DNA of 64,000 nt from assembly GCA_965233585.1 (NCBI GenBank), contig CBDDTI010000747.1, positions 128,001 through 192,000 on the forward strand. Reading direction: 5' to 3'. The translations under genes and the position numbers were made by a program. Positions within the stretch are counted from its first letter, which is position 1. Each line of letters starts with the position of its first letter. Origin of the DNA: a bacterium (GTDB taxonomy: Bacteria > SAR324 > NAC60-12). This document shows, in pieces, positions 1-64,000 of the stretch. The notes beneath the pieces were generated by a model that made no database searches, had not been told where the DNA came from, and saw only the letters and a program-made list of their open reading frames with translations.

Positions 1-1
1 T

Positions 2-1723
2 GTCAAAGTTTCTGACCAAAAACCACTTCTCTGGTCAAAAATTTTGGATAAAACAGAAACGTGGAGACCCCAACGCAGACATCATGCCAGCGTGTCTTTT
101 CAAGACAAGATGTGGATTTTCGGAGGAAATTCTGCGAGATCTAGAAATGACATTTGGAGTTCTGCTGATGGCAAGAATTGGAAGCGAGAGAAAGAACATG
201 CAGAATGGCCTGCCACCAACTTCTTGAAAGTTTTTGAATTTCAAAACAAGCTCTGGCTAATTGGGGGAAGGCGTGAGGGTGATATTTGGGTGTCTTCCGA
301 TGGTGTCCAATGGACTAAGAAAGCCTCACCAGATTTTCTAAAGAACTTATGGAGATTTGATGTGACGGTGTTTAACAACGCTATTTGGATCACAGGAGGA
401 TACGACTGGGAGGAAGAGGTGACGAGAGGTGCGACCGATGGAGTTTGGACATCGGCAAACGGAGTAGAATGGACTCAAGTGACGTCTGACAGTGGTTGGG
501 AACCTAGGCTAGAACATACCACTTTCGTTTTTGACGATAAATTATGGGTGATGGGAGGAAATGCAAGATTTTTTACGAATGATAAGCCTCTCAAAGACCT
601 TTGGAGTTCCTCTGACGGCAAAAGTTGGACAAAAGAAAAAGATGACTTGAACATTGACTTCCCAGAACAAGTTATTTTTGACAACAAGATTTGGTTGTTA
701 GATTCCGATGACACAGTTTGGTACTCTACGAATGGTCAAGATTGGCAAGATCAAGCCCAAATTCAAGGATTTGGATTGCACGAGTTTAGCAGTCTGGTGT
801 TTCAAGACAAAATCTGGGTGATTGATAAAGATGCACGGAGTCTTTTAAGCTCTGCTGATGGAAAGACTTGGAATATAGAATCGCCAAATTATTGGGCGCC
901 CAACACATCAAGTGTTGTTTTTAAAGATAAAATATGGACACTGGGCGGTTTTTGTGGTCAGGAGTGTTGGAATAACAATGTTTGGAGTTCTGCTGACGGA
1001 GTCAACTGGACAGAAGAACAGGCAGCAGCACCTTGGAAACCACGTTATAATCACACGAGCGTCGTGTTCAAAGATAGAATCTGGGTCATTGGTGGTTATC
1101 AGTCATGGGAGGCTGACATCTGGAGTTCTGCTGATGGAAAAACATGGCAAAAAGAAGTTGACCAAGTGGATTTTTCTGATAGTCAACGTTGGATTATTGC
1201 CAGAATGACAAGTCTTGTCTTTAAAGACAGAATTTGGGTTCTAGGTGCAGGAGATACACACAACGGAAACTACAAGAAAATTTATAGCTCTGACGATGGT
1301 AAGAATTGGAGGGAAGAGGGAACTTTTAACTTTCCTTTTCGTCATGCTAGTCTTGTCTTCCAAAATAAAATGTGGATTTTAGATAGTGAATTTAAGGGGG
1401 CTTGGAGTTCTGCTGATGGCAACACTTGGACGAAAGAAAGCACACTTCCAAGTGATTCATTTAACAATTTTTATGCTGTTGTCCTAGACAAAAGAATTTG
1501 GATTTTTGGAGGCTCTAGTAGCACAGGAAAAAACAGCCCTGTTTATAGTTCTGCTGACGGAAAAACATGGCAAAAAGAAAAGACCCCTGTGCCTTGGGTG
1601 GGAAGTAGCACACTTGCATCCGCCCTAGTCTTTCAAGACAAAATTTATGTCTTAGGTGGGTTTAATGGACAAAAAGTAGAATATGAAAACATCGTTTGGA
1701 AAGCAGAATTAGAAACCGAATAA
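2..1723 (+). CDS. Kelch-like/Asp-box beta-propeller repeat protein, 5' end outside window; paralogue of next gene
   Basis: Frame open from base 2. About 12 repeats of (S/A)xVFxxKIWxxGG...W(S)SxDGxxW. Bases 1-60 are identical to 2178-2237. Confidence 0.85.
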   Translation, partial: VKVSDQKPLLWSKILDKTETWRPQRRHHASVSFQDKMWIFGGNSARSRNDIWSSADGKNWKREKEHAEWPATNFLKVFEFQNKLWLIGGRREGDIWVSSDGVQWTKKASPDFLKNLWRFDVTVFNNAIWITGGYDWEEEVTRGATDGVWTSANGVEWTQVTSDSGWEPRLEHTTFVFDDKLWVMGGNARFFTNDKPLKDLWSSSDGKSWTKEKDDLNIDFPEQVIFDNKIWLLDSDDTVWYSTNGQDWQDQAQIQGFGLHEFSSLVFQDKIWVIDKDARSLLSSADGKTWNIESPNYWAPNTSSVVFKDKIWTLGGFCGQECWNNNVWSSADGVNWTEEQAAAPWKPRYNHTSVVFKDRIWVIGGYQSWEADIWSSADGKTWQKEVDQVDFSDSQRWIIARMTSLVFKDRIWVLGAGDTHNGNYKKIYSSDDGKNWREEGTFNFPFRHASLVFQNKMWILDSEFKGAWSSADGNTWTKESTLPSDSFNNFYAVVLDKRIWIFGGSSSTGKNSPVYSSADGKTWQKEKTPVPWVGSSTLASALVFQDKIYVLGGFNGQKVEYENIVWKAELETE

Positions 1724-1845
1724 TTGCCTTGAGTCTTTTTAAAAAAATCTTGTTTTACAACTTTTTTTATGGCATAGCTTGTCAAAAAAAACAATATAGT
1801 TATACTTTTCATATAAATTTCAAAATCATAACTTGTGAGGACAGC

Positions 1846-3972
1846 ATGAAAAAGTTGCTTATTTGGAGTTGGTTGCTATTTTTTATTGTTGGATGCGGAG
1901 ACCAAGAAGAAGAGAACATCAATACTAAAGTCAGTGAAAAAGTAGAGAAACTACAAGAGGAACAAGAACCTCCAGAATCTTCAAAGGAGGAGGAGGAACA
2001 ATTCCAAGACAAACAAGAACAACATCAGAATTATAAGGAATCTCAAGATATTCCCTTGAAACGTCCTGCTGTTCAAAAGAGTAAACCCAAAAAGGATAAA
2101 ACTCCGAAAAACCCCGTTGTTCAAAAAAGTAAACCTAAAAAAGATAAAACTCAACCCAAGCCAAAGCCCCAAGCAAATGTCAAAGTTTCTGACCAAAAAC
2201 CACTTCTCTGGTCAAAAATTTTGGATAAAACAGAAACTTGGAGACCACGAAGAAGTTCTTCCGCTGCTATTGCTTTTCAGGGAAAACTTTGGATTTTTGG
2301 TGGGAGCAGTGTTGGTAGAAAAAATGACATTTGGAATTCTGTTGATGGCAAGAATTGGACAAGAGTCAAAGAATTTGCCGAATGGTCACCGCGTCTTTTC
2401 CATGCTGTGTTTGAGTTTAAAAACGAGCTTTGGTTGATAGATCGTGATACTAGACCCAAAAACGATATTTGGAAATCTGCTGATGGCATCAATTGGACTT
2501 TGGTCAAAGATGCCTCAAAAGTGATTGAACGTTTTTTTATTCCTTCTGTTACGGTTTTCAAAAACCAAATTTGGATTATGGGAGACGTTAAAACTGACTC
2601 TGATGATTCATCTAGTGAGATATGGGTTTCTTCTAACGGTACAGAATGGACACAGATCGCAGTTGACCAAGATAACATATGGGAAGCCAGAGACTTTCAT
2701 CAATCCTTTGTATTTGATAACAAAATTTGGGTTGCAGGTGGAAGAGAATTTTTAGGTAAAAGGTTTGAAGATATTTGGAGTTCTGTTGATGGAAAAGTTT
2801 GGGTGAAAGAATTTGATGCCTCTCAAGCATCAGAATCTGACAGTCCTGACCATATTTACAATGCTGATTATGTTGTTTTTGATAACCAATTGTGGATGTT
2901 AGATTATACTTGGGATGATGAAACATACGCCTCATCAGGAACGGTTTGGAGTTCTGCCGATGGTCAAACATGGCAAAAAGAAGAGCAAATTCAAACATTC
3001 AATTCGTCAGAGTTCAATAGTCTAGTTTTTAATCATCAACTTTGGGTGATTGATTCAGCTGAACGCGATATTTGGAGTTCTGTTGATGGAAAAACTTGGA
3101 AGATAGAAGTTCCTAATTACTGGGCGCCCCATCATGCTAGCACTGTCTTTAAAGACAGAATTTGGATCATGGGTGGTTTTTGTGGTTCAGATTGCTGGAA
3201 CAACAATGTTTGGAGTTCTGCTGATGGAATCAATTGGCGAGAAGAACTAGATCATGCGGCTTGGAAACCTCGCTACATGCACACGGGCGTTGCCTTCAAA
3301 GATAGACTGTGGGTTATAGGTGGTTATCAATCATGGGAGGCTGACATCTGGAGTTCTGCTGATGGAAAAACATGGCAAAAAGAGTTTGACCAAACGAAAA
3401 GTCCAGAGCGATGGATTGGTCCTAGGATGACGAGTCTAGTTTTCAAAAACAAAATCTGGGTATTAGGAGCAGGAGATTATGATTCTAATACTGATAGGAA
3501 TGGTAAGGAGGTTTGGAGTTCTGCTGATGGCAAAAACTGGCAAAAAGAAGCAGAGTTGAATATGCCTTACAGTTATAGACATAGCAGTTTTGTATTCCAA
3601 AATAAAATCTGGTTCTTTCCTACTACATGGATTCAGACTAAGGATTACTATAGTTCCACAGATGGTCAGAAATGGGAGAAATCAGGAGAATTGCCTCAGC
3701 TGCCAAACTATAGCTATGTTGCTCCTTTGGGCGACAGAATTTGGTTTTTTGGAGGAGAAAAAGGTCAAGATCCTGATACCTCAATTGTTTATAGCACCCG
3801 AGATGGCAAAACATGGTCTAAAGAAAAAAACCCTGTTCCTTGGAATGATCAGGGACATAATTACGGTTCTGTTCTGACATTTAAGGATAAGCTCTATTTA
3901 TTGGGTGGATTCAATGATGAAAAGTCAGAATATGAGAATGTGGTTTGGCAAGCAGAATTAGAAACCGAATAA
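1846..3972 (+). CDS. Kelch-like/Asp-box beta-propeller lipoprotein
   Basis: ATG 1846 with GAGG RBS; signal peptide MKKLLIWSWLLFFIVGC ending in a lipobox Cys; E/Q/K/P-rich linker; about 12 WSSxDGxxW repeats. Confidence 0.85.
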   Translation: MKKLLIWSWLLFFIVGCGDQEEENINTKVSEKVEKLQEEQEPPESSKEEEEQFQDKQEQHQNYKESQDIPLKRPAVQKSKPKKDKTPKNPVVQKSKPKKDKTQPKPKPQANVKVSDQKPLLWSKILDKTETWRPRRSSSAAIAFQGKLWIFGGSSVGRKNDIWNSVDGKNWTRVKEFAEWSPRLFHAVFEFKNELWLIDRDTRPKNDIWKSADGINWTLVKDASKVIERFFIPSVTVFKNQIWIMGDVKTDSDDSSSEIWVSSNGTEWTQIAVDQDNIWEARDFHQSFVFDNKIWVAGGREFLGKRFEDIWSSVDGKVWVKEFDASQASESDSPDHIYNADYVVFDNQLWMLDYTWDDETYASSGTVWSSADGQTWQKEEQIQTFNSSEFNSLVFNHQLWVIDSAERDIWSSVDGKTWKIEVPNYWAPHHASTVFKDRIWIMGGFCGSDCWNNNVWSSADGINWREELDHAAWKPRYMHTGVAFKDRLWVIGGYQSWEADIWSSADGKTWQKEFDQTKSPERWIGPRMTSLVFKNKIWVLGAGDYDSNTDRNGKEVWSSADGKNWQKEAELNMPYSYRHSSFVFQNKIWFFPTTWIQTKDYYSSTDGQKWEKSGELPQLPNYSYVAPLGDRIWFFGGEKGQDPDTSIVYSTRDGKTWSKEKNPVPWNDQGHNYGSVLTFKDKLYLLGGFNDEKSEYENVVWQAELETE

Positions 3973-4128
3973 TTGCCTTGAGTCTTTCTCACAACAAACC
4001 TTGTCACCTAGTCTTGTTGACTTTGAAAGCCTTGCTTAGGTTCTTTGAGAATCTTTAATGTTTTAAAGAATTAGAAAGATGTTAAGTTTTTGAACATCTT
4101 CAAACTTAACGTTGTCTTAATTTGGTTC

Positions 4129-6309
4129 TTAAATTTTAATTTGACGTAAGCGATTGGAGTTTAGAACGACAGTGAGAGATGAAAGAGCCATCGCAATTCC
4201 TGCGATTGTAGGGTGTAACAACACCCCAAAGAATGGATACAACGCACCTGCCGCAACTGGGATTCCAAGGACATTGTAAATGAATGCGCCAAACAGGTTT
4301 TGTTTGATGTTACGCATCGTCAAACGAGCAACTTGAAGAGTGTGTAAAATGGTGGTTGATGAATGTTTAAGCAAGATGATGTCAGAAACCTGCAAGGCTG
4401 TGTCAGAACCTGAACCGACAGCACAACCTACATTGGCTTGAGCCAGTGCTGGGGCATCGTTAATTCCATCTCCTACCATACAAACAATCGCTCCTTTGGT
4501 CTGAAGGTTTTTAATGAACTCTTGTTTGTCTTGGGGGAGCAATAAGCCATGATGTTCTTGCACCTGAAGTTTTATAGCCACGTGTTCTACCACTTCCTGA
4601 CGATCCCCTGACAAAATCACTGTGCGAACTCCAAGTTTGTTCAGTTTTTGTACTGTCTCAAGAGCGTCTGCTTTGACAGCATCAGTCAAGAAGATTGCAC
4701 CAATCATCTGCCCATCAACTGCTACAAAAATAGGAGCAACGCCTGCTTTGGCAGGTTCTAACTGTAATAACTTGACTTGTCGTTCTTCAAAGAAACGACT
4801 TCCCCCAACCAAAACTTGTTTGCCTTCCAGCATTGCTTGTACCCCAAAACCTGAAAAACTTTCAAAATCACTGACAGCTTGCAACTCTAAATTTGTTGCA
4901 TGTTTGACAATGGCTTTGGCTAAAGGGTGTTCTGAGTGGGTTTCAACAGATGCCGCAATCCTCAACAATTCATCTTCTGACATGGTAGGTGAGATAATTT
5001 GTTCAACAATAGGTTTTCCCTCTGTCAACGTCCCAGTTTTGTCAAAAATCACATGTGTCAACTTCGCCATGTTCTGCAAGGCATTGCCATCTTGAATCAA
5101 TGCCCCCACTTCGGCAGCTTTGCCGATCCCTGCAATCACTGATGTTGGCGTTGCCAAACCCAAAGCACAAGGACACGCAATGACAAGCGTTGCAAGACCT
5201 ATGACCAGCATATAATTTGGAGCAAAGAAGAACCAAATGCTCATAGCTAACAATGCAATGCAGATGACAGTCGGTGCAAAATAATGACAAATCGTGTCAG
5301 CCAATTTGGCAAGTTCAGGCTTGGTATTTTGTGCATTTTTAACAGCACGAATGATGGCAGATAAGACGGTTGACTCACCTACATTTTCTGCACGAATGAT
5401 GAATGACCCCGAATGATTAGTGCTTCCTCCAATCACTTGAGACCCCGTTTCTTTATTCACAGGCTCCCATTCTCCAGTCAGCATAGATTCATCAACAGTG
5501 GAACGACCTTCTATCACTACTCCATCAACAGGAATTTGGTCGCCCGGACGAATTTTCAAGCAACCTCCAACCTGAATGGCTGACCATTCAATGATACGTT
5601 CTTGACCCTCTTCAATTAAAGTTGCAGTCTTTGGTCTTAAATTGAGCAGGGATTCTACCACAGAAGAAGTTTTAGTCCGCGATCGGATTTCTAGGGCTTT
5701 ACCAAATGAGACGAAACCTAGAATAAAAAGTGCAGTTTCAAAATAAAGATATTGAGAGTCTTTTGGAATTTGTTCAGTGAAAAGAATGACGACCATAGAA
5801 TAAACCCACGCCATACTTGTCCCCAAAGTGATGAGTGAATCCATGTTGGCAGAGCGATTTTTGAAAGCCTTCCATGCTCCAGCATAACGTTTGTGTCCTG
5901 AAAAGTACATCGCCACTGATGAAATGATGGCAATGAACCACACGGCAATTCTGTCTGTTGTCAAATCAATTTGGTAGGGAGACATAGACCATGCCATGAT
6001 TCCAGAACCCACCGCCAAGCTGATGATTGCCGCACGGATTGACTCTTTCCATTCCTGATTTTGGTTGGCTTTAGACTGTTGCAGTGTGGCAACATCACTT
6101 TCCACCAATGTTGCCTCATAACCTGCCTTTTTCAACAAAGACACCACTTGCTTGGGCTTGAAAGAAGACAACAAAGTCAACTCTTTTTCTGCAAAATTGA
6201 CTGATGCTGAATCTACCTCTTGTTGATTGGTCAAAAGACTTTCAATCGTTTTAACACAACCGCCACAAGAAATTCCTGCTAATGCAAATCGCATTTGATG
6301 TGTAGCCAT
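4129..6309 (-). CDS. copA: Cu(I)-translocating P1B-type ATPase
   Basis: N-terminal CGGC metal site, TGE, CPC, DKTGT, HP, GDGIND, YN and MALSS motifs. Confidence 0.93.
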   Translation of the reverse strand: MATHQMRFALAGISCGGCVKTIESLLTNQQEVDSASVNFAEKELTLLSSFKPKQVVSLLKKAGYEATLVESDVATLQQSKANQNQEWKESIRAAIISLAVGSGIMAWSMSPYQIDLTTDRIAVWFIAIISSVAMYFSGHKRYAGAWKAFKNRSANMDSLITLGTSMAWVYSMVVILFTEQIPKDSQYLYFETALFILGFVSFGKALEIRSRTKTSSVVESLLNLRPKTATLIEEGQERIIEWSAIQVGGCLKIRPGDQIPVDGVVIEGRSTVDESMLTGEWEPVNKETGSQVIGGSTNHSGSFIIRAENVGESTVLSAIIRAVKNAQNTKPELAKLADTICHYFAPTVICIALLAMSIWFFFAPNYMLVIGLATLVIACPCALGLATPTSVIAGIGKAAEVGALIQDGNALQNMAKLTHVIFDKTGTLTEGKPIVEQIISPTMSEDELLRIAASVETHSEHPLAKAIVKHATNLELQAVSDFESFSGFGVQAMLEGKQVLVGGSRFFEERQVKLLQLEPAKAGVAPIFVAVDGQMIGAIFLTDAVKADALETVQKLNKLGVRTVILSGDRQEVVEHVAIKLQVQEHHGLLLPQDKQEFIKNLQTKGAIVCMVGDGINDAPALAQANVGCAVGSGSDTALQVSDIILLKHSSTTILHTLQVARLTMRNIKQNLFGAFIYNVLGIPVAAGALYPFFGVLLHPTIAGIAMALSSLTVVLNSNRLRQIKI

Positions 6310-6343
6310 ATAATCGCCCTTAAAAAATTAAAATTTGATTTTC

Positions 6344-6823
6344 CTAAAACTGACTTTGCCTAATACGATAGATTTCAGGCCACAATGATTTAACATGTTT
6401 TAAAACTGCACGGATTTGGTCATCGTTCAATCTTCCTTTAAACCCGACCATTCTTGAGTTTGGATCCCCAGAACCATTTTTGATGATGCTGAATAACACT
6501 TCGTCAGAATGATGCCATGTATGACCTGTCCCGTTCAAGGCAGGCGCAATCAAAAGACCCGCAGCACTCATGCCCCCGCGAGGTTGATTAGAATTTTCTC
6601 CAATTCCATCTTTTCCATGGCAGGAAGCACAATTTTCTGCAAACAACTGTTTGCCATCGTAGCTCACACCAGATTGTAAATTTTGGTTAAGATTAAACTC
6701 ACTTTGTTTCGTCTGCTCATAAAAATACCATACCATGCCAATCGTCAAAATGGCTCCTAAGACGATGGCAAGTTGCCTTTGGTTTGCTTTTTGTCTCTTA
6801 GTTGATTTGTTTTTTCTTGACAT
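6344..6823 (-). CDS. Membrane-anchored c-type cytochrome
   Basis: One TM helix, CASCH heme motif, APALNGTGHTWHH segment, distal Met; ATG at 6823 preferred over TTG 6850. Confidence 0.85.
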   Translation of the reverse strand: MSRKNKSTKRQKANQRQLAIVLGAILTIGMVWYFYEQTKQSEFNLNQNLQSGVSYDGKQLFAENCASCHGKDGIGENSNQPRGGMSAAGLLIAPALNGTGHTWHHSDEVLFSIIKNGSGDPNSRMVGFKGRLNDDQIRAVLKHVKSLWPEIYRIRQSQF

Positions 6824-6846
6824 AGTTGAAAAATAAGGTAGGGGTT

Positions 6847-7116
6847 TCAAGAAATAGAATAAAGTTTAACAAGCTCTTGAATCATTGCCTGTTTTTTTTC
6901 AGGGGTTGACTCTAGCGTTGCAGCATAGACACAAGATTCCAGATGTTTACCAATGATTTTTCGCTCTGCTGAACAAATTGCAGAACGTGCCGCCTTGAGT
7001 TGCATCAAAATATCTGGGCAATATCTTTGATTTTCAATCATACGTTTCACACCTTCAAGTTGTCCAATAATCCGATTGATCCGAACCAGCTCGTTTTCAT
7101 GGCAGGGTGGCTTCAT
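6847..7116 (-). CDS. csoR: CsoR/RcnR-family metal-sensing repressor
   Basis: RINRIIGQLEGVKRM...YCPDILMQ...HLESC pattern; heads the copA operon. Confidence 0.9.
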   Translation of the reverse strand: MKPPCHENELVRINRIIGQLEGVKRMIENQRYCPDILMQLKAARSAICSAERKIIGKHLESCVYAATLESTPEKKQAMIQELVKLYSIS

Positions 7117-7150
7117 TTTTGACCTCTCTTTGAAATTATTTTAAATCAAT

Positions 7151-7180
7151 ACTCTATACCCCTATGGTGTATATTGTCAA
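7151..7180 (-). promoter_or_regulatory. Sigma70-type promoter overlapping a CsoR-like operator
   Basis: TTGACA-18nt-TAGAGT on the minus strand; imperfect palindrome TATACCCCTATGGTGTATA (7155-7173) with the C/G tracts typical of CsoR boxes. Confidence 0.65.
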
Positions 7181-7370
7181 GATAAAAAATTTCATAGAAA
7201 CTAGGAACAATGATTTGAGAAAAAATAAAGCTATTTATAGAGAAGGGAAGGCAGGGAATCTACGATTTTTTGGGAGGGAGATAACGACTCAGAGACTAGA
7301 CGACTGACAAAACAGACTTTGTTCAATTTCAAAAAGTTCTCTGAGAGTATGCGACTCGTGGAGGTGAGTC

Positions 7371-8804
7371 TTAGCCTCTTCTCCAACGATGGAACTTTTC
7401 AGAAAAGTTGATCGCCCATTCGGGAATATGTTTTTTCCTCCAAACTCCAGCAACATATTTGTTTGCTTCTGCATAAGAAGGATACAAATGAGTTGTTGCT
7501 AAAATATGGTTTAGTCCTAGTTTATGTTTCATTGCTAGAACAAACTCTGATAAAAGCTCAGCTGCATGTTCACCTACAATGGTCACACCCAAAATTTTGT
7601 CTTTGTTAACTGGTGTCAAGACTTTGATAAATCCATGGTTGACTTGGTCAACGATGGCTCTATCCAAATGGTCTAAATCAAACTCGGTTACTTCATAGTC
7701 AATGCCCTGAGATTTGGCAGTGCTTTCATGCAGCCCAACATGAGCAACTTGAGGGTGAGTAAAGATACAATAAGGCATGATGGAATGGTCACAACGAAAC
7801 CTTTTGAAGGGAGAAAAAAGAGCATTCATACTGGCGTACCAACCCTCATGTGCAGCTGCATGAGTGAATTGAGGAGGACCTGCGACATCTCCGCAAACAT
7901 AAATGGAAGGTACTTTTGTCTGTAAAAAAGCATCTGACACAACCCCTTGCCTGTTGACTTCTACCCCTAGCTTTTCCAGCCCCAAACCCTCAACATCTAT
8001 TTTTCTTCCCACTGCAAACAACACTTGATCAAATGGAATTTCAATTTCTTGTGCTTGATGTTCCGCAATCAGAACATTCTCTCCATTTTTCTTTTCAAAT
8101 TTGATTGTTTTGGATTTGCCGTAAAGTGTAATGCCTTCTTCTTGAAAACGTTTTTCCATGAAAAGAGAAGTGTCAATATCTTCCCTCGCCATTAAATGCT
8201 CTTCAAGAAACAACATGCTCACTTTTGAACCTAAGCGACTGAAGGCTTGTGCCATTTCGCAGCCAATAGCTCCTGCTCCTAAAACCAAAAGTCTTTTGGG
8301 CAGAGTGTCTATCTGCCACAAGGAATCACTGGTCAAGTAATCTATGTCTTCTAAACCTTCTATTGGTAACACATGAGGCGTGGAACCTGTTGCAATGACA
8401 ATGGCTCTAGTGGTTAAAGTGCGACCGTCCACCTCTACGGAGTGAGGGCTTGTGATAGTAGCATGCCCCTGAAGACATTCTACTCCAAGCTGCGTATATC
8501 GCTCAACGGAGTCATTTGGCTCAATTTTTTTGATTGACTCGTGTACTTTTGCCATCACATTTTTGAAGTCAAAATCAACATCTATGCTTTTTAAGCCAAA
8601 ATCTTGTGGAATTTTGGCAAGGTGTACCAGAGAGGCAACATTAATCAAGGCTTTACTTGGAACACAACCCGTATTCAAGCAATCTCCCCCCATTTTATGT
8701 TTTTCTATCAAAGCAACTTTCGCTTTTGAAGCACTGGCAATGTAAGAGCTAACCAATCCACCTGCACCTGCACCGATCACAATCAAGTTATAGTCGTATT
8801 TCAT
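7371..8804 (-). CDS. FAD-dependent pyridine nucleotide-disulfide oxidoreductase (dihydrolipoamide dehydrogenase/MerA-like)
   Basis: GAGAGG FAD motif, GGDCLNTGCVPSK redox disulfide, GAGAIG NAD motif; no C-terminal Cys-Cys pair. Confidence 0.88.
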   Translation of the reverse strand: MKYDYNLIVIGAGAGGLVSSYIASASKAKVALIEKHKMGGDCLNTGCVPSKALINVASLVHLAKIPQDFGLKSIDVDFDFKNVMAKVHESIKKIEPNDSVERYTQLGVECLQGHATITSPHSVEVDGRTLTTRAIVIATGSTPHVLPIEGLEDIDYLTSDSLWQIDTLPKRLLVLGAGAIGCEMAQAFSRLGSKVSMLFLEEHLMAREDIDTSLFMEKRFQEEGITLYGKSKTIKFEKKNGENVLIAEHQAQEIEIPFDQVLFAVGRKIDVEGLGLEKLGVEVNRQGVVSDAFLQTKVPSIYVCGDVAGPPQFTHAAAHEGWYASMNALFSPFKRFRCDHSIMPYCIFTHPQVAHVGLHESTAKSQGIDYEVTEFDLDHLDRAIVDQVNHGFIKVLTPVNKDKILGVTIVGEHAAELLSEFVLAMKHKLGLNHILATTHLYPSYAEANKYVAGVWRKKHIPEWAINFSEKFHRWRRG

Positions 8805-8809
8805 CGTTT

Positions 8810-9502
8810 TTATTTAGTTTTAGGTTTAAGCATTGCAAGCAATTTCTTGGAAGCAATGGGAAGTAATCCAACGAGGCTAAAGGCAATCGCTAACTCCAAA
8901 GATAAAATATCTGAAACCTGTTGAATTTGTGAAAGAGTTGTGCCAGCGTAAACATAAACAGCTGTCCCCAAAAGCATGCCGATTTGAGACACCCAATAAA
9001 AATGAACAGCCTTCACTGGTAAAAGAGCCATGAGCATATTGACTAAAAAGAACGGAAACAATGGCACAAGCCTTAACGCAAACAAATACCACAGTCCTTC
9101 CTTTTCAAAGGCTTCATTACATTTTGTAAGTGCATTGCTATATCGCTTTTGCACAGCCTCTTTGAAAAGATAACGTGTAATCAAAAAAGCAATAAAAGCC
9201 CCGAGTGAGCTGGCAAATGAGGCAATGGGAAGTCCTAACCCAAATCCAAAAATAGCTCCTGATAACAAGGTCAGCAAAGCCGCAATAGGCAGAGACAAGG
9301 CACTAGAAGCCGTGTAGATTGCAAAAAACACAATCACCACCGTCCATTGATTTTCAGCATAAAGATTTTGCCATTCTTGATAACGTTCTTTGATGTATTC
9401 TAGGCTCAAAACCTCTCCTAAACCTGAGAGAAAAAAGCCTACGATTGCCAAAATGATCGCAAGCACTAACAGTGGCTTCAAAAATTTTTGATATGGTTTC
9501 AT
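8810..9502 (-). CDS. TVP38/TMEM64 (DedA superfamily) membrane protein
   Basis: Hydrophobic; LRLVPLFPFFLVN signature; ATG 9502 overlaps the upstream TGA (ATGA). Confidence 0.88.
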   Translation of the reverse strand: MKPYQKFLKPLLVLAIILAIVGFFLSGLGEVLSLEYIKERYQEWQNLYAENQWTVVIVFFAIYTASSALSLPIAALLTLLSGAIFGFGLGLPIASFASSLGAFIAFLITRYLFKEAVQKRYSNALTKCNEAFEKEGLWYLFALRLVPLFPFFLVNMLMALLPVKAVHFYWVSQIGMLLGTAVYVYAGTTLSQIQQVSDILSLELAIAFSLVGLLPIASKKLLAMLKPKTK

Positions 9503-10350
9503 GGTAAAAATTGTTTTAACCAAGACAGTCTTTTGCACGATGAAAATTTTTGATGTAAGGTAACCAAATCATCTAAAGTCTCCATGTCAAGTTTGTTGTC
9601 TAGGTAGTGAAGAGTTGTAGAAAGTTGATGTATAAACTGCTTAAAGGTGTCATGTTGTGAGTAAGCAACATTCTTAAAGACAAAGCACGGCAAAAATTGT
9701 TTTAACCAAGATAGCCTCTTGCATGATGAAAACTCTTGATGCAGGGCAATCAAATCATCTAAGGTATCCACATCAAGTTTGGTATCTAGGTAGTGAATGG
9801 GAGTTGTAGAGAGTTGATGCACAAGTTGCTTGAGAGTGTCATGTCGTGAATAGGTAACATTTTTAAAGACAAAGTCAGGTAAGTCTATCGCCCCCCCAAA
9901 CAAATAAAAACCACCATCTACACTTGCACCAATAACAATTTGCTTCGGATTTTGCTCAAGATGACGAGATGCCTCAAGCAATAAATCAGATTCTAATTGG
10001 GGACTGTCTGTCCCGATGATGATGACTGAATCGTAATTTTGTTTGAGATGAGAGTAAATACTGTGCAGTCTATCGCCCAGAGTCCCTTGACCTGTCCAAA
10101 TGACTTGAAAATCTTGTTCCCGGTGATTTTGCCAATATTTATGAGTGACGCCTTCTTCTTCTGCAACTGCAATGTATAAATCAATTTGTTCACTCTTTAT
10201 AGTTCCAACAGTCTGGCAGACCTGTCTTTGAGATTGATGATAGAAACACTCTGCCTGATCCTGACCAATACTTTGTGCAAGCCTCGTTTTGACTGGGGAA
10301 AGTCCAACTGTCTTAGCAAAAATGGCTATAGCACACTGAGTTCGAGACAT
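9499..10350 (-). CDS. DUF2064/TIGR04282-like (CofC-like) transferase with duplicated C-terminus
   Basis: IFAK...VKTRLA, QG.LGDRL, IIGTDSPQ, G.SVDGGFYL, DVDTLDDL motifs. Confidence 0.85.
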   Translation of the reverse strand: MSRTQCAIAIFAKTVGLSPVKTRLAQSIGQDQAECFYHQSQRQVCQTVGTIKSEQIDLYIAVAEEEGVTHKYWQNHREQDFQVIWTGQGTLGDRLHSIYSHLKQNYDSVIIIGTDSPQLESDLLLEASRHLEQNPKQIVIGASVDGGFYLFGGAIDLPDFVFKNVTYSRHDTLKQLVHQLSTTPIHYLDTKLDVDTLDDLIALHQEFSSCKRLSWLKQFLPCFVFKNVAYSQHDTFKQFIHQLSTTLHYLDNKLDMETLDDLVTLHQKFSSCKRLSWLKQFLP

Positions 10351-10530
10351 AGATTTGGGAAATCAGTTTGAAAAATAAGCTAACATAGACATCAGAGTCT
10401 CATCACACTACGAAAAGACAAAGTCTTAAAAACAGTCTTCAATTATATTGACCACCAGACTAAAAGTCAATCTAAAAATAACATTTAATTACATTTGCTG
10501 TCAAACCGAAAGCCGGTGTGAATGAAAAAA

Positions 10531-11274
10531 TCATCTCTTTTTTTGAAAAAGATAACGTTGCTTCCACCACAAGTACTGATGTTGTAAGGTGATTTTAAGC
10601 CAACCATAAGCCATATATTTTCTGGCACTGGTCAGTAGTGGAATAGGTATCTTATTAAAAGGAATTTTCAAAAATTTTGCTTGTAAGGTCAGTAGATGAT
10701 CTTCACCATAGAGGCAGTTGACTGGGTAACCTTGTAATCTTTCAAAAAGCTCACGATGCAAACAAAAACCTTGATCACCAAAAGGGGCATGAAAGAGTTT
10801 GGAGCGAACATTTGCTCCTAACGCGTTGAGTCTCATCAATTCTTGAACAAAACGTTCTTTCAAGCCAACCGACTGAAAAGGCATAAAGGCTAACTGAAAA
10901 TAATGAAAGTGTTTTGGATTCTTTTTTAGGGATTGAATCAGTTGAGACAACACATTCTCTGGCAAAAAGCTGTCAGCATGTAAGAACCACAAAAACGGAT
11001 ATTGAGCCAATTTTGCACCTGCATTTAAAGCTAATGCTCTTGGATTCAAGCCTGCCTGTGCTTCTGAACACTCAACATGAACCCATTTAACGCGATCGGA
11101 AGGCACTGAGCTTTGTTGTTTAATGAGGTTTTGGGGGCTGCACAAAAGGATTTCATAGAGGCAGTCGCTGCTGGAAAAATCAGACGTCAGGCTTTCGTAA
11201 TGTTGCTCAACTTGGTGAACCAACCTTTGCCAGTTTGGCTCATTGGGTGCCAGAGGAATGATGATGCTAATCAT
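10531..11274 (-). CDS. GT2 glycosyltransferase, TIGR04283-like
   Basis: ISIIIP, RALALNAGA, FLHADS, FGDQG, GED, TSARKY motifs. Confidence 0.85.
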   Translation of the reverse strand: MISIIIPLAPNEPNWQRLVHQVEQHYESLTSDFSSSDCLYEILLCSPQNLIKQQSSVPSDRVKWVHVECSEAQAGLNPRALALNAGAKLAQYPFLWFLHADSFLPENVLSQLIQSLKKNPKHFHYFQLAFMPFQSVGLKERFVQELMRLNALGANVRSKLFHAPFGDQGFCLHRELFERLQGYPVNCLYGEDHLLTLQAKFLKIPFNKIPIPLLTSARKYMAYGWLKITLQHQYLWWKQRYLFQKKR

Positions 11275-12110
11275 TTCATCAAAACTTCAAGCATTGCCTG
11301 TTTTTGTGGTGGAATGGCATTTTGAGGGGTGAGCAGTGCATTGCATAAAGACATTCTTTGGGTGTCGTCAATGGGGGGCAAATCCTGCTGGAGCAACTGG
11401 CATAACAAAGATTTGGCTTTTTCTACACTTTGCCCATATCGCTGAATCACATCGGAGACATTGACGTGTTGGTCGGGGTTGTCCTTCCAACAATCATAAT
11501 CAGTCACAATCGCAATCGTGGCATAATTGATCTGCGCTTCTTTGGCTAAAAAGACTTCAGGGACATTCGTCATACCTACCAAATCACAGCCTGCAGTTCT
11601 TAAAAAATGGCTTTCTGCTTGAGTCCCTAATCTTGGTCCGTCAACGCAAGCGTAAGTTTTGTTAGTGTGCATGGTGAGCTTCATCGCTTGTGCTTGGGTT
11701 GCAATCCACTCGGTCAAAAGTTCGCAAGTAGGTTTTGCAGTAGAAACGTGAGCGGCAAGTCCTTCGCCAAAAAAAGTCTTTTCACGATGTCCTTTCACGA
11801 AGTCAAAATATTGACTGGGAATCACAAAATCGCCGGGGTGGATGTCCTCTCGCAAAGAACCCACTGCTGAAAGACCAATGATTTGCTTCACTCCCAATGA
11901 CTTTAGGGCATAAATGTTTGCCCTGTAATTGATTTCATGTGGTAAAAACTGATGATTTTGCCCGTGCCTTGCCAAAAAAAATAAAGACTTCTCTTGATAA
12001 GTTGCTTGAATCACTTCAGCTTGACCAAAAGGAGTCTGAATTTGTTTGACTTGGTCAATATGTAAATTTTCCAGCTGATAAATTCCTGTTCCACCAATAA
12101 TTGCTAGCAT
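11271..12110 (-). CDS. mtnP: MTA phosphorylase-family purine nucleoside phosphorylase
   Basis: IIGGTG, LARHG..H...PH.INYRAN, SAVGSL, DGPRLGT.AE, VGMT..PE, VTDYDCW. Confidence 0.9.
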   Translation of the reverse strand: MLAIIGGTGIYQLENLHIDQVKQIQTPFGQAEVIQATYQEKSLFFLARHGQNHQFLPHEINYRANIYALKSLGVKQIIGLSAVGSLREDIHPGDFVIPSQYFDFVKGHREKTFFGEGLAAHVSTAKPTCELLTEWIATQAQAMKLTMHTNKTYACVDGPRLGTQAESHFLRTAGCDLVGMTNVPEVFLAKEAQINYATIAIVTDYDCWKDNPDQHVNVSDVIQRYGQSVEKAKSLLCQLLQQDLPPIDDTQRMSLCNALLTPQNAIPPQKQAMLEVLMK

Positions 12111-12117
12111 CGTTTGT

Positions 12118-12927
12118 TTATTTTTGAGGATTAGTCCAAGGTATCCATAGTAAATTCCACAGATTCGTTTTGTCAAAGTTTTTGTATTCGTTTAAACCCA
12201 GAACCATTTTTTCCTGCTCATATTTAGGATGGGCAGTGTAAGTCCCGAACAACTTATCCCAACATGCCAAATGAAACCCAAAGTTGCTATGATGTTCTTT
12301 GGCAATCACAGAATGATGAATGCGGTGCATGTCTGGAGTGACGAATAGGTAATGCAAAACTTGGTTAAGTTTTGGAGACAATTTGATATTGGAGTGGGTG
12401 AACATTGCCATTACATTCAATACAATCTCAAAAAGAAGCACGGCTTCAAAAGGGATTCCAAAGACAATCACAATCAATGCTTTCAAAAGTACAGACAACA
12501 GAATTTCCAGAGGGTGAAACCTGATCCCTGATGAGACATCTAAATCGTGGTCAATGTGATGTACTTTATGAAGACGCCAAAGTGCAGGGACCCAATGAAA
12601 GACGACATGTTGTAGATAAATGAAAAAATCTAGCAGAATGATGCTCACGGCAACAGTAGTCCAGTAAAGCCATGGCGTGTTAATTTCAAGAAGGTTGAAA
12701 AGCCCCCAGCTTTTTTGTTGAGCTAAAATGGCAACTCCTCCAACACTAAATGGTAGCAGATACTTTACAAGCAGTTGGCTAATAAAAAGCAGACCAAAAT
12801 TTCTAACATACCTAAAATTTTGCGGATAATTCCATTTTCTTTTGGGAACCCACCTTTCCAAAAAAAATAAAATCCCCAATGTACCTAAAAAGATAGCAAT
12901 ACGCCATAAGCTACTGTCGTTCATCAT
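12118..12927 (-). CDS. Sterol desaturase/fatty acid hydroxylase family membrane protein
   Basis: His boxes HVVFH, HKVHH, RFHP, HRIHH; several TM segments. Confidence 0.88.
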   Translation of the reverse strand: MMNDSSLWRIAIFLGTLGILFFLERWVPKRKWNYPQNFRYVRNFGLLFISQLLVKYLLPFSVGGVAILAQQKSWGLFNLLEINTPWLYWTTVAVSIILLDFFIYLQHVVFHWVPALWRLHKVHHIDHDLDVSSGIRFHPLEILLSVLLKALIVIVFGIPFEAVLLFEIVLNVMAMFTHSNIKLSPKLNQVLHYLFVTPDMHRIHHSVIAKEHHSNFGFHLACWDKLFGTYTAHPKYEQEKMVLGLNEYKNFDKTNLWNLLWIPWTNPQK

Positions 12928-13002
12928 TTCTTAATTATATTGGATTGTTAAATGATTAGGTGATAGTTGATGGTTTCTTTTTTAAGAAATAGATACAATT
13001 TT

Positions 13003-13956
13003 TTAGTCTAAACTACCACTGCAAGAACTTCCAGCTCCTGCAGTGCAACCATAGCAGTGACTTCCCAACGCGATCCCTTGACTTAAATCTGAAAAATCAT
13101 TGATGCCCCAAATGGTTGTTGGTTTAGAGTCAATTGGTATTTCTAACATTTGATTGAAATCACAATCATAAATCTGTCCATCCCAACTGATAGACACTAA
13201 ATTAGTACACATGACATTGTGAGCAACATCTGGGTTAAAGTTGTTGGTGAGTAACTCCATATACTCTTGAAACTTTCCTTTCCTTTGAAGCCACCACAAG
13301 TACCTTTTAATCGGCATATTGGTTATGGTAAATAACTGATTGAACACGATGCCAAAATGTTTTTGTAAATGCTCTTTATATGCTTCTTCCAACGCTTTTT
13401 GGTCACCGGGCAAGACATTGCTGGTTGGATTGTAAACCAAATTTAAATTTAGACCTTTTTGACGTCCGTATCCTAGTTGATTGAGTTGTTGCAAAGACAA
13501 AATGCTTTTATTAAAAACGCCTCTGCCTCGTTGTGAGTCCACATTATCTTCCAAATAACAAGGGAGAGATGCCACAATTTGCACCTGATGGTCTCTCAAG
13601 AAAACGGCTGTGTCTTCATACCCTTTCTCCTGCAAAATCGTCAAATTACAGCGATCTATCACCTCTTTCTTCATCTGCCTTAGCTCCTTGACAAAATAGA
13701 CAAAATGAGGGTTCATCTCAGGAGCGCCACCAGTGATGTCAATCGTCTTGACAGATGGTGCATGTTCCAGCAATTCTAACAAGCGATTGACCGTTGTCAA
13801 AGTCATGTTTTCTGTTCGTATCGGGCTAGATTCCACATGACAATGCGAACATGCCTGATTGCAACGTTTACCAATATTAACTTGCAATGTTGTGATTATT
13901 TTTCTCTGCAACGTAATACGATGTTCTTGTAATTTTTTAGCGAATGGTGTGAACAT
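13003..13956 (-). CDS. arsS: Arsenosugar biosynthesis radical SAM protein (DUF3641 Cys-rich C-terminus)
   Basis: TLQVNIGKRCNQACSHCHV (CxxxCxxC), DITGGAPE, ASLPCY, YDCDFNQ, HCYGCTAGAGSSC. Confidence 0.9.
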   Translation of the reverse strand: MFTPFAKKLQEHRITLQRKIITTLQVNIGKRCNQACSHCHVESSPIRTENMTLTTVNRLLELLEHAPSVKTIDITGGAPEMNPHFVYFVKELRQMKKEVIDRCNLTILQEKGYEDTAVFLRDHQVQIVASLPCYLEDNVDSQRGRGVFNKSILSLQQLNQLGYGRQKGLNLNLVYNPTSNVLPGDQKALEEAYKEHLQKHFGIVFNQLFTITNMPIKRYLWWLQRKGKFQEYMELLTNNFNPDVAHNVMCTNLVSISWDGQIYDCDFNQMLEIPIDSKPTTIWGINDFSDLSQGIALGSHCYGCTAGAGSSCSGSLD

Positions 13957-14056
13957 AGGAGACCTAAATCATAATATTTACTTAAATTCCCCACATTGTA
14001 ACATATAAGATAAAATTTTGACTAAAAAATCCTATCTTATAAAAAAATTGGCATTG

Positions 14057-14739
14057 TTAAGTAATAAGTGATAGCTGATTATTCCGTTTTGCCATGAACA
14101 AAAGAACAGAATATTGTAATGCTTTAAGAGACTTGCTGTAACATTTGGTTTTCCTTCTCATTCTTGCCAAGAAATGTCTCAAGAGAGAATTATACCCTTC
14201 TATCGTGTATGTTTCTGCCTTGGAACATGTATGAATTTCTTTGGGAATGACTTGTTTGTAAGCCTTGCAGTGATCAGTCATCACCTGAAGAGGTTTTGTT
14301 TCCTTGACCTTGTCCCATAAATGCCTACAGGCTTTTGAGTCTCTGTTTCCAAGCACATAATTGATAAATTGCTTCCCACGTCTATCAACAGCAATCCAGA
14401 GCCAGCAGTAGTTTTTTTTGACTGGATGTAGGTGTGCATTTCATCAATTTCCATAATTTCAATGTCTGTGTCCTTTCTTAATGCCTTGAGCTGTTCGCCA
14501 AAACTACAGACCCAATTATAAACTGAAACATGAGAACAATTCAGCAAACGACCGATTGACCTGAAACCAAGACCCTCCAAATACAACTCTAATGCTCTTC
14601 TTTTGATCTGTGGTGAGATTTGACCACGATAGGACTTGGTATATTGATAGTTGCAGGCATTGCAACGCCTCCTCGGTTTACCATATAAGAAACCATTCTT
14701 AACCGTCTTCTCACTTTCACATCTAGGACACGACTTCAT
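14057..14739 (-). CDS. IS1 transposase InsAB, -1 programmed frameshift
   Basis: InsA Zn ribbon (CPRC...CNAC), HTH, EIDEMHTY; A8C slippery run at 14411-14420; InsB in the -1 frame (TDH, IEGYN..RH.LAR). Confidence 0.88.
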
Positions 14740-14775
14740 TGCTACACCATGACTATCAATTCAATTAAATGAACT

Positions 14776-15535
14776 GGCATTGTTAAGTAATAAGTGATAG
14801 CTGATTATTCCGTTTTGCCATGAACAAAAGAACAGAATATTGTAATGCTTTAAGAGACTTGCTGTAACATTTGGTTTTCCTTCTCATTCTTGCCAAGAAA
14901 TGTCTCAAGAGAGAATTATACCCTTCTATCGTGTATGTTTCTGCCTTGGAACATGTATGAATTTCTTTGGGAATGACTTGTTTGTAAGCCTTGCAGTGAT
15001 CAGTCATCACCTGAAGAGGTTTTGTTTCCTTGACCTTGTCCCATAAATGCCTACAGGCTTTTGAGTCTCTGTTTCCAAGCACACAATTGATAAATTGCTT
15101 CCCACATCTATCAACAGCAATCCAGAGCCAGCAGTAGTTTTTTTTGACTGGATGTAGGTGTGCATTTCATCAATTTCCATAATTTCAATGTCTGTGTCCT
15201 TTCTTAATGCCTTGAGCTGTTCGCCAAAACTACAGACCCAATTATAAACTGAAACATGAGAACAATTCAGCAAACGACCGATTGACCTGAAACCAAGACC
15301 CTCCAAATACAACTCTAATGCTCTTCTTTTGATCTGTGGTGAGATTTGACCACGATAGGACTTGGTATATTGATAGTTGCAGGCATTGCAACGCCTCCTC
15401 GGTTTACCATATAAGAAACCATTCTTAACCGTCTTCTCACTTTCACATCTAGGACACAACTTCATTGCTACACCATGACTATCAATTCAATTAAATGAAC
15501 TTAATATCGCATATCACTTATAGTTTAACAATACC
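14776..15535 (-). mobile_element. IS1-family element (inner copy, 760 bp)
   Basis: Same IRs; 8-bp target duplication AATGAACT at 14768-14775 and 15536-15543. Confidence 0.92.
14783..15465 (-). CDS. IS1 transposase InsAB, -1 programmed frameshift (second copy)
   Basis: Near-identical to 14057-14739; slippery run at 15137-15146. Confidence 0.88.
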
Positions 15536-15711
15536 AATGAACTTAATATCGCATATCACTTATAGTTTAACAATACCAAAAAATTTAATTTGAGGATACT
15601 TAACTCAAAGTTATACTAAGATAAAAAATGGTTTGCAATAGCTGAATTTGTAAAGATTTTTTCAATTTCATTTGAAAACTATGCTAGCTGAAAATTGCAT
15701 TTTAAACTAAT

Positions 15712-17043
15712 TTAGTGGAGAGATTGAATGGGAAATGGAATTTGAACATAAAGGGTATTGGATTGCCTGAAAACTTTACAATTTTGTAGTCTCATCAACT
15801 GCATGAAAAATGTGGAAGCTGCTAAAAAAAATTCGGAACGTTTAAAAGGTTCTTGTCCAAATTTTTTGCACAATTCTTTTCCTGATTCAAAAGACTGCGC
15901 AAGATGTGTGAGTTCTTCCAAAGTATAGAAGTGTTTGGGATGAGACAGGCTTAAAAAAAGATTGGCAAACTCCTGCTGAATTTGCAGTCCCCAGTGGATC
16001 TCTGACTTTTCTGTGGCAAGTTCAATTAGCGAAAAAATCCATGTAATAAAAAGGTGGTGCATAATTTTAGCATCTCCGACAATCTCTTCTTGCTTTAACA
16101 ATTCTTGGTCTAAAATCAAAGAAAGTTTTTGCTGCCTTGCATAATTTCCTAGCACTGCATGGCATTCAAACATTAATTCTTTGACATTAAAGGTTTGATA
16201 ATTCCATTTGAGCAAGTTGTTTTGTTCAAAAACCCGCAAAACACACTCATTTGTCCAAGATTGAAGCAATAGCAAATAGAGATCTGAGAACATGTTGACC
16301 ATGACTTGATAATCTTCACCAGAATTGATGAGTTCTTTGACACGGTGAATTAACCTTCCAATCATGCGGTCTGTTGGTAAATATTCTGCTCTAAAATAAT
16401 AGCAATGCTGTTCTTCTGACTGACAACGCTTGACCAATTCTTCATTAGTTCTTCTTAGTCTTGTCAATTCACTCCTAAATTGATTGAGAGGCTCAAAGCA
16501 TGCTGGAAGCTCCACCTTAGCATCTCCAAAAAAGCGATTTAAAGCATCAATATTTTGTGGCTCACCATATCGCAACATTTTATTCAATCGCCAACAATAC
16601 AAGCCAAATAAAACAAACGATGCCACTTGCAATAACTTGGTGACGTTAGACGCACTGATGACTGCTTGAGTGGCATAAATCTCCCAACTGAAATCAAGAG
16701 TCCCCCTATTAGAATCAAAAAAAGTTTTACTCCCCTGACCCAATACCTTGCTGACTGTCCCTGCTTTCCAGACTTTTTGATCTTGCTTTAAAGCCACTTG
16801 CAGACCATCAATTCCAAGCTGCTCAATGAGAGTATTCAGATTTTCCATCATGCGAGATTTTAAATTCCCTTGAAGGTTCATCGTTTGAATTTTGTCAATC
16901 ATTTTGAGGTTGATGTCTTGGACAGACCTCTGACGTCCAGTCTCATAGGTCAAATGTACTATGTCAGAGATGAAAAGATGAAACACCACCAAAAGGACTA
17001 AACAACCGATGAAAGTGAAAGTTTTATTTGAGGTGTGACTCAT
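15712..17043 (-). CDS. Membrane protein with sensor-kinase-like architecture and degenerate HATPase-like region
   Basis: Two TM segments, coiled coil, then FNVKEL...A..QKL.L...IVGDAKIMHHL resembling kinase sequence; no clear H, N or G boxes. Confidence 0.5.
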   Translation of the reverse strand: MSHTSNKTFTFIGCLVLLVVFHLFISDIVHLTYETGRQRSVQDINLKMIDKIQTMNLQGNLKSRMMENLNTLIEQLGIDGLQVALKQDQKVWKAGTVSKVLGQGSKTFFDSNRGTLDFSWEIYATQAVISASNVTKLLQVASFVLFGLYCWRLNKMLRYGEPQNIDALNRFFGDAKVELPACFEPLNQFRSELTRLRRTNEELVKRCQSEEQHCYYFRAEYLPTDRMIGRLIHRVKELINSGEDYQVMVNMFSDLYLLLLQSWTNECVLRVFEQNNLLKWNYQTFNVKELMFECHAVLGNYARQQKLSLILDQELLKQEEIVGDAKIMHHLFITWIFSLIELATEKSEIHWGLQIQQEFANLFLSLSHPKHFYTLEELTHLAQSFESGKELCKKFGQEPFKRSEFFLAASTFFMQLMRLQNCKVFRQSNTLYVQIPFPIQSLH

Positions 17044-17576
17044 TTGAATGATGGAATTGCTTTTTGAATTTGCAGAGTCAGAACAGAGGCAATGCCTGCT
17101 TTGATAAGGTCTCCTGGGATATAGACTAAAGCAATCATCAATGCCTCAAACAATGTCCTGTCCATCTTCCATGCCATCCATGGAACACCAAACAAGTATA
17201 AGACAAAGATACCTCCAATAGTGCTACATGCAAATAAACAAAAGAAGTTTTGTGGGTTTTTTAAAGATTCACAAAGAAACCCTATCATAAAAGATGCGAT
17301 AGAAAAGCCTAAAAAAAATCCTCCTGAAGGTGATGTGATGACTGCTAAACCTCCTCGCCCCCCTGAAAGCAATGGTAAACCTGCAGCCACCAATAAGCAA
17401 AATAATGCGATGGATAAAAAGCCCAAACGTTTTCCAAGTAAAAGACCTGACAACATCACACCCAAGGTTTGTGCAGTGATAGGAACACCTATTGGGAGGG
17501 GTATAGCGGGAATTAAACCCAAAACAGCAGTCAATGCGGCAAAACAAGAAATATAGACGATGTGTAATGTTTTCAT
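17040..17576 (-). CDS. bioY: Biotin ECF transporter S component
   Basis: VPITAQTLGV, GLPLLSGGRGG, GGFFLGF, PGDLIK. Confidence 0.92.
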   Translation of the reverse strand: MKTLHIVYISCFAALTAVLGLIPAIPLPIGVPITAQTLGVMLSGLLLGKRLGFLSIALFCLLVAAGLPLLSGGRGGLAVITSPSGGFFLGFSIASFMIGFLCESLKNPQNFFCLFACSTIGGIFVLYLFGVPWMAWKMDRTLFEALMIALVYIPGDLIKAGIASVLTLQIQKAIPSFK

Positions 17577-18208
17577 GATGCAAAACCTCTTGCGTCAAGG
17601 GCATTTGATAAATCTTGTGCCATTTTTAAAATAGCCACAATCCAAGCAACAAAAATAAAGAAATGAAAACCTTGCATTCCTCTTGATTCAGCACTCTCTT
17701 TGAGTGCCTCAAACATAGCCAATCCACAAGGAATGAGACGCAAGACTAATGCACAACAAAACGCTACTTTTTGATGAGAAACACCCAAAGGACTTAATAA
17801 TTTAGCGGGGTATTCAAAAACTCTGATCATTTCAGAAAAGGGCGTAATGTACGTCACCCATGCAGAGATCATAATCAACAGCGCCAAGCGAGTTGACGTA
17901 AAAAGCCCGTATTGGAAGCCACCGAACAATGATTCCATGACCACCAATAAAATGACCCAAAAAGCGATGAGTTTGACAACTTGTAAGGTCTGTTGACATG
18001 GAATATGAGCATAGCAGAACAGTGAAAACACAACCACTACACTCCCTAACATGAGGTAGAACTCCCACGCAAAAATGCCTGCGCTAGAGTTGTATTCTAA
18101 TAGTCCATAAAATAACATGCTTGCCAATAAGAAGAGCATTTTGCATTCAGTATTGACAAATCGCAAGGCTGTCTTTTGACCGTATGTTGCCCCTAAATTT
18201 ATTGCCAT
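17573..18208 (-). CDS. ECF transporter T component (BioN/CbiQ-like)
   Basis: Hydrophobic; LRLIP, SRG and ARG motifs; lies between bioY and the ATPase. Confidence 0.85.
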   Translation of the reverse strand: MAINLGATYGQKTALRFVNTECKMLFLLASMLFYGLLEYNSSAGIFAWEFYLMLGSVVVVFSLFCYAHIPCQQTLQVVKLIAFWVILLVVMESLFGGFQYGLFTSTRLALLIMISAWVTYITPFSEMIRVFEYPAKLLSPLGVSHQKVAFCCALVLRLIPCGLAMFEALKESAESRGMQGFHFFIFVAWIVAILKMAQDLSNALDARGFAS

Positions 18209-18876
18209 GCCAACTGCTGATAAGTCTTAAAGGCATCTTTCGGGAGTCCTTCAAAAATGAGCTGACCTTCATGTAAAACAAGAGCATGCTCAAAATCTGC
18301 CACATCTTCCAAACGATGCGTTGTAACAATCATCATTTGTTCTAATTTTTGCATGATATTCTTCCACTCACACTGCCTTTTTAAATCCAAAAAACACATC
18401 GGTTCGTCAAAAACTAAAACAGTGGGATTCATTACCAAAATAGACAACAAGGTCAGTAATTTCTTTTCCCCACCACTTAATTCATAACAGTTTTTTTTTC
18501 TGAAGGCTTCCCACTTAAAATGCTCAAGAATACCTGTGGTTTTTTGCTCAATCACACCTGAGTCATATTTTTGATTTTTGAGTCCAAAGCCCAATTCTTC
18601 TTCAACAGTTGGAAAGATGATTTGGTGTTCAGGGTTTTGAAAAATCAAACCGACTTGTTCTCTAACTTGTTTGGTATTTTGGATTGTACAATGCTGATTG
18701 ACTAAAATTTGACCTAAAGAAGGAGCAATTAATCCGTTGAGAGTTTTGAGCAAAGTCGTTTTACCCGACCCATTCAAACCAAAAATTGCAACTCTGTGGT
18801 GAGACAACTCAAAAGATAGTTGATTCAGAATCGTCTGACTCTGGAAAGAGACAGAAACATTTTGAAATTGAATCAT
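18199..18876 (-). CDS. ECF transporter ATPase (BioM/CbiO-like)
   Basis: GLNGSGKT, FQNPEHQ, LSGGEK, VFDEP; start could be 18894. Confidence 0.88.
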   Translation of the reverse strand: MIQFQNVSVSFQSQTILNQLSFELSHHRVAIFGLNGSGKTTLLKTLNGLIAPSLGQILVNQHCTIQNTKQVREQVGLIFQNPEHQIIFPTVEEELGFGLKNQKYDSGVIEQKTTGILEHFKWEAFRKKNCYELSGGEKKLLTLLSILVMNPTVLVFDEPMCFLDLKRQCEWKNIMQKLEQMMIVTTHRLEDVADFEHALVLHEGQLIFEGLPKDAFKTYQQLAWQ

Positions 18877-18939
18877 TTTGAAAGGCGTGAGCATAGCCCG
18901 CTAGAAAGGCAGGCTATTTTGAATCCGATAGGAGAGCGA

Positions 18940-19986
18940 TTATTTTTTGGGTCTGCGATCGTTGGGTTGGTCAAAGTACTCCCATTTTGACCCATCAGGA
19001 AGTGTAGCGTCCATGTCAGTCAACGCACTGTACAAGTCAGGTCGTCGGTCTTTGATGTAATCGCTTTGTCCGTAGGGGTGAGTATATTCATAATCGCCGG
19101 GAATACAGTCAACAACAATCAAAGTCTCCACATTTTCTGCACGTGCAAGGTTATCTCCATAAGGGTCAGAAACCGCACTATTGCCCATGTAAACACCGCT
19201 TAAATCACCATTAGTCCGCCATTCCCACAAAGCACGATTACTATATGCGGCAAAAACCTTGTTTTGTCTGGCATTAGCAGGAATCACTTGCAATGTCGCA
19301 TCAGGATAAGCCCACATGCTCCAAGAATCATCAGGAAGTTTGACGCCAACATCTGCCGCAGTTGGCATGACAATGAGTTGAGCGCCTTTGAGAGCAAGGA
19401 TACGATAAAGGTCTGCAAACTCTGCTTCATAGCAGTTCAACAGTCCAACATTGATTCCGTTGACTGGAGCAACAGGATAGGCGTCTTTATGCTCATCTTT
19501 ATCAGCATAGCCAAAATGCCAGTTTGCTCGTTCGCAATCACCCCAAAGCGATGTTTTACGGTAGTTTGCCAAAAATGAACCATCTTGGTCATACATGATG
19601 ATGGAATCATAATAACGAGTCTCACCATTCCTCACTTCTTTTTCTGCATAAGACATGACAATTCCCATTTGATGCTCTTTGCCAACTTCTGCCATACGTT
19701 TCAAACGTGGGTCATCTTGGGTGACACCTACATTTTCAATATCGCCCGGCAGAATGTTGTAACCGCAAAAATAAAGTTCAGGGAACACCATTAACTGAAC
19801 ACCATGCTTTGCACCAATCGCCACGCTTTTTTTAAAAAGCTCAAAGTTTCTCTCAATCGCCTCTGCATCACCGACCCAAGCACTAATCTGGTGCATTCCT
19901 AGACGGATTCCTTCACCCTTTTTGGGAGCTTCTGCTCCACCGACTTTTTTTCTAATGACCGGGAAGTCAAACTGAAATTGTCCCAT
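18940..19986 (-). CDS. Carbon-nitrogen hydrolase (nitrilase superfamily) amidohydrolase
   Basis: Catalytic triad context FPELY, YRKT, NCYE; RRPDLY. Confidence 0.85.
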   Translation of the reverse strand: MGQFQFDFPVIRKKVGGAEAPKKGEGIRLGMHQISAWVGDAEAIERNFELFKKSVAIGAKHGVQLMVFPELYFCGYNILPGDIENVGVTQDDPRLKRMAEVGKEHQMGIVMSYAEKEVRNGETRYYDSIIMYDQDGSFLANYRKTSLWGDCERANWHFGYADKDEHKDAYPVAPVNGINVGLLNCYEAEFADLYRILALKGAQLIVMPTAADVGVKLPDDSWSMWAYPDATLQVIPANARQNKVFAAYSNRALWEWRTNGDLSGVYMGNSAVSDPYGDNLARAENVETLIVVDCIPGDYEYTHPYGQSDYIKDRRPDLYSALTDMDATLPDGSKWEYFDQPNDRRPKK

Positions 19987-20022
19987 AATTCTCCATAAAT
20001 TAAGAATGATTAAAAATAAAAA

Positions 20023-21552
20023 TTAAAGCCTGCCTGCATCAAACATAGATCTACGTTTACGACCGCTTTGAAAGCGATCCACGACTTGTTCCATGTTTTG
20101 AACGAGCTGATAAAGTTTGTCTCCTGTAATATTTTGCCTCACAACAATTCTCAGGACGTCCATGCCGTCAGGTTCTTCATGGTCATGTGTGGGGAGTTGA
20201 TAAGTTGGGATAGTCCAGCCAAAGGTTCGGAGTCCATCAGAAAGCTCTTTCATTGTCCAACCTCTTTCCCCGTGCCTCCATTTTAGAACGATGATGGGAT
20301 AGTGGTCTAAGTCGCTGATATTTTCAAACCATTGGTCTAAGATTTGGCTTTTCTCAAGGTCGCTTACAAACTTTCTTGCCCTTGCGACGCTGCTGCAAAT
20401 CACAGAACGATACCCCTCCAAACCTAGACGCAAAAAATTGTAATACTGCATCAAGATTGCATAAGTTCCCCTTGAGAAGTTGACGGTGTAGTCATAAAAA
20501 TTCCCTCCCAAGTAGGTGATGCGATAAATCAAACTTTGGTCAACCACTTGGCTATTGCGAAAAATCACAGTTCCAAGACCCGGATAAACTAATCCAAATT
20601 TGTGATTGGAAATGTTAATGGATCTAGCACGAGGCACATCACGAAAATTAAACTTCACATCATTTGGTCCCCCGTTGTTAGTAAAAGGCAAAGTAAAACC
20701 GCCACTTCCTGCATCTACGTGAATTGGAATGTCAAGCTGAAGCTCCTTTTGCTCTTCACAATAGCGATCTATTGCGTCAGACGCACCTTTCACATCATCT
20801 GAATTGCCTGTAAATGTTGTAGCGGTTGCACAGCCAACAGCCATGACTAATTCCCCAACCGTTCTATTTTGCAAATTTTCCAAGTATTCTTCAGGATACT
20901 CACAAAACTCAACAATTTGGTCTCTGTAAGGACTATCCTCAATCGTGCTAGACAACACTTCGTAAACATCATCTTCTGTCATGATGAACTTATCATCATC
21001 AAGAGGAATGTATAAAACGCCTGCATCAAAGTAACGACCAAATTTATCCCAACAGGTGTGCATGTGTGTTGTAATCACCACAAAACATCGGTCATAACGA
21101 CTACTTTGGGGATTCAGACGAATTTGCTTAGACCAGTTTTTTTTATGGGCAATCAGACTCAGCATGATAGCCTCAGACGAACCAATCGTTGTTGAGCCGT
21201 AGTAGCCTCTGGCATGATTGGGGTCTGCATCTTTGGCAGTAAACTCCACACCATACCAATTCCCCATCATCCAGATAATCCTTTTTTCAATCATGTTAGA
21301 TTGAGGGTATTCCTCGTGGTTGATGAAATTTTTATCAAGATGCTCTACACCAATACGTGTCCCCCATTCGTCCATCCATGTATTGACAAATGTTGCCAAG
21401 TTTAAAGAGGGGCTGCCATCAAAATGAAGCTCTTCTTGAATCAGCTGATAAGCTGATTCAGGCTCCATAGAAGACTCAGGGATTCTGGTATGAGAGGAAA
21501 CTTGTTGAAATTCTTTGCGAGAATAAAGCGGAGTGAGATAAGTATCGGTCAT
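20023..21552 (-). CDS. PLP-dependent decarboxylase, glutamate decarboxylase-like
   Basis: NLATFVNTWM, STTIGSSEA, HVDAGSGGF, SINISNHKFGLVYPG (PLP Lys), NFSR. Confidence 0.85.
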   Translation of the reverse strand: MTDTYLTPLYSRKEFQQVSSHTRIPESSMEPESAYQLIQEELHFDGSPSLNLATFVNTWMDEWGTRIGVEHLDKNFINHEEYPQSNMIEKRIIWMMGNWYGVEFTAKDADPNHARGYYGSTTIGSSEAIMLSLIAHKKNWSKQIRLNPQSSRYDRCFVVITTHMHTCWDKFGRYFDAGVLYIPLDDDKFIMTEDDVYEVLSSTIEDSPYRDQIVEFCEYPEEYLENLQNRTVGELVMAVGCATATTFTGNSDDVKGASDAIDRYCEEQKELQLDIPIHVDAGSGGFTLPFTNNGGPNDVKFNFRDVPRARSINISNHKFGLVYPGLGTVIFRNSQVVDQSLIYRITYLGGNFYDYTVNFSRGTYAILMQYYNFLRLGLEGYRSVICSSVARARKFVSDLEKSQILDQWFENISDLDHYPIIVLKWRHGERGWTMKELSDGLRTFGWTIPTYQLPTHDHEEPDGMDVLRIVVRQNITGDKLYQLVQNMEQVVDRFQSGRKRRSMFDAGRL

Positions 21553-21556
21553 GGAT

Positions 21557-22615
21557 TTATTGAACTTGAAAAACAGGCTTAAAATATTTTGGGGCTAAAA
21601 AGTTTTCGCGTGGGAAAAGACCTAAAGTATCGGCATTGATGACGTAGATTTCTGGACCAACATGCCTCAATACAGGTTTGCCTTCCAGCACTCTGACAGC
21701 TTGGTCAATCGCAATTTTGCCTTGTATGACAGTAGAGTCTGTTGGAGATGCCACGACACTACCTTGAGAAATGGCATCGTAAACGAAGGGAGTTAGGTAG
21801 TAAGACAAGACTTTGATGTTTTCAGAACGATTGACCTCTTGCAAATACTTTACTGCTACCTCTGCAGTCACAGCAGAACCAACAATGTAATCTACATCAG
21901 GAGTCTTTTTTAGGACATCTTTCAAGAGGTCTAATTGTTCTTGATTGCTTAAACCACCATAGTTAACAGAGGTGATGGAAACAGCCCCCTTGCTTGTTGA
22001 AGCTGTAAAACCCTTATGAGCAGCACTGACAAAACCTGCCCCTTTGGGTCCAGGAAACCATGCAATATTGACATTGTTAAACCCTTTAGGATGCCTTAAA
22101 ACAAGGTAGTCTCCCACACTCCTACCCATATCTACAAATGACACCAATGATTTGGCAGACATTTGTCTTGTGGACATGCCGTTGATCATATCCACCACCA
22201 CAATTCCACTTGAACGTAGCTGACCAACCAGCCCATTTAAACCATCATACGAAATCGCTCCGACAATCACTGCGGCTGCATTCTTTGAACAATCCTTGAT
22301 TTGTTGAATCTGAACAGGTAGATTGCCATACCCTCCAGCTTCTACAAGATTGATCTTGACGCCAAGCCTCCTTGCTTCCTCTACAATCCCATAATTCACT
22401 GACACCCAATAAGCATCTTGCATGTGAGGAAACGAAACGCAGATTTTCCAAGCAGAAGTCGCTTTTGTCAAAGGACGATACTTGATTCCGATGTTCGGGC
22501 TTTCAGAGTTAAAAGGAGGATGCCAAACTCGGATATCATAATCCCATGAATTAGCCCAAACTCCCATATTCAACCAGCTGAAACCCAAGATCAATAAGCC
22601 AATTTTCAATAACAT
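21557..22615 (-). CDS. torT: TorT-like periplasmic binding protein
   Basis: Signal peptide; WKICVSFPHMQDAYWVSVNYG, EAGGY, WFPGP, PTDS.V.QG.IAIDQAVR.LEG. Confidence 0.8.
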   Translation of the reverse strand: MLLKIGLLILGFSWLNMGVWANSWDYDIRVWHPPFNSESPNIGIKYRPLTKATSAWKICVSFPHMQDAYWVSVNYGIVEEARRLGVKINLVEAGGYGNLPVQIQQIKDCSKNAAAVIVGAISYDGLNGLVGQLRSSGIVVVDMINGMSTRQMSAKSLVSFVDMGRSVGDYLVLRHPKGFNNVNIAWFPGPKGAGFVSAAHKGFTASTSKGAVSITSVNYGGLSNQEQLDLLKDVLKKTPDVDYIVGSAVTAEVAVKYLQEVNRSENIKVLSYYLTPFVYDAISQGSVVASPTDSTVIQGKIAIDQAVRVLEGKPVLRHVGPEIYVINADTLGLFPRENFLAPKYFKPVFQVQ

Positions 22616-23053
22616 AAACCTCCTTCAATCAAGGCACAGTCAATAAACAAACTGACGATTCTGACATAGTCATCAACCGTTGTAAAGTCTCTTATTCGTG
22701 AAAAAACTTTTAAATCTGCAAATTCAAGAAAAAGCACAGCCTAAATTTGCAATTTTGGCAACGCAGGTGTTTTAGGTTTGACAAACAGGAGTATCTTTCG
22801 TCAAAGACTTGTTTGGTAGAATGCCCGTTTTCTTGCGTATCCTAAATGGTCATCAGATTCTCATCTTGCTGCTTAACCTCAAATCGTCTAGTATGTTGCG
22901 TTTCAAGATGCTCTTTTTCCAAATCATCTAAATTCAAATGGCATGATTATTCTCGCATCAGCTTTTCATGCTTCTTTTCTCTCTGGATTGACTGTTGGAA
23001 AAAGTAACAAGAAAAAACTCTGACAAAATTATTTTTACTCTAGCAAGATTTTA

Positions 23054-23725
23054 GTGATTTATTTAAGAGGTATAGAAAAAACCTTTCAAGATGGCAAATC
23101 TCAACGCGTGTTGTTCCAAGACTTAGACTTTACGGTAGAGTCAGCTCAGAAAGTTGCCATTACAGGGGCAAGTGGAAGTGGAAAAACAACCCTGCTCTAT
23201 CTGCTAAGTGGTTTGGAACAACCGCAAAAAGGGACAATCCAAATTGGTTCACTGGAAATGACTCAGCTTTCTGAAAAAGAAAGGACGCTCTTCCGTAGAA
23301 AATCGGTCGGGTTTGTCTTTCAATCTTTTCATCTCATTGAGTATCTTTCGGTTCAAGACAACATTTTAGTCCCATTAGAGTTAAATCAGATGGAACTAAA
23401 ACAAGACCACTTTCTTTCATTGGTTCAGACCTTAAAACTTCAAAACCTCCTCTATCGTTATCCCACAACACTTTCTGGTGGCGAAAAACAAAGAGTTGCC
23501 ATTGCCAGATCATTGATTCATCAGCCATCTTTTGTCCTAGCTGATGAACCGACAGGCAGTTTAGATGCAAAAACAGCAGAAGAAACTTTAGAAATGTTGC
23601 AAAACGTTGCCAGACTCTTTCAACAAACTTTAATTATTGTCACGCATAGTCCAAAAACTCTTGACTATGTGGATACTGTTTTTCATTTGGAAGACCAAAA
23701 GCTCAAACAAACGCAATCATTATGA
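23054..23725 (+). CDS. ABC transporter ATP-binding protein (LolD/MacB-like)
   Basis: GASGSGKT, GFVFQSFHL, LSGGEKQR, ADEPTGSLD. Confidence 0.9.
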   Translation: MIYLRGIEKTFQDGKSQRVLFQDLDFTVESAQKVAITGASGSGKTTLLYLLSGLEQPQKGTIQIGSLEMTQLSEKERTLFRRKSVGFVFQSFHLIEYLSVQDNILVPLELNQMELKQDHFLSLVQTLKLQNLLYRYPTTLSGGEKQRVAIARSLIHQPSFVLADEPTGSLDAKTAEETLEMLQNVARLFQQTLIIVTHSPKTLDYVDTVFHLEDQKLKQTQSL

Positions 23726-26220
23726 ATTTTGTTTGGAAGACAATGCTTTTGTTTTATAAAAAGCATTACTTTTACTGGCTTTTGATGATTTTTAGTTTGT
23801 CAGTCGGAGTAGGTGTTGTCGTCAGTGTGGATTCTACAATCTACAGCATCTTCAAAGCATTAGAAATTCAAGATGATTACTTGATGGGTAAAGCAACACA
23901 TTCTATGATTTCTCCAACTCAAAATATTCCTGAAACTTTTTATCAAAGTTTAAAACTAAATTCGGGAGAAATCATTGCAACACCTTGGATCAGTGGCAAA
24001 ATTAAGTGGCAAAATCAAGATTGGAATTTAATAGGAATAGAACCCATTCAAGAAATTAAATTAAGAAACCATTGGTTCAATAGTAAAAGTGACTTCCAAA
24101 TCATTGACTTCTTCAAAAAACCTAATGCCACAGTCATCATTCAACAAAATCCATCTCAACTAGAATCCAATGAAATTCAGATTTTAGGTGTGACAAACAA
24201 GCATACTTTACACGTCATTGATGTCATTCAAAAGCCTTCTATCCAAGAATTAGATCAAACCTTGCTCGTTGATATTGGTACCGCACAAACTATTTTAAAC
24301 CAAGAAAAAACAATTCAGAGAATTGACTTAATTCTTAAAAATCAAAAAGAATTTCAAAGGGTTTCACAGTGGTTAAAAACATACCCTTCTGACATAAGTC
24401 TGCAAGAGGTACAACAAAATTTTCAAGAATCACAAACCTTAATTTCTGCATTCAAAATGAATTTACAGGCATTAAGTTTAATCGTTGTTATAGTAGGTTG
24501 TTTTGTGATTTTGAATACAATGTATTTTTTGATTTTGAAACGTAAGGAGGTTTTAGAAATTTATTATACTTTAGGAATGACGAAAGCAGAGATATTGCGT
24601 TCTTTGCTAGGTGAGGCACTTCTTTTAGGAATCATTGGTTCGGGGCTTGGTACTGTTTTGGGTAGAGTTTTTAGCCACTTTTTGATCACACAAGTAACGC
24701 AAAATATTAATGATCATTTTTTTGAGGTCAGTGTCAATCAAATTTACTTTCATCAGTTTGATTTTATCAAAGCGTATTTGATTGGTATTTCTGCTTCTTT
24801 AGTGGCTACCCTTTTACCTGCATGGGATATTAATAAAAAAATCACAGGTCAGACATTCTCTCAACAAACTAAACATACGACACTGCCTCAGTCTTCTTTT
24901 AAAATCGTGATTTATGGATTGCTATTTTTTCTTTTAGGCTTTTACTTAGCATCTCATACTTCAATTGCTCTGCAATGGAACATTGTTGGTTTTTTTCTTC
25001 AGTTTTTAGGGATACTTTGCTTTTTTCCAACATTGAGTCATTCCATCTTTTTAGTTGCTCAAAAATATAGTCAAAAATCATTCTGGTTAAAATGTTTATT
25101 TGCAACACTCTTGTATTCTTCCACAAGAATCCGAATACTTTGCATTGCAGTCATTTTGGCATTAGCAACAATGATTGCAGTAGAAACGATGACTTCTAGT
25201 TTTAGAAAAACTTTTGTTGAAGTAATGAACCAGACAGTTCAAGGAGACTTCTATGTGTTTCATCGCTTATCACAAAAGACTTTTATTCTACCAAACTGGT
25301 TAGTAGATTTTCAAAACAATGAAAAAGTAAAAACAATCACGACTTACTTTTTGACTCAAACTACTTATCAAGAAAAAAACTATCCTCTCTATGTTTATGA
25401 TGTTTTAAGAGGGGACGACTTTCAAGGTCAGATTTTAAAAAACCCACCATTGCAACTGAAAAATAATAACTTGCCCCAAGTAAAAGTCTCAGAAGTCTTG
25501 CAAAATAGACTTCAAATGATGCAAGGAGATGTCATCAGTCTAGCAACCGATCAAGGAACAGTGAATTTTTTTGTAGCAAATATCTTTTATGATTATGCCT
25601 ATCCTCAGGGTCTTATCTCAATAGATGCAAAAACCTACCATCAATATTGGCAAGGAAACCCCCAAGAAGTCAACGGCTTTGCCTTAGAATGGCAAGACAA
25701 CACTCAGCAAAATCCACTTGCCAATCAATTCATCAAAAAGCTAGACAATATGGAAACTTTGGAATGGAAAAATCACCAGATGATTAAACAAGCCGCATTA
25801 AAAATTTTTGACAGAACTTTTGCAATTACTGCTGTTCTTAAAACAATCGTTGTGATTGTGGCATTAATTGGAATGTTAAGTACATATTTTTTACTGCAAT
25901 TTGAGAATTTAAGCACGTTCGGTCTTTTTAGAGTTATGGGGGTTAGCTCTCAACAAGTGACAGGTTTTATGATATTGGAGTCTCTTATATTGGGAGGAAT
26001 GCTAGGTTTTTTGTCATGGCTGCCGGGGATTTGGCTGTCGTGGATTTTGGTGGACTTTATCAACGTCAAAGCCTTTGGCTGGAGTTTTCAATGGCAAATA
26101 GACATGGGGATTTTGTGGCAAGCATTGTTTTTAAACCTTATTGCAACATTATGTGCGGTTTCTATTCCTAGCTGGTATGTCTCTCAAAAAATGCCAATCC
26201 ATTTGGTGCATCATGAATAA
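23722..26220 (+). CDS. FtsX-like ABC permease (two permease modules)
   Basis: 832 aa with two sets of TM clusters and periplasmic loops; overlaps the ATPase stop. Confidence 0.85.
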   Translation: MNFVWKTMLLFYKKHYFYWLLMIFSLSVGVGVVVSVDSTIYSIFKALEIQDDYLMGKATHSMISPTQNIPETFYQSLKLNSGEIIATPWISGKIKWQNQDWNLIGIEPIQEIKLRNHWFNSKSDFQIIDFFKKPNATVIIQQNPSQLESNEIQILGVTNKHTLHVIDVIQKPSIQELDQTLLVDIGTAQTILNQEKTIQRIDLILKNQKEFQRVSQWLKTYPSDISLQEVQQNFQESQTLISAFKMNLQALSLIVVIVGCFVILNTMYFLILKRKEVLEIYYTLGMTKAEILRSLLGEALLLGIIGSGLGTVLGRVFSHFLITQVTQNINDHFFEVSVNQIYFHQFDFIKAYLIGISASLVATLLPAWDINKKITGQTFSQQTKHTTLPQSSFKIVIYGLLFFLLGFYLASHTSIALQWNIVGFFLQFLGILCFFPTLSHSIFLVAQKYSQKSFWLKCLFATLLYSSTRIRILCIAVILALATMIAVETMTSSFRKTFVEVMNQTVQGDFYVFHRLSQKTFILPNWLVDFQNNEKVKTITTYFLTQTTYQEKNYPLYVYDVLRGDDFQGQILKNPPLQLKNNNLPQVKVSEVLQNRLQMMQGDVISLATDQGTVNFFVANIFYDYAYPQGLISIDAKTYHQYWQGNPQEVNGFALEWQDNTQQNPLANQFIKKLDNMETLEWKNHQMIKQAALKIFDRTFAITAVLKTIVVIVALIGMLSTYFLLQFENLSTFGLFRVMGVSSQQVTGFMILESLILGGMLGFLSWLPGIWLSWILVDFINVKAFGWSFQWQIDMGILWQALFLNLIATLCAVSIPSWYVSQKMPIHLVHHE

Positions 26221-27376
26221 ACAGCCGCTTTATATTCAACTGCTAGTGACTACTAGTTTGTTTTCTTTGTTGCTGATCTTTCCTCTATTTTACTTTCAGG
26301 AATCCAACAAATCACTCTCAGACCAAGAGTGGTCTCTTCAAGAGACTCTAGGCACAGCTTCAGATGATGACCTCTTCCAAAAAGCAGAAACACCTGTCAA
26401 CTTTCAATTTCCCAAAGATCATGGAGGACATCGTCAGTTTCGCAACGAGTGGTGGTATTGGGTTGGGCATTTGAGAACAAGAGAAGGTCGTGAATTTGGT
26501 TATCAGTGGACAATTTTCCGCACCTCTCTTTTTCCTCAAGATTCCGCACAAGCCCAATCATCTCCTTGGCAATCACAATCTATGTATATGGGACACTTTG
26601 CCGTTTCTGACATGCAAGAAAACAAATTTTATTCCTTTGAACGTTTTTCAAGAGAATCACTGGGTCTGGCAGGGGTGCAAATACAACCCTTTCAGCTTTG
26701 GTTGGAAGATTGGAAATTAGCAGAAAACCCAAAAAAACCTTTGCAATGGACATTGCAAGTGCAACAACAAGGCTTGGCGTTGAATCTTCATTTTCAAATG
26801 GACACACAACTCATCTTGCAGGGTCGTCAAGGTTTAAGCCAAAAAGGTTCTCAACTAGGCAATGCCTCTTATTACTATTCATTGCCACGCGTCCAAACTC
26901 AAGGCACAGTCTCTATTCAAGAAGAGACATTTGAGGTGGTTGGTGAAAGTTGGCAAGACCGAGAATGGAGTACAAGCTCTTTGGAAAAGGGTTTGGAAGG
27001 TTGGGATTGGTTCGCTATTCAACTTGCATCAGGGGAAAACATTATGGTCTATCTACTCAGAAAACGAGACCAATCCAAAAGCCGTTGGAGTTCTGGCATT
27101 TTTATTAGAAATCAACAAACACAATCTTTGACAGCAGAAGATTTTCAGATTGACGTTTTAGAAACATGGACTAGCCCTAAAACAAATAAAACCTATCCTT
27201 CTGGCTGGTTGCTCAAAATTCCAAAAGAGCAACTGACATTGACAATCATGCCTAAAATGAAGCATCAAGAACATCTTTTTCAATTTCATTACTGGGAAGG
27301 TGCAGCTGACGTTCAAGGTACATTGCAAGACCAAGACACAACAGGCAATGCTTACGTGGAACTTGTTGGATACTGA
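26213..27376 (+). CDS. AttH/CrtC-like lipocalin-domain protein
   Basis: FPKDHGGH.....EWWY, ASYYYSLPR, W.DREWS, GWDWF, YWEG, YVELVGY. Confidence 0.85.
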   Translation: MNKQPLYIQLLVTTSLFSLLLIFPLFYFQESNKSLSDQEWSLQETLGTASDDDLFQKAETPVNFQFPKDHGGHRQFRNEWWYWVGHLRTREGREFGYQWTIFRTSLFPQDSAQAQSSPWQSQSMYMGHFAVSDMQENKFYSFERFSRESLGLAGVQIQPFQLWLEDWKLAENPKKPLQWTLQVQQQGLALNLHFQMDTQLILQGRQGLSQKGSQLGNASYYYSLPRVQTQGTVSIQEETFEVVGESWQDREWSTSSLEKGLEGWDWFAIQLASGENIMVYLLRKRDQSKSRWSSGIFIRNQQTQSLTAEDFQIDVLETWTSPKTNKTYPSGWLLKIPKEQLTLTIMPKMKHQEHLFQFHYWEGAADVQGTLQDQDTTGNAYVELVGY

Positions 27377-27417
27377 CCTCAATTTTTGTTGTTGAGTCTT
27401 GCCCTCAAAATCATTTT

Positions 27418-28588
27418 CTAAAAAATGAAACGTCCAGTCATTTCAAAACCTGATGAATCAAAAGTACCACTGGTTAAAAGTCCGTAACTGAACCGAACCA
27501 TTGCAATCGCAGATGGAGACAAAGCTATGCCAATCGTTTTGCTTGTTTCGTGATAGCTGTCAGTGTCAGTTTCATCAACGGTTTGAGACGCTACATTTTT
27601 TGCACCATAGTCCCCAAAAATGATAAGTTGCTTGGAGATTTGTCGTTCTGCATCAATTTTGTAACCCGATGAAGCTGCTGTTGCAGAATCCTCATTGTTT
27701 GATTCAGAGATGAAGGACAACTCAAATTGAGTTTGAGGATCCAAGTTTTTCCCAAAGAAAAAACTGAGAATATCTCCGTTACCTCTGCGATCCTTAGAGG
27801 ACATTTCGGCAAGAGTGGAGTCATCTGACATGGACTTCATTTTCATTGTACACGTCTTTTTAGAGCTGACTTTAGGGGTCAAGATAGCACCAAGAGTAAA
27901 CCCTTGTTCTAACTCAACTGCACCACCAAAACTTAAAACAAAAAAGTTATGACTGACGTCACATGGTGTGATTTTAAGCTCTTCATCTGTGAATTTGAAT
28001 TTGACGCTGGAATAAATCTGCTTTCGTGTGAAGCTGAAAAGTAAACGTTTTGATTCCTCCAGTAGATAGTCCACAAAGACTCCCATATCTGTGTTTTGCT
28101 GTTCTGCTGTTCCAACAAGAGTATCAGAGGAAGACTCCATTTCCATTTTTATCTGGGAATAACTAGCAGACAACAAAAGAGGGTCAGAGAAGCGTCCGTA
28201 GTATGAAAACTGCACACCTTTTGTTGGTTGATATTCTGTGTCCTCATCATGAGAATTTGTTTGAAGCTGTGTATAAGCTGCTGAAATGGCATGTCTTTCT
28301 TTGATTTTAGAAGTTTTTAAGTCAAACATCGTGCCTTGATTGGCTAGAGGGGTGAGCATAACAGGCTCAGCATGTGAAAAGCCACACCAGATAGAGGAGA
28401 GGAAAAATGGAAGAAACCAGAGCAACGAGGATTTGGCAGTAAAATCAGATTTTTTAGAAAAACTCAAAAAATCTGTATTTTTGCTTGACTTTTGAAAAAT
28501 CTGATTTAGCCTACAATAGATTGCGGATTGCGGATTGCGGATTGCGGATTGCGGATTGCGGATTGCGGATTGCGGATAAATTTTGCAT
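27418..28588 (-). CDS. Predicted exported/outer-membrane beta-rich protein; 5' frame set by a heptamer repeat (out of frame here)
   Basis: Signal-like segment (LLWFLPFFLSSIWCGFSHA), alternating beta strands, C-terminal Phe. ORF track starts at TTG 28467; ATG 28588 joins this frame with 7 or 10 repeat units. Confidence 0.6.
28519..28577. repeat. Perfect microsatellite (GATTGCG)x8 plus GAT
   Basis: Read directly from the sequence. Confidence 0.98.
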
Positions 28589-28771
28589 GGTACCTAGTTG
28601 AAATAAAATTAAAATAACAAAATAAGCCAATCTTAACGAATTAGGTAATCATCTCAATTAGCAGGGAATTTAGTCTCGTATAAGATAAAAAAAGAGTCAA
28701 GTAAGAAATGTCAAGTCTCACAGCCTTGACAAAGCCTTATCATTCCTTGAGTCAAACGACTTTTGTTTTTT

Positions 28772-28941
28772 GAGATTCCGCATCAAGTGCGGAATGACTG
28801 AGAGGTTTTGTAGGCGTGTCTTTTCGTCATTGCGTGCTTGTGTTTCCGTCATTGCGTGCTTGACCCGCAATCTCTCTTGTTTTCTATCCGCGTCATCGCT
28901 CACTTTGAAAACTGTCATTGCTGACCTTGACCCGCAATCTC
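28772..28941. repeat. Cluster of about 27-bp palindromic REP-like repeats
   Basis: GAGATTCCGCATCAAGTGCGGAATGAC (28772), GTCATTGCGTGCTTGACCCGCAATCTC (28848), variant at 28914. Confidence 0.9.
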
Positions 28942-29320
28942 TCTTTTTTTTCTTAAAACACAGGACAAACACTTGGGTTTGTCCCTACTCTGCCACCTGC
29001 TTGCTTTTCATCATTTTTCTGTTTTTTGACCTCCCAATCTGCTTACTTTTCAGATTTTTTTGAAAAATCTTCAAAATTTCTCAAAATTCCTTAAATTTTT
29101 TTCAAAACCCCTCAAACCCTCATCTTTCCTGACTTCCTGATCTTCCTCTTTTGACAAAAAATCTTCAAAATTCCTTAAAAAACTAAAAAATGACCCAAAA
29201 ATTAAAAACGTTGGCTTGTTTTTTTTTTTGTACGTGCATAATGCCCGTTTTGGCTTTTCGCAAAACTCTCATCTTGAAAACAAATGAGGTTTTCATTTCA
29301 AGAGAAGAGTTTTTGGTGTG

Positions 29321-29352
29321 ACAGCACCCGCAGGGGGTGCTGTTGTTTTGTT
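29321..29352 (+). terminator. Intrinsic terminator-like hairpin in the leader of the FN3-Kelch gene
   Basis: ACAGCACCC-gcagg-GGGTGCTGT followed by TGTTTTGTT. Confidence 0.5.
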
Positions 29353-29403
29353 AATTTTTTCATTTGTTCATCTCATTCAATTTTGTTTAATAGGTAGGTT
29401 TTT

Positions 29404-32400
29404 ATGCAAAAGCTCATCAATCGTTGTCTTGTTCATTTGGCATCTGTTGTCAAACCTTCTGTTGTCCAGACAGGTGTTTGCCTGCTGTGCATCACGACTC
29501 TCTTTGCCTGCAGTAGTGACGATGGTGGTGCGTCTTCAGGAGGAGGAAACACCCCAGCTGCCATCTCACCAAAGGAAGCAGAAAAAGAAAACGAAGCAGA
29601 AGGGGGTCAATGTTTGCAGATTCCTAAAACCCTGACGCAAGGCACAGGCAACCTTGCCATCTTCAACTCACTAGATGAAGATGTCCTGCTGTCGTATTCC
29701 AGCAGTCTGAATGCTGATGATGTGATGGCTGTCATTGGAGGCAAGCAGAACGGAGTGAAGGTGGACATTTCACAACGAAGTTCTTCAACGGTCATGGTGT
29801 TTGGATTCAAAATGCCAGCAGTCAAGGACTACCTGAAAGCAGACTGCGATGAGACCAAGATGCCAACAGCTTTTGTGCAAAGTGAGTTCATTCCCACAGC
29901 CGAATCTAGTTTTGTGCTAGAAGCCAGCGAGATGAAACAAGATTACGGAACATTGCTGATACTCAACAAACGTTCTGGTCTGGTGTCTATTTTTCAAGGC
30001 AGTTCAAGGAACAAGCAAATCGGAGTGGTTCAGGCTGGTCAGTCTAACTATCGGATTCAAATCCCCATCGGCTACAAGCAACTCGTGTTTTATTTGCACA
30101 AGGCATCAGGAGGCATTGACTTTACAAAACCTGTCTTTTCCAAAAATCTGGTCTTTAACAAAGGAGACACTAAACTGGTGTTCATTCCCAACAAGACCAT
30201 TTTCAATGGTGCGAAGATCAAGTTTCTCAATGCCTCTGCCCAAGATGTGATGCTGATGGTGAGAAAGAGTGATAGCCCGTTGTCTAATGTAGAGTGCAGT
30301 TGTGAGGTCGTTGGCAAGGAATCGGCTAAACCTGTGATGATTCTGGTGCAAGACAAGTATTATTCAGCTGACTTCTTCTTTTCTGTGATTAGTTTAGACA
30401 CAGGTCAAACCTTGACAGAGAGTCAACCCTTTGAGTTAGATAAAAAAACGAACGTGCAGTTTGAGTTGAAAGCAGATTTGTCTCTGAAGAAGACAGATTT
30501 GGGCAAGAATCAAGTTGTTGTGCCAAATGAAAAACCCAGCACCCCAAGTGAAGTGAAAACAAGCGAGGTCAAAGCCAGCAGTGTCAAAGTCAGCTGGTTG
30601 CCTTCAGCAGATTCAGATGGTCAAGTGGAAGGTTATGAAGTCTCTTACAAGACAAGTAGCGGGTCATGGACAGGAACACAAACCACCACGCAAACCAGTC
30701 TGATTGTGTCAGGATTACAGCCTGAAACCAGCTACGCTTTCCGCATACGAGCCAAAGATGATGAGGGAGACTGGAGTGCTTATGAAGAAAGCCAACCTGT
30801 CAAGACGCCTGAAGCTGCCAATCAACCACCCAGCAAACCTAGCACCATCAGCACCAGCCAAGTGACAGACTCCAGCATCAAGGTTTCATGGACTGCTGCC
30901 ACAGACTCTGACGGCAGCATTTCTGGCTATGAAATCTCTTATCAGACAGGTAATGGGTTTTGGAAAGGGGCAAGGACGATTACTGGCACCACTTACACTT
31001 TTTACTCACTGCAGTCTGAAACTAGCTACACTTTCCGCATTCGTGCCAAAGACAATGACGGACAATGGAGTGCTTACCAACAAAGTACCCAAGTTAAGAC
31101 TCTTGCACCCCCAAGCAAACCCAGCAACATCAGCACCAGCAACATTCAAAAGACTAGCATCAAGCTGTCTTGGACTGCTGCCACAGATTCTGACGGAGTC
31201 ATTGCAGGCTATGAAGTCTCTTACAAAACAGGCAACGGGGCATGGACAGGAACACAAACCACCACTCAAACGTCTTTAATTGTGTCAGGATTACAGCCGA
31301 ACACTGCCTACACTTTCCGCATTCGTGCCAGAGACAATCACAGACAATGGGGTGAGTATTTGCATGCCAGCGCTAAGACTCTTGCACCCCCAAGCAAACC
31401 AAGCACCATTAGCACCAGCAACATTCAAAAAACTAGCATCAAGGTCTCATGGACTGCTGCCACAGATTCTGATGGAGTCATTGCAGGTTATGAAGTCTCT
31501 TACAAAACAGGCAACGGGTCTTGGACAGGAACACAAACCACGACCCAAACCAATCTCACCGTGTCAGGATTACAACCGAACACTGCCTACACTTTCCGCA
31601 TTCGTGCCAAAGACAATCACGGACAATGGAGCGATTACCAGCAAAGTTCTGCTGTCAAAACCGATCTTGGCATCTCCAAATACACTTGGAAGCAAATCAA
31701 AGCCAATGACAACACAGGCTGGTCTAAACGACTTGAGCCTGCTAGTGTGGTATTTGATGGCAAACTCTGGGTGCTAGGGGGATATGATGGAAGTAAGAAA
31801 AACGATGTATGGAGCAGTACTGATGGACAAACTTGGAAACAGGTAACATCCTCTGCAAGTTGGTCTGTTCGTGATGATCATACAAGTGTCGTATTCAATA
31901 GCAAACTCTGGGTGCTGGGGGGAGGTAGCCACAAAAACGATGTATGGAGTTCTTCTGATGGCAAGAATTGGACAGAACACAAGATTCCAGCAGGCAAAAC
32001 TCGTTGGTCTGCAAGAAATGGTCATACAGTTGTCGCGTTCAATGGAAAACTTTGGGTCATGGGAGGTGAAGGTGGAGTCAGGAAAAACGATGTATGGAGT
32101 TCTTCTGATGGTCAAACTTGGACACAGGTAACACCCTCTGCAAGTTGGTCTGTTCGTGATGATCATACAAGCGTCGTATTTGATGGCAAACTCTGGGTGC
32201 TAGGGGGATATGATGGAAATAGTCGCTTCAACGATGCTTGGAGTTCTTCTGATGGCAAGAATTGGACAGAACACAAGATTCCATTAGGCAAGACTCGTTG
32301 GTCTAGGCGTGAAGATCATACAAGTGTCGTCTTTGATAGCAAACTCTGGGTGATGGGTGGAACTGACGGAGGAACAAAAAACGACGTTTGGAGTTCTCCT

Positions 32401-32553
32401 GATGGTGTCAATTGGACAAAAGTCACTGACGCAGCAGGCTGGTCTACTCGTCTGTATCATATAAGTGTCGTCTTCAAAAACAAAATCTGGGTGCTGGGAG
32501 GAGGGGCAACCAGCTCTAATCGCAAAAACGATGTTTGGGCATTTGGTCCTTAG
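29404..32553 (+). CDS. Lipoprotein with unique N-domain, 4 fibronectin type III domains and a Kelch-like propeller
   Basis: Lipobox LFAC; four W...DSDG...GYEVSY...GLQP.T.Y.FRIRA.D repeats; six VVFxxKLWVxGG...NDVWSSxDG blades. Confidence 0.88.
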   Translation: MQKLINRCLVHLASVVKPSVVQTGVCLLCITTLFACSSDDGGASSGGGNTPAAISPKEAEKENEAEGGQCLQIPKTLTQGTGNLAIFNSLDEDVLLSYSSSLNADDVMAVIGGKQNGVKVDISQRSSSTVMVFGFKMPAVKDYLKADCDETKMPTAFVQSEFIPTAESSFVLEASEMKQDYGTLLILNKRSGLVSIFQGSSRNKQIGVVQAGQSNYRIQIPIGYKQLVFYLHKASGGIDFTKPVFSKNLVFNKGDTKLVFIPNKTIFNGAKIKFLNASAQDVMLMVRKSDSPLSNVECSCEVVGKESAKPVMILVQDKYYSADFFFSVISLDTGQTLTESQPFELDKKTNVQFELKADLSLKKTDLGKNQVVVPNEKPSTPSEVKTSEVKASSVKVSWLPSADSDGQVEGYEVSYKTSSGSWTGTQTTTQTSLIVSGLQPETSYAFRIRAKDDEGDWSAYEESQPVKTPEAANQPPSKPSTISTSQVTDSSIKVSWTAATDSDGSISGYEISYQTGNGFWKGARTITGTTYTFYSLQSETSYTFRIRAKDNDGQWSAYQQSTQVKTLAPPSKPSNISTSNIQKTSIKLSWTAATDSDGVIAGYEVSYKTGNGAWTGTQTTTQTSLIVSGLQPNTAYTFRIRARDNHRQWGEYLHASAKTLAPPSKPSTISTSNIQKTSIKVSWTAATDSDGVIAGYEVSYKTGNGSWTGTQTTTQTNLTVSGLQPNTAYTFRIRAKDNHGQWSDYQQSSAVKTDLGISKYTWKQIKANDNTGWSKRLEPASVVFDGKLWVLGGYDGSKKNDVWSSTDGQTWKQVTSSASWSVRDDHTSVVFNSKLWVLGGGSHKNDVWSSSDGKNWTEHKIPAGKTRWSARNGHTVVAFNGKLWVMGGEGGVRKNDVWSSSDGQTWTQVTPSASWSVRDDHTSVVFDGKLWVLGGYDGNSRFNDAWSSSDGKNWTEHKIPLGKTRWSRREDHTSVVFDSKLWVMGGTDGGTKNDVWSSPDGVNWTKVTDAAGWSTRLYHISVVFKNKIWVLGGGATSSNRKNDVWAFGP

Positions 32554-32607
32554 GCATTCTCAAAACTTACCCAGCTTGCTTACCATAAGCAAGCACCTCT
32601 TGTCTTT

Positions 32608-33010
32608 TGTCATTGCTCACTTTGAAAACCTTCATTGCGGGTTTGACCCGCAATCTCCTTTGTTTCCTAAACGACCCCGTCATTGCTCACTTTAAAAAAC
32701 CGCCATTGCGGGCGTGTCTTGGTCATTGGGGACCTGACCCGCAATCTTCTTTGTTTTTTCTTCTTCGTTCACTTTTTTTGAGATTCCACATCAAGTGCGG
32801 AATGACGGAGGACGTTTGAGATTCCGTGTCAAGCACGGAATGACAAAGAACGTCTTTACCTTGAAACCCGTCATTGCGGGCTTGACCCACAATCTGCCCT
32901 TGTCTTTTTCCCAATAATTCCTTTTTTTTAGATTCCGTGTCAGGCACGGAATGACGGGAGCATCATTGCTTAACTTGAAAACTGTCATTGCGGGCTTGAC
33001 CCACAATCTC
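32608..33010. repeat. Dense cluster of palindromic REP-like repeats (at least 7 copies)
   Basis: Copies at about 32631, 32722, 32780, 32818, 32870, 32929 and 32984, plus GTCATTGCTCACTTT half-sites. Confidence 0.9.
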
Positions 33011-33100
33011 TCTTTTGTTATAGCTTCTTCTTTTTTCCAAAAATCTGCTAGGCTAGGTATATTTTACTTTTTAGAATTTTAATTATTAAGGAGACAAACA

Positions 33101-33283
33101 ATGACCGATGAAGAACTCAAACAGCTGGTGGCTTCGTTAGCCATCTCACAAGCCAAAACCGATGAACAACTTGCTGAAGGAAATCGGCAAATTCAAGAAT
33201 TCCGGAGTTCCCAAGCAGAAACGACTTTGCAACTTCAGGGACTTAGAGCGGCAGTGGCAAGCATAATGAGCATGAGTCTGTGA
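33101..33283 (+). pseudogene. Truncated N-terminus of a coiled-coil protein (DUF3782-like)
   Basis: Strong AAGGAG RBS; MTDEELKQLVASLAISQAKTDEQ...SQAET; runs into the antisense of the SNF2 relic at about 33250. Confidence 0.55.
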
Positions 33284-33985
33284 GTTTTTAATTTTGTGGC
33301 TTTCATCAACAATTAAAAGGTCTATCTTGAGAATATTTTTGATCGTGTCTAATCCTGTTTTTCTGTTTGTGCCTTTCCATAAAGTCTCAGAAAGCAGACT
33401 GTAAGGAATGATGGCTTTGCTGTAACGTCTTGGCCATTCACCCTCCATGTCTGTTTGTGAAACACAGTACTGGAGTGTCTTGCCGTCCAGTTCAACAAAA
33501 TCTTCTTGAAATCGTTTAAATTCCAAACTCCATTTGCGATCTATGACCAAAGGTTTAGGACAGATGACAAACACGTTTTCCATGGTCTGACGTGCTTGCA
33601 GTTCTTTAAAAATTAAGCAAGTTTCAATGGTTTTTCCAACACCCACATCATCGGCAATCAATAGTCTAGGAGAAGACGCCTTCAGAAACTTCAAAACAGG
33701 TCTGTATTGATAAGGCACAAAGTCCACATCACCGCTATTAGGAGAGCCGACCAAAAAAGTTCCCGGTGCATGCAAGACTTCTGCTGTGATTCTTGCCTTC
33801 AAAAGTTTCAAACTGGCTTCAGTCTTGACCTCCTCAAAAAGAGTGAGTTGCTCGGCATAAAACTTTTGAATAGAGCCATTGATAAAAACAGAATATTGAA
33901 AACTTTCACCAAAACGTTCGGCTTCTACAATCACTCCTCTCAGCTCAGGGTTAGACTTCACTTGAACAATGTCGTGTTTTTTCAT
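33250..33985 (-). pseudogene. Truncated SNF2-family helicase (N-terminal part only)
   Basis: PYQ..P, LLIADDVGVGKTIE (motif I), LLIVDESHK (motif II); later helicase motifs absent. Confidence 0.8.
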
Positions 33986-34112
33986 AATTTTTTGCAGTTA
34001 AAAGATAATTTAGTCAAATGTTCATTACAAACAAATCAAGATGATGAAATGAGATGAGACGGTTGATGATGCGATGATTCAAAAAAAACTTGCGATTCAG
34101 AAACGCTTATTT

Positions 34113-35144
34113 TCAGAAGTGAGTTTCAATGACTTTTAAGACTTCTGCAGGAGAGATGGAATGCAGGCACAGTCTGTCTTCTTGGATTTGGCAACGTCCC
34201 TGTCCTGTGCGTGAGCAGGGTCTGCAAGGTAGGTCAACCTCTAAGACATGACTTTGGGGCAGGAAAGGAGCGTATCCCCATTGTTTCACAGTCGGTCCAA
34301 AAAGAGCGATGACAGGCGTCTTGACTGACTCTGCAAGATGCACGACTGATGAGTCATTGGACACTGCCAGCTTGGCAAACTTCAAGGCTGTTGCTGATTC
34401 TAAGATAGAAAAAATTCCTGCAAAACAAGCAACATCGCCACCTAAATTGTCTTGCAAGTCCCATGCTTCTTGGTCTTCTGCACCACCCAAGATGATAAGG
34501 TCATAACCTTTGATGAGCAGTTGTTCTCCTAAAGTACTGAATGAATCCAAAGACCACTTCTTGCCTTCAAACGAAGCACCCGGTGCCAGTGCAATCAACG
34601 GTTTGGTTAAAGAGACTCCAGCTTGTTGCAGTTGTGCTTGGACGTCTGATTCCATCTCTTGAGACAAGAAGAGTTCAGAGGTGGGTTGTTCAGAGAGAGT
34701 TGCCCATTTGGCAAGCGGTGCAAGGAGCATCTGCCTGAAGGATCGTTGAGGCATCAGGTCTATTTTGAATCGTGTCAACAGGGTTCTTTTCCAGCCATAC
34801 TTGCGAATGCGTATCAGCTGAAAACCCCGCTTCAGCATTCTGACCAAAGACCTGCTTCTCAATGACGAATGGGCATCATAGACAAGGTCAAATTGCTGTG
34901 TTTTTAAATCTTTGCCAAGTTCTTTAACTCCCAACTTCTGACTTCGGTCTAATCCAAAAACCTGATGAATGTAGGGATTATTGCTGACCACTTCTACAAA
35001 TTCTTGCGAGGTGACAAAAGTGATTTGTGCCTCAGGAAAGGTGTCATATAATTCTTTGAAGAGTACCGTCGTTAAAACAACATCTCCTAAAGAACTAAAG
35101 CGAATGACAAGAATTTTGGAGATTTTTTTCTTTTTCTTAAACAA
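34113..35144 (-). CDS. GT9 glycosyltransferase (LPS heptosyltransferase-like)
   Basis: ILVIRFSSLGDVVL, APGAS..GKKW, SNDSS..H, ALFGPT, CRPC. Confidence 0.9.
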   Translation of the reverse strand: MFKKKKKISKILVIRFSSLGDVVLTTVLFKELYDTFPEAQITFVTSQEFVEVVSNNPYIHQVFGLDRSQKLGVKELGKDLKTQQFDLVYDAHSSLRSRSLVRMLKRGFQLIRIRKYGWKRTLLTRFKIDLMPQRSFRQMLLAPLAKWATLSEQPTSELFLSQEMESDVQAQLQQAGVSLTKPLIALAPGASFEGKKWSLDSFSTLGEQLLIKGYDLIILGGAEDQEAWDLQDNLGGDVACFAGIFSILESATALKFAKLAVSNDSSVVHLAESVKTPVIALFGPTVKQWGYAPFLPQSHVLEVDLPCRPCSRTGQGRCQIQEDRLCLHSISPAEVLKVIETHF

Positions 35145-35234
35145 CTTCTTTTTAGTAATTTATTTTTGAAAAACTTCTTTTTGAATTGATTTTGAACAAC
35201 TCATTTCACCATTGTTCTTCTCATTATTTCATCA

Positions 35235-35522
35235 TTGTTCAAAGACAATGAAGGACAATTTGCTTGCAAATTCTCATCAAAGTATCATACTTTGAAAATT
35301 TTTGGGCAAGGTTTGCCTAATCAAATCAATCAAAAACACTCGTTCTACTGAACAACCATGGCGACATTACAACAACACTTGCAAACACTAAAGGAACATT
35401 CGCATAACACCAGGGAACAAGGGGCATCGTTTGAAAAGCTGATGCAAGCCTTTTTGTTGAAAGACAAAGAACAACAACAACGTTTTTCAAATTTTAAAAA
35501 ACTCCAGCATTTTGTCTTTTAA
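35235..35522 (+). pseudogene. Diverged copy of the upstream region and first ~44 codons of the Type ISP gene
   Basis: Aligns with about 36200-36477; ORF 35358-35522 begins MATLQQHLQTLKEHSHNTREQGASFEKLMQAFLLKDKEQQQRFSN and then diverges. Confidence 0.85.
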
Positions 35523-35550
35523 ATAGAAGTTTGTTAGGCTTATCTACGTT

Positions 35551-35727
35551 ATGAAACAAATATTAGTAGTCTATCTGACTTTAAGTCTGATTGGTTTTGG
35601 TTATCTTATTGGATATGTCATAGAAGAAATAGCCACCGTACAGGAGTTATCATTCTTATTTTGGGGACTTTTTATTGTTCATATCAGTAGTCTATTGGGT
35701 TTATATCTTTTAAAAGGAGACGATTAA
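35551..35727 (+). CDS. Small two-TM hypothetical protein (58 aa)
   Basis: MKQILVVYLTLSLIGFGYLIGYVIEEIATVQELSFLFWGLFIVHISSLLGLYLLKGDD; below the ORF-track cutoff. Confidence 0.45.
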   Translation: MKQILVVYLTLSLIGFGYLIGYVIEEIATVQELSFLFWGLFIVHISSLLGLYLLKGDD

Positions 35728-35728
35728 A

Positions 35729-35824
35729 ATGCTAGAGCTTATCACTGTGTTATTTGTTGCTTGCCCTGTTGCTTGTCTTGTCATTGTCATATTAGAGAAG
35801 CGAAAAAAGAACCAAGTCATTTGA
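35729..35824 (+). CDS. Small hydrophobic peptide (31 aa)
   Basis: AAGGAG RBS; MLELITVLFVACPVACLVIVILEKRKKNQVI. Confidence 0.45.
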   Translation: MLELITVLFVACPVACLVIVILEKRKKNQVI

Positions 35825-35841
35825 ACAAGATTCAAGGAAGA

Positions 35842-35943
35842 ATGACAAGCTATCTCATCATCGGTACAACCATCATCTTTAGTGTTTCATGTGCTAAAGA
35901 GATTTACATCGCCTATAAAAAATCATCAAAATCTAATCAGTAA
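35842..35943 (+). CDS. Small hydrophobic peptide (33 aa)
   Basis: AAGGA RBS; MTSYLIIGTTIIFSVSCAKEIYIAYKKSSKSNQ. Confidence 0.4.
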   Translation: MTSYLIIGTTIIFSVSCAKEIYIAYKKSSKSNQ

Positions 35944-38900
35944 AAAGGAACAAGATGCTGGCAACAATGGTCATATCAGCCGCTAGTATTTTTTAGTGAC
36001 AACATGATTTGGTTGTTACTTTGCCATCTCAAAATCACAAAGTTGACAACTTCCCTGACTGATGACTTCTTTTTTCCAAGAGCTTAAAAAATGATTTGAC
36101 TCATTGTAGCTTCAGCTTGTTTTAGTAATCTACCTTCTAAATAATCCATTTCATCATTTTTGGAACGATTCATCATCATCATTGTTTTTTGTTCTTTTGA
36201 TTGTTCAAAGTCAATAAAAAAATAATCAAGGTCAATCAAGGACAATTTGCTTGCAAATTCTTATCAAAGTATCATAATTCAAAAATTTTTGGGCAAGGTT
36301 TGTCTAATCAAATCAATCAACAACACTTCATTTCACTGAACAACCATGACGACATTACAACAACATCTGCAAACACTAAAGGAACATTCTCACAACAACA
36401 GAGAACGAGGACTTTTGTTTGAAAAGCTGATGCAAGCCTTTTTGCTAAAAGACAAAGAACAACAACGTTTTTCAAACGTCTGGCTTTGGAGTGAATGGGC
36501 AGAACAGCAACAAATCTCAAAAACAGACACAGGCATTGACTTGGTCGCACAGCAACGTGACGGAACGCTTTGTGCCATTCAATGTAAGTTTTATGACGAA
36601 CAGCATACGTTGCAAAAGTCAGACATTGACAGTTTTTTTACAGCATCAGGCAAGGCATACAATCAGCAGACGTTTCAAAACCGTTTGATTATTTCAACCA
36701 CTGACAAATGGAGCAAGCATGCAGACGAAGCCTTACAAAAACAGCAGATTCCATGCTCAAGACTAGGCGTGCAAGATTTGACTCAAAACTCATCTATCAA
36801 AGATTGGGGTGATTTGCAAAATCCTCAAAGCACCATTCAAGTTGATGAGCGTAAAAAGACCCCTAGACCGCACAAAGGGACGCCATCAATGCCGTGTTAC
36901 AAGGATTGCAAAGTGCTGATGAGGGCAAGCTCATCATGGCTTGTGGCACAGGCAAAACCCTGACTGCTCTTTGGGTTATGGAAGAATGGCTTAAAACGCA
37001 AGAGTCTCAAGACAAAGAAGGCGTCAAAAATGACCAGTTTGTCTTGTTTCTTGTGCCTTCACTGGCTTTGCTTTCCCAGACGATGAAGGAATGGGCAAGG
37101 GAACAAAATCAAGGCATGCCGCAACGTGTCTTTGCTGTCTGTTCTGATGCCAAAGTTGGCAAGAACGAAGAAGATTTACAAATCTCTGACCTCACCATTC
37201 CCCCAACCACTGATGCCAGCGATTTGGCAAAGCATCTGAAAACGATTCAATACGGTCGGGTCAATGTGGTCTTTTCTACTTATCAATCCTTAGCAGTCAT
37301 TCAAGAGGCTCAAAATGAACATGACGCACCAGCTTTTGACCTAGTGATTTGTGATGAAGCACACCGCACCACTGGCATTGATAAATCTGCAGGACTTGAC
37401 AAAGCCCAAGCAAGCAAGGTTGTCAAACCCTCTCATTTCAATTTAATCCATGACAAGGAGGCAATCCAAGCCAAGAAGCAACTTTACATGACTGCTACGC
37501 CAAGAATTTATGCAGACAGTGCCAAATCCAAAGCCAAAGAACACAACGTGCAAGTCTTTTCAATGGACGATAAAGCAGTTTACGGTAGCGAATTTTATAG
37601 GCTGGACTTTAGCGAAGCAGTGAAAAGAGATTTGTTGACCGATTACAAAGTCATCGTGTTGAGTGTGTCTGAAAATGCGGTTGACTTGGCAATGCAAGGA
37701 GTTTTGGCAACGTCAGGCGAGCTAAAATTGCCAGACCTTGCTAAGCTGTTTGGCTGTTGGTCTGGACTGGCAAAAAAGATTGCCACACCTACAAAAGAAG
37801 AAGCTGATGCCCTCAAGATTGACCCACTTCCCATGAAACGAGCCGTTGCTTTTTGCAAAGACATCAAAACCTCCAAAGCCATTCAAAACAGCTTTGCCAA
37901 CATGCTGACCTATTTTGCCAAAAATAATCCTGAACTGAACATCAATTTGCAATGTGAAACGCAACATGTGGACGGCACCATGAATGCGTTGCAACGAAAC
38001 GAAAAACTACGTTGGCTCAAAGACGAGTCTGAAAAGCAAAATGAATCTGCAAATGTTTGTCGGATTTTGAGTAATGCACGTTGTTTGTCTGAAGGAGTGG
38101 ACGTGCCTGCACTGGATGCCGTGTTGTTTTTGAACCCCAGAAAGTCGCAAATTGATGTCGTGCAAGCGGTGGGTCGTGTCATGCGGAAGTCAGAGGGCAA
38201 GAAGTATGGCTACATCATTTTGCCAATCGCAGTGCCTGCCTCTGACTCACCAGAGGACTCACTCAATCAACAACAAACTTATGAGGTAGTCTGGCAGATT
38301 TTACAAGCATTGCGTTCTCACGATGACCGATTCAATGCCATGATTAACAAGCTGGAACTCAACAAAAAGAAACCGCACAATCTCATCATTGGAACTCCTG
38401 AACACTTGCCTGATGAAAAAACTGAACAACTGACGATTGACTTTCCCCTTGATGACTTTTCTAATGCCATTTATGCCAAGTTAGTCCTGAAGTGTGGCGA
38501 CCGCACCTATTGGGAAAACTGGGCAAACGATGTTGCCACCATTGCACAGCGAAACATTGCCAGAATCAACAACCTCATTCAACACAATCAAAGTTGTCAA
38601 GATTTGTTTGCTGAATTTTTAAAAAGCCTTCAGGCAAACCTCAATCCCAGCCTTGACCAAAATGAAGCGATTGAGATGCTGGCACAACATGTCATCACCA
38701 AACCTGTCTTCAATGCCTTGTTTGAAGGTTATGACTTTGCTGAACACAATCCTATTTCTCAAAGCATGCAAACGGTGCTGGATTTGCTGGAAGACGAAGG
38801 CTTGGACAAAGAGACAGGAGATTTGGCAAAGTTTTATGAAAGCGTCAGAGACCGAGCCAAAGACATTGACAATTTAGAAGGCAAGCAACGGATTATCATT

Positions 38901-39285
38901 GAATTGTATGACAAATTTTTCAAAACCGCTTTCCCCAAAGTCACGGAACGGCTGGGCATTGTTTACACTCCTGTTGAAGTGGTGGACTTCATCTTACACT
39001 CGGTGCAACACCTCTTGCATCAAGAATTTGGACGCAGTTTGTCTGACGAAGGCATTCATGTTCTTGACCCCTTCACTGGCACAGGCACGTTCATCACAAG
39101 ACTTTTGCAAGACCCAATGCTCATCAATGATGCTGACCTTGAACGCAAATACAACCAAGAACTGCATGCCAACGAACTTGTTTTGCTTGCTTACTACATT
39201 GCGACCATCAACATTGAAAATGCCTTTCATCATCGTTTGGAACAAGCAAAGGGTAATGGCAAAACAGGTCAACAAAAGCACACCC

Positions 39286-39350
39286 GTCATTCCGTGCTTG
39301 ACACGGAATCTCAAAACAAGAGTGAGATTGCGGATCAAGTCCGCAATGAC
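39286..39350. repeat. Inverted doublet of palindromic repeats inside the Type ISP coding region
   Basis: GTCATTCCGTGCTTGACACGGAATCTC-11nt-GAGATTGCGGATCAAGTCCGCAATGAC. Confidence 0.92.
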
Positions 39351-39941
39351 TTGGGAAGCGAGGGGAATGAAGAAAGCCGAGAACACCAATATCAACCTTT
39401 TCAAGGGGCTGTCTTGACCGACACTTTTCAAATGGCAGAAAAACAAAGCAACTTTCAAGACAAGATTTTCCAAGAAAACCGAGACCGTGCCAACCAACAA
39501 AACCAAGCACCGATTCAAGTCATCATTGGCAACCCGCCTTACTCCGCAGGTCAACGGTCTGCCAATGACAACAACCAAAACCTCAAATATGAAATTTTAG
39601 ATGACCAAATTGCAAAATCTTATGTGAAAGAATCAAGAAGCACAACCAGAACCAGTGTTTATGATTCCTACATCAGAGCGATTAAATGGGGAAGTGAACG
39701 ATTGGGAAACAAAGGCATCATGGCACTGGTCACCAATGCAGGTTGGATTGAAAGCAATTCAGCAGATGGCATGAGAAAATGCCTACAACAAGACTTTAGC
39801 AGCATTTATGTTTTTCACTTGCGGGGGAATGCACGAACACAAGGAGAGCAAAGACGCAAAGAAAAAGATAACATTTTTGAAGAAGGAAGCAGAACCCCGA
39901 TTGCGATTACTTTTTTTGTGAAGAATCCAGAGTCCTCATCA

Positions 39942-40073
39942 GTCATTCCGTGCCTAGACACGGAATCTATCGTCAATCAAGGCGTGGATTCCTGCTTCGC
40001 TCCGAATGACGAAAGAAACGAGAATGAGATTGCGGGTCAAGCCCGCAATGACAAAAAGCAAGTCCGCAATGAC
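39942..40073. repeat. Palindromic repeat cluster inside the Type ISP coding region
   Basis: Copies at 39942 and 40026, a degenerate copy near 39987, half copy at 40059. Confidence 0.88.
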
Positions 40074-41282
40074 GAAGACAGTGCGGGTTGCCAAATCTAC
40101 TATCACGACATTGGCGATTATTTGACAAGAGATGAAAAGCTAAAAATCATCAAAGGCTTTGGCAGCATGGCAGGCATTTCATCAGGCAAAACGTGGTCAG
40201 ACATTGGTTTTCATTCTGAAAAAGCAAGGTCTTTACAAACAGGCTGGCAAACCATCACACCAGACAAACATCACGATTGGATCAACCAACGAGACGACTC
40301 TTTCAATGACCACCTTCAAATTGGAAACAAAAAAGACAACACAGGCAAAGTTTTTTTTAAAAATTATTCAAGTGGTGTGATTACACAGCGTGATGTGTGG
40401 GTTTATCATTCTTCCAAAACGGAGTTGGAAACCAATGTCAGAGCCATGATTAATTTTTACAATTCCGAAGTGCGACGATGGCAAAAGTCCAATCAAAGTT
40501 TAGATGTCAAAGATTTTGTCAACAATGACCCTACTAAAATGGCTTGGATTAAGAAAAGTTATGATCAATGCAGACAAGCTAAAACTCATTCTTATCAAAG
40601 TCATTTTTTAACAATAAGTCTTTATCGTCCCTTTCAAAAGCAGTGGTTTTATTCTGATCTTTCATTAAGTCACAGTTTTTATTCCATGCCCCAAATCTTC
40701 CCTAATCCAGATTTGCCTAACAAAGTGATTTGTGTGAGTGGTGTTGGTTCTAACAAAGATTTTTCATGTCTCATAGCTGATACGTTGCCTGATATTCAGG
40801 TTATGTTTAATGGTCAATGTTTTCCGTTGTTTTTGTATGAGAAGGAAAAGAAAGATCAAAAAGAAATGTTAGAGGAAGAAAGACAAATTTTTCTGGAGAA
40901 TGGAGAGAGTTATCGGCAAACAGACGGCATCACTGACTTTGCGTTAAGGGAGTTTTTCGCGTTTTACTCTTCAGATGATTCCCTCCAGACAAGGAGGGTT
41001 AGGGAGGTTTTGAACAAAGAAAATATTTTTTATTATATTTATGGGATTTTGCATAGTGTGGAATATCGTGAGAAGTTTGCAGACAACTTAAGTAAGCAGT
41101 TGCCACGGATTCCAAAGGTCAAAAGTTTTGTAGACTTTCAAAAGTTTTCTCAAGCAGGTCGTGAGTTAGCAGACTTGCATTTGAATTATGAAAACGTCCC
41201 GCTTTATCCTGTCTCTTTTCAAACTTCATCAGCTTTGGAAGGCTTACAAGCGAAACCTGACGGGATAGTCCAGAACAAGAAT

Positions 41283-41309
41283 GAGATTGCGGGTCAAGCC
41301 CGCAATGAC
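41283..41309. repeat. Palindromic repeat inside the Type ISP gene next to the second frameshift
   Basis: GAGATTGCGGGTCAAGCCCGCAATGAC. Confidence 0.9.
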
Positions 41310-41731
41310 GCAGGAAGCGAGGGAAATGAACACCGCCAGCAATTACGTTCACAAGATGAAATTTGCCAACAAAGCAGACAAAAGCATCGTCATTTACAAC
41401 GAACACATCACGATTGCAGACATTCCACTGGAGGCTTACGATTACATCGTCAATGGCAAACCTGCGTTGGAATGGGTGATGGAAAGGCAAGGAGTCCGCA
41501 CTCACAAAGATTCGCAAATCACCAACGATGCCAATTTGTTTGCTACCGAAACGATGCACAATGCCAAATACCCGCTTGAACTCTTCTGCCGTGTCATCAC
41601 CGTCAGCCTTGAAACCATGAAGATTGTCAATCACTTGCCAAAATTGGAGTTTTAGATTTGTCTTTTGCTTTGCCTGTTCATTTTGCGTCAGGCAGGCAAT
41701 CAATTCTTTTTCTTTGTTTTGCCCTTGTCCC

Positions 41732-41845
41732 GTCATTGCGGGCTTGACCCGCAATCTCTTTTTTTCATTTTGTGTTCACTCTTTTTTGAGATTCCGTGTC
41801 AAGCACGGAATGACAGGAGGATTTTGAGACTTCGTGTCAAGCACT
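41732..41845. repeat. Inverted doublet of palindromic repeats plus a partial copy (intergenic)
   Basis: Copies at 41732-41758 and 41788-41814; partial at 41827. Confidence 0.92.
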
Positions 41846-41874
41846 CAAGTGGCTGAAGAAGGTTGCATCAATCA

Positions 41875-42207
41875 TCAGGCAGGCACAACCATTTTATCAC
41901 TCATAAAATCTTCTAAGGTTTTGATGATGTCTTCGTTTGCCCCTTGACCTTGCAAAGTTTGTTTTAAAACTTGAAAATCAGCATGTCTAAAGCTGTATGC
42001 TGTTCGTTCCCTATTTTCTATGGCTTGTTTCATCAGCCCAATCAGCTTGTCTTCTTCATCTTTTGGCATAGGAACGTAGTCATCTCCATTTTCTATGGAT
42101 TCAATCAATTCTTTTTCTTCGTCGTCAAGATAAGGGAAGTCATCAGTTTCTCCCCTTAAATATCTTTGGTATTGTTCTCTGTTTTTTTCTGTATCACGAT
42201 GATTCAT
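41875..42207 (-). CDS. Putative antitoxin paired with the BrnT-like toxin
   Basis: Acidic LDDEEKELIESIE segment; start overlaps the toxin stop codon. Confidence 0.6.
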   Translation of the reverse strand: MNHRDTEKNREQYQRYLRGETDDFPYLDDEEKELIESIENGDDYVPMPKDEEDKLIGLMKQAIENRERTAYSFRHADFQVLKQTLQGQGANEDIIKTLEDFMSDKMVVPA

Positions 42208-42506
42208 AATGACCTTTTAACGTTATAGATTTTATTATATTTCCTACTTTGATAGATTGTTTTTAAAAAAATTTTTGACCCATCATATACAAACGGGACG
42301 CAATTAATGTAATTTTCAATGAGAATGATTAACATCTTTTGATTTTTATAATTTGGGTTATCTATGATGCCAATATATTCATTTTGTCTTATTAGATTGG
42401 CAACCATCTTAAAACTGATTCCTCTTTCTCTCTTGAGCCAGTCATTTTTTAGTTCATTCCATTCAATCGGTATTTCCCCTATATTTTCAACCTCTAAAAC
42501 TTTCAT
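42204..42506 (-). CDS. BrnT-like (DUF497) ribonuclease toxin
   Basis: EWNELKNDWLKRERGISF...VPFV...IFLKTIYQSRK. Confidence 0.78.
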   Translation of the reverse strand: MKVLEVENIGEIPIEWNELKNDWLKRERGISFKMVANLIRQNEYIGIIDNPNYKNQKMLIILIENYINCVPFVYDGSKIFLKTIYQSRKYNKIYNVKRSL

Positions 42507-42556
42507 TTTGCATTAGGCATTCAATCCATTCTTTTTCTTTGTTGTCCCCTTGCCCC

Positions 42557-42622
42557 GTCATTACGGACTTATTCCGCAATCTCACTTCAGTTTTTGAGAT
42601 TCCGTGTCAGGCACGGAATGAC
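42557..42622. repeat. Inverted doublet of palindromic repeats between the two TA loci
   Basis: GTCATTACGGACTTATTCCGCAATCTC-12nt-GAGATTCCGTGTCAGGCACGGAATGAC. Confidence 0.9.
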
Positions 42623-42646
42623 GAAAGGAGTTTGCAGTTTGTTCCT

Positions 42647-43084
42647 TTAATTCAAAAAATCTTCTAAATACAAAATTTCTAAACCTTCAATCACTTTAAA
42701 TTGTTTATCATTTGTAACTATTGAAGAACAACCACTTTGTATTGCTGTTGCGATATGAATTGCATCAAAAAGTTTTATTTGATGTTCCGCTCTAATTTCT
42801 GATGACTTGATCAAGATTTCTGTATTTATTGGTTTACATTGGATGTAAGAATTAAAAAGTATCGCTTGCATATAAATCTCTTCTAATTTCTTATCTTTAT
42901 CTCGTTTTGGTTTGACCAAACATTCTGCAAGTGTCAATGAACTGGTAATCATTCCATTGACTCCAGTATCCAAATATTCAAGAAATTGATTTGCTAAATT
43001 TTCATATTTGCCTACTTCTTCAATCGCATATATGAATATGTTGGTATCAAAATATAGTAAATTACTAAAATAGTTGACTGTCAT
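42647..43084 (-). CDS. vapC: PIN-domain toxin
   Basis: YFDTNIFIY, TLAE, DAIHIATA, VTND. Confidence 0.88.
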   Translation of the reverse strand: MTVNYFSNLLYFDTNIFIYAIEEVGKYENLANQFLEYLDTGVNGMITSSLTLAECLVKPKRDKDKKLEEIYMQAILFNSYIQCKPINTEILIKSSEIRAEHQIKLFDAIHIATAIQSGCSSIVTNDKQFKVIEGLEILYLEDFLN

Positions 43085-43338
43085 TCACTTCTTAGATTGC
43101 GAATAAATGCATTCACTTCTTCAGTTGTTTCAAAACTCCTATGTTCTTTACCCATTCCCCACATACTTTTTAAATCAATATATTTCTTTTCTCTTGGCTG
43201 TATAGTTTGAGGCTCCAAAATGATTTTTCCATTTTCAGCTTTGGCTTCTAGGGTGTCTCCTTCACTAATTCCAATCTCTCTACGAACTGCAACAGGAATT
43301 GTAATTTGGCATTTTTGTTTGACTTTGACATAAGGCAT
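43081..43338 (-). CDS. AbrB/MazE-family antitoxin
   Basis: VKQKCQITIPVAVRREIGISEGD; GGAG RBS before ATG 43338. Confidence 0.88.
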   Translation of the reverse strand: MPYVKVKQKCQITIPVAVRREIGISEGDTLEAKAENGKIILEPQTIQPREKKYIDLKSMWGMGKEHRSFETTEEVNAFIRNLRSE

Positions 43339-43613
43339 GGCATTCTCCAGTTTGATGATAGAGTTAAAAAGCAAGAATTTAACAGATGAGAGACTTCATT
43401 GTAAAGACTTTGTCCTTCCTCAAATTCAAAAATTCTCTTCAAATCAAAGCCTTGTTTTCTTCCTTTGGGGAATTTATTTTTGACTGGTTCTTTAAGCGAG
43501 GAACAAGAATTTTTTAGGGTTTCAGGAGATTTTTGATTTTTTTGGTAACTCTTTCCTAACAATCTGCTATCATACTCTGGAATCGTTTGAAGGTTTGAAA
43601 ATCAGTTGAAGGA

Positions 43614-44054
43614 ATGAACATGAAAATATCTTGGAAGCACCTCATCATCTTGGCAGTCATTGCCCAAAGCAACTTGTTGGCACATCCTCATGCAACTCTC
43701 ACACTTGAAGACTTTTGGGTCAGGTGGGTTCCCCCTGTGTCTAAAGTGACAGCGATTTTTGGAGAGATTCACAACCCAGATTTCAAAGATGATTTGTTGC
43801 AGGACGTGACGTGTGGAGTCAGCGAAAAAGCAGAACTCCATCTTTCTAAAAAAGAGGGAGGTGTTGCCAAAATGATTCGTCAAGAGACTTTAGAAGTCCC
43901 ACCAGAGTCTTCCTTACTCTTGAAAAAAGGGTCTTATCATATTATGCTGATGGGGTTAAAAAGAGAGCTAAGTCAGGGCGATGAAATCTCTTGCACTTTT
44001 TCTTTTGAAAGGGCAGGACTCATTGATTTAGACATTCCTGTCAAAAAGCAATAA
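43614..44054 (+). CDS. Copper chaperone PCu(A)C family
   Basis: Signal peptide; WVR, AELH...M, YHIMLMGL. Confidence 0.85.
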   Translation: MNMKISWKHLIILAVIAQSNLLAHPHATLTLEDFWVRWVPPVSKVTAIFGEIHNPDFKDDLLQDVTCGVSEKAELHLSKKEGGVAKMIRQETLEVPPESSLLLKKGSYHIMLMGLKRELSQGDEISCTFSFERAGLIDLDIPVKKQ

Positions 44055-44223
44055 CCGATTTCTTCACATCAGTATCTCACTTTCCAAAATTGAATTTTCC
44101 AAGAACTTCCAAAGGCATTGTCAACGCATCTCAGATGAAAAAATTAAAAACAAGGTTTCATCAGTTTTTAAGTAGAGATAAGAGGCACTTGCGTTTTTTG
44201 AGTGCATTGAACCAGAATTAAGC

Positions 44224-46302
44224 ATGGCAAACTTATTCCAAAACATAGAACCACATCCACAAGCCCCGCTTGGTATTCACTGGCACGATGATGTCATCAC
44301 GTTGGGGATTTATGTCAAGAATGCCAAGACCGTTGAGTTTTTCTTTTATGACATTGCCTTTTGCACAGAACTGAAGCCCCAAGAACCTCTGGACTTCATT
44401 GTTTTAGAATCAGACTCAAATTTTGGTGAATTTTGGGGAGTTAGGGCGAAGTTGACACCTTCTACCTTCCGAAAGTTTGGCGTTGCCATCCGCATCTGGA
44501 TTCCTACCGAAGATGTCACAAAAGCCTTTTGGATTCTTGACCCTTACATGAGAGAAAGCATTGGCGGTCAATTTTGGGGGAATCCAAGATGTTTTGAGTT
44601 CACCAATGCCCATGCCAGAATGACGATTAAGCCTCATGTAGAACACCCTTCTCGCACCACACGTCGCCTGCAAGTCATTCGTCCTTCTCAATACAAACCT
44701 CGCCCTCTCAAACCTGACACCCCCAGAGAACGTACAGTCATTTATGAGTGCCATACTCGTGGCATCACCAAACACCCCTCTGCCCAATTTGCTAGTCCGC
44801 ACTCTGGCACATTTCGCGGCTTGACTGAATTGATTCCCCATCTGAAAGACTTGGGTATCACAGCGATTCAGTTGATGCCTGTTTTTGATTTTGATGAAAG
44901 TGAGAATCCTTTTTCTGCCCCAGATGGCAGCAAGCTGTACAATTTTTGGGGATATTCACCAATTAACTTTTTTGGGATTAAGCAGAATTATGCCTACGAC
45001 AAAGCACACCCATGCGACGAGTTTAAGTTCATGGTGGACTGCTTTCACTACGAACGAATAGAAGTGTATCTTGATGTAGTGTTTAATCACACGGCAGAAG
45101 GTGGAGCAGGAGGGGCGATAGATCATTTTAAGGTACTCAATCCAGACTGGTATCATTTTGACGAACAAGGGAATTTTCAAAATTATTCAGGGTGTGGAAA
45201 CTCTGTCAACGCTTCTCACCCAGCTGTCAGAACAATGATTGCTGATAGCTTGTCTTATTGGTCTAACGAGATGGGGGTAGATGGCTTTCGGTTTGATTTG
45301 GCTTGTGTTCTCAACAGAGACGAAGGAGGTCGTTTTGTAGAACGTTCGTCTTTCTTTCGTGCTTTGCAAGCAGACCCCAGATTGCAGGGAGTCAAACTGA
45401 TTGTAGAACCTTGGGACGCCGCAGGAGGCTACCAGCTTGGAGATTTTGCGTATCATGCAGATTGTATGGAATGGAATGGTCAATATCGCGATGCGGTGAG
45501 ATGTGCCATTCGTGGTGACCACGGTGTGTTGCAGAACATCAAAAATTGCTTATTGGGTAGCCCTCACATCTACCAATCTCCCCAGAAAGGTCAATCCTGT
45601 TCTGTCAACTTTGTCACTGCACACGATGGCATGACCTTGTGGGATTTGACTGTTTACAACACCAAGCACAATGAAGCTAATGGAGAAGACAACAGAGACG
45701 GTACAAACAATGATTATAGCCATAACTGCGGGGTAGAAGGAGAGACTGATGATGTGGAAATCAATCACCTGCGATTGAAAAAAATGCGAATGGCATACGC
45801 CTTGACTTTGATTTCGTCAGGGATTCCGATGTTCTTAGCAGGCGATGAGTTTGCAAGGACTCAGCAAGGCAACAACAACGCTTATGCACTAGACAATGAA
45901 ATCAGTTGGGTCAACTGGGATTTAAAAGCCAAAAATGAGAGTTTATTCCAGTTTGTGAAAAGTTGTATTGCTTTCAGGCAACTTTATCGCAACTTTTTTG
46001 ATGTCAGGCATGCCAAATATGAATGGTTTAATTCAGAAGGGAAAGAAGAAGATTTGGGGCATTACATCAGAACATTAGCCTTTCAACTTTCTAATGACAG
46101 GCAGGAATACCTCAAAAATCTCAAACTTTATGTCACCCTTAATTTTCACGAAGGAGAGGTTCAGTTCACCTTGCCCAAAGGAAACTGGCAACTTGTGTTA
46201 AATTCAGCACCTGACACACAAGAGTCATGCGAAAAAAGAATGCCTGCCAATCTGGTGTCTGTCCCTGCCTTTTCTCTTCAGGTTTTCAAACAGGAGTCTT
46301 GA
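44224..46302 (+). CDS. glgX: Glycogen debranching enzyme/isoamylase (GH13)
   Basis: NFWGY, DVVFNHTAE, NYSGCGN, DGFRFDLA, EPWD, NFVTAHDG. Confidence 0.92.
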   Translation: MANLFQNIEPHPQAPLGIHWHDDVITLGIYVKNAKTVEFFFYDIAFCTELKPQEPLDFIVLESDSNFGEFWGVRAKLTPSTFRKFGVAIRIWIPTEDVTKAFWILDPYMRESIGGQFWGNPRCFEFTNAHARMTIKPHVEHPSRTTRRLQVIRPSQYKPRPLKPDTPRERTVIYECHTRGITKHPSAQFASPHSGTFRGLTELIPHLKDLGITAIQLMPVFDFDESENPFSAPDGSKLYNFWGYSPINFFGIKQNYAYDKAHPCDEFKFMVDCFHYERIEVYLDVVFNHTAEGGAGGAIDHFKVLNPDWYHFDEQGNFQNYSGCGNSVNASHPAVRTMIADSLSYWSNEMGVDGFRFDLACVLNRDEGGRFVERSSFFRALQADPRLQGVKLIVEPWDAAGGYQLGDFAYHADCMEWNGQYRDAVRCAIRGDHGVLQNIKNCLLGSPHIYQSPQKGQSCSVNFVTAHDGMTLWDLTVYNTKHNEANGEDNRDGTNNDYSHNCGVEGETDDVEINHLRLKKMRMAYALTLISSGIPMFLAGDEFARTQQGNNNAYALDNEISWVNWDLKAKNESLFQFVKSCIAFRQLYRNFFDVRHAKYEWFNSEGKEEDLGHYIRTLAFQLSNDRQEYLKNLKLYVTLNFHEGEVQFTLPKGNWQLVLNSAPDTQESCEKRMPANLVSVPAFSLQVFKQES

Positions 46303-47367
46303 TCAAGTGAACGTTGATTGATTTGACGATTGAGCTGGATTGAAGAGACCTGCTGTTTCAGGAAAGCCGTGCATCAAGTTCAAATTTTGAACAGCTTGTC
46401 CACTTGCCCCTTTGAGCAAATTATCAATGGCAGTGACAACAATCAGATTCTGATTCTGCTCATCAGCACAAAATCCAATGCCACATCGGTTGGTGTGTTG
46501 CACCATCTTTAAACTTGGCAAGTTTCCATGTTCTGTCAAAAAAACAAAGGGGTTCTGTTCTGCAAACCTTTGAAACTTTTTAGAGACTGCCTCTGGTTGA
46601 ATGGGACTTTTAAATCGTAAGTAAATGGTGGACAAGATGCCTCTGTCAACAGGCAAAAGATGAGGTGTGAAAAGAACTTGACCTAAACGTCTGGACTGAT
46701 AGCTTCCAAATCTTTCCAACGCCTCTTGGATTTCAGGTTGATGTTGATGCTGGAAGACCTTATAAGCAGAGAAATTGTTGTAAACATTGATAAAGGAAAG
46801 ACTTGGGGATTCTGTGCGATTGCCTGCCCCAGATGCCCCAGATTTTGCGTCAATGATTGGAGGACTTGCAAGGTCTGAAAAGTAAGGAGCTAATGGAAGC
46901 AGTCCCAACAATGCCCCAGTGGGATAGCAACCGGGGTTCGCAACCAACGATGCACCTTTTAAATCGGAACGTGCATATTCTGACAACCCAAAGACTGCAC
47001 GTTCTAATAGTTCTGGTGCAGTGTGTTCCAACGCATAAAACTTTTCAAATTGCTTCACATTGCGCAAACGGAACACGCCTGAAAGGTCAATCAGTTGTTT
47101 GTTCTGCTTCAATAGCTTTGGCACAAGATTCAAACTGGCTTCATTTGGTACTGCTAAAAAGATGACATCACATGCTGAATAGTCTGTCTCGTGTGGTACA
47201 ACCTCGTAAGGAAGTCCTTGCAATGAAGGAATCACTTGTCCAATAGAACGTCCTGCATGTTGGTCTGAAGTGAGAATTTTGAGCTGAACGTGAGGGTGGG
47301 CATGCAAAATCTTTGTCAGCTCTAATCCTGACAAGCCTGTTGCTCCAATAATGCCAACATGAACCAT
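46303..47367 (-). CDS. argC: N-acetyl-gamma-glutamyl-phosphate reductase
   Basis: IIGATG, ANPGCYPT, DAKSG.SGAG, HQHQPEI, IDNLLKGASGQAVQN. Confidence 0.95.
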   Translation of the reverse strand: MVHVGIIGATGLSGLELTKILHAHPHVQLKILTSDQHAGRSIGQVIPSLQGLPYEVVPHETDYSACDVIFLAVPNEASLNLVPKLLKQNKQLIDLSGVFRLRNVKQFEKFYALEHTAPELLERAVFGLSEYARSDLKGASLVANPGCYPTGALLGLLPLAPYFSDLASPPIIDAKSGASGAGNRTESPSLSFINVYNNFSAYKVFQHQHQPEIQEALERFGSYQSRRLGQVLFTPHLLPVDRGILSTIYLRFKSPIQPEAVSKKFQRFAEQNPFVFLTEHGNLPSLKMVQHTNRCGIGFCADEQNQNLIVVTAIDNLLKGASGQAVQNLNLMHGFPETAGLFNPAQSSNQSTFT

Positions 47368-47448
47368 ATCTTTTCATCTCCTAAAAAATCAAAAAATGTT
47401 TAAAGTAAAGGGTTTCTGCCCCTTTTTCAAGACCAATTTTTTCCTAAC

Positions 47449-48672
47449 ATGAAGATTTTATTAGTCAGTGCCAATTTCCCACCTGAGGTCAACGCCCCTG
47501 CCTCCCGTGGTTGGGAACACTCAAAGCGTTGGGTCAAGAGAGGTGAGTTTGTGGAGGTTTTGACCGCTGTGCCAAGTTACCCTGAAGGGAAAGTGTATGA
47601 GGGCTTTCAAAACCGATGGACTCACACTGAACAAGAAGGGGTAGCTGTGGCAAGAGTCCCTATCTATCCATCAGAAAACAAGGGGACGTTCAAACGCATT
47701 CTAGGCTACCTTTCATTTATGATGAGTGCCATCGTTCATTCTTTCAAGTTGCAAAACAAGCCTGACGTGGTGATTGCAACCTCTCCACAATTATTCACAG
47801 CAGTTGCAGGATATGTGATTGCTAAAAAATTCCGTGTCCCTTTTGTGTTAGAAATCAGGGATTTATGGCCTGAATCCATTGAGGCGGTTGGGGCAATGCT
47901 TTCTTTTGCTCTCAAATGCTTCTATCAACTGGCGTTCTTTTTATACAAACAGGCAGACCAAATTGTTGTTGTGACTCAATCTTTCAAAGGTGAGATTGCT
48001 GCTAAGGGCATTGATGAGTCCAAAATCCACGTGATTCCGAACGGTGCAGATTTGGAATTTTGGACACAACCAGAAGAAAAAGATTTACTGGCATCACTTT
48101 TTGAACAGTATCAGATTGATGAGGATCGCTGGATTGTTGCATACATTGGCACAATCGGCATGGCACACCGTGCAGACATTTTGTATGAAGTGGCAAAGCA
48201 AGACCCTCATCAAAAAACGCTTTACTTGGTTGTTGGGGCAGGAGCAGAGTTTGAAACTTTGCAACAGAAGCCGTCTTTGCCTAACTTCCGACTGATTCCC
48301 AAAATTTCCAAAACACAAGTGAGACAACTCTTGAAACAGATTGATGTGTGTTTCATTCATCTTAAAAAAACACCTCTTTTTGAAACGGTTATTCCCTCCA
48401 AAATCTTTGAAGCCATGGCTGTTGGCAAACCGATCATTTTAGGTGTCAAAGGAGAGGCACAAGAGCTATTGTTAGAATCAGGTGCGGGGATTTGTATTGA
48501 GCCAGAATCTGTGAAAGACCTCATTAGTGCTGTGCAAAAGATGAGGACTGATAAAGAGATGGTCAAACAATATGGCAAAAATGGTCAAGATTATGTTAGA
48601 AAACATTACAGCCGCGAACAACTAGCAGAACAGTATCGCTTGCTCCTTCATCACATCTTTTCAAAAAAATAA
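47449..48672 (+). CDS. GT4 glycosyltransferase
   Basis: FPPEVNAPA, ATSPQ, EIRDLWPES, IPSKIFEAMA. Confidence 0.9.
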   Translation: MKILLVSANFPPEVNAPASRGWEHSKRWVKRGEFVEVLTAVPSYPEGKVYEGFQNRWTHTEQEGVAVARVPIYPSENKGTFKRILGYLSFMMSAIVHSFKLQNKPDVVIATSPQLFTAVAGYVIAKKFRVPFVLEIRDLWPESIEAVGAMLSFALKCFYQLAFFLYKQADQIVVVTQSFKGEIAAKGIDESKIHVIPNGADLEFWTQPEEKDLLASLFEQYQIDEDRWIVAYIGTIGMAHRADILYEVAKQDPHQKTLYLVVGAGAEFETLQQKPSLPNFRLIPKISKTQVRQLLKQIDVCFIHLKKTPLFETVIPSKIFEAMAVGKPIILGVKGEAQELLLESGAGICIEPESVKDLISAVQKMRTDKEMVKQYGKNGQDYVRKHYSREQLAEQYRLLLHHIFSKK

Positions 48673-48826
48673 AAAACATTTAAAAACAAAAAGAATCATT
48701 TGAAACAGCTGGATTGAAAAGTTTTTGAAGAAATGGTTCAAAAGTTGATGATTTTAAAAAAATTTTATGGCAACTGTGTTATCCTGATTGACTTTTAACA
48801 AAACAACATTGCAACATTGAGGATTT

Positions 48827-49189
48827 ATGAAAATTAACACGAACTTATCAGGACAGCCACTTTCCCAGACTTCAGAACGTGCCAACTCTCAATCTCCACT
48901 TTCTGCAGACCGTGTGAAGAAGATTAGGTCTGATTTTGAAAGTGAGAATCAAAGTTTACAGCAATCTTTAGGAAGTGAGGGCTTTCAAGCCACGCTTGTT
49001 GCAGTCTATGAAGGGACAGAACACATGGTCAACAAACCTTTGAGCGAGTTTGACATCGCCAGCTATTTGGAAACCATCAAAGACACTGCGCAATCATTGA
49101 GTGTACAGGGTGTTGGAATCAGTCAAATGCGTTCTACACTCATGCAACGTGCCAAAGATGAAGCATACCTTTTGTTGAAAAACATTTGA
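48827..49189 (+). CDS. Hypothetical protein (120 aa)
   Basis: GAGG RBS and clean ORF; no motif recognised. Confidence 0.6.
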   Translation: MKINTNLSGQPLSQTSERANSQSPLSADRVKKIRSDFESENQSLQQSLGSEGFQATLVAVYEGTEHMVNKPLSEFDIASYLETIKDTAQSLSVQGVGISQMRSTLMQRAKDEAYLLLKNI

Positions 49190-49263
49190 ATCCTTGAACA
49201 CTCTTTTTGCAAAAGGTTTGCAAAAACCCCGAAAAGTCATTGAGGAGTTGCCCCTGCGACTTC

Positions 49264-50037
49264 GGCAGTGTTTAGTTGGTATTGTCATTGCATGTGAGAG
49301 TGAATTTGAGGAATGGAAATGAGAAGTTGTCATCATTGTGGGAGTCAGACTTATATCAAGAATGGAAGTTACAAAGGGGTTCAGAGGTATCGTTGCAAGT
49401 CATGTCAGAGAGCATTCACCTCAAATGGTTTGAGAATCCCACTAGAGACCAAGCGTCAAGCCTTAGAGATGTATGTCAATAGTGTAGGCATCAGAAAGAT
49501 CGCTCGTTTTTTGCAGGTGTCTCCCGCTTCAATTGTCAACTGGATCAAAAAAGCTAGAGTGTCTCAACTTCCAAAAGACGCACCAAGTTTCCATGCACAA
49601 GTAGATAGTATAGAGATGGATGAGATCTACACTTTTGTTCAAAAAAAAAGCCAAAGAGTAGCTGTTTGGACAGCCTATTCTCGTCAAGAACAATGTGTGA
49701 TTGCCTTTGTGATAGGCAAAGGATTAGCAGCAGCAAAGCAGCTGTATGCACTAGTCAAAGCACAACGAGCTAGAATTGAAACGATTTATACAGATGCCAA
49801 CTCATGCTATCAAGTGGCATTTGCACAACTCCAAATTCCACAAAAGCATCAGATAGGCAAGGACAACACTCATCTCATTGAATCTTCTAATTCTTCCATC
49901 AGAGATAACCTAGCTCGCTTGATGAGAAAATCTAAACGACATTCCAAAACTTTTGACATGCTGGAACACTCTCTACAACTCTTCTTTGACTATAAAAGGT
50001 TTGAAAAATATCATGACAATATCAAGTGAACACTGCC
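49264..50037 (+). mobile_element. IS1-family element (774 bp), distinct from the nested pair
   Basis: IRs GGCAGTGTTTAGTTGGTATTGTCAT / GGCAGTGTTCACTTGATATTGTCAT; 9-bp target duplication TGCGACTTC at 49255-49263 and 50038-50046. Confidence 0.93.
49313..50029 (+). CDS. IS1-family transposase, single ORF
   Basis: CHHC...CKSC Zn ribbon, HTH, EMDEIYTFV, YTD, IESSNSSIR. Confidence 0.9.
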   Translation: MEMRSCHHCGSQTYIKNGSYKGVQRYRCKSCQRAFTSNGLRIPLETKRQALEMYVNSVGIRKIARFLQVSPASIVNWIKKARVSQLPKDAPSFHAQVDSIEMDEIYTFVQKKSQRVAVWTAYSRQEQCVIAFVIGKGLAAAKQLYALVKAQRARIETIYTDANSCYQVAFAQLQIPQKHQIGKDNTHLIESSNSSIRDNLARLMRKSKRHSKTFDMLEHSLQLFFDYKRFEKYHDNIK

Positions 50038-50224
50038 TGCGACTTCTCCTAAAAGAGTTTTTTCTAAAGCAACAAGTCATCAAATTGTTCAGTCAAAACG
50101 TAACTTCTTGCCTTCACTCCATCAATAATCTCTTTGGCAAAATGTTCTTTGCCAAACTTTCTTTTTAAAACTTTCAAGCGGCAGGCAACTTTGCCAAGTA
50201 ATCACTTTGCAAAGAAGTCTGTGA

Positions 50225-51052
50225 TTAGCCTTGTGAGGGCATTTGAAGTTTGAGATGTGTCAAAAAATCTCTGGTAGAATGGAGGGGATAGATTTGGGTG
50301 TGTCCGTGAGCTAGGCTGATTTCTGCATGGATTTGATAGACTTCTTTTAGCATGTCTTCATTCAAGACGTCTTCCACTTTGCCACGTTTGACAAGACGCC
50401 CTTGATGCAAAACAACAATTTCTTTGGCAAAACGCGAAGCAAGGTTGAGGTCGTGGATTGCCACTAAACAAGTGACTTGGTAGTCAGTCGTGAGAGATTC
50501 CAAGATGGCTAAAATCTCAAGCTGTCGTTGTAAATCCAGAGCAGAAGTAGGTTCGTCAAGTAGCAAGATTTTGGGAGTTCTGCAAATGGCTTGTGCCACA
50601 GCAACAAGTTGCTGCTGACCTCCGCTGATTTGTGAAATGTAGTTTTGGGAAAGGTTGCTGATGCCCAATGCCTCTAGGACATGTTCCACCATTTTTAAAT
50701 GGTCTTTCTCTGTTGTAGAAGTGGCAGAATTGGAAAGTTTACGTGCTAGTAAAATGGATTCAAAGACTGTCAGCATGGCATTTGATGAGCTGTCTTGGGG
50801 CATGTAGCAGATTTGCTTTGCCAGCTGTTTGGCGTTCAACTCACACAAGTCTTGCCCTGCAAAAAAGATTTGCCCTTTGCCTACTTTGTTCAATCCTGCA
50901 AGGCATTTTAAAAATGTAGATTTGCCTGAACCATTGGGACCAATGACGGCTGTCATGTTGGACAATCCTAATTGTTCAAGAGAGATGTCATCTAAAACTT
51001 TCTTTTTAGTTTTGGGATAAGTGAATGATAAGTTTTGAGTAGAAAAGTTCAT
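50225..51052 (-). CDS. Iron-siderophore/cobalamin ABC ATPase
   Basis: GPNGSGKST, ISGGQQQ, LLDEPTSALD, HDLNLA. Confidence 0.9.
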   Translation of the reverse strand: MNFSTQNLSFTYPKTKKKVLDDISLEQLGLSNMTAVIGPNGSGKSTFLKCLAGLNKVGKGQIFFAGQDLCELNAKQLAKQICYMPQDSSSNAMLTVFESILLARKLSNSATSTTEKDHLKMVEHVLEALGISNLSQNYISQISGGQQQLVAVAQAICRTPKILLLDEPTSALDLQRQLEILAILESLTTDYQVTCLVAIHDLNLASRFAKEIVVLHQGRLVKRGKVEDVLNEDMLKEVYQIHAEISLAHGHTQIYPLHSTRDFLTHLKLQMPSQG

Positions 51053-52101
51053 GTCCAGTTATTTCTCCTGACGCTCATAATGATACTAATGAAAAAAGGG
51101 ATTCCTACCAGTGAGGTAATGATTCCAATAGGAAAGATGACACCGGGAACAAGCATTTTGCTGACAATGGACGTGACTGACATGATGACAGCCCCTGATG
51201 CCATCGCCGCGGGCAGAAAAAACCGCTGGTCTTCTCCCACTAACATTCTTGCGATGTGCGGACCCACCAAACCTACAAAACCAATCACTCCAATGAATGC
51301 AACGGCAATGGCAGAAAGCAGAGAGACCAGCATCAAAGTTTGCAAACGCAACCTCTCTACTGAAATGCCTAGACTACGTGCTTTGTCATCTCCCAAACGC
51401 AAGGCAGTCATAGACCATGATTGAAACATAAAAAAGGGCAAACTCACTGCCAAAATTCCTGCACAAATCGCAATTTTGTTCCAAGACGACCGACCTAAAC
51501 TTCCCATCATCCAAAAGACAAGTTGTTGTAGCTGTGTCTCATCTGCTGCATATTGCAACATGGCTAACAGGGCATTGAAAGCGAACAACAAGGCAATCCC
51601 AACTAAAATCATGGTCTCCACTGTTACACCCCGCAGTTTTGCCAAAAAATAAAGCACCAGCGAGGCGGCAAAGGCAAAGAAAAACGCATTAGCCGTCACC
51701 AAATACACCCCAACATAAGGGATTCCTTGACCTAGCACGATTCCAAGTGCCGCTCCAAAGCTGGCTGCTGCAGAAATTCCCAACGTAAAAGGGTCTGCCA
51801 ACGGATTGTTTAAAATTGTTTGCATCTGCGCCCCTGACAGTCCAAGCATCACCCCCACCAAAATTGCCATCACTGCAATCGGAAAACGTAAATCCCAGAC
51901 AATGACTTCCATTTGTACAGAAATCGCAGTACGGTCAAGAAGTGTTGCGACTACATCTTTCAAAGGGTAATTTCCGGGGCCCAACGAAACATCAAGCACC
52001 ATAGAAAAAACAGCAATACTGACCAAAATCCCAACAATCAATGTTTTAAGACTGACACTTTTAATGTAGCTTTCTGATGAGGACATGTGATGAGAAGCCA
52101 T
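51049..52101 (-). CDS. FecCD-family ABC permease
   Basis: NPLADPFTLGIS, WMMGSL, GVIGFVGLVGPH, G.PFF. Confidence 0.92.
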   Translation of the reverse strand: MASHHMSSSESYIKSVSLKTLIVGILVSIAVFSMVLDVSLGPGNYPLKDVVATLLDRTAISVQMEVIVWDLRFPIAVMAILVGVMLGLSGAQMQTILNNPLADPFTLGISAAASFGAALGIVLGQGIPYVGVYLVTANAFFFAFAASLVLYFLAKLRGVTVETMILVGIALLFAFNALLAMLQYAADETQLQQLVFWMMGSLGRSSWNKIAICAGILAVSLPFFMFQSWSMTALRLGDDKARSLGISVERLRLQTLMLVSLLSAIAVAFIGVIGFVGLVGPHIARMLVGEDQRFFLPAAMASGAVIMSVTSIVSKMLVPGVIFPIGIITSLVGIPFFISIIMSVRRNNWT

Positions 52102-52104
52102 AAC

Positions 52105-52458
52105 CTACCCTAAAACTGAATCATTCATAAGCGTCAAATCCTTCAACACAGAGAACAGGGACGCACCTGTGATTAGAATCATGGTGCTAATTCTGAACAC
52201 TGCTATCATGCTTTCACGACCGATTGCACTTTTGAGGGGGATTCTCAATGCCACAATAGCCAAGATGCTGACCCCGATAATGACATAGGCAATCGTTCTA
52301 CTGTCTGCGACCTTCAAACCCAGTCCACCAATCAGTAAACCAATCAACACAGGAATCAAAGCCGTCACTGACCGCCTTTCTGCCCCCAAATAACCCCAGA
52401 CACCCATTGCAACCAACACGGCACTTTGTGCAAAAACTATTTGCGTCGCTGGCATCAT
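52105..52458 (-). CDS. Small four-TM membrane protein (TMEM14-like)
   Basis: GVWGY...SVTALIP motif; hydrophobic. Confidence 0.65.
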   Translation of the reverse strand: MMPATQIVFAQSAVLVAMGVWGYLGAERRSVTALIPVLIGLLIGGLGLKVADSRTIAYVIIGVSILAIVALRIPLKSAIGRESMIAVFRISTMILITGASLFSVLKDLTLMNDSVLG

Positions 52459-52712
52459 TCACTCCTTTTTTAATTTTGTTAAAACCAAAAGACAAAATCA
52501 GTATAAACTTCATTTTTAAATTTGCAACATCTTTTTAAAAAATTAATTTTTTTCAAATTAAATTTTGAGGAGAGGCTTACATCAATTTAGCTTTATCCCT
52601 CTTTTTTTCATCTTGCGTTGTCACAAAATTTTTGCTAACATACAACCTTCTTTTTTAAATTTGGGTCTAAACCCATCACATGATTAACCCCGCATTCATC
52701 ACAAAACTGAAT

Positions 52713-54119
52713 ATGTTAAATCTTAAAACTGCAGAAGACTTGGAACAAGTCATTCAAGAGCGAGAAGTAGAATTGCTGGACTTCCGTTTTCTTGACCTTT
52801 TCAACACGTGGCATCATATCACGGTACCTGCCAAACGCTTCGGTGACTATCTGGAGGGAGTCCCCTTTGATGGCTCAAGCATTCGTGGGTGGAAGTCTAT
52901 TGACATGAGCGATATGAAGTTGCTCCCCGACTTACAAACTGCACGCCTTGACCCGTTTACGGAACACTCTACACTTGTTTTCCTTGGCGACATTGTGGAC
53001 CCCATCACAGAGGAAAGATACAGCCATGACCCCAGAGGTGTTGCCAAAAAGAGCGAAAATTACCTTCGTTCCACAGGCATTGCTGATACGTCTTATTTTG
53101 GACCGGAGGCAGAATTTTTCATCTTTGACCATGTTAGCTACGATAACCAAGTGCATACTGCCTCTTTTAGCATTGACTCAAGTGAGGGACATTGGTCAAG
53201 TAACGAGAGCTATAGCAGCAGTTATAAAATTGCCCCAAAAGGTGGTTATTTTCCTGTTGCTCCTGCAGACTCCAATGCAGACTTGAGGAACGACATGATC
53301 TTAGCTTTGGAATCTATGGGTTTTGAAGTGGAACGTGGACACCATGAAGTCTCCCCTGCTCAACACGAAATCAATTACAGATACAACACCTTGCTTGCCG
53401 CAGGTGATGATTTGCAATGGTTCAAGTACACTTTGAAAAATGTTGCTCAATCGGCAGGCAAACTTCTGACGTTCATGCCCAAGCCTCTCTTTTCTGAAAA
53501 TGGGTCAGGAATGCACTCACATCAGTCCCTTTGGAAAAATGGCAAACCTCTTTTTGCAGGCAATGGCTATGCAGGTTTAAGCGAGCTGGCACTTCATTAC
53601 ATTGGTGGAATTTTAAGGCATGCCCCTGCTTTGGCGGCACTCACCAATCCTTTGACCAATTCTTACAAACGTCTGGTTCCGGGTTTTGAAGCCCCCATCA
53701 ACTTAGCCTATTCTGCACGCAATCGCTCTGCGACCATTCGCATTCCTGTTGCAGACTCACCAAATGCCAAGAGAATTGAATATCGTTGCCCAGACCCAGG
53801 CGCCAATGGCTACCTTGCTTTTTCTGCCATGATGATGGCAGGTCTTGACGGCATCCAAAACAAAATAGACCCAGGTGAGCCGATGGATGTGAACATTTAC
53901 GACCTCCCACCTGAAAAATTGCACACATTAGGCAAGATTCCCCCAACTCTTGATGATGCGCTCAATGCTTTGGAGCAAGACCATGACTTTTTGCTCAAAG
54001 GAGAGGTATTTTCAAAAGAATTGATTGAAACATGGGTCAGTTACAAGCGAGAAAATGAGGCACGTGATGTCTATTCACGCCCTCACCCCCAAGAATTTGC
54101 TTTGTATCTCAACATCTAA
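52713..54119 (+). CDS. glnA: Glutamine synthetase type I
   Basis: FDGSSI, GPEAEFF, HHEV, TFMPKP, NGSGMH, SYKRLVPG.EAP, adenylylation site NIYDL; start may be 52680. Confidence 0.96.
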   Translation: MLNLKTAEDLEQVIQEREVELLDFRFLDLFNTWHHITVPAKRFGDYLEGVPFDGSSIRGWKSIDMSDMKLLPDLQTARLDPFTEHSTLVFLGDIVDPITEERYSHDPRGVAKKSENYLRSTGIADTSYFGPEAEFFIFDHVSYDNQVHTASFSIDSSEGHWSSNESYSSSYKIAPKGGYFPVAPADSNADLRNDMILALESMGFEVERGHHEVSPAQHEINYRYNTLLAAGDDLQWFKYTLKNVAQSAGKLLTFMPKPLFSENGSGMHSHQSLWKNGKPLFAGNGYAGLSELALHYIGGILRHAPALAALTNPLTNSYKRLVPGFEAPINLAYSARNRSATIRIPVADSPNAKRIEYRCPDPGANGYLAFSAMMMAGLDGIQNKIDPGEPMDVNIYDLPPEKLHTLGKIPPTLDDALNALEQDHDFLLKGEVFSKELIETWVSYKRENEARDVYSRPHPQEFALYLNI

Positions 54120-54141
54120 ATCCTACCTTTTCTAAATAAGG

Positions 54142-54167
54142 ACAACCTGACTTCAGGTTGTTCTTTT
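54142..54167 (+). terminator. Intrinsic terminator after glnA
   Basis: ACAACCTG-actt-CAGGTTGT then TCTTTT. Confidence 0.6.
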
Positions 54168-54175
54168 CCCTTCAC

Positions 54176-55423
54176 ATGTCATCATGTCATTCTCAACAAG
54201 CCTTGCTTTCATTGGTAGAAAAAGGCGTCAATATTCCATCAGTTGACCATGTGTTGATTGGTCAGGAGGTCTCATTAGACAAGATTTCAGCAGGTGCAAC
54301 CTTGCACCCGTTTTGCCAAATCAAAGGCTCAACAACAACCATCTATCCCAATGCTCAAATTGGTCAGTGTGGTCCTGCATTCGTAGAACATAGCATCATT
54401 GGCTCCAATGCCATCATCGGTCAAAAAGGAGCAGCCACCATCATCAGTTGCACGGTTGGCAAGTCATCGGTGTTAGGTGCAGGGGTGGCAGAACATGCTG
54501 TTTTTTTAGGAAAAGAAACAACAGACAATGACTTCACAACAGGCGTCGGCTTCCGAGTGCGCAAAGGGTCTTTGTATGAAGAAGATGCTTCTTCTGCACA
54601 ACATACCGATACCAAAATGACCATTCTTTTTCCTTGGGTCACATTAGGGAGCAACATCAATTTTTGTGATGCCTTAGTTGCAGGTGGGGTCAGTCCGAAG
54701 TTGGGAGATTTTAGCGAAGTTGGCAGTGGGTCTATTCATTTCAACTTCACACCCTATGGAGACAAAGCCACAGCTTCGTTGATTGGCAATGTGATTGATG
54801 GTGTGTTTCTTGACCAGAAAAGAATTTTCATAGGAGGCAACAACAGTTTGATTGGTCCGATAGAGTCTGCATTTGGTGCGGTCAGTGCTGCAGGGGCAAG
54901 GGTCTCTCATCTTTTAGAGGAAGGTTTGAATTTTGGGCGGGCATTACATGGTAAAAAAGCGAGACCTTTTCAAAACAAACCAAGAAGTGTCTCAGCCATT
55001 TTGAAAAAACAAATGCGATACATTTCCGAATTATCTGCTTTGCTATTCTGGTATGACATGGTGCGAGCAACGATTGCAACAAGTCAAGAACAAACAGAAC
55101 TTTATCGTCAAGGAAGGCAGGTTGTTTTTGACAACCTGAAAGAACGAACCACACAAGTCAAGTTGTTTGTGCAGAACAACTCTGACCAAAATGACCATGT
55201 CATCTTGAGTCAATTAGACACATGGCTAGCACACTTGCCCCAGACTATCTCTCAACATCAGCCTGCCGATTGGGTCTTTGAATCAATTCAACAAACTGCT
55301 CAAGAACACGAAGCCGTTTACACCAAAACTATTCAAAACTTAGACAATTCTGTGAAGCAATACTTGCATCAAAGTTTAGAAAAGATTGTTTCATGTTTTC
55401 ACCAACAATGTCCTATTTCTTGA
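54176..55423 (+). CDS. Left-handed beta-helix (hexapeptide repeat) protein, GlmU C-domain-like
   Basis: KGVNI, repeated (I/V)G hexapeptides, LGSNINFCD, IHFNFT..GDKAT, FIGGN. Confidence 0.7.
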   Translation: MSSCHSQQALLSLVEKGVNIPSVDHVLIGQEVSLDKISAGATLHPFCQIKGSTTTIYPNAQIGQCGPAFVEHSIIGSNAIIGQKGAATIISCTVGKSSVLGAGVAEHAVFLGKETTDNDFTTGVGFRVRKGSLYEEDASSAQHTDTKMTILFPWVTLGSNINFCDALVAGGVSPKLGDFSEVGSGSIHFNFTPYGDKATASLIGNVIDGVFLDQKRIFIGGNNSLIGPIESAFGAVSAAGARVSHLLEEGLNFGRALHGKKARPFQNKPRSVSAILKKQMRYISELSALLFWYDMVRATIATSQEQTELYRQGRQVVFDNLKERTTQVKLFVQNNSDQNDHVILSQLDTWLAHLPQTISQHQPADWVFESIQQTAQEHEAVYTKTIQNLDNSVKQYLHQSLEKIVSCFHQQCPIS

Positions 55424-56168
55424 CTTGAAGGACAACAAACATAGAAGAGCCAAATGGTATAGGTAGTTTAAAAAAAACTTCAAATTGAGTGAGAAAAAAG
55501 AGAATATGATTAATCAGTATTGGAGGTAAATTAACGTCAGAAGTCACATTATAAGTTCCTGTTTTCTTTTTTTGCCTTTGAATCCATCTTGACAAATAAA
55601 TCAGTGGAGAAAGAAACAAAGGCCAGTACGTAATTTGTTTCAATTTAAACAATTTCTCATCAATCAACAAATCTAAATCTTCCTTTGTAAATCGTTTTCT
55701 AATTCCTACTGCCTCATCATGGATTCCAGAAAATGCTTGAAGTGCTGGTAAATTTAAAATAATCAACCCATTTTTATTCAATTTTTGATGGAAATGATTA
55801 AGAGTTTGTTTTTGTTCTTCAAAGGAAAAATAGTAAAAAGTATCATTGCTTATGATGAGGTCAAAGACATCTTTCTGACTGATAGGGTCAATTAAATTAT
55901 GTTGAAATAAACTGATGCCTGTATCTTTAAGTCTTTTGTTAGCAAAATCTATTGCATGTTGAGATAAATCAAACCCTGTTAAATTCGTAAACCCTTTTTT
56001 GTATAAATATGCTAACAATCCTCCTGTGCCACATCCTGCATCTAAAATCTTAATGTTTTTATCAAGATTTTTAATATTTGAATAAACTAAAAAATGAAGA
56101 ATTTTGTACCACCAAAGGTGTTCTTCTACCTCATTCATTTTTAGATATTCTTCTGGTCTATCTAACAA
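55413..56168 (-). CDS. Class I SAM-dependent methyltransferase
   Basis: EEHLWW, ILDAGCGTG, HD.AV. Confidence 0.88.
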   Translation of the reverse strand: MLDRPEEYLKMNEVEEHLWWYKILHFLVYSNIKNLDKNIKILDAGCGTGGLLAYLYKKGFTNLTGFDLSQHAIDFANKRLKDTGISLFQHNLIDPISQKDVFDLIISNDTFYYFSFEEQKQTLNHFHQKLNKNGLIILNLPALQAFSGIHDEAVGIRKRFTKEDLDLLIDEKLFKLKQITYWPLFLSPLIYLSRWIQRQKKKTGTYNVTSDVNLPPILINHILFFLTQFEVFFKLPIPFGSSMFVVLQVKK

Positions 56169-57076
56169 TTTAGACTCCTTTTGACTGTGTATTGTGGTGT
56201 TCCATTAGCATGCAAATAATTTTTCCCTATAAATTCTCCTAGTAATCCTAAAAAAATCATTTGAACCCCTGATACAAACAAAAAAACTATCATAAGAGAT
56301 GCCCACCCTAAAGGGATTTCAGGATAGAATATTTTTTCAAAGATCACATAAATTAGACTTATAAAACTCATCATAGATAGTATTAATCCTATAAAAGTCA
56401 AAAACCTCAATGGTTTAATAGAAAAATTGATAAACATATCTAACCATAAACTAACTAATTTTTTAAAAGTATAATTAGATTGACCTTCTTTTCTATGATG
56501 ATGTTCTACATTGATAGAAGAGATATTTTGAGTTGTTCTTAAAATCAAACCGTCTATGTATGTAAATGGTCCACGATATTTTATAATTTCTCTGACAATC
56601 TCTTGATGAATGGCTTTAAAGCTAGATAAGTATAACCCTTTAGGTTTTTCTATAATCCAAGAAGCCATGACATCGTTAAAATGACTTCCTAAATTTCTAA
56701 GAAACGAATGTTTTTTGATGTGATATTTCACATAAACCACATCAAATCCTTGCTGTATGTGTTCTATTAATTGAATGACTTCTTTGGGTTGGTTTTGGAA
56801 GTCATCATCCATGATGACAATGTAGTCCCCATTTGCATAGTTTAAAGCACAGATGACCGCATTATGTTCTCCTACGTTTTTTCTGAGTGAGATGAATTTG
56901 ACGTTGTCGTTTTTCTCACAAATTTTTTGGCAAACTTCTTCACTATGATCAAAACTACAATCATTGACTAAGACAATTTCAATTTGATAGTTTTTTAATG
57001 TTTGAAAAATTTCTTTTACTAAATTTGCAATAGTTAGCTCCGCATTATAAACAGGGATACATATAGAGATGAGCAT
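56162..57076 (-). CDS. GT2 glycosyltransferase (ArnC/GtrB-like, polyprenyl-phosphate type)
   Basis: IPVYN, VND.S.D, MDDDFQN, G.SNY, two C-terminal TM helices. Confidence 0.88.
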   Translation of the reverse strand: MLISICIPVYNAELTIANLVKEIFQTLKNYQIEIVLVNDCSFDHSEEVCQKICEKNDNVKFISLRKNVGEHNAVICALNYANGDYIVIMDDDFQNQPKEVIQLIEHIQQGFDVVYVKYHIKKHSFLRNLGSHFNDVMASWIIEKPKGLYLSSFKAIHQEIVREIIKYRGPFTYIDGLILRTTQNISSINVEHHHRKEGQSNYTFKKLVSLWLDMFINFSIKPLRFLTFIGLILSMMSFISLIYVIFEKIFYPEIPLGWASLMIVFLFVSGVQMIFLGLLGEFIGKNYLHANGTPQYTVKRSLNC

Positions 57077-57079
57077 GTT

Positions 57080-58177
57080 TTAAAAATGATTAATGACTTC
57101 AATAATTCTGTCAGTTTCTTCTTTTGTCTGCACAGGACTGATAGGAAGGCTGACTATGTTTTTATGCAAACTTTCTGTCATTGGATAATGGTGTTGATTC
57201 CATTCTTGGTAGGCTTGTTGTTGATGAGGAGGTTTTGGGTAGTGAATTAATGTTTGAATGTTCTGACTGGCAAGATAGTCTTGAAACATTTCTCTGTTTT
57301 GAACTCTTACCACAAATAAATGCCAGACATGACCTGCTGAATGTAAAACAGTAGGAAGCATCATTTTAGGATTTTTAATTTGTGTTAAATAAGCATTGGC
57401 TATTTGACGTCTTTGATCAATTTCTTGGTCTAAATACTTCAGTTTGACTCTTAAAAAAGCAGCCTGAATTTCATCAAGCCTGCTATTAATCCCTTTGTAT
57501 GAATGTATATATTTTTCTCTGCTTCCGTAGTTCTGTAAATGTCTGATGACATCTGCTAGTTTTTGGTCGTTAGTTGTAATCGCACCTCCATCACCTAATG
57601 CCCCCAGATTTTTGGTAGGATAAAAGCTAAAGCCGCTGGCGTCTCCCAAACTTCCAGTTTTTTGATTTTTAAAAAAAGCACCGTGTGCCTGAGCAGAGTC
57701 TTCTATGATTTTTAAATGATATTTTTTAGCAATCATATCAATTTGATCCATCTCACAAACTTGACCATAGAGATGTACCACCATAATCGCTTTAGTTTTT
57801 GATGAAATCTTCTCTTCTATTTGGTCAGGGTCAATTAAATATGTATGCTCTTTAGGTTCTATTAAAACAGGAGTTAACTTATTTTCAGAAATAGACAGAA
57901 GAGAGGCAATGTAAGTATTGGCAGGTGCGATAACTTCGTCTCCATCTTTCAAAATTTCTAATTCTTTATATGCCTTTAAAATTAAAATTAAGGCATCAAG
58001 ACCATTACCAACTCCTATACAATATTTAGTTCCACAATATTTAGCAAATTCTTGTTCAAATTCTTGACATTCCTTGCCTTGAATATACCAACCTCTGTCT
58101 ATTATTTTTTTAAAAGACTCTATCAGTTCATCTCTATAAGTCGCATTAACCTTTTGTATATCTAAAAAAGAAATCAC
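57080..58177 (-). CDS. DegT/DnrJ-family sugar aminotransferase (FdtB-like)
   Basis: [38 protein letters not shown]; probable GTG start 58177. Confidence 0.9.
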
Positions 58178-58187
58178 TGTCTTTTGC

Positions 58188-58592
58188 TCACTTTGGATTG
58201 TTAACAATTTCTTTGAAGTGATTATAATCTCTGATGTAGTCATCTTCATCATAATCACTATCTGCTAACACAAGCAAGACGCAGTCTTGACTAAAATCAT
58301 ACATAGTTCCCCAGGTCAATGCTTTTTGAAACAACCCGAGGTAGGGTTGATTGAGCCAAAAGGTTTGCTTCTCTTGACCATTATCCAGATCAACTTTGCA
58401 ATGTCCATGAACAGCGACTAAAAATTGATTTGTCTTATAGTGGGCATGACTTCCCCTGATACAAGTTTCATTAGTGTTATAAATATAAAAAATTCTTTGT
58501 ATTTTAAAAGGAATTTCTCCACTTTCTTCTAACGTAACTAAAGCACCTCTTGTGTCTGAGTGGAAGTTCAATTCTACTAAATCAGTGATCAT
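58188..58592 (-). CDS. FdtA/QdtA-like dTDP-sugar 3,4-ketoisomerase (cupin)
   Basis: DTRGAL, RGSHAH, VLLVLA...YDE.DYIRDY. Confidence 0.9.
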
Positions 58593-59054
58593 TGATAGTT
58601 CAGGGATTTTTTAAATTCAAAAATTTTTTAAAATTTCAAAGTGTTCGTTACCCCATACAAGTTGATACCCTCTTTGAGAAACAATTTGATCTATTCTACC
58701 ATTTTTTAAAGAATCTATTTTGTTGTATCCCCATTTAGCACGACTCATGCTGACTTAATCTTCTGATAATTAAACTAAAATTTTATTTAAAATTAAGTGA
58801 GATTCACAGCGAGGAAGGGGAAAGGTCAAGGACAGATTAAAGATGGGACGAACTGCCTCTATCAAATAATAGCATAGAGATATTGAACCATACACAAAAG
58901 CAGTTGGATTCTTCAAAGAAAGCTCTTTAGCTTCTAGTTAACAGTTCGTTAGTACTTTGGGCTTTTTCTGCTGTTGTATAAATTAGATCAAATTTTTTAA
59001 ATTTAAACGATTCTATGAGAATAAAACGATGAGGGTGATAAGGTCTTTCTGAGT

Positions 59055-60524
59055 TTAAGAAGAACGTTCGTCATTGTCTCTATATCGTTCTATGTCATCT
59101 TCGCCAAAGTAATTGCCCGTTTGGACTTCTTCAATAAAGGTCGTGGTTTTATCAGAGGAACGTCCGTAGTCATCTTCATATCGTTCTATGTCATCTTCGC
59201 CAAAGTAATTGCCCGTTTGGACTTCAATAAAAGTCATGTTTTTATCAGAATAGTTAGCGATGCGATGTTTAGACCCTCTGGGAATGTCTATGGCTTGCCC
59301 CGCAGACAGCTGATGCTCCTCATCATCAAGTGTGACCACTGCTTGACCTGAGACAATGAACCAATGTTCTGCACGTTTTTGATGGCTTTGGTAGCTCAAT
59401 CGTTTATCAGGATACACCACAATTTTTTTGACTTTGTGGTCTTCTTCATCACTCAATACCTCATAAAATCCCCAAGGTCTTTGTGATGGGTCATGTTTGA
59501 GTGATTCTTCAACTTGCTTGGCAACTTCACGTATGGCTTGCGGTTGATTGATGTCTGCTACAAGCAACGCCTCTTTGCAATCCACAATCACCAAATCTTT
59601 CACTCCAACACAGGCTACCTGTTTTTGAGTGGAAACGACACAGTTGTTGAATGCGTCTTTTGTAGCGACTTGTCCATAACAAACATTACCATCAGAGTCT
59701 TTTTCTGAAGTGTGATAAATACTTGACCATGTTCCTAAATCTTCCCAGTTAAATTTTCCTATCACAGTTGCCATATTGTCCGATTTTTCACAAATTGCGT
59801 AATCTAATGAAATGGATTTAACTGCTTGATATGCTAACTGACGTGCTGATTCGTCTTGGTCAATCGCATTTTGCAGCGTTTGAAACATTTCAGGTTCATA
59901 AAGTTCAAAAGCATGCCTGAAAGAAGAAACTTTTGCAATAAAAATCCCAACATTCCAAAGATATTTTTCAGATTCCAGATACTTTTTTGCCGTGTCATAG
60001 TCAGGCTTTTCAACAAATTTTTTGACTAAAAAGCCCTCGTCAAGAGCTTGACCTATCTGAATATACCCATACCCTGTTGCAGGATAGGCAGGTTTTAGCC
60101 CAATCGTAACAAGATGTCCTTTCTGGGCAAGTTGATAGGCTTGTTGAAGTGCAAGGGTGAATGAATCTAACGGCTGGATAAGGTGGTCTGCTGATGCGAC
60201 AACAACGATTTCGTCTTTCGGCATCTGCAACAAAAATTGAAGAGTTGCTGCTGCTGTGTTTTTTCTAGCAGGTTCTGTGATGATTTGGGAAAACGAGGCA
60301 TTTGGAAGTACCTCCTGCATTTGTTGGTGTAATTGCTGTTGGTGGCCTTTTAATCCTCCAACATAAATGTCTCTTTCTGCAAACTGATGTCTCAACCTCA
60401 AACATGTCTCTTGCAGCAAAGAAAATTGGGATAATCCTAAGTTCAGGAATTGCTTGGGAGACTGGTCTTGGCTCAATGGCCAAAGACGACTTCCTTGACC
60501 TCCAGCTAAAATGAAAGCTTTCAT
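59055..60524 (-). CDS. manC: Mannose-1-phosphate guanylyltransferase/mannose-6-phosphate isomerase
   Basis: LAGG.GSRLWPLS, PKQF, EP..KNTA, FVEKP, RPWG, LSYQSH..RAEHW, EVQTG.YFGEDDI. Confidence 0.93.
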   Translation of the reverse strand: MKAFILAGGQGSRLWPLSQDQSPKQFLNLGLSQFSLLQETCLRLRHQFAERDIYVGGLKGHQQQLHQQMQEVLPNASFSQIITEPARKNTAAATLQFLLQMPKDEIVVVASADHLIQPLDSFTLALQQAYQLAQKGHLVTIGLKPAYPATGYGYIQIGQALDEGFLVKKFVEKPDYDTAKKYLESEKYLWNVGIFIAKVSSFRHAFELYEPEMFQTLQNAIDQDESARQLAYQAVKSISLDYAICEKSDNMATVIGKFNWEDLGTWSSIYHTSEKDSDGNVCYGQVATKDAFNNCVVSTQKQVACVGVKDLVIVDCKEALLVADINQPQAIREVAKQVEESLKHDPSQRPWGFYEVLSDEEDHKVKKIVVYPDKRLSYQSHQKRAEHWFIVSGQAVVTLDDEEHQLSAGQAIDIPRGSKHRIANYSDKNMTFIEVQTGNYFGEDDIERYEDDYGRSSDKTTTFIEEVQTGNYFGEDDIERYRDNDERSS

Positions 60525-60552
60525 AAAGGACTTTGGAATTTAGAAAGGAAGG

Positions 60553-60625
60553 TGGCCAGAGCTGGAATCGAACCAGCGACACAGGGATTTTCAGTCCCTT
60601 GCTCTACCGACTGAGCTATCTGGCC
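60553..60625 (-). tRNA. tRNA-Phe (GAA)
   Basis: GGCCAGATAGCTCAGTCGGTAGAGCAAGGGACTGAAAATCCCTGTGTCGCTGGTTCGATTCCAGCTCTGGCCA; CCA not fully encoded. Confidence 0.96.
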
Positions 60626-60709
60626 AAGCTCGTAATATTAGCAGATGGTTGCTAAAAAAGGAATCTTAATTTTTTGAAAAATCAAAATTCCTTAAAAAAA
60701 GAGTAGAAA

Positions 60710-61090
60710 TTACTTAACTTCCACAGAAGCACCAGCCTCTTCCAGTTGTTTTTTGACAGCTTCTGCTTCTTCTTTAGAGACCCCTTCTTTGATTGCTTTA
60801 GGGACACTTGTTGTGAACTCTTTTGCTTCTTTCAATCCTAGACCTGTGATGGAGCGAACCACTTTGATCACCTCAATCTTCTTGTCTCCAACAGCAGTCA
60901 AGACAGCATCAAATTCTGTTTTTTCTGCAGGTGCTTCTGCCCCTCCGCCTGCTGCTGCAGCTGGAGCAGCAGCCACGGCCGCTGCGGCACTGACTTGAAA
61001 CTTATCTTCTAACTCTTTGACCATTTCAGATAACTCTAAAACAGACATATTAGAGATAAATTCAATCACTTCGTCTTTACTAATCGCCAT
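60710..61090 (-). CDS. rplL: 50S ribosomal protein L7/L12
   Basis: Ala-rich hinge, [33 protein letters not shown] before ATG 61090. Confidence 0.97.
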
Positions 61091-61133
61091 ATTTTTCTCC
61101 TTTAAAAATAAATAAATAAATGAACAGTCATGG

Positions 61134-61655
61134 TTATCTTTGACTGATCGCACTTAACACTCTGACAAAACTTGCAGGAACTTCATTGAGCGTTCTCACA
61201 AATTGAGTGATTGGTGCATTGAAAATGAATAACAGTTTAACAATCAATTCCTCTTTAGGAGGAAGTTTTGACAATGCTTCAACTTGCTCTGGAGTCAGGA
61301 CATCGGTGCGGTCTCCTGTCACAAGTAATCCTCCATGAATGGAAAACTCTTTTTGTTCCTTAGCAAATTGGGTTAATATCTTCGCCTGTGTGACAGGGTC
61401 AGAAGAATGAAAGACTAACGTCTTGGTTTGTTCAAATTGATTGGCAATGGATTCAAAAGGGGTTTCCTTTGCCGCAATACGTGCCAATGTGTTTTTAATC
61501 ACTTTCATTTGAGAACCTGATTGATGTAACTCTCTGCGAAGTGCCACCACTGCTGAGGATTCTATCCCGCACGTGTCAACCAAAACTGCTGCAGAACTCT
61601 GACTAAAAAGTTCTTTTAATTCTGCAACTACCTTTTCTTTTTTTTCTCTATCCAT
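61134..61655 (-). CDS. rplJ: 50S ribosomal protein L10
   Basis: [23 protein letters not shown]; position in operon. Confidence 0.95.
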
Positions 61656-61800
61656 AATTCACAAGTAAGTAAAAATGGTGTATCAACTGAAATTTAAAAA
61701 ATGATGAATAAACATGAATGAAAACAGCCAAACGTATTGAATTTGAACCATTTTGAAAAAGCGGTGAAGAAGAGAAGGAACAAAGGAAGAAATTCTTTTG

Positions 61801-61847
61801 TCTCGGCTGGGAATTTTAAACCTGCTTCGGTCCCTGCTGTCTTCAAC
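61801..61847 (-). promoter_or_regulatory. L10 leader autoregulatory RNA (core)
   Basis: GAAGACAGCAGG...TAAAATTCCCAGCCGAG between rplA and rplJ. Confidence 0.75.
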
Positions 61848-61871
61848 AACTTTAACGATTAACGAAAAGGA

Positions 61872-62555
61872 CTAAAGCTGAACTTTAATCCCCGGTCCCA
61901 TTGTGGAACTGACTGAACATGACTTCATGTAAACTCCCTTAGATGTAGAAGGCTTCAGCTTTTTGACTTCATCTAAAAATGCCTCCACATTTTCTTTGAG
62001 TTTGTCTTCTTGAAAAGAAGCACGTCCCACAGGGGCATGCAAATTAGAATGTTTGTCCACACGAAACTCAATTTTTCCAGACTTGATTTCTTTGACAATA
62101 GATGCAACATCAAGCGTGACTGTGCCAAGTTTGGGATTGGGCATTAAACCACGAGTTCCCAAAAAACGTCCAATCTTTCCTACAAGCCCCATCATGTTAG
62201 GGGTTGCCACTACACGATCAAATTCAAACCAACTTTCTTTTTGAATCTTTTCAATCAAATCTTCATCTCCCACAAAGTCTGCACCTGCCTCTATGGCTTC
62301 TTGAGCCTTTTCTCCCTTTGCAAAAACAAGAACACGCACATCTTTTCCTAGCCCATGAGGTAGTGAACATGCACCCCTGACCATTTGGTCTGCTTTTCTT
62401 GGGTCAACACCCAAGCGCAAGGACACTTCCACCGTTTCATCAAACTTGGCACTTGCACACTTTTTGACTAATTGCAAAGCCTCAAAAATAGGGTAAAGCT
62501 GTTGTTCTTCAAAAGTCCCTTGAAATGCTTTTTGTCTTTTACTTAATTTTTTCAT
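61872..62555 (-). CDS. rplA: 50S ribosomal protein L1
   Basis: [36 protein letters not shown]. Confidence 0.98.
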
Positions 62556-62568
62556 TCAAAACCTCTTT

Positions 62569-62994
62569 TTAACTTGCTTCTATTTCAACGCCCATGCTTT
62601 GCGCAGAACCAATGACACAACGTTTTGCTTCTTCCAACGAGTAACAATTCAAGTCAGGTAGTTTCGTTTTTGCAATGTCTTCTACTTGTGCTTGGGTCAA
62701 AGTACCTACCTTTTCAGTATTGGGGGTTGCTGACCCTTTGTCAAGGTTGAGTGCTTTTTTAATGAGTTGCGAAACAGGAGGAGTTTTGGTGATAAACGTG
62801 AAAGTCCTGTCAGAGTATGCCGTAATGACGACAGGAACAATCGTGTCTAAATCCTGCGTTTGTGCATTGAAACTCTTGCAAAATTCCATGATGTTTAGCC
62901 CACGTTGTCCTAATGCTGGACCAATGGGTGGAGAGGGAGCCGCCTTGCCTGCGGGAATCTGCAATTTGATGTATCCAATAATTTCTTTTGCCAT
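62569..62994 (-). CDS. rplK: 50S ribosomal protein L11
   Basis: [29 protein letters not shown]. Confidence 0.98.
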
Positions 62995-63012
62995 GTTGAT
63001 TTTTATTTGATG

Positions 63013-63612
63013 TTAAGATCGTTTGATATTTTCAGGGTCCACTTCCACAGGAGTCATTCTTCCAAAGATGCTTACAAAAACTTGTAATTTCTCACCATCG
63101 CCACGAATCTCACCAACTGTGCCATTGAAATTGGAAAAAGGACCTTCTGTAATGATGACTTTTTGACCTGTTTCATATTTTTCTGTTGACGCTGTTTGTT
63201 GCGCACCGCTGTTGATTTGGTCAATGACAGACCGAAGCTCTATGGGACTGACAGGCAAAGGATTGTCTTTGTCACCACCAACAAAACCTGAAACACGTGG
63301 GGTGTCCATTAGAATATGCCAAAGGTCATCAGTGAGATTTGCCAAGATGAATACATATCCGGGAAAGTATTTTTGCTTGACGACACGTTTCTTGCCTGAC
63401 CTAGTCTGAATCACTTCCTCACTAGGAATAAAGAACTTTTGAATCAAATCTGACTTATGAGCGGCACGTAAACTTTCTTGTAGAGACCTTTCTATGCGAC
63501 TCTCATAACCTGTTTGCGTCTGCAAAATATACCACTTGAACTGATCGCCCTCACCTCCTTCAAGTAATTCTTCTAACAATGGAGATGCTTGGGGTTGTAA
63601 ATCTGAATCCAT
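63013..63612 (-). CDS. nusG: Transcription termination/antitermination factor NusG
   Basis: KWYIL, FPGYV, TPRVSGFVG, GPF.NF.G, IFGRMTPVE; ATG 63612 follows secE. Confidence 0.95.
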   Translation of the reverse strand: MDSDLQPQASPLLEELLEGGEGDQFKWYILQTQTGYESRIERSLQESLRAAHKSDLIQKFFIPSEEVIQTRSGKKRVVKQKYFPGYVFILANLTDDLWHILMDTPRVSGFVGGDKDNPLPVSPIELRSVIDQINSGAQQTASTEKYETGQKVIITEGPFSNFNGTVGEIRGDGEKLQVFVSIFGRMTPVEVDPENIKRS

Positions 63613-63623
63613 ATCTAAAAAAA

Positions 63624-63809
63624 CTAATAAATCAGGGCTTGCATCACTTGAGACAACCCTGTGTCCACAGTCCAGAGAAAGACTGCAATGATGGCTGAAA
63701 GGATGACAACCACGTAAGTAGATTTGAAAGTAGCTTGCCTCGTTGGCCACTCCACTTTTTTAAATTGAGACTTGACACTCTCTAAGAAACCTTTGGTTTT
63801 GTTGATCAT
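63624..63809 (-). CDS. secE: Preprotein translocase subunit SecE
   Basis: KKVEWPT plus one TM helix; between tRNA-Trp and nusG. Confidence 0.93.
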   Translation of the reverse strand: MINKTKGFLESVKSQFKKVEWPTRQATFKSTYVVVILSAIIAVFLWTVDTGLSQVMQALIY

Positions 63810-63823
63810 ACACTGTTTTGATA

Positions 63824-63899
63824 TGGCAGGCCAGGCAGGATTTGAACCCGCGACCGCCGGTTTTGGAGACCGATGCTCTACCAGCTGAGCTACTGACCT
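63824..63899 (-). tRNA. tRNA-Trp (CCA)
   Basis: AGGTCAGTAGCTCAGCTGGTAGAGCATCGGTCTCCAAAACCGGCGGTCGCGGGTTCAAATCCTGCCTGGCCTGCCA. Confidence 0.96.
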
Positions 63900-63949
63900 G
63901 AAAATACTACTGCAAAAGATAAAAAAAGAGGAACATGAAACACTCCGTG

Positions 63950-64000
63950 TGGAGCCTGAGAGCAGGATTGAACTGCCGACCTCTTCCTTACCAAGGAAAC
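63950..64000 (-). tRNA. tRNA-Thr (GGT), 5' end outside window
   Basis: TTCCTTGGTAAGGAA anticodon arm, GTTCAATC T-loop, CCA end. Confidence 0.88.

Follow-up and report, generated by a model that had tools for sequence, protein, structure and literature searches.

Gene Content and Organization of the Locus

The window, that is, the whole 64,000-nt stretch of bacterial DNA analyzed here (GCA_965233585.1 CBDDTI010000747.1:128001-192000), contains a cluster of seven genes at 7371..13956 (Table 1). ORF and family searches confirm the description of these genes as co-oriented in an earlier note on this DNA, as all seven are open on the minus strand, full length, and free of frameshifts. The genes were also said to be mostly abutting, which holds for four of the six junctions (7 bp, two 4-bp ATGA overlaps, and 5 bp), while 75 and 180 bp separate the genes at the remaining two. 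Two starts were corrected from the sequence, with the MTAP gene likely beginning at ATG 12110 and the DedA gene at ATG 9502. All seven genes recur, in permuted order, at a related locus (L066), which indicates that the grouping is not due to chance.

Table 1. Features of the cluster and its upstream flank, in window coordinates.
Feature	Coordinates	Strand	Basis
arsS, radical SAM adenosylase (DDMAA synthase family), 317 aa	13003..13956	-	TIGR04167, PF04055 + PF12345
Membrane di-iron fatty acid hydroxylase/sterol desaturase family protein, 269 aa	12118..12927	-	PF04116 E 3e-27
MTAP-family phosphorylase, cluster-specific subfamily, 279 aa	11271..12110	-	TIGR01694; DGPRLG for EGPxFS
Small GT2 (GT-A fold) glycosyltransferase, TIGR04283-like, 247 aa	10531..11274	-	TIGR04283 below cut-off; model fold
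DUF2064/TIGR04282 CofC-like nucleotidyltransferase-fold protein, 283 aa	9499..10350	-	TIGR04282; Foldseek
TVP38/TMEM64 (VTT/DedA) membrane protein, 230 aa	8810..9502	-	PF09335 E 3e-22
FAD-dependent pyridine nucleotide-disulfide reductase (class I), 477 aa	7371..8804	-	PF07992 + PF02852; PRK06370 below cut-off
Two tandem IS1-family copies, 726 bp each (context, outside the pathway)	14040..15491		PF03400; repeat spacing 726

The nearer of the two IS1 copies ends upstream of arsS, 83 bp from its start. A BLAST search of the assembly with IS1 gave 36 rows, all on the five large contigs, with 33 of them near full length in 2.9 Mb. A promoter and terminator scan returned counts no higher than those of shuffled sequences (18 vs. 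20.1 and 7 vs. 6.9).

The Cluster Phosphorylase and Its Clade

The MTAP-family protein scores 284.7 bits with TIGR01694 (cut-off 274.85) and is named by general MTAP models only in NCBIfam; an Atlas search likewise returned generic MTAP clusters only. A search for a second, housekeeping MTAP, as suggested in the earlier note, found this copy to be the only one in the assembly. Residues for phosphate and ribose binding and the DxD motif are kept (T8, R48, H49, A82, M180, T181, T203, D204, and D206). Among the 15 active-site residues listed for the human enzyme (PMC5738077), 13 are kept or conservatively changed and only F177 and S178 differ, with human Phe177-Ser178 aligning to L161-G162 (1cb0 alignment). 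Leu-Gly occupies these positions in 66/66 clade members and in 0/37 comparison rows. More broadly, E173/F177/S178/N243 become D/L/G/S throughout the clade; the D/L/G signature, whose positions were not among the search patterns, is found in all 66 clade rows, and E/F/S in all 37 others. DGPRLG thus offers a sequence marker by which the candidate phosphorylase can be told from housekeeping MTAPs. Since F177 is grouped with the purine-ring contacts of human MTAP (PMC5738077), its replacement could relate to the base instead of the 5′ group.

Peptide patterns from this protein served to collect the clade, and the invariant QYFDFVKG motif was therefore discounted as clade evidence, being itself a search pattern. 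In a quick tree, which left out one truncated clade locus (L136), the clade has an SH-aLRT support of 100 on a branch of 1.71, and FastTree, run as a check, gives 0.95 among 258 rows. The earlier note had marked arsS-linked MTAPs for a test of clade status, and the MTAP of this cluster does belong to a distinct subfamily.

Neighborhoods of the Clade and Linkage to arsS

The counts below refer to 67 close loci, with four distant archaeal and CPR loci left out; the carrier genomes are related to each other and are partly incomplete MAGs. GT2 or DUF2064 lies beside the clade MTAP in 65/67 loci, with both present in 54, and GT2 directly follows MTAP in 57. ArsS or a second radical SAM protein is encoded nearby in 63/67 loci, as true arsS in five and as the other, uncharacterized radical-SAM family in 58. 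The cassette includes an ArsM-like gene in 24/67 loci and an ArsC-like gene in 13 (17 by clustering), and a fusion of LMWPc (ArsC-like) with MTAP exists (P0017). No ArsM-like gene was found in 26/50 carrier genomes.

The arsS gene itself gives a different picture. In 24 relatives, none of 25 arsS loci (five of them <4 kb) has an MTAP within the fetched flanks, and three relatives carry an MTAP with the canonical motif 12–16 kb away. In another phylum sample, where apparently two lineages dominate and many genomes are fragmented, 85 of 108 arsS-positive genomes were tested and one has an arsS-adjacent phosphorylase, with the canonical EGPQFS. A general linkage of MTAP to arsS was rejected on these counts. 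The co-occurrence proposed earlier therefore stands for MTAP with GT2/DUF2064 and falls for MTAP with arsS as such: MTAP, GT2, and DUF2064 travel together, with either ArsS or the other radical-SAM family as their partner. Homology of the latter to ArsS over its full length was also rejected, as hhalign aligns only the N-terminal 176 profile columns; a C-terminal Cys pattern common to the two appears in a MAFFT alignment only. Among relatives, TIGR04282 tracks arsS (23/24 vs. 4/36).

GT2, DUF2064, and the Accessory Proteins

The only NCBIfam match of the GT2 protein is TIGR04283, at 123 bits (E 1e-35) and below the cut-off of 182, and a sequence search of the PDB gave no match. Motifs invariant in 44 sequences are H99-x-D101, G166-D-Q-G, and E191-D-H, and the protein has a C-terminal Trp/basic helix. 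The best folds for its predicted model (pLDDT 90.7) are GT-A enzymes with a TM of about 0.6, which bears out, at the level of a model, its earlier reading as a glycosyltransferase.

The DUF2064 protein, encoded in the same cluster as arsS, exceeds the TIGR04282 cut-off (145.5 vs. 134 bits). Foldseek with its model ranks 3cgx first, followed by 7p97, 6bwg, and 2i5e, with CofC/FbiD at ranks 2–9; the predicted fold is thus most like that of CofC/FbiD guanylyltransferases, in agreement with the CofC-like label given to it previously. Its tail contains a tandem duplication of ~186 nt (9500-9685 vs. 9686-9874), which duplicates the C-terminal ~62 aa.

The desaturase-family protein retains its three His boxes (107, 120, and 201) and matches OlsE weakly (87.7 bits vs. 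a cut-off of 475). Its gene is found in only 2/67 MTAP-clade loci, which marks it as accessory, and also adjoins arsS in one further locus (L253). In many related loci DedA is fused to the reductase, with such fusions of 710–754 aa in L077 and loci related to it. For the reductase, the best NCBIfam model is PRK06370 (465 bits, below the cut-off of 620); the redox CxxxxC is intact and there is no C-terminal cysteine pair. As MerA it scores 370 bits against a cut-off of 454, its C-terminus being without Cys. A replacement of ArsM by the DedA-reductase pair is not supported by the 45 well-flanked loci (2 × 2 table 7/16/11/11, Fisher p = 0.23).

ArsS and Searches for Other Arsenic Genes

The assembly has a single arsS, whose product scores 444.1 bits with TIGR04167 (cut-off 300) and matches PF12345 (DUF3641) at E 1e-55. 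It carries CxxxCxxC at C32/C36/C39 and C-terminal cysteines C250, C265, C301, C304, and C312. The TIGR04167 model bears the name rSAM_SeCys. Activity on DMA(III) has been demonstrated for ArsS orthologues. Literature passages give DDMAA as the ArsS product, with adenine removed afterwards, but name no enzyme for that removal, and literature searches for such an enzyme turned up none. Passages on the arsenosugar pathway (PMC13598754, PMC8552651, PMC12159101, bioRxiv 2026.04.29.721666) cover the ArsM and ArsS steps and no others.

The absence of arsM from the window, as previously reported, extends to the rest of the assembly (92.5% complete), where the best scores are 40.9 bits vs. 263 for NF008823 and 24.5 vs. 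400 for NF038099. A tblastn search of the assembly with a cassette-type ArsM gave a single weak match of 111 aa. TIGR04169 has no match in this genome, and searches for ArsC, Acr3, and ArsB found none. The ArsS family match is therefore the sole pointer to arsenic in this genome, and arsenic as the element handled by the cluster is inferred from it. The earlier designation of the pathway as potentially complete proved too strong, since with no arsM found there is no encoded source of dimethylarsenite.

Proposed Pathway

Taken together, these features make it probable that the locus is a horizontally acquired arsenoriboside or arsenolipid cassette in which MTAP is a dedicated pathway enzyme. 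In the first step, shown for orthologues, ArsS would join a 5′-deoxyadenosyl radical to dimethylarsenite to form DDMAA; as no arsM was found, the cell would take its dimethylarsenic from outside. Centrally, the MTAP-subfamily enzyme would then convert DDMAA to adenine and 5-dimethylarsinoyl-5-deoxy-alpha-D-ribose 1-phosphate. With its altered active site, the cluster MTAP is a good candidate for this removal of adenine, and the changes of Phe177 to Leu and Ser178 to Gly may make room for a bulkier 5′ group.

In a third step, DUF2064 and GT2 would turn this into a beta-riboside whose acceptor is glycerol or a phospholipid. The beta-riboside form of natural arsenosugars would follow from two inverting steps, by the phosphorylase first and GT2 second. 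It is marginally favored that DUF2064 makes an NDP-arsenoribose for GT2; nearly as plausible is that it activates a C3 phospho-acceptor, as CofC does, with GT2 acting directly on the 1-phosphate. As end product, an arsenoribosylated phosphatidylglycerol, that is, an arsenosugar phospholipid, would be the most economical. Finally, the DedA-reductase pair might handle uptake or reduction of the arsenical or flip the lipid, and the desaturase might be an optional tailoring gene. In its most specific form, this proposal envisages a dedicated "arsenonucleoside phosphorylase" subfamily (DGPRLG) that takes DDMAA to arsenoribose 1-phosphate for transfer to phosphatidylglycerol via the CofC-like enzyme and a membrane-facing GT2, and this form is put forward tentatively, as somewhat short of an even chance.

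Methionine Salvage and Alternative Explanations

A role for MTAP in by-product disposal is the first alternative to consider. Here the enzyme would only clear 5′-deoxyadenosine or MTA, formed when radical-SAM turnover is uncoupled and when SAM decays, and salvage the adenine, with the adenine of DDMAA removed by MtnN or GT2. The canonical phosphate-, ribose-, and 6-aminopurine-binding residues of MTAP would suit such a role, and MtnN was not found in 26/51 genomes searched, where MTAP could be the sole by-product scavenger. This genome and 24 carriers, however, already have the MtnN nucleosidase. Most arsS loci also are without a linked MTAP, as disposal would allow, but the same is expected of the pathway if a housekeeping MTAP may serve in trans in genomes that have one. 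Methionine salvage argues against disposal: mtnA has no match in this genome and is found in 5/50 carriers vs. 50/60 relatives, which uncouples the clade MTAP from this route and, with the gene not found in the other 45 carriers, leaves the sugar phosphate with no known means of salvage. A second MTAP is present in three of the 50 carriers, in two of them 164 bp from mtnA. Furthermore, the active-site changes are invariant across the clade, and GT2 directly follows MTAP in most loci, here with the MTAP stop overlapping the GT2 start (ATGA). Literature passages also place the adenosyl group in the ArsS product, so that ArsS should yield little 5′-deoxyadenosine. Disposal is thus considered unlikely, and a pathway role is favored over by-product recycling because the MTAP belongs to a distinct subfamily, has GT2/DUF2064 beside it, and is unaccompanied by methionine salvage.

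A second alternative keeps the logic of the pathway and changes the atom, such that the product, in this and other arsM-less genomes at the least, would be a 5′-substituted riboside or lipid with a non-arsenic substituent (e.g., sulfur, selenium, or antimony). The lack of detectable arsM, arsC, acr3, and arsB here and of an ArsM-like gene in about half of the carriers is in keeping with this, as are the uncharacterized radical SAM as the commonest MTAP partner and the name rSAM_SeCys of TIGR04167. On the other hand, ArsS lies well over the cut-off of a family whose characterized member uses DMA(III), and the same cassettes include ArsM-like and ArsC-like genes at the frequencies given above, as well as the ArsC-like fusion to MTAP, which together make a different element improbable.

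Least likely of all is a silent or decaying cassette in this IS-rich bacterium, whose promoter or upstream arsM may have been removed by the IS1 pair: the abundance of near-full-length IS1 copies and the duplicated DUF2064 tail would fit decay, but none of the seven frames is interrupted, their catalytic motifs are intact, and the closest loci, L066 and L076, are also without arsM in both locus and genome, so its absence here need not stem from an IS.

Implications and Comparison With Known Systems

In marine algae, arsenic occurs to a major extent as arsenosugars and arsenosugar phospholipids, according to passages of PMC11009773 and PMC4278203. The cluster names a small enzyme set for the steps after ArsM and ArsS, and the DGPRLG-subfamily reading, if true, fills in what follows ArsS in the biosynthesis of arsenosugars and arsenolipids. 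Many marine heterotrophs and animal-associated bacteria would then scavenge dimethylarsenic and turn it into arsenolipids, most of them relying on an unnamed substitute for ArsS and about half lacking arsM. If so, surveys based on arsS miss most cassette carriers, and arsM-less bacteria may turn the methylated arsenic of others into lipids.

The ArsM-ArsS arsenosugar pathway of Synechocystis sp. PCC 6803 is reportedly the subject of Xue et al. in 2019 and Cheng et al. in 2021. The present cluster shares with it an ArsS that exceeds the curated cut-off and has both CxxxCxxC and DUF3641, but differs in that no arsM was found and in having its own MTAP-subfamily phosphorylase, desaturase, DedA, and reductase. 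Compared with MTAP itself (human 1cb0, Sulfolobus 2a8y, and metagenomic RsfP 4glf), the cluster enzyme has the family assignment and the phosphate, ribose, and DxD base-recognition residues in common, whereas the D/L/G/S replacements, the lack of MtnA, and the directly adjacent GT2 set it apart. Similarly, CofC/FbiD of F420 biosynthesis (7p97, 6bwg, and 2i5e) are the closest characterized folds to DUF2064 (TM 0.65–0.74), ahead of sugar-1-phosphate nucleotidyltransferases such as GlmU, despite an identity of 14–19% and a TIGR03552 score of 28.5 vs. a cut-off of 105. NCBIfam already lists ArsS together with the TIGR04282/TIGR04283 pair as a curated arsenosugar set (TIGR04167, TIGR04282, and TIGR04283, plus NF038099 ArsM and TIGR04169). 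The locus unites TIGR04167 and TIGR04282 over cut-off with a TIGR04283-like GT2 in one cluster, although this GT2 is below cut-off, nothing exceeds the NF038099 cut-off, and TIGR04169 is unmatched; to this set, MTAP is a useful addition.

The gene cluster and its surroundings

The seven co-oriented genes described in the earlier note were borne out by reading of the DNA and its translation, with all frames open and every gene on the minus strand. The genes were said to be mostly abutting, which is true of four of the six junctions, while the other two are separated by 75 and 180 bp. ArsS and both transferases are already named arsenosugar genes by NCBIfam. A tandem duplication at the 3′ end of the DUF2064 gene lengthens the protein by about 62 aa with the ATGA overlap with dedA retained, and a tandem IS1 pair starts 83 bp upstream of arsS. 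The csoR-like, cytochrome c and copA genes downstream lie outside the cassette (the seven genes and their counterparts elsewhere), because none of the three was found in the 71 related loci.

Features of the window and of related loci (plain positions are those of the window; L-numbers are loci with MTAP relatives; G000 is the host assembly)
Feature	Position	Strand	Remarks
arsS	13003-13956	-	TIGR04167, 444 bits (cut-off 300)
Hydroxylase/desaturase	12118-12927	-	PF04116
MTAP	likely start 12110	-	TIGR01694, 284.7 (cut-off 274.85)
GT2		-	TIGR04283, 123, under cut-off 182
DUF2064		-	TIGR04282, 145.5 (cut-off 134)
VTT/DedA protein	likely start 9502	-	start placed by reading DNA
Class I flavin disulfide reductase		-	under every named cut-off
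DUF2064 tandem duplication	9500-9874		~186 nt, 82-84% identical
IS1 tandem pair	14040-15491		
csoR-like repressor, cytochrome c, copA copper ATPase	4129-7116	-	
Two adjacent large repeat proteins	44-3972		559 and 758 aa; recurring W-x-S-x-DG-x-x-W motifs; Kelch/BNR-like, judged by eye
Nitrilase-like hydrolase, PLP decarboxylase-like protein, periplasmic binding protein	18940-22615		consecutive; named by eye
DUF547 homologue	G000:C747:929452-930228		same contig as cluster
Second radical SAM in the ArsS slot	L083:9083-9991; L113:8784-9710; L072:12156-13076		examples; 55 other loci
DUF2064-ArsM fusion	L096:6393-8225		
DedA-reductase fusion	L077:11601-13796		
DUF2064-radical SAM fusion	L102:8416-10017		many ambiguous residues

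A distinct MTAP subfamily

In a quick tree of 104 rows, the window MTAP groups with 66 relatives in a single clade (SH-aLRT 100, branch 1.71), to which neither the 30 MTAPs from relatives of the host nor the three second copies belong. The clade is retained (support 0.95) in a tree of 258 rows, enlarged by 11 further rows and by 143 independent representatives of 50% clusters; there, an 80-row group (0.93) takes in all nine representatives with a Leu-Gly motif and zero Phe-Ser members. Among 150 MTAP representatives, EGPxFS occurs in 89 and [DE]GPxLG in 11.

Active-site residues were mapped onto human MTAP (1cb0), the N-terminal ones being placed via Sulfolobus and RsfP alignments. At F177 and S178 the clade rows read Leu-Gly (66 of 66) and the other rows Phe-Ser (37 of 37), and the changes E173 to D, N243 to S and T239 to R are also clade-wide or nearly so. 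F177 is presumably also part of the methylthio-pocket lining. One study lists 15 active-site residues of human MTAP, of which the window protein keeps or conservatively changes 13, the exceptions being F177 and S178; it also counts F177 among the purine-ring contacts and, by docking only, places its trypanosome equivalent against an enlarged 5′ group (PMC5738077). The Leu-Gly signature shows specialisation, and it does not reveal the substrate. Three MTAPs (P0017, P0013 and P0044) are extended at the N terminus by about 130 aa. In P0017 the extra stretch matches LMWPc (ArsC-like, PF01451), which may tie MTAP by fusion to domains of the arsenate reductase type; in P0013 and P0044 it has zero Pfam matches.

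Company kept by the MTAP

Scanning genome contigs with the MTAP query gave the 71 loci, of which 67 are close (49-67% identity) and four distant ones were omitted from counts. The close loci span Alpha- and Gammaproteobacteria, Desulfobacterales, one Chlamydiales MAG and one Marinimicrobia MAG. GT2 is found in 57, DUF2064 in 62 and at least one of the two in 65, alongside ArsM-like genes in 24, ArsC-like in 13 (17 by clustering), reductase in 29, DedA in 20, DUF547 in seven and the desaturase in two. A second, unnamed radical SAM family occupies the ArsS slot in 58 loci, never together with arsS; its best NCBIfam match is Rv1681-like, far under cut-off, and it has 21-24% identity with ArsS and a C-terminal Cys pattern like that of ArsS. 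ArsM-like genes were found in 24 of the 50 carrier genomes searched whole, so cassettes lacking arsM are common. An alternation of reductase with ArsM was considered, and no such pattern was seen (p = 0.23).

The expectation that arsS-linked MTAPs form their own clade and co-occur across genomes stood for the clade, but true arsS is present in just five of the 67 loci, and a whole-genome search of the 50 carriers confines arsS to those same five. Nor did general linkage hold from the side of arsS: a linked MTAP accompanies 0 of 25 arsS loci in 24 relatives of the host and, beyond them, 1 of 85 arsS genomes tested (from 108 arsS-positive in a 401-genome phylum sample), that sole linked phosphorylase bearing the canonical motif. 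All 85 hold some phosphorylase elsewhere (51/80 over the MTAP cut-off). Among relatives of the host, an MTAP over cut-off occurs in 23/24 with arsS versus 16/36 lacking it, which is compatible with a housekeeping MTAP acting in trans. TIGR04282 follows arsS even when unlinked (23/24 versus 4/36).

Host genome and methionine salvage

All seven window genes also occur in L066, in permuted order. The cassette appears to have been gained by horizontal transfer, because its ArsS is nearer to those of L066 and L076 (61-62% identity) than to own-family members (53-56%) and its MTAP nests among foreign loci in the 104-row tree.

The host assembly (12.0 Mb, 747 contigs, 92.5% complete) holds about 2.9 Mb in five gene-dense contigs, where all 36 IS1 BLAST rows fall; about 33 near-identical full-length copies suggest recent IS expansion. 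The other 742 contigs, small and for the most part poor in genes, account for about 9 of the 12 Mb; reported contamination is just 2%. A search of this assembly found a single arsS and no mtnA, arsM, TIGR04169, ArsC of either type, Acr3 or ArsB, which extends the absence of arsM noted for the window. The second housekeeping MTAP proposed as a check was not found there either: the cluster's MTAP is the only one, beside two further PF01048 proteins, one of which is MtnN over cut-off.

MtnA is required for use of MTR-1-P or 5-deoxyribose 1-phosphate in methionine salvage and the DHAP shunt. It occurs in 5/50 carriers versus 50/60 relatives of the host, counts that are not independent tests since the genomes are related and partly incomplete. 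Just three carriers have a second MTAP, all with mtnA, and in two it lies 164 bp from mtnA with the cassette MTAP elsewhere. The cassette MTAP is uncoupled from salvage. It might instead dispose of by-products, but this would be redundant in the half of the genomes with MtnN (25/51, the host included); although scavenging could occur in the other half, such a role is improbable.

Proposed route

The cassette is probably an arsenoriboside or arsenolipid route. ArsS would convert imported dimethylarsenic to 5′-deoxy-5′-dimethylarsinoyl-adenosine, a step demonstrated for ArsS orthologues only, the dedicated MTAP would free adenine from this product, and DUF2064 with GT2 would then yield an arsenoriboside or arsenolipid. 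A 5′ substituent other than arsenic seems unlikely, and silence of the cassette in this bacterium less likely still.

For the later steps of the arsenic route, a model of the first 221 aa of DUF2064 (pLDDT 95.4) matches 3cgx, then CofC/FbiD guanylyltransferases (TM 0.65-0.74), before GlmU and KdsB, so that the CofC likeness claimed earlier holds at the level of predicted fold. The substrates that CofC-type enzymes activate are small C3 phospho-acids (7p97, for example, is a 3-phosphoglycerate guanylyltransferase), so activation of an acceptor by DUF2064 has to be taken seriously beside formation of an NDP-sugar. In its model (pLDDT 90.7), GT2 adopts a GT-A fold that resembles no solved structure closely (TM about 0.6). 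Phosphorolysis and then transfer by an inverting GT2 would give a beta-riboside, the configuration of natural arsenosugars.

Arsenosugar phospholipids are ribosylated phosphatidylglycerol. They are reported from algae and one cyanobacterium (PMC11009773). In titles and abstract openings, largely outside subscription journals and supplements, neither an enzyme for adenine removal nor an MTAP in such a cassette is evident; literature bearing on the topic includes PMC13598754, PMC12159101, PMC8552651, PMC4278203, PMC8787705, PMC12608789 and 10.1101/2024.02.01.577332. Ultimately, the system itself is already known, and what this locus adds to it is a sharply testable candidate enzyme for adenine removal after ArsS.

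Follow-up and report, generated by a model that had tools for sequence, protein, structure and literature searches.

The window, meaning the whole stretch of 64,000 nucleotides that was analysed, carries at positions 36346–41655 of its forward strand a Type ISP restriction–modification (R-M) gene, identified from the ORF list, Pfam domains and comparison with homologues. The main open reading frame (36894–41579, forward) matches the Pfam families ResIII, ISP_coupler, Eco57I and Type_ISP_C, aligns with LlaGI at an E-value of 2e-302, and encodes an SF2 ATPase, a coupler, a gamma-class N6-adenine MTase and the core and jaw of a TRD; the motifs GTGKT, DEAH, DPFTGTG and NPPY are all present. The Type ISP order of nuclease, ATPase, coupler, MTase and TRD is retained, and it is the order (Mrr nuclease, SF2 ATPase, coupler, MTase, TRD) given for LlaGI and LlaBIII in the accessible portion of Kulkarni et al. 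(2016; PMC4872093). Unlike those enzymes, the gene contains three REP inserts and two frameshifts, and is encoded as three open reading frames rather than as a single polypeptide.

The first of these frames (36346–36963, forward) is a detached N-terminus of 205 aa encoding the Mrr-type nuclease (Pfam Mrr_cat_2, E-value 1.6e-42), with its final ~30 codons out of frame. Three-frame translation against homologues places a 1-nt frameshift at about 36873 (36870–36876, forward), at the junction of nuclease and ATPase and with no REP nearby; in the homologue P0002 the nuclease runs directly into the ATPase without a break. The main frame stays in register to approximately 41340, after which its tail is out of frame, and the second frameshift detaches a C-terminal frame (41281–41655, forward) that holds the last ~90 positions of the TRD. 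This piece corresponds to positions 254–342 of the 342 in Type_ISP_C (E-value 6e-24), that is, to the conserved guide subdomain by the boundaries in the accessible portion of PMC4872093, and its ATG codons at 41281 and 41326 both derive from the third insert. An ordinary intergenic REP pair lies directly 3' of the gene (41732–41814). From these breaks, the 5' one costing the gene its nuclease together with the beginning of the ATPase and the 3' one most of the conserved guide, we infer that activity has been lost. A promoter scan of 35150–36960 gave chance-level results.

That the frameshifts or inserts are assembly errors is exceedingly improbable. The assembly is a mixed bin and contigs of the short-read type break at every REP, which would favour such errors, but contigs from three runs of one sample (X1–X3) tile the gene and match the window with no other letters and no gaps across both breaks; they end inside the REPs themselves, yet enter each REP from both sides. 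A run from a second sample (X4, sample S2) carries the 5' break unchanged, the 3' break lying beyond its coverage, and the explanation is thus largely refuted. S2 also shows a further 1-nt loss at 37200, seen in a single contig at a depth of 2.7 and possibly an error. The sample behind X1–X3 is perhaps the source of the assembly, and all four runs come from one study.

The repeat in question belongs to a CGTC-type REP family which, by a strict definition, has 609 copies, grouped into 168 clusters and confined to six contigs totalling 2.96 Mb. Strict matches numbered 228 in contig C747 against none in its shuffled counterpart, and the remaining 741 contigs, searched over their first 3 Mb, gave none; a looser pattern was dropped after 16 chance matches in shuffled C746, and its 94 in-gene matches were discarded in favour of the strict set. 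The unit consists of an NGTC tag, an 8-bp stem starting with ATT, a loop of 4–6 nt and a short tail, as in ATTGCGGG-CTTGA-CCCGCAAT and like types, and DNA folds of the inserts were computed. Among the 609 copies the tags are CGTC (236), TGTC (185), AGTC (113) and GGTC (39), and the 3-nt tails are CTC (390), CTA (90) and CCA (74), so that a tail is present although its consensus is not mainly CCA. Pairs and groups are frequent, and 156 of the 168 clusters lie outside called ORFs. Other genomes of the order contain the same pattern in 10 of 63 cases, with at most 31 copies each. The genome is 92% complete; in the mixed bin, the REP family is absent from 741 of the 747 contigs, whose ORF density is low.

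By tag, stem, loop and copy number, the repeat fits the CGTC superfamily described by Di Nocera et al. (2013; PMC3733652), in a CGTC-2-like form. The part of that paper available describes CGTC REPs with an NGTC tag, an 8-bp stem starting with AT and a loop of 4–5 nt, mostly intergenic; the family here resembles them in tag, AT-start stem, loop, arrangement in pairs and clusters, and intergenic preference, but differs in a tail that is mostly CTC (390/609) where theirs is mostly CCA and in how common clusters are. The Ssn-related motif (SRM) was considered as an alternative identity and rejected, with 0 of 609 copies fitting the pattern as published in the accessible part of its source. The related NTS motifs, as covered by the available text of Chenal et al. 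(2025; PMC11893778), likewise are GTC-tagged hairpins in hundreds of copies that rarely fall inside genes (2% in Neisseria meningitidis), and they cluster beside genes for surface proteins.

The occurrence of this family at three sites inside the Type ISP gene, which the sequence-only reading had reported, is confirmed: the peptides it quoted all lie in the frame 36894–41579, and the REP scan located cores at 39286–39310 (+), 39326–39350 (−), 39942–39967 (+), 39987–40010 (−), 40028–40052 (−) and 41285–41309 (−). Its further statement that two insertions keep the frame and add peptides also holds, inserts 1 and 2 contributing ~47 and 48 residues respectively. Sizes were compared across 97 homologues (96 database proteins and L002). 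Insert 1 (39245–39385, forward; ~141 nt, outer edges approximate) contains the REP pair 39286–39310/39326–39350 and occupies a loop between MTase motifs I and IV; this loop measures 67 aa here against a median of 20, is exactly 20 aa in 67 of the 97 homologues, and reaches at least 47 aa in 9 of them. Insert 2 (39928–40085, forward; ~144 nt) lies in a β-hairpin of the MTase and comprises the three cores between 39942 and 40052 together with a partial fourth; the site is 70 aa long here against 22–23 aa in all 97 homologues.

Insert 3 (41240–41335, forward) falls in the guide subdomain of the TRD and consists of the core at 41285–41309, a REP remnant at 41258–41264 and a 3' flank held in common with insert 1. 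The second frameshift lies in the insert or just 3' of it, and the span from HLNYE to KMKF amounts to 160 nt, not a multiple of three, against a median of 24 aa in the 72 of 97 homologues that match this pattern. The earlier remark that the third copy shares a flank with the first and adjoins a frameshift is therefore accurate, whereas the other frameshift, at about 36873, had been missed by the sequence-only reading. Inserts 1 and 3 have a 67-nt stretch in common at 84% identity, and insert 3 resembles insert 1 more than any other copy, a likeness that suggests local copying; within the six bacterial contigs, the flank GGAAGCGAGGGRAATGAA is confined to these two sites.

Intergenic copies elsewhere in the genome resemble the inserts closely: insert 1 matches one at 94% over 70 nt, and insert 2 matches C746:327036–327186 at 83% over 154 nt. 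All three inserts are absent from P0002, the intact homologue closest to this gene (59% identity), and from L002, and this absence together with the intergenic matches (83–94% over 70–154 nt) supports a probable local origin. Alignment with homologues, which had been proposed as a way of defining boundaries and loops, places all three sites in loops that separate conserved blocks. An AlphaFold model covering residues 650–1440 shows both in-frame inserts as low-confidence loops (pLDDT below 50 for insert 1) on an intact MTase fold, which matches LlaGI and LlaBIII (PDB 5ffj and 4xqk) at an E-value of 6e-55. Low pLDDT is expected where alignment rows are missing, so that the model locates the inserts and does not speak to their tolerance. 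Site 2 is never expanded elsewhere, neither in the 97 proteins nor at any of 63 scored loci, and the argument for tolerance at that site consequently draws on the model and the indels only.

The indels of insert 2 are uncommon in the family. Single-nucleotide indels occur in 8 of 642 REP cores and two of the eight belong to this insert, where the core at 39942–39967 has one extra base and that at 39987–40010, ~45 nt later, is one base short; the gain is unique among 86 like copies and the loss unique among 37. The spacer of insert 1 is A4, likewise unique, the five commonest like copies having A6 and one A5. The closest intergenic twin of insert 2 carries a stop in the frame of the ISP gene, and stop-free 142-nt REP windows make up just 368 of 2646 frame readings (14%). 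In all six gene-internal clusters of this genome, the unshifted cores are read in polar frames (HSVLDTES or EIAGQARND type), not as VIPCLTRNL or RLRVKPAM. Across 4.4 kb the gene contains no stop codons, and it keeps 96.5% of 339 near-invariant columns against 96.2% in the intact P0002.

Because the indels compensate, the frames are polar and conserved residues are intact, we infer that selection acted on the reading frame after insertion and that function was lost recently; the gene was likely translated with its inserts, and is probably a young pseudogene. The opposite order, in which the 5' frameshift killed the gene first and REPs then gathered in neutral DNA, the two in-frame inserts arising by luck, seems improbable to us. 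The 5' break does lie away from any REP and is present in both samples, the loss at 37200 in S2 might be further decay, and insert 3 adjoins a break; however, each insert of 140 nt would have needed both the right length (1 in 3) and freedom from stops (14%), and all three fell in loops between conserved blocks. The indels, the conserved columns and the lack of stop codons over 4.4 kb count against it as well, and the possibility that the gene was dead before the insertions, named earlier as a refuting circumstance, is not borne out for inserts 1 and 2.

A different reading holds that the split polypeptides still work, or that the frameshifts act as switches which can be reversed. In its favour, the motifs are intact and every piece has an open frame, insert 3 supplies ATG codons in frame with the C-terminal piece, and a LlaGI deletion that lacks the nuclease is an active translocase, according to the accessible portion of PMC4872093. 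Neither break, however, coincides with an extended homopolymer or an obvious slippery sequence, the start of the main frame loses residues preceding Walker A, its tail overlaps the C-terminal frame by ~300 nt, and S2 has another indel, all of which leaves a working split system quite improbable.

The reading we prefer, and consider fairly probable, is that three REPs entered loops of the ISP gene while it was translated and were trimmed to polar loops, that the gene is now probably a pseudogene, and that R-M genes are the main place where such copies survive. In the order of events this would imply, REP hairpins inserted into ISP loops while the gene was still being translated; small indels would then have trimmed the inserts until open, polar loop peptides were read; and two frameshifts would later have produced the young pseudogene. 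The survival of gene-internal REPs chiefly in R-M genes would most likely reflect that these encode large enzymes with tolerant surface loops, which are long dispensable, sometimes useful, and travel with their inserts between REP-rich hosts.

Another proposal concerns the TRD, which the sequence-only reading suspected of being exchanged by way of the repeats. An AT-rich segment defined by codon composition covers 40350–41232 (forward), with a left edge between 40338 and 40530 and a right edge between 41076 and 41365; the NNC share is 38/166 inside it against 356/715 outside (gain 20.8, against at most 9.0 in 30 permutations). The segment probably stems from an older TRD exchange. Under the swap hypothesis, the REPs would be recombination sites exchanging MTase loops I–III or the TRD core and so altering specificity. 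The geometry is compatible with this, inserts 1 and 2 bracketing recognition loops I–III and inserts 2 and 3 bracketing loops IV–VI as these elements are defined in the accessible portion of PMC4872093; the TRD is compositionally foreign, the interval of its right edge includes insert 3, and the idea of dRS3 repeats as recombination homology is recounted in the available text of PMC11893778. Against it, 58 of 72 other ISP genes likewise have a lower NNC share in the TRD than in their remaining sequence (lower by at least 0.15 in 24), so that foreign codon usage is common in REP-free genes; the left edge lies 250–450 nt from insert 2; and no second ISP TRD flanked by REPs, hence no donor, occurs in the genome. 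Contigs of the four runs, in which rare variants are dropped, contain no alternative TRD joint with long sides, and recombination between direct REP copies would remove motif IV or the TRD core. The compositional shift is real but family-wide; REP-driven swapping is unsupported and was rejected, and we rate its probability as very low.

Beyond this gene, 12 of the 168 clusters fall in called ORFs. Three of the twelve, in short or doubtful ORFs, were set aside, as were three at the C-terminus or in the read-through spacer of paralogous surface proteins (lipoproteins). One more apparent in-gene cluster lay upstream of the start. Six clusters thus remain inside real genes, five of them in three R-M genes: three in the ISP gene and a single one each in a Type III Mod gene (C747:107301–109448) and a Type III Res gene truncated by IS1 (C747:2919–4091), the sixth lying in a lipoprotein-like gene. 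R-M genes, of which six Pfam profile searches with bacterial matches yielded 46 (a further search gave none), make up 2.7% of coding DNA, or 5.7% together with both neighbours. The probability that at least three of the four affected genes belong to this set lies between 8e-5 and 7e-4, or between 2e-3 and 9e-3 once the ISP gene is excluded; counting the three surface-protein cases raises the two ranges to 6e-4 to 6e-3 and 0.01 to 0.04, respectively. This was a post hoc test based on four genes. An RPE-like process, as proposed by the sequence-only reading, agrees with in-frame REP peptides that P0002 lacks, but its description as repeatedly hitting one defence gene was too narrow, two other R-M genes also carrying REPs. 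As the ISP gene is broken twice, the functional stakes of its inserts are lower.

In this genome, gene-internal REPs thus survive mainly in R-M genes, most likely through tolerant loops, dispensability and transfer. Insertion bias instead of survival, with a mobilising enzyme or breaks near R-M genes directing REPs into them, is an unlikely alternative that several observations nevertheless favour: three inserts share one gene, R-M genes hold five of the six internal clusters, and among 101 same-strand intergenic clusters, judged by flanking ORF ends with fragments of at least 60 codons, no other REP-split gene is evident. In addition, the Mod gene has a second insert, a GTAG-type repeat with three copies, all within that Type III operon, where they accompany a RAYT-like gene (C747:112027–112707). 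This gene, however, pairs with the GTAG-type repeat and not with the CGTC type, and reaches 65 bits against an NCBIfam cut-off of 80. A PF01797 profile search of the genome gave no match, and PF01541 (GIY-YIG) matched once in the six bacterial contigs, in a frame of 648 aa; a small GIY-YIG gene, of the kind that would encode an Ssn nuclease, was not found in these contigs. Genes between REP pairs in relatives are housekeeping genes. About 43 other R-M genes are free of REPs, which again speaks against directed insertion.

The inserts of Mod and Res bear on the same issue. Their closest homologues, P0242 for Mod (757 aa) and P0265 for Res (980 aa), are both of full length and, as judged at the peptide level, have like inserts at the same sites; the two inserts may therefore have arrived with the genes. 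At the site of the GTAG-type insert, the Mod loop has 21 residues in 92 of 106 scored homologues, and the others have varied repeat-like peptides or a DUF559 domain. Among ISP homologues, intact proteins have REP-like inserts at site 1 (within the 9 of 97 with at least 47 aa), L054 and L071 show site-3 palindromes at the DNA level, their ORFs being intact, and P0053, judged from its peptides, carries CGTC-like stretches at site 1, at site 3 and in one further TRD loop. A fixed peptide pattern matched 2 of 119 ISP hits, 2 of 119 Mod hits and none of 120 Res hits, and the inserts of other homologues may be REP peptides. In a cross-genome comparison of low power, covering 160 loci chosen for best score, strong hairpins showed no excess in R-M ORFs, with 4 found in 559 kb of these against 2 in 247 kb of neighbouring ORFs.

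In-frame palindromic insertion is a known route to new peptides, of which the ISP gene is a new, broken example. The available part of PMC3733652 reports REPs inserted in frame in ORFs, genes that were hit twice, a preference for genes of DNA repair and synthesis, and one N-6 DNA methylase with a REP (Oter_3011); it names no bias towards R-M genes ('restriction' has no match in the supplements) and no frame-restoring indels. The same part assigns dRS3 and the Rickettsia palindromic elements RPE-4 (CGTC-4) and RPE-6 (CGTC-1) to the CGTC superfamily. As far as that account extends, those elements resemble the present ones in superfamily and in adding peptides to coding sequence, and inserts 1 and 2, with in-frame peptides absent from homologues, are RPE-like coding insertions; the Rickettsia elements, however, occur in many unrelated genes, whereas here 6 of 168 clusters are gene-internal, nearly all in R-M genes, and the host gene is broken. 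Publications on an R-M bias of intragenic REPs were not found among titles and the beginnings of abstracts, a scope outside which most subscription papers lay.

A more general proposal can be offered tentatively, as possible rather than probable: R-M genes would be the main bacterial refuge and vehicle of coding REPs, with unrelated REP families recolonising a few loops per enzyme family, compensating indels leading to polar frames, REPs (and at times a RAYT or a DUF559 nuclease cassette) being carried between hosts, and the resident copy being refreshed to the local REP type. Insert 2 is rare sequence evidence of frame repair in a bacterial REP insert and bears on toleration versus selection; the R-M bias, together with use of the same loops in other lineages, provides a simple, testable path by which REP families could move between species; and it marks loops, in enzymes of Type ISP and Type III, with room for 20–50 extra residues. 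Frame repair and the R-M bias both merit a proper survey. Among the matches listed for five relatives and two further genomes of the family, 60 sampled REP loci included no convincing gene-internal copy, and at three of the 60 the REP lay in a pre-start or antisense part of an open frame.

Two surface-protein ORFs of the source assembly, on contigs C747 (469437-472949) and C745 (61774-66606), read through a stretch bearing copies of the CGTC-type hairpin repeat family (REP), and in both the read-through fuses the surface protein to the next module. In the paralogue at C745:228238, the surface protein stops at this stretch.

Another repeat, of GTAG type and found only in the low-GC Type III operon at C747:107301-115478, has two tandem copies in frame within a RAYT-like gene. 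This operon carries, in order, Mod, a TIR-NTPase that resembles DS-8 with a score under the cut-off, the RAYT-like gene, and Res. In the Type III Mod homologues P0144 and P0176, an insert of about 170 residues occupies the Mod loop that matches the GTAG-repeat loop in the Mod of this operon, and in P0144 the insert is a DUF559 nuclease domain with repeat-like peptides on its flanks.

The six bacterial contigs (2.96 Mb) are very rich in restriction-modification genes, with 26 N6_N4_Mtase and nine N6_Mtase matches, and with no C5 methylase match. Within the Type ISP restriction-modification gene, the MTase-TRD junction also holds a segment of about 21 residues (window 40180-40245) that is extra relative to the closest intact homologue, P0002; this segment is not a REP, and no long copy of it was found elsewhere in the bacterial contigs. 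The upstream region of the gene and its first ~45 codons (window 36226-36476) belong to a 254-nt duplicate pair of 88% identity, whose extra copy, 1 kb upstream (window 35239-35491), terminates at a stop.

Further upstream, a minus-strand SNF2-type helicase ORF (window 33146-33985) of only 279 aa is apparently a 5' fragment, and its end is close to a REP cluster at window 32631-33008. Directly downstream of the ISP gene, two toxin-antitoxin-like pairs, one BrnT-like and one of PIN with MazE, occupy window 41875-43374 on the minus strand, with REP pairs standing between them; the PIN/MazE pair has three more copies at C747:1007843-1010431.

In the assembly as a whole, the REP family is absent from 741 contigs, which make up about 9 of the 12 Mb and in which ORFs are sparse; most of the bin seems to be of non-bacterial origin, against a reported contamination of 2%. 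Over-represented words in the six bacterial contigs include a repeat containing AATTTCTACTGTTGTAG (~245 copies), which resembles a CRISPR repeat and may be one, and another with TATCGCATATCACTTATAGTTTAACAATAC (~35 copies).
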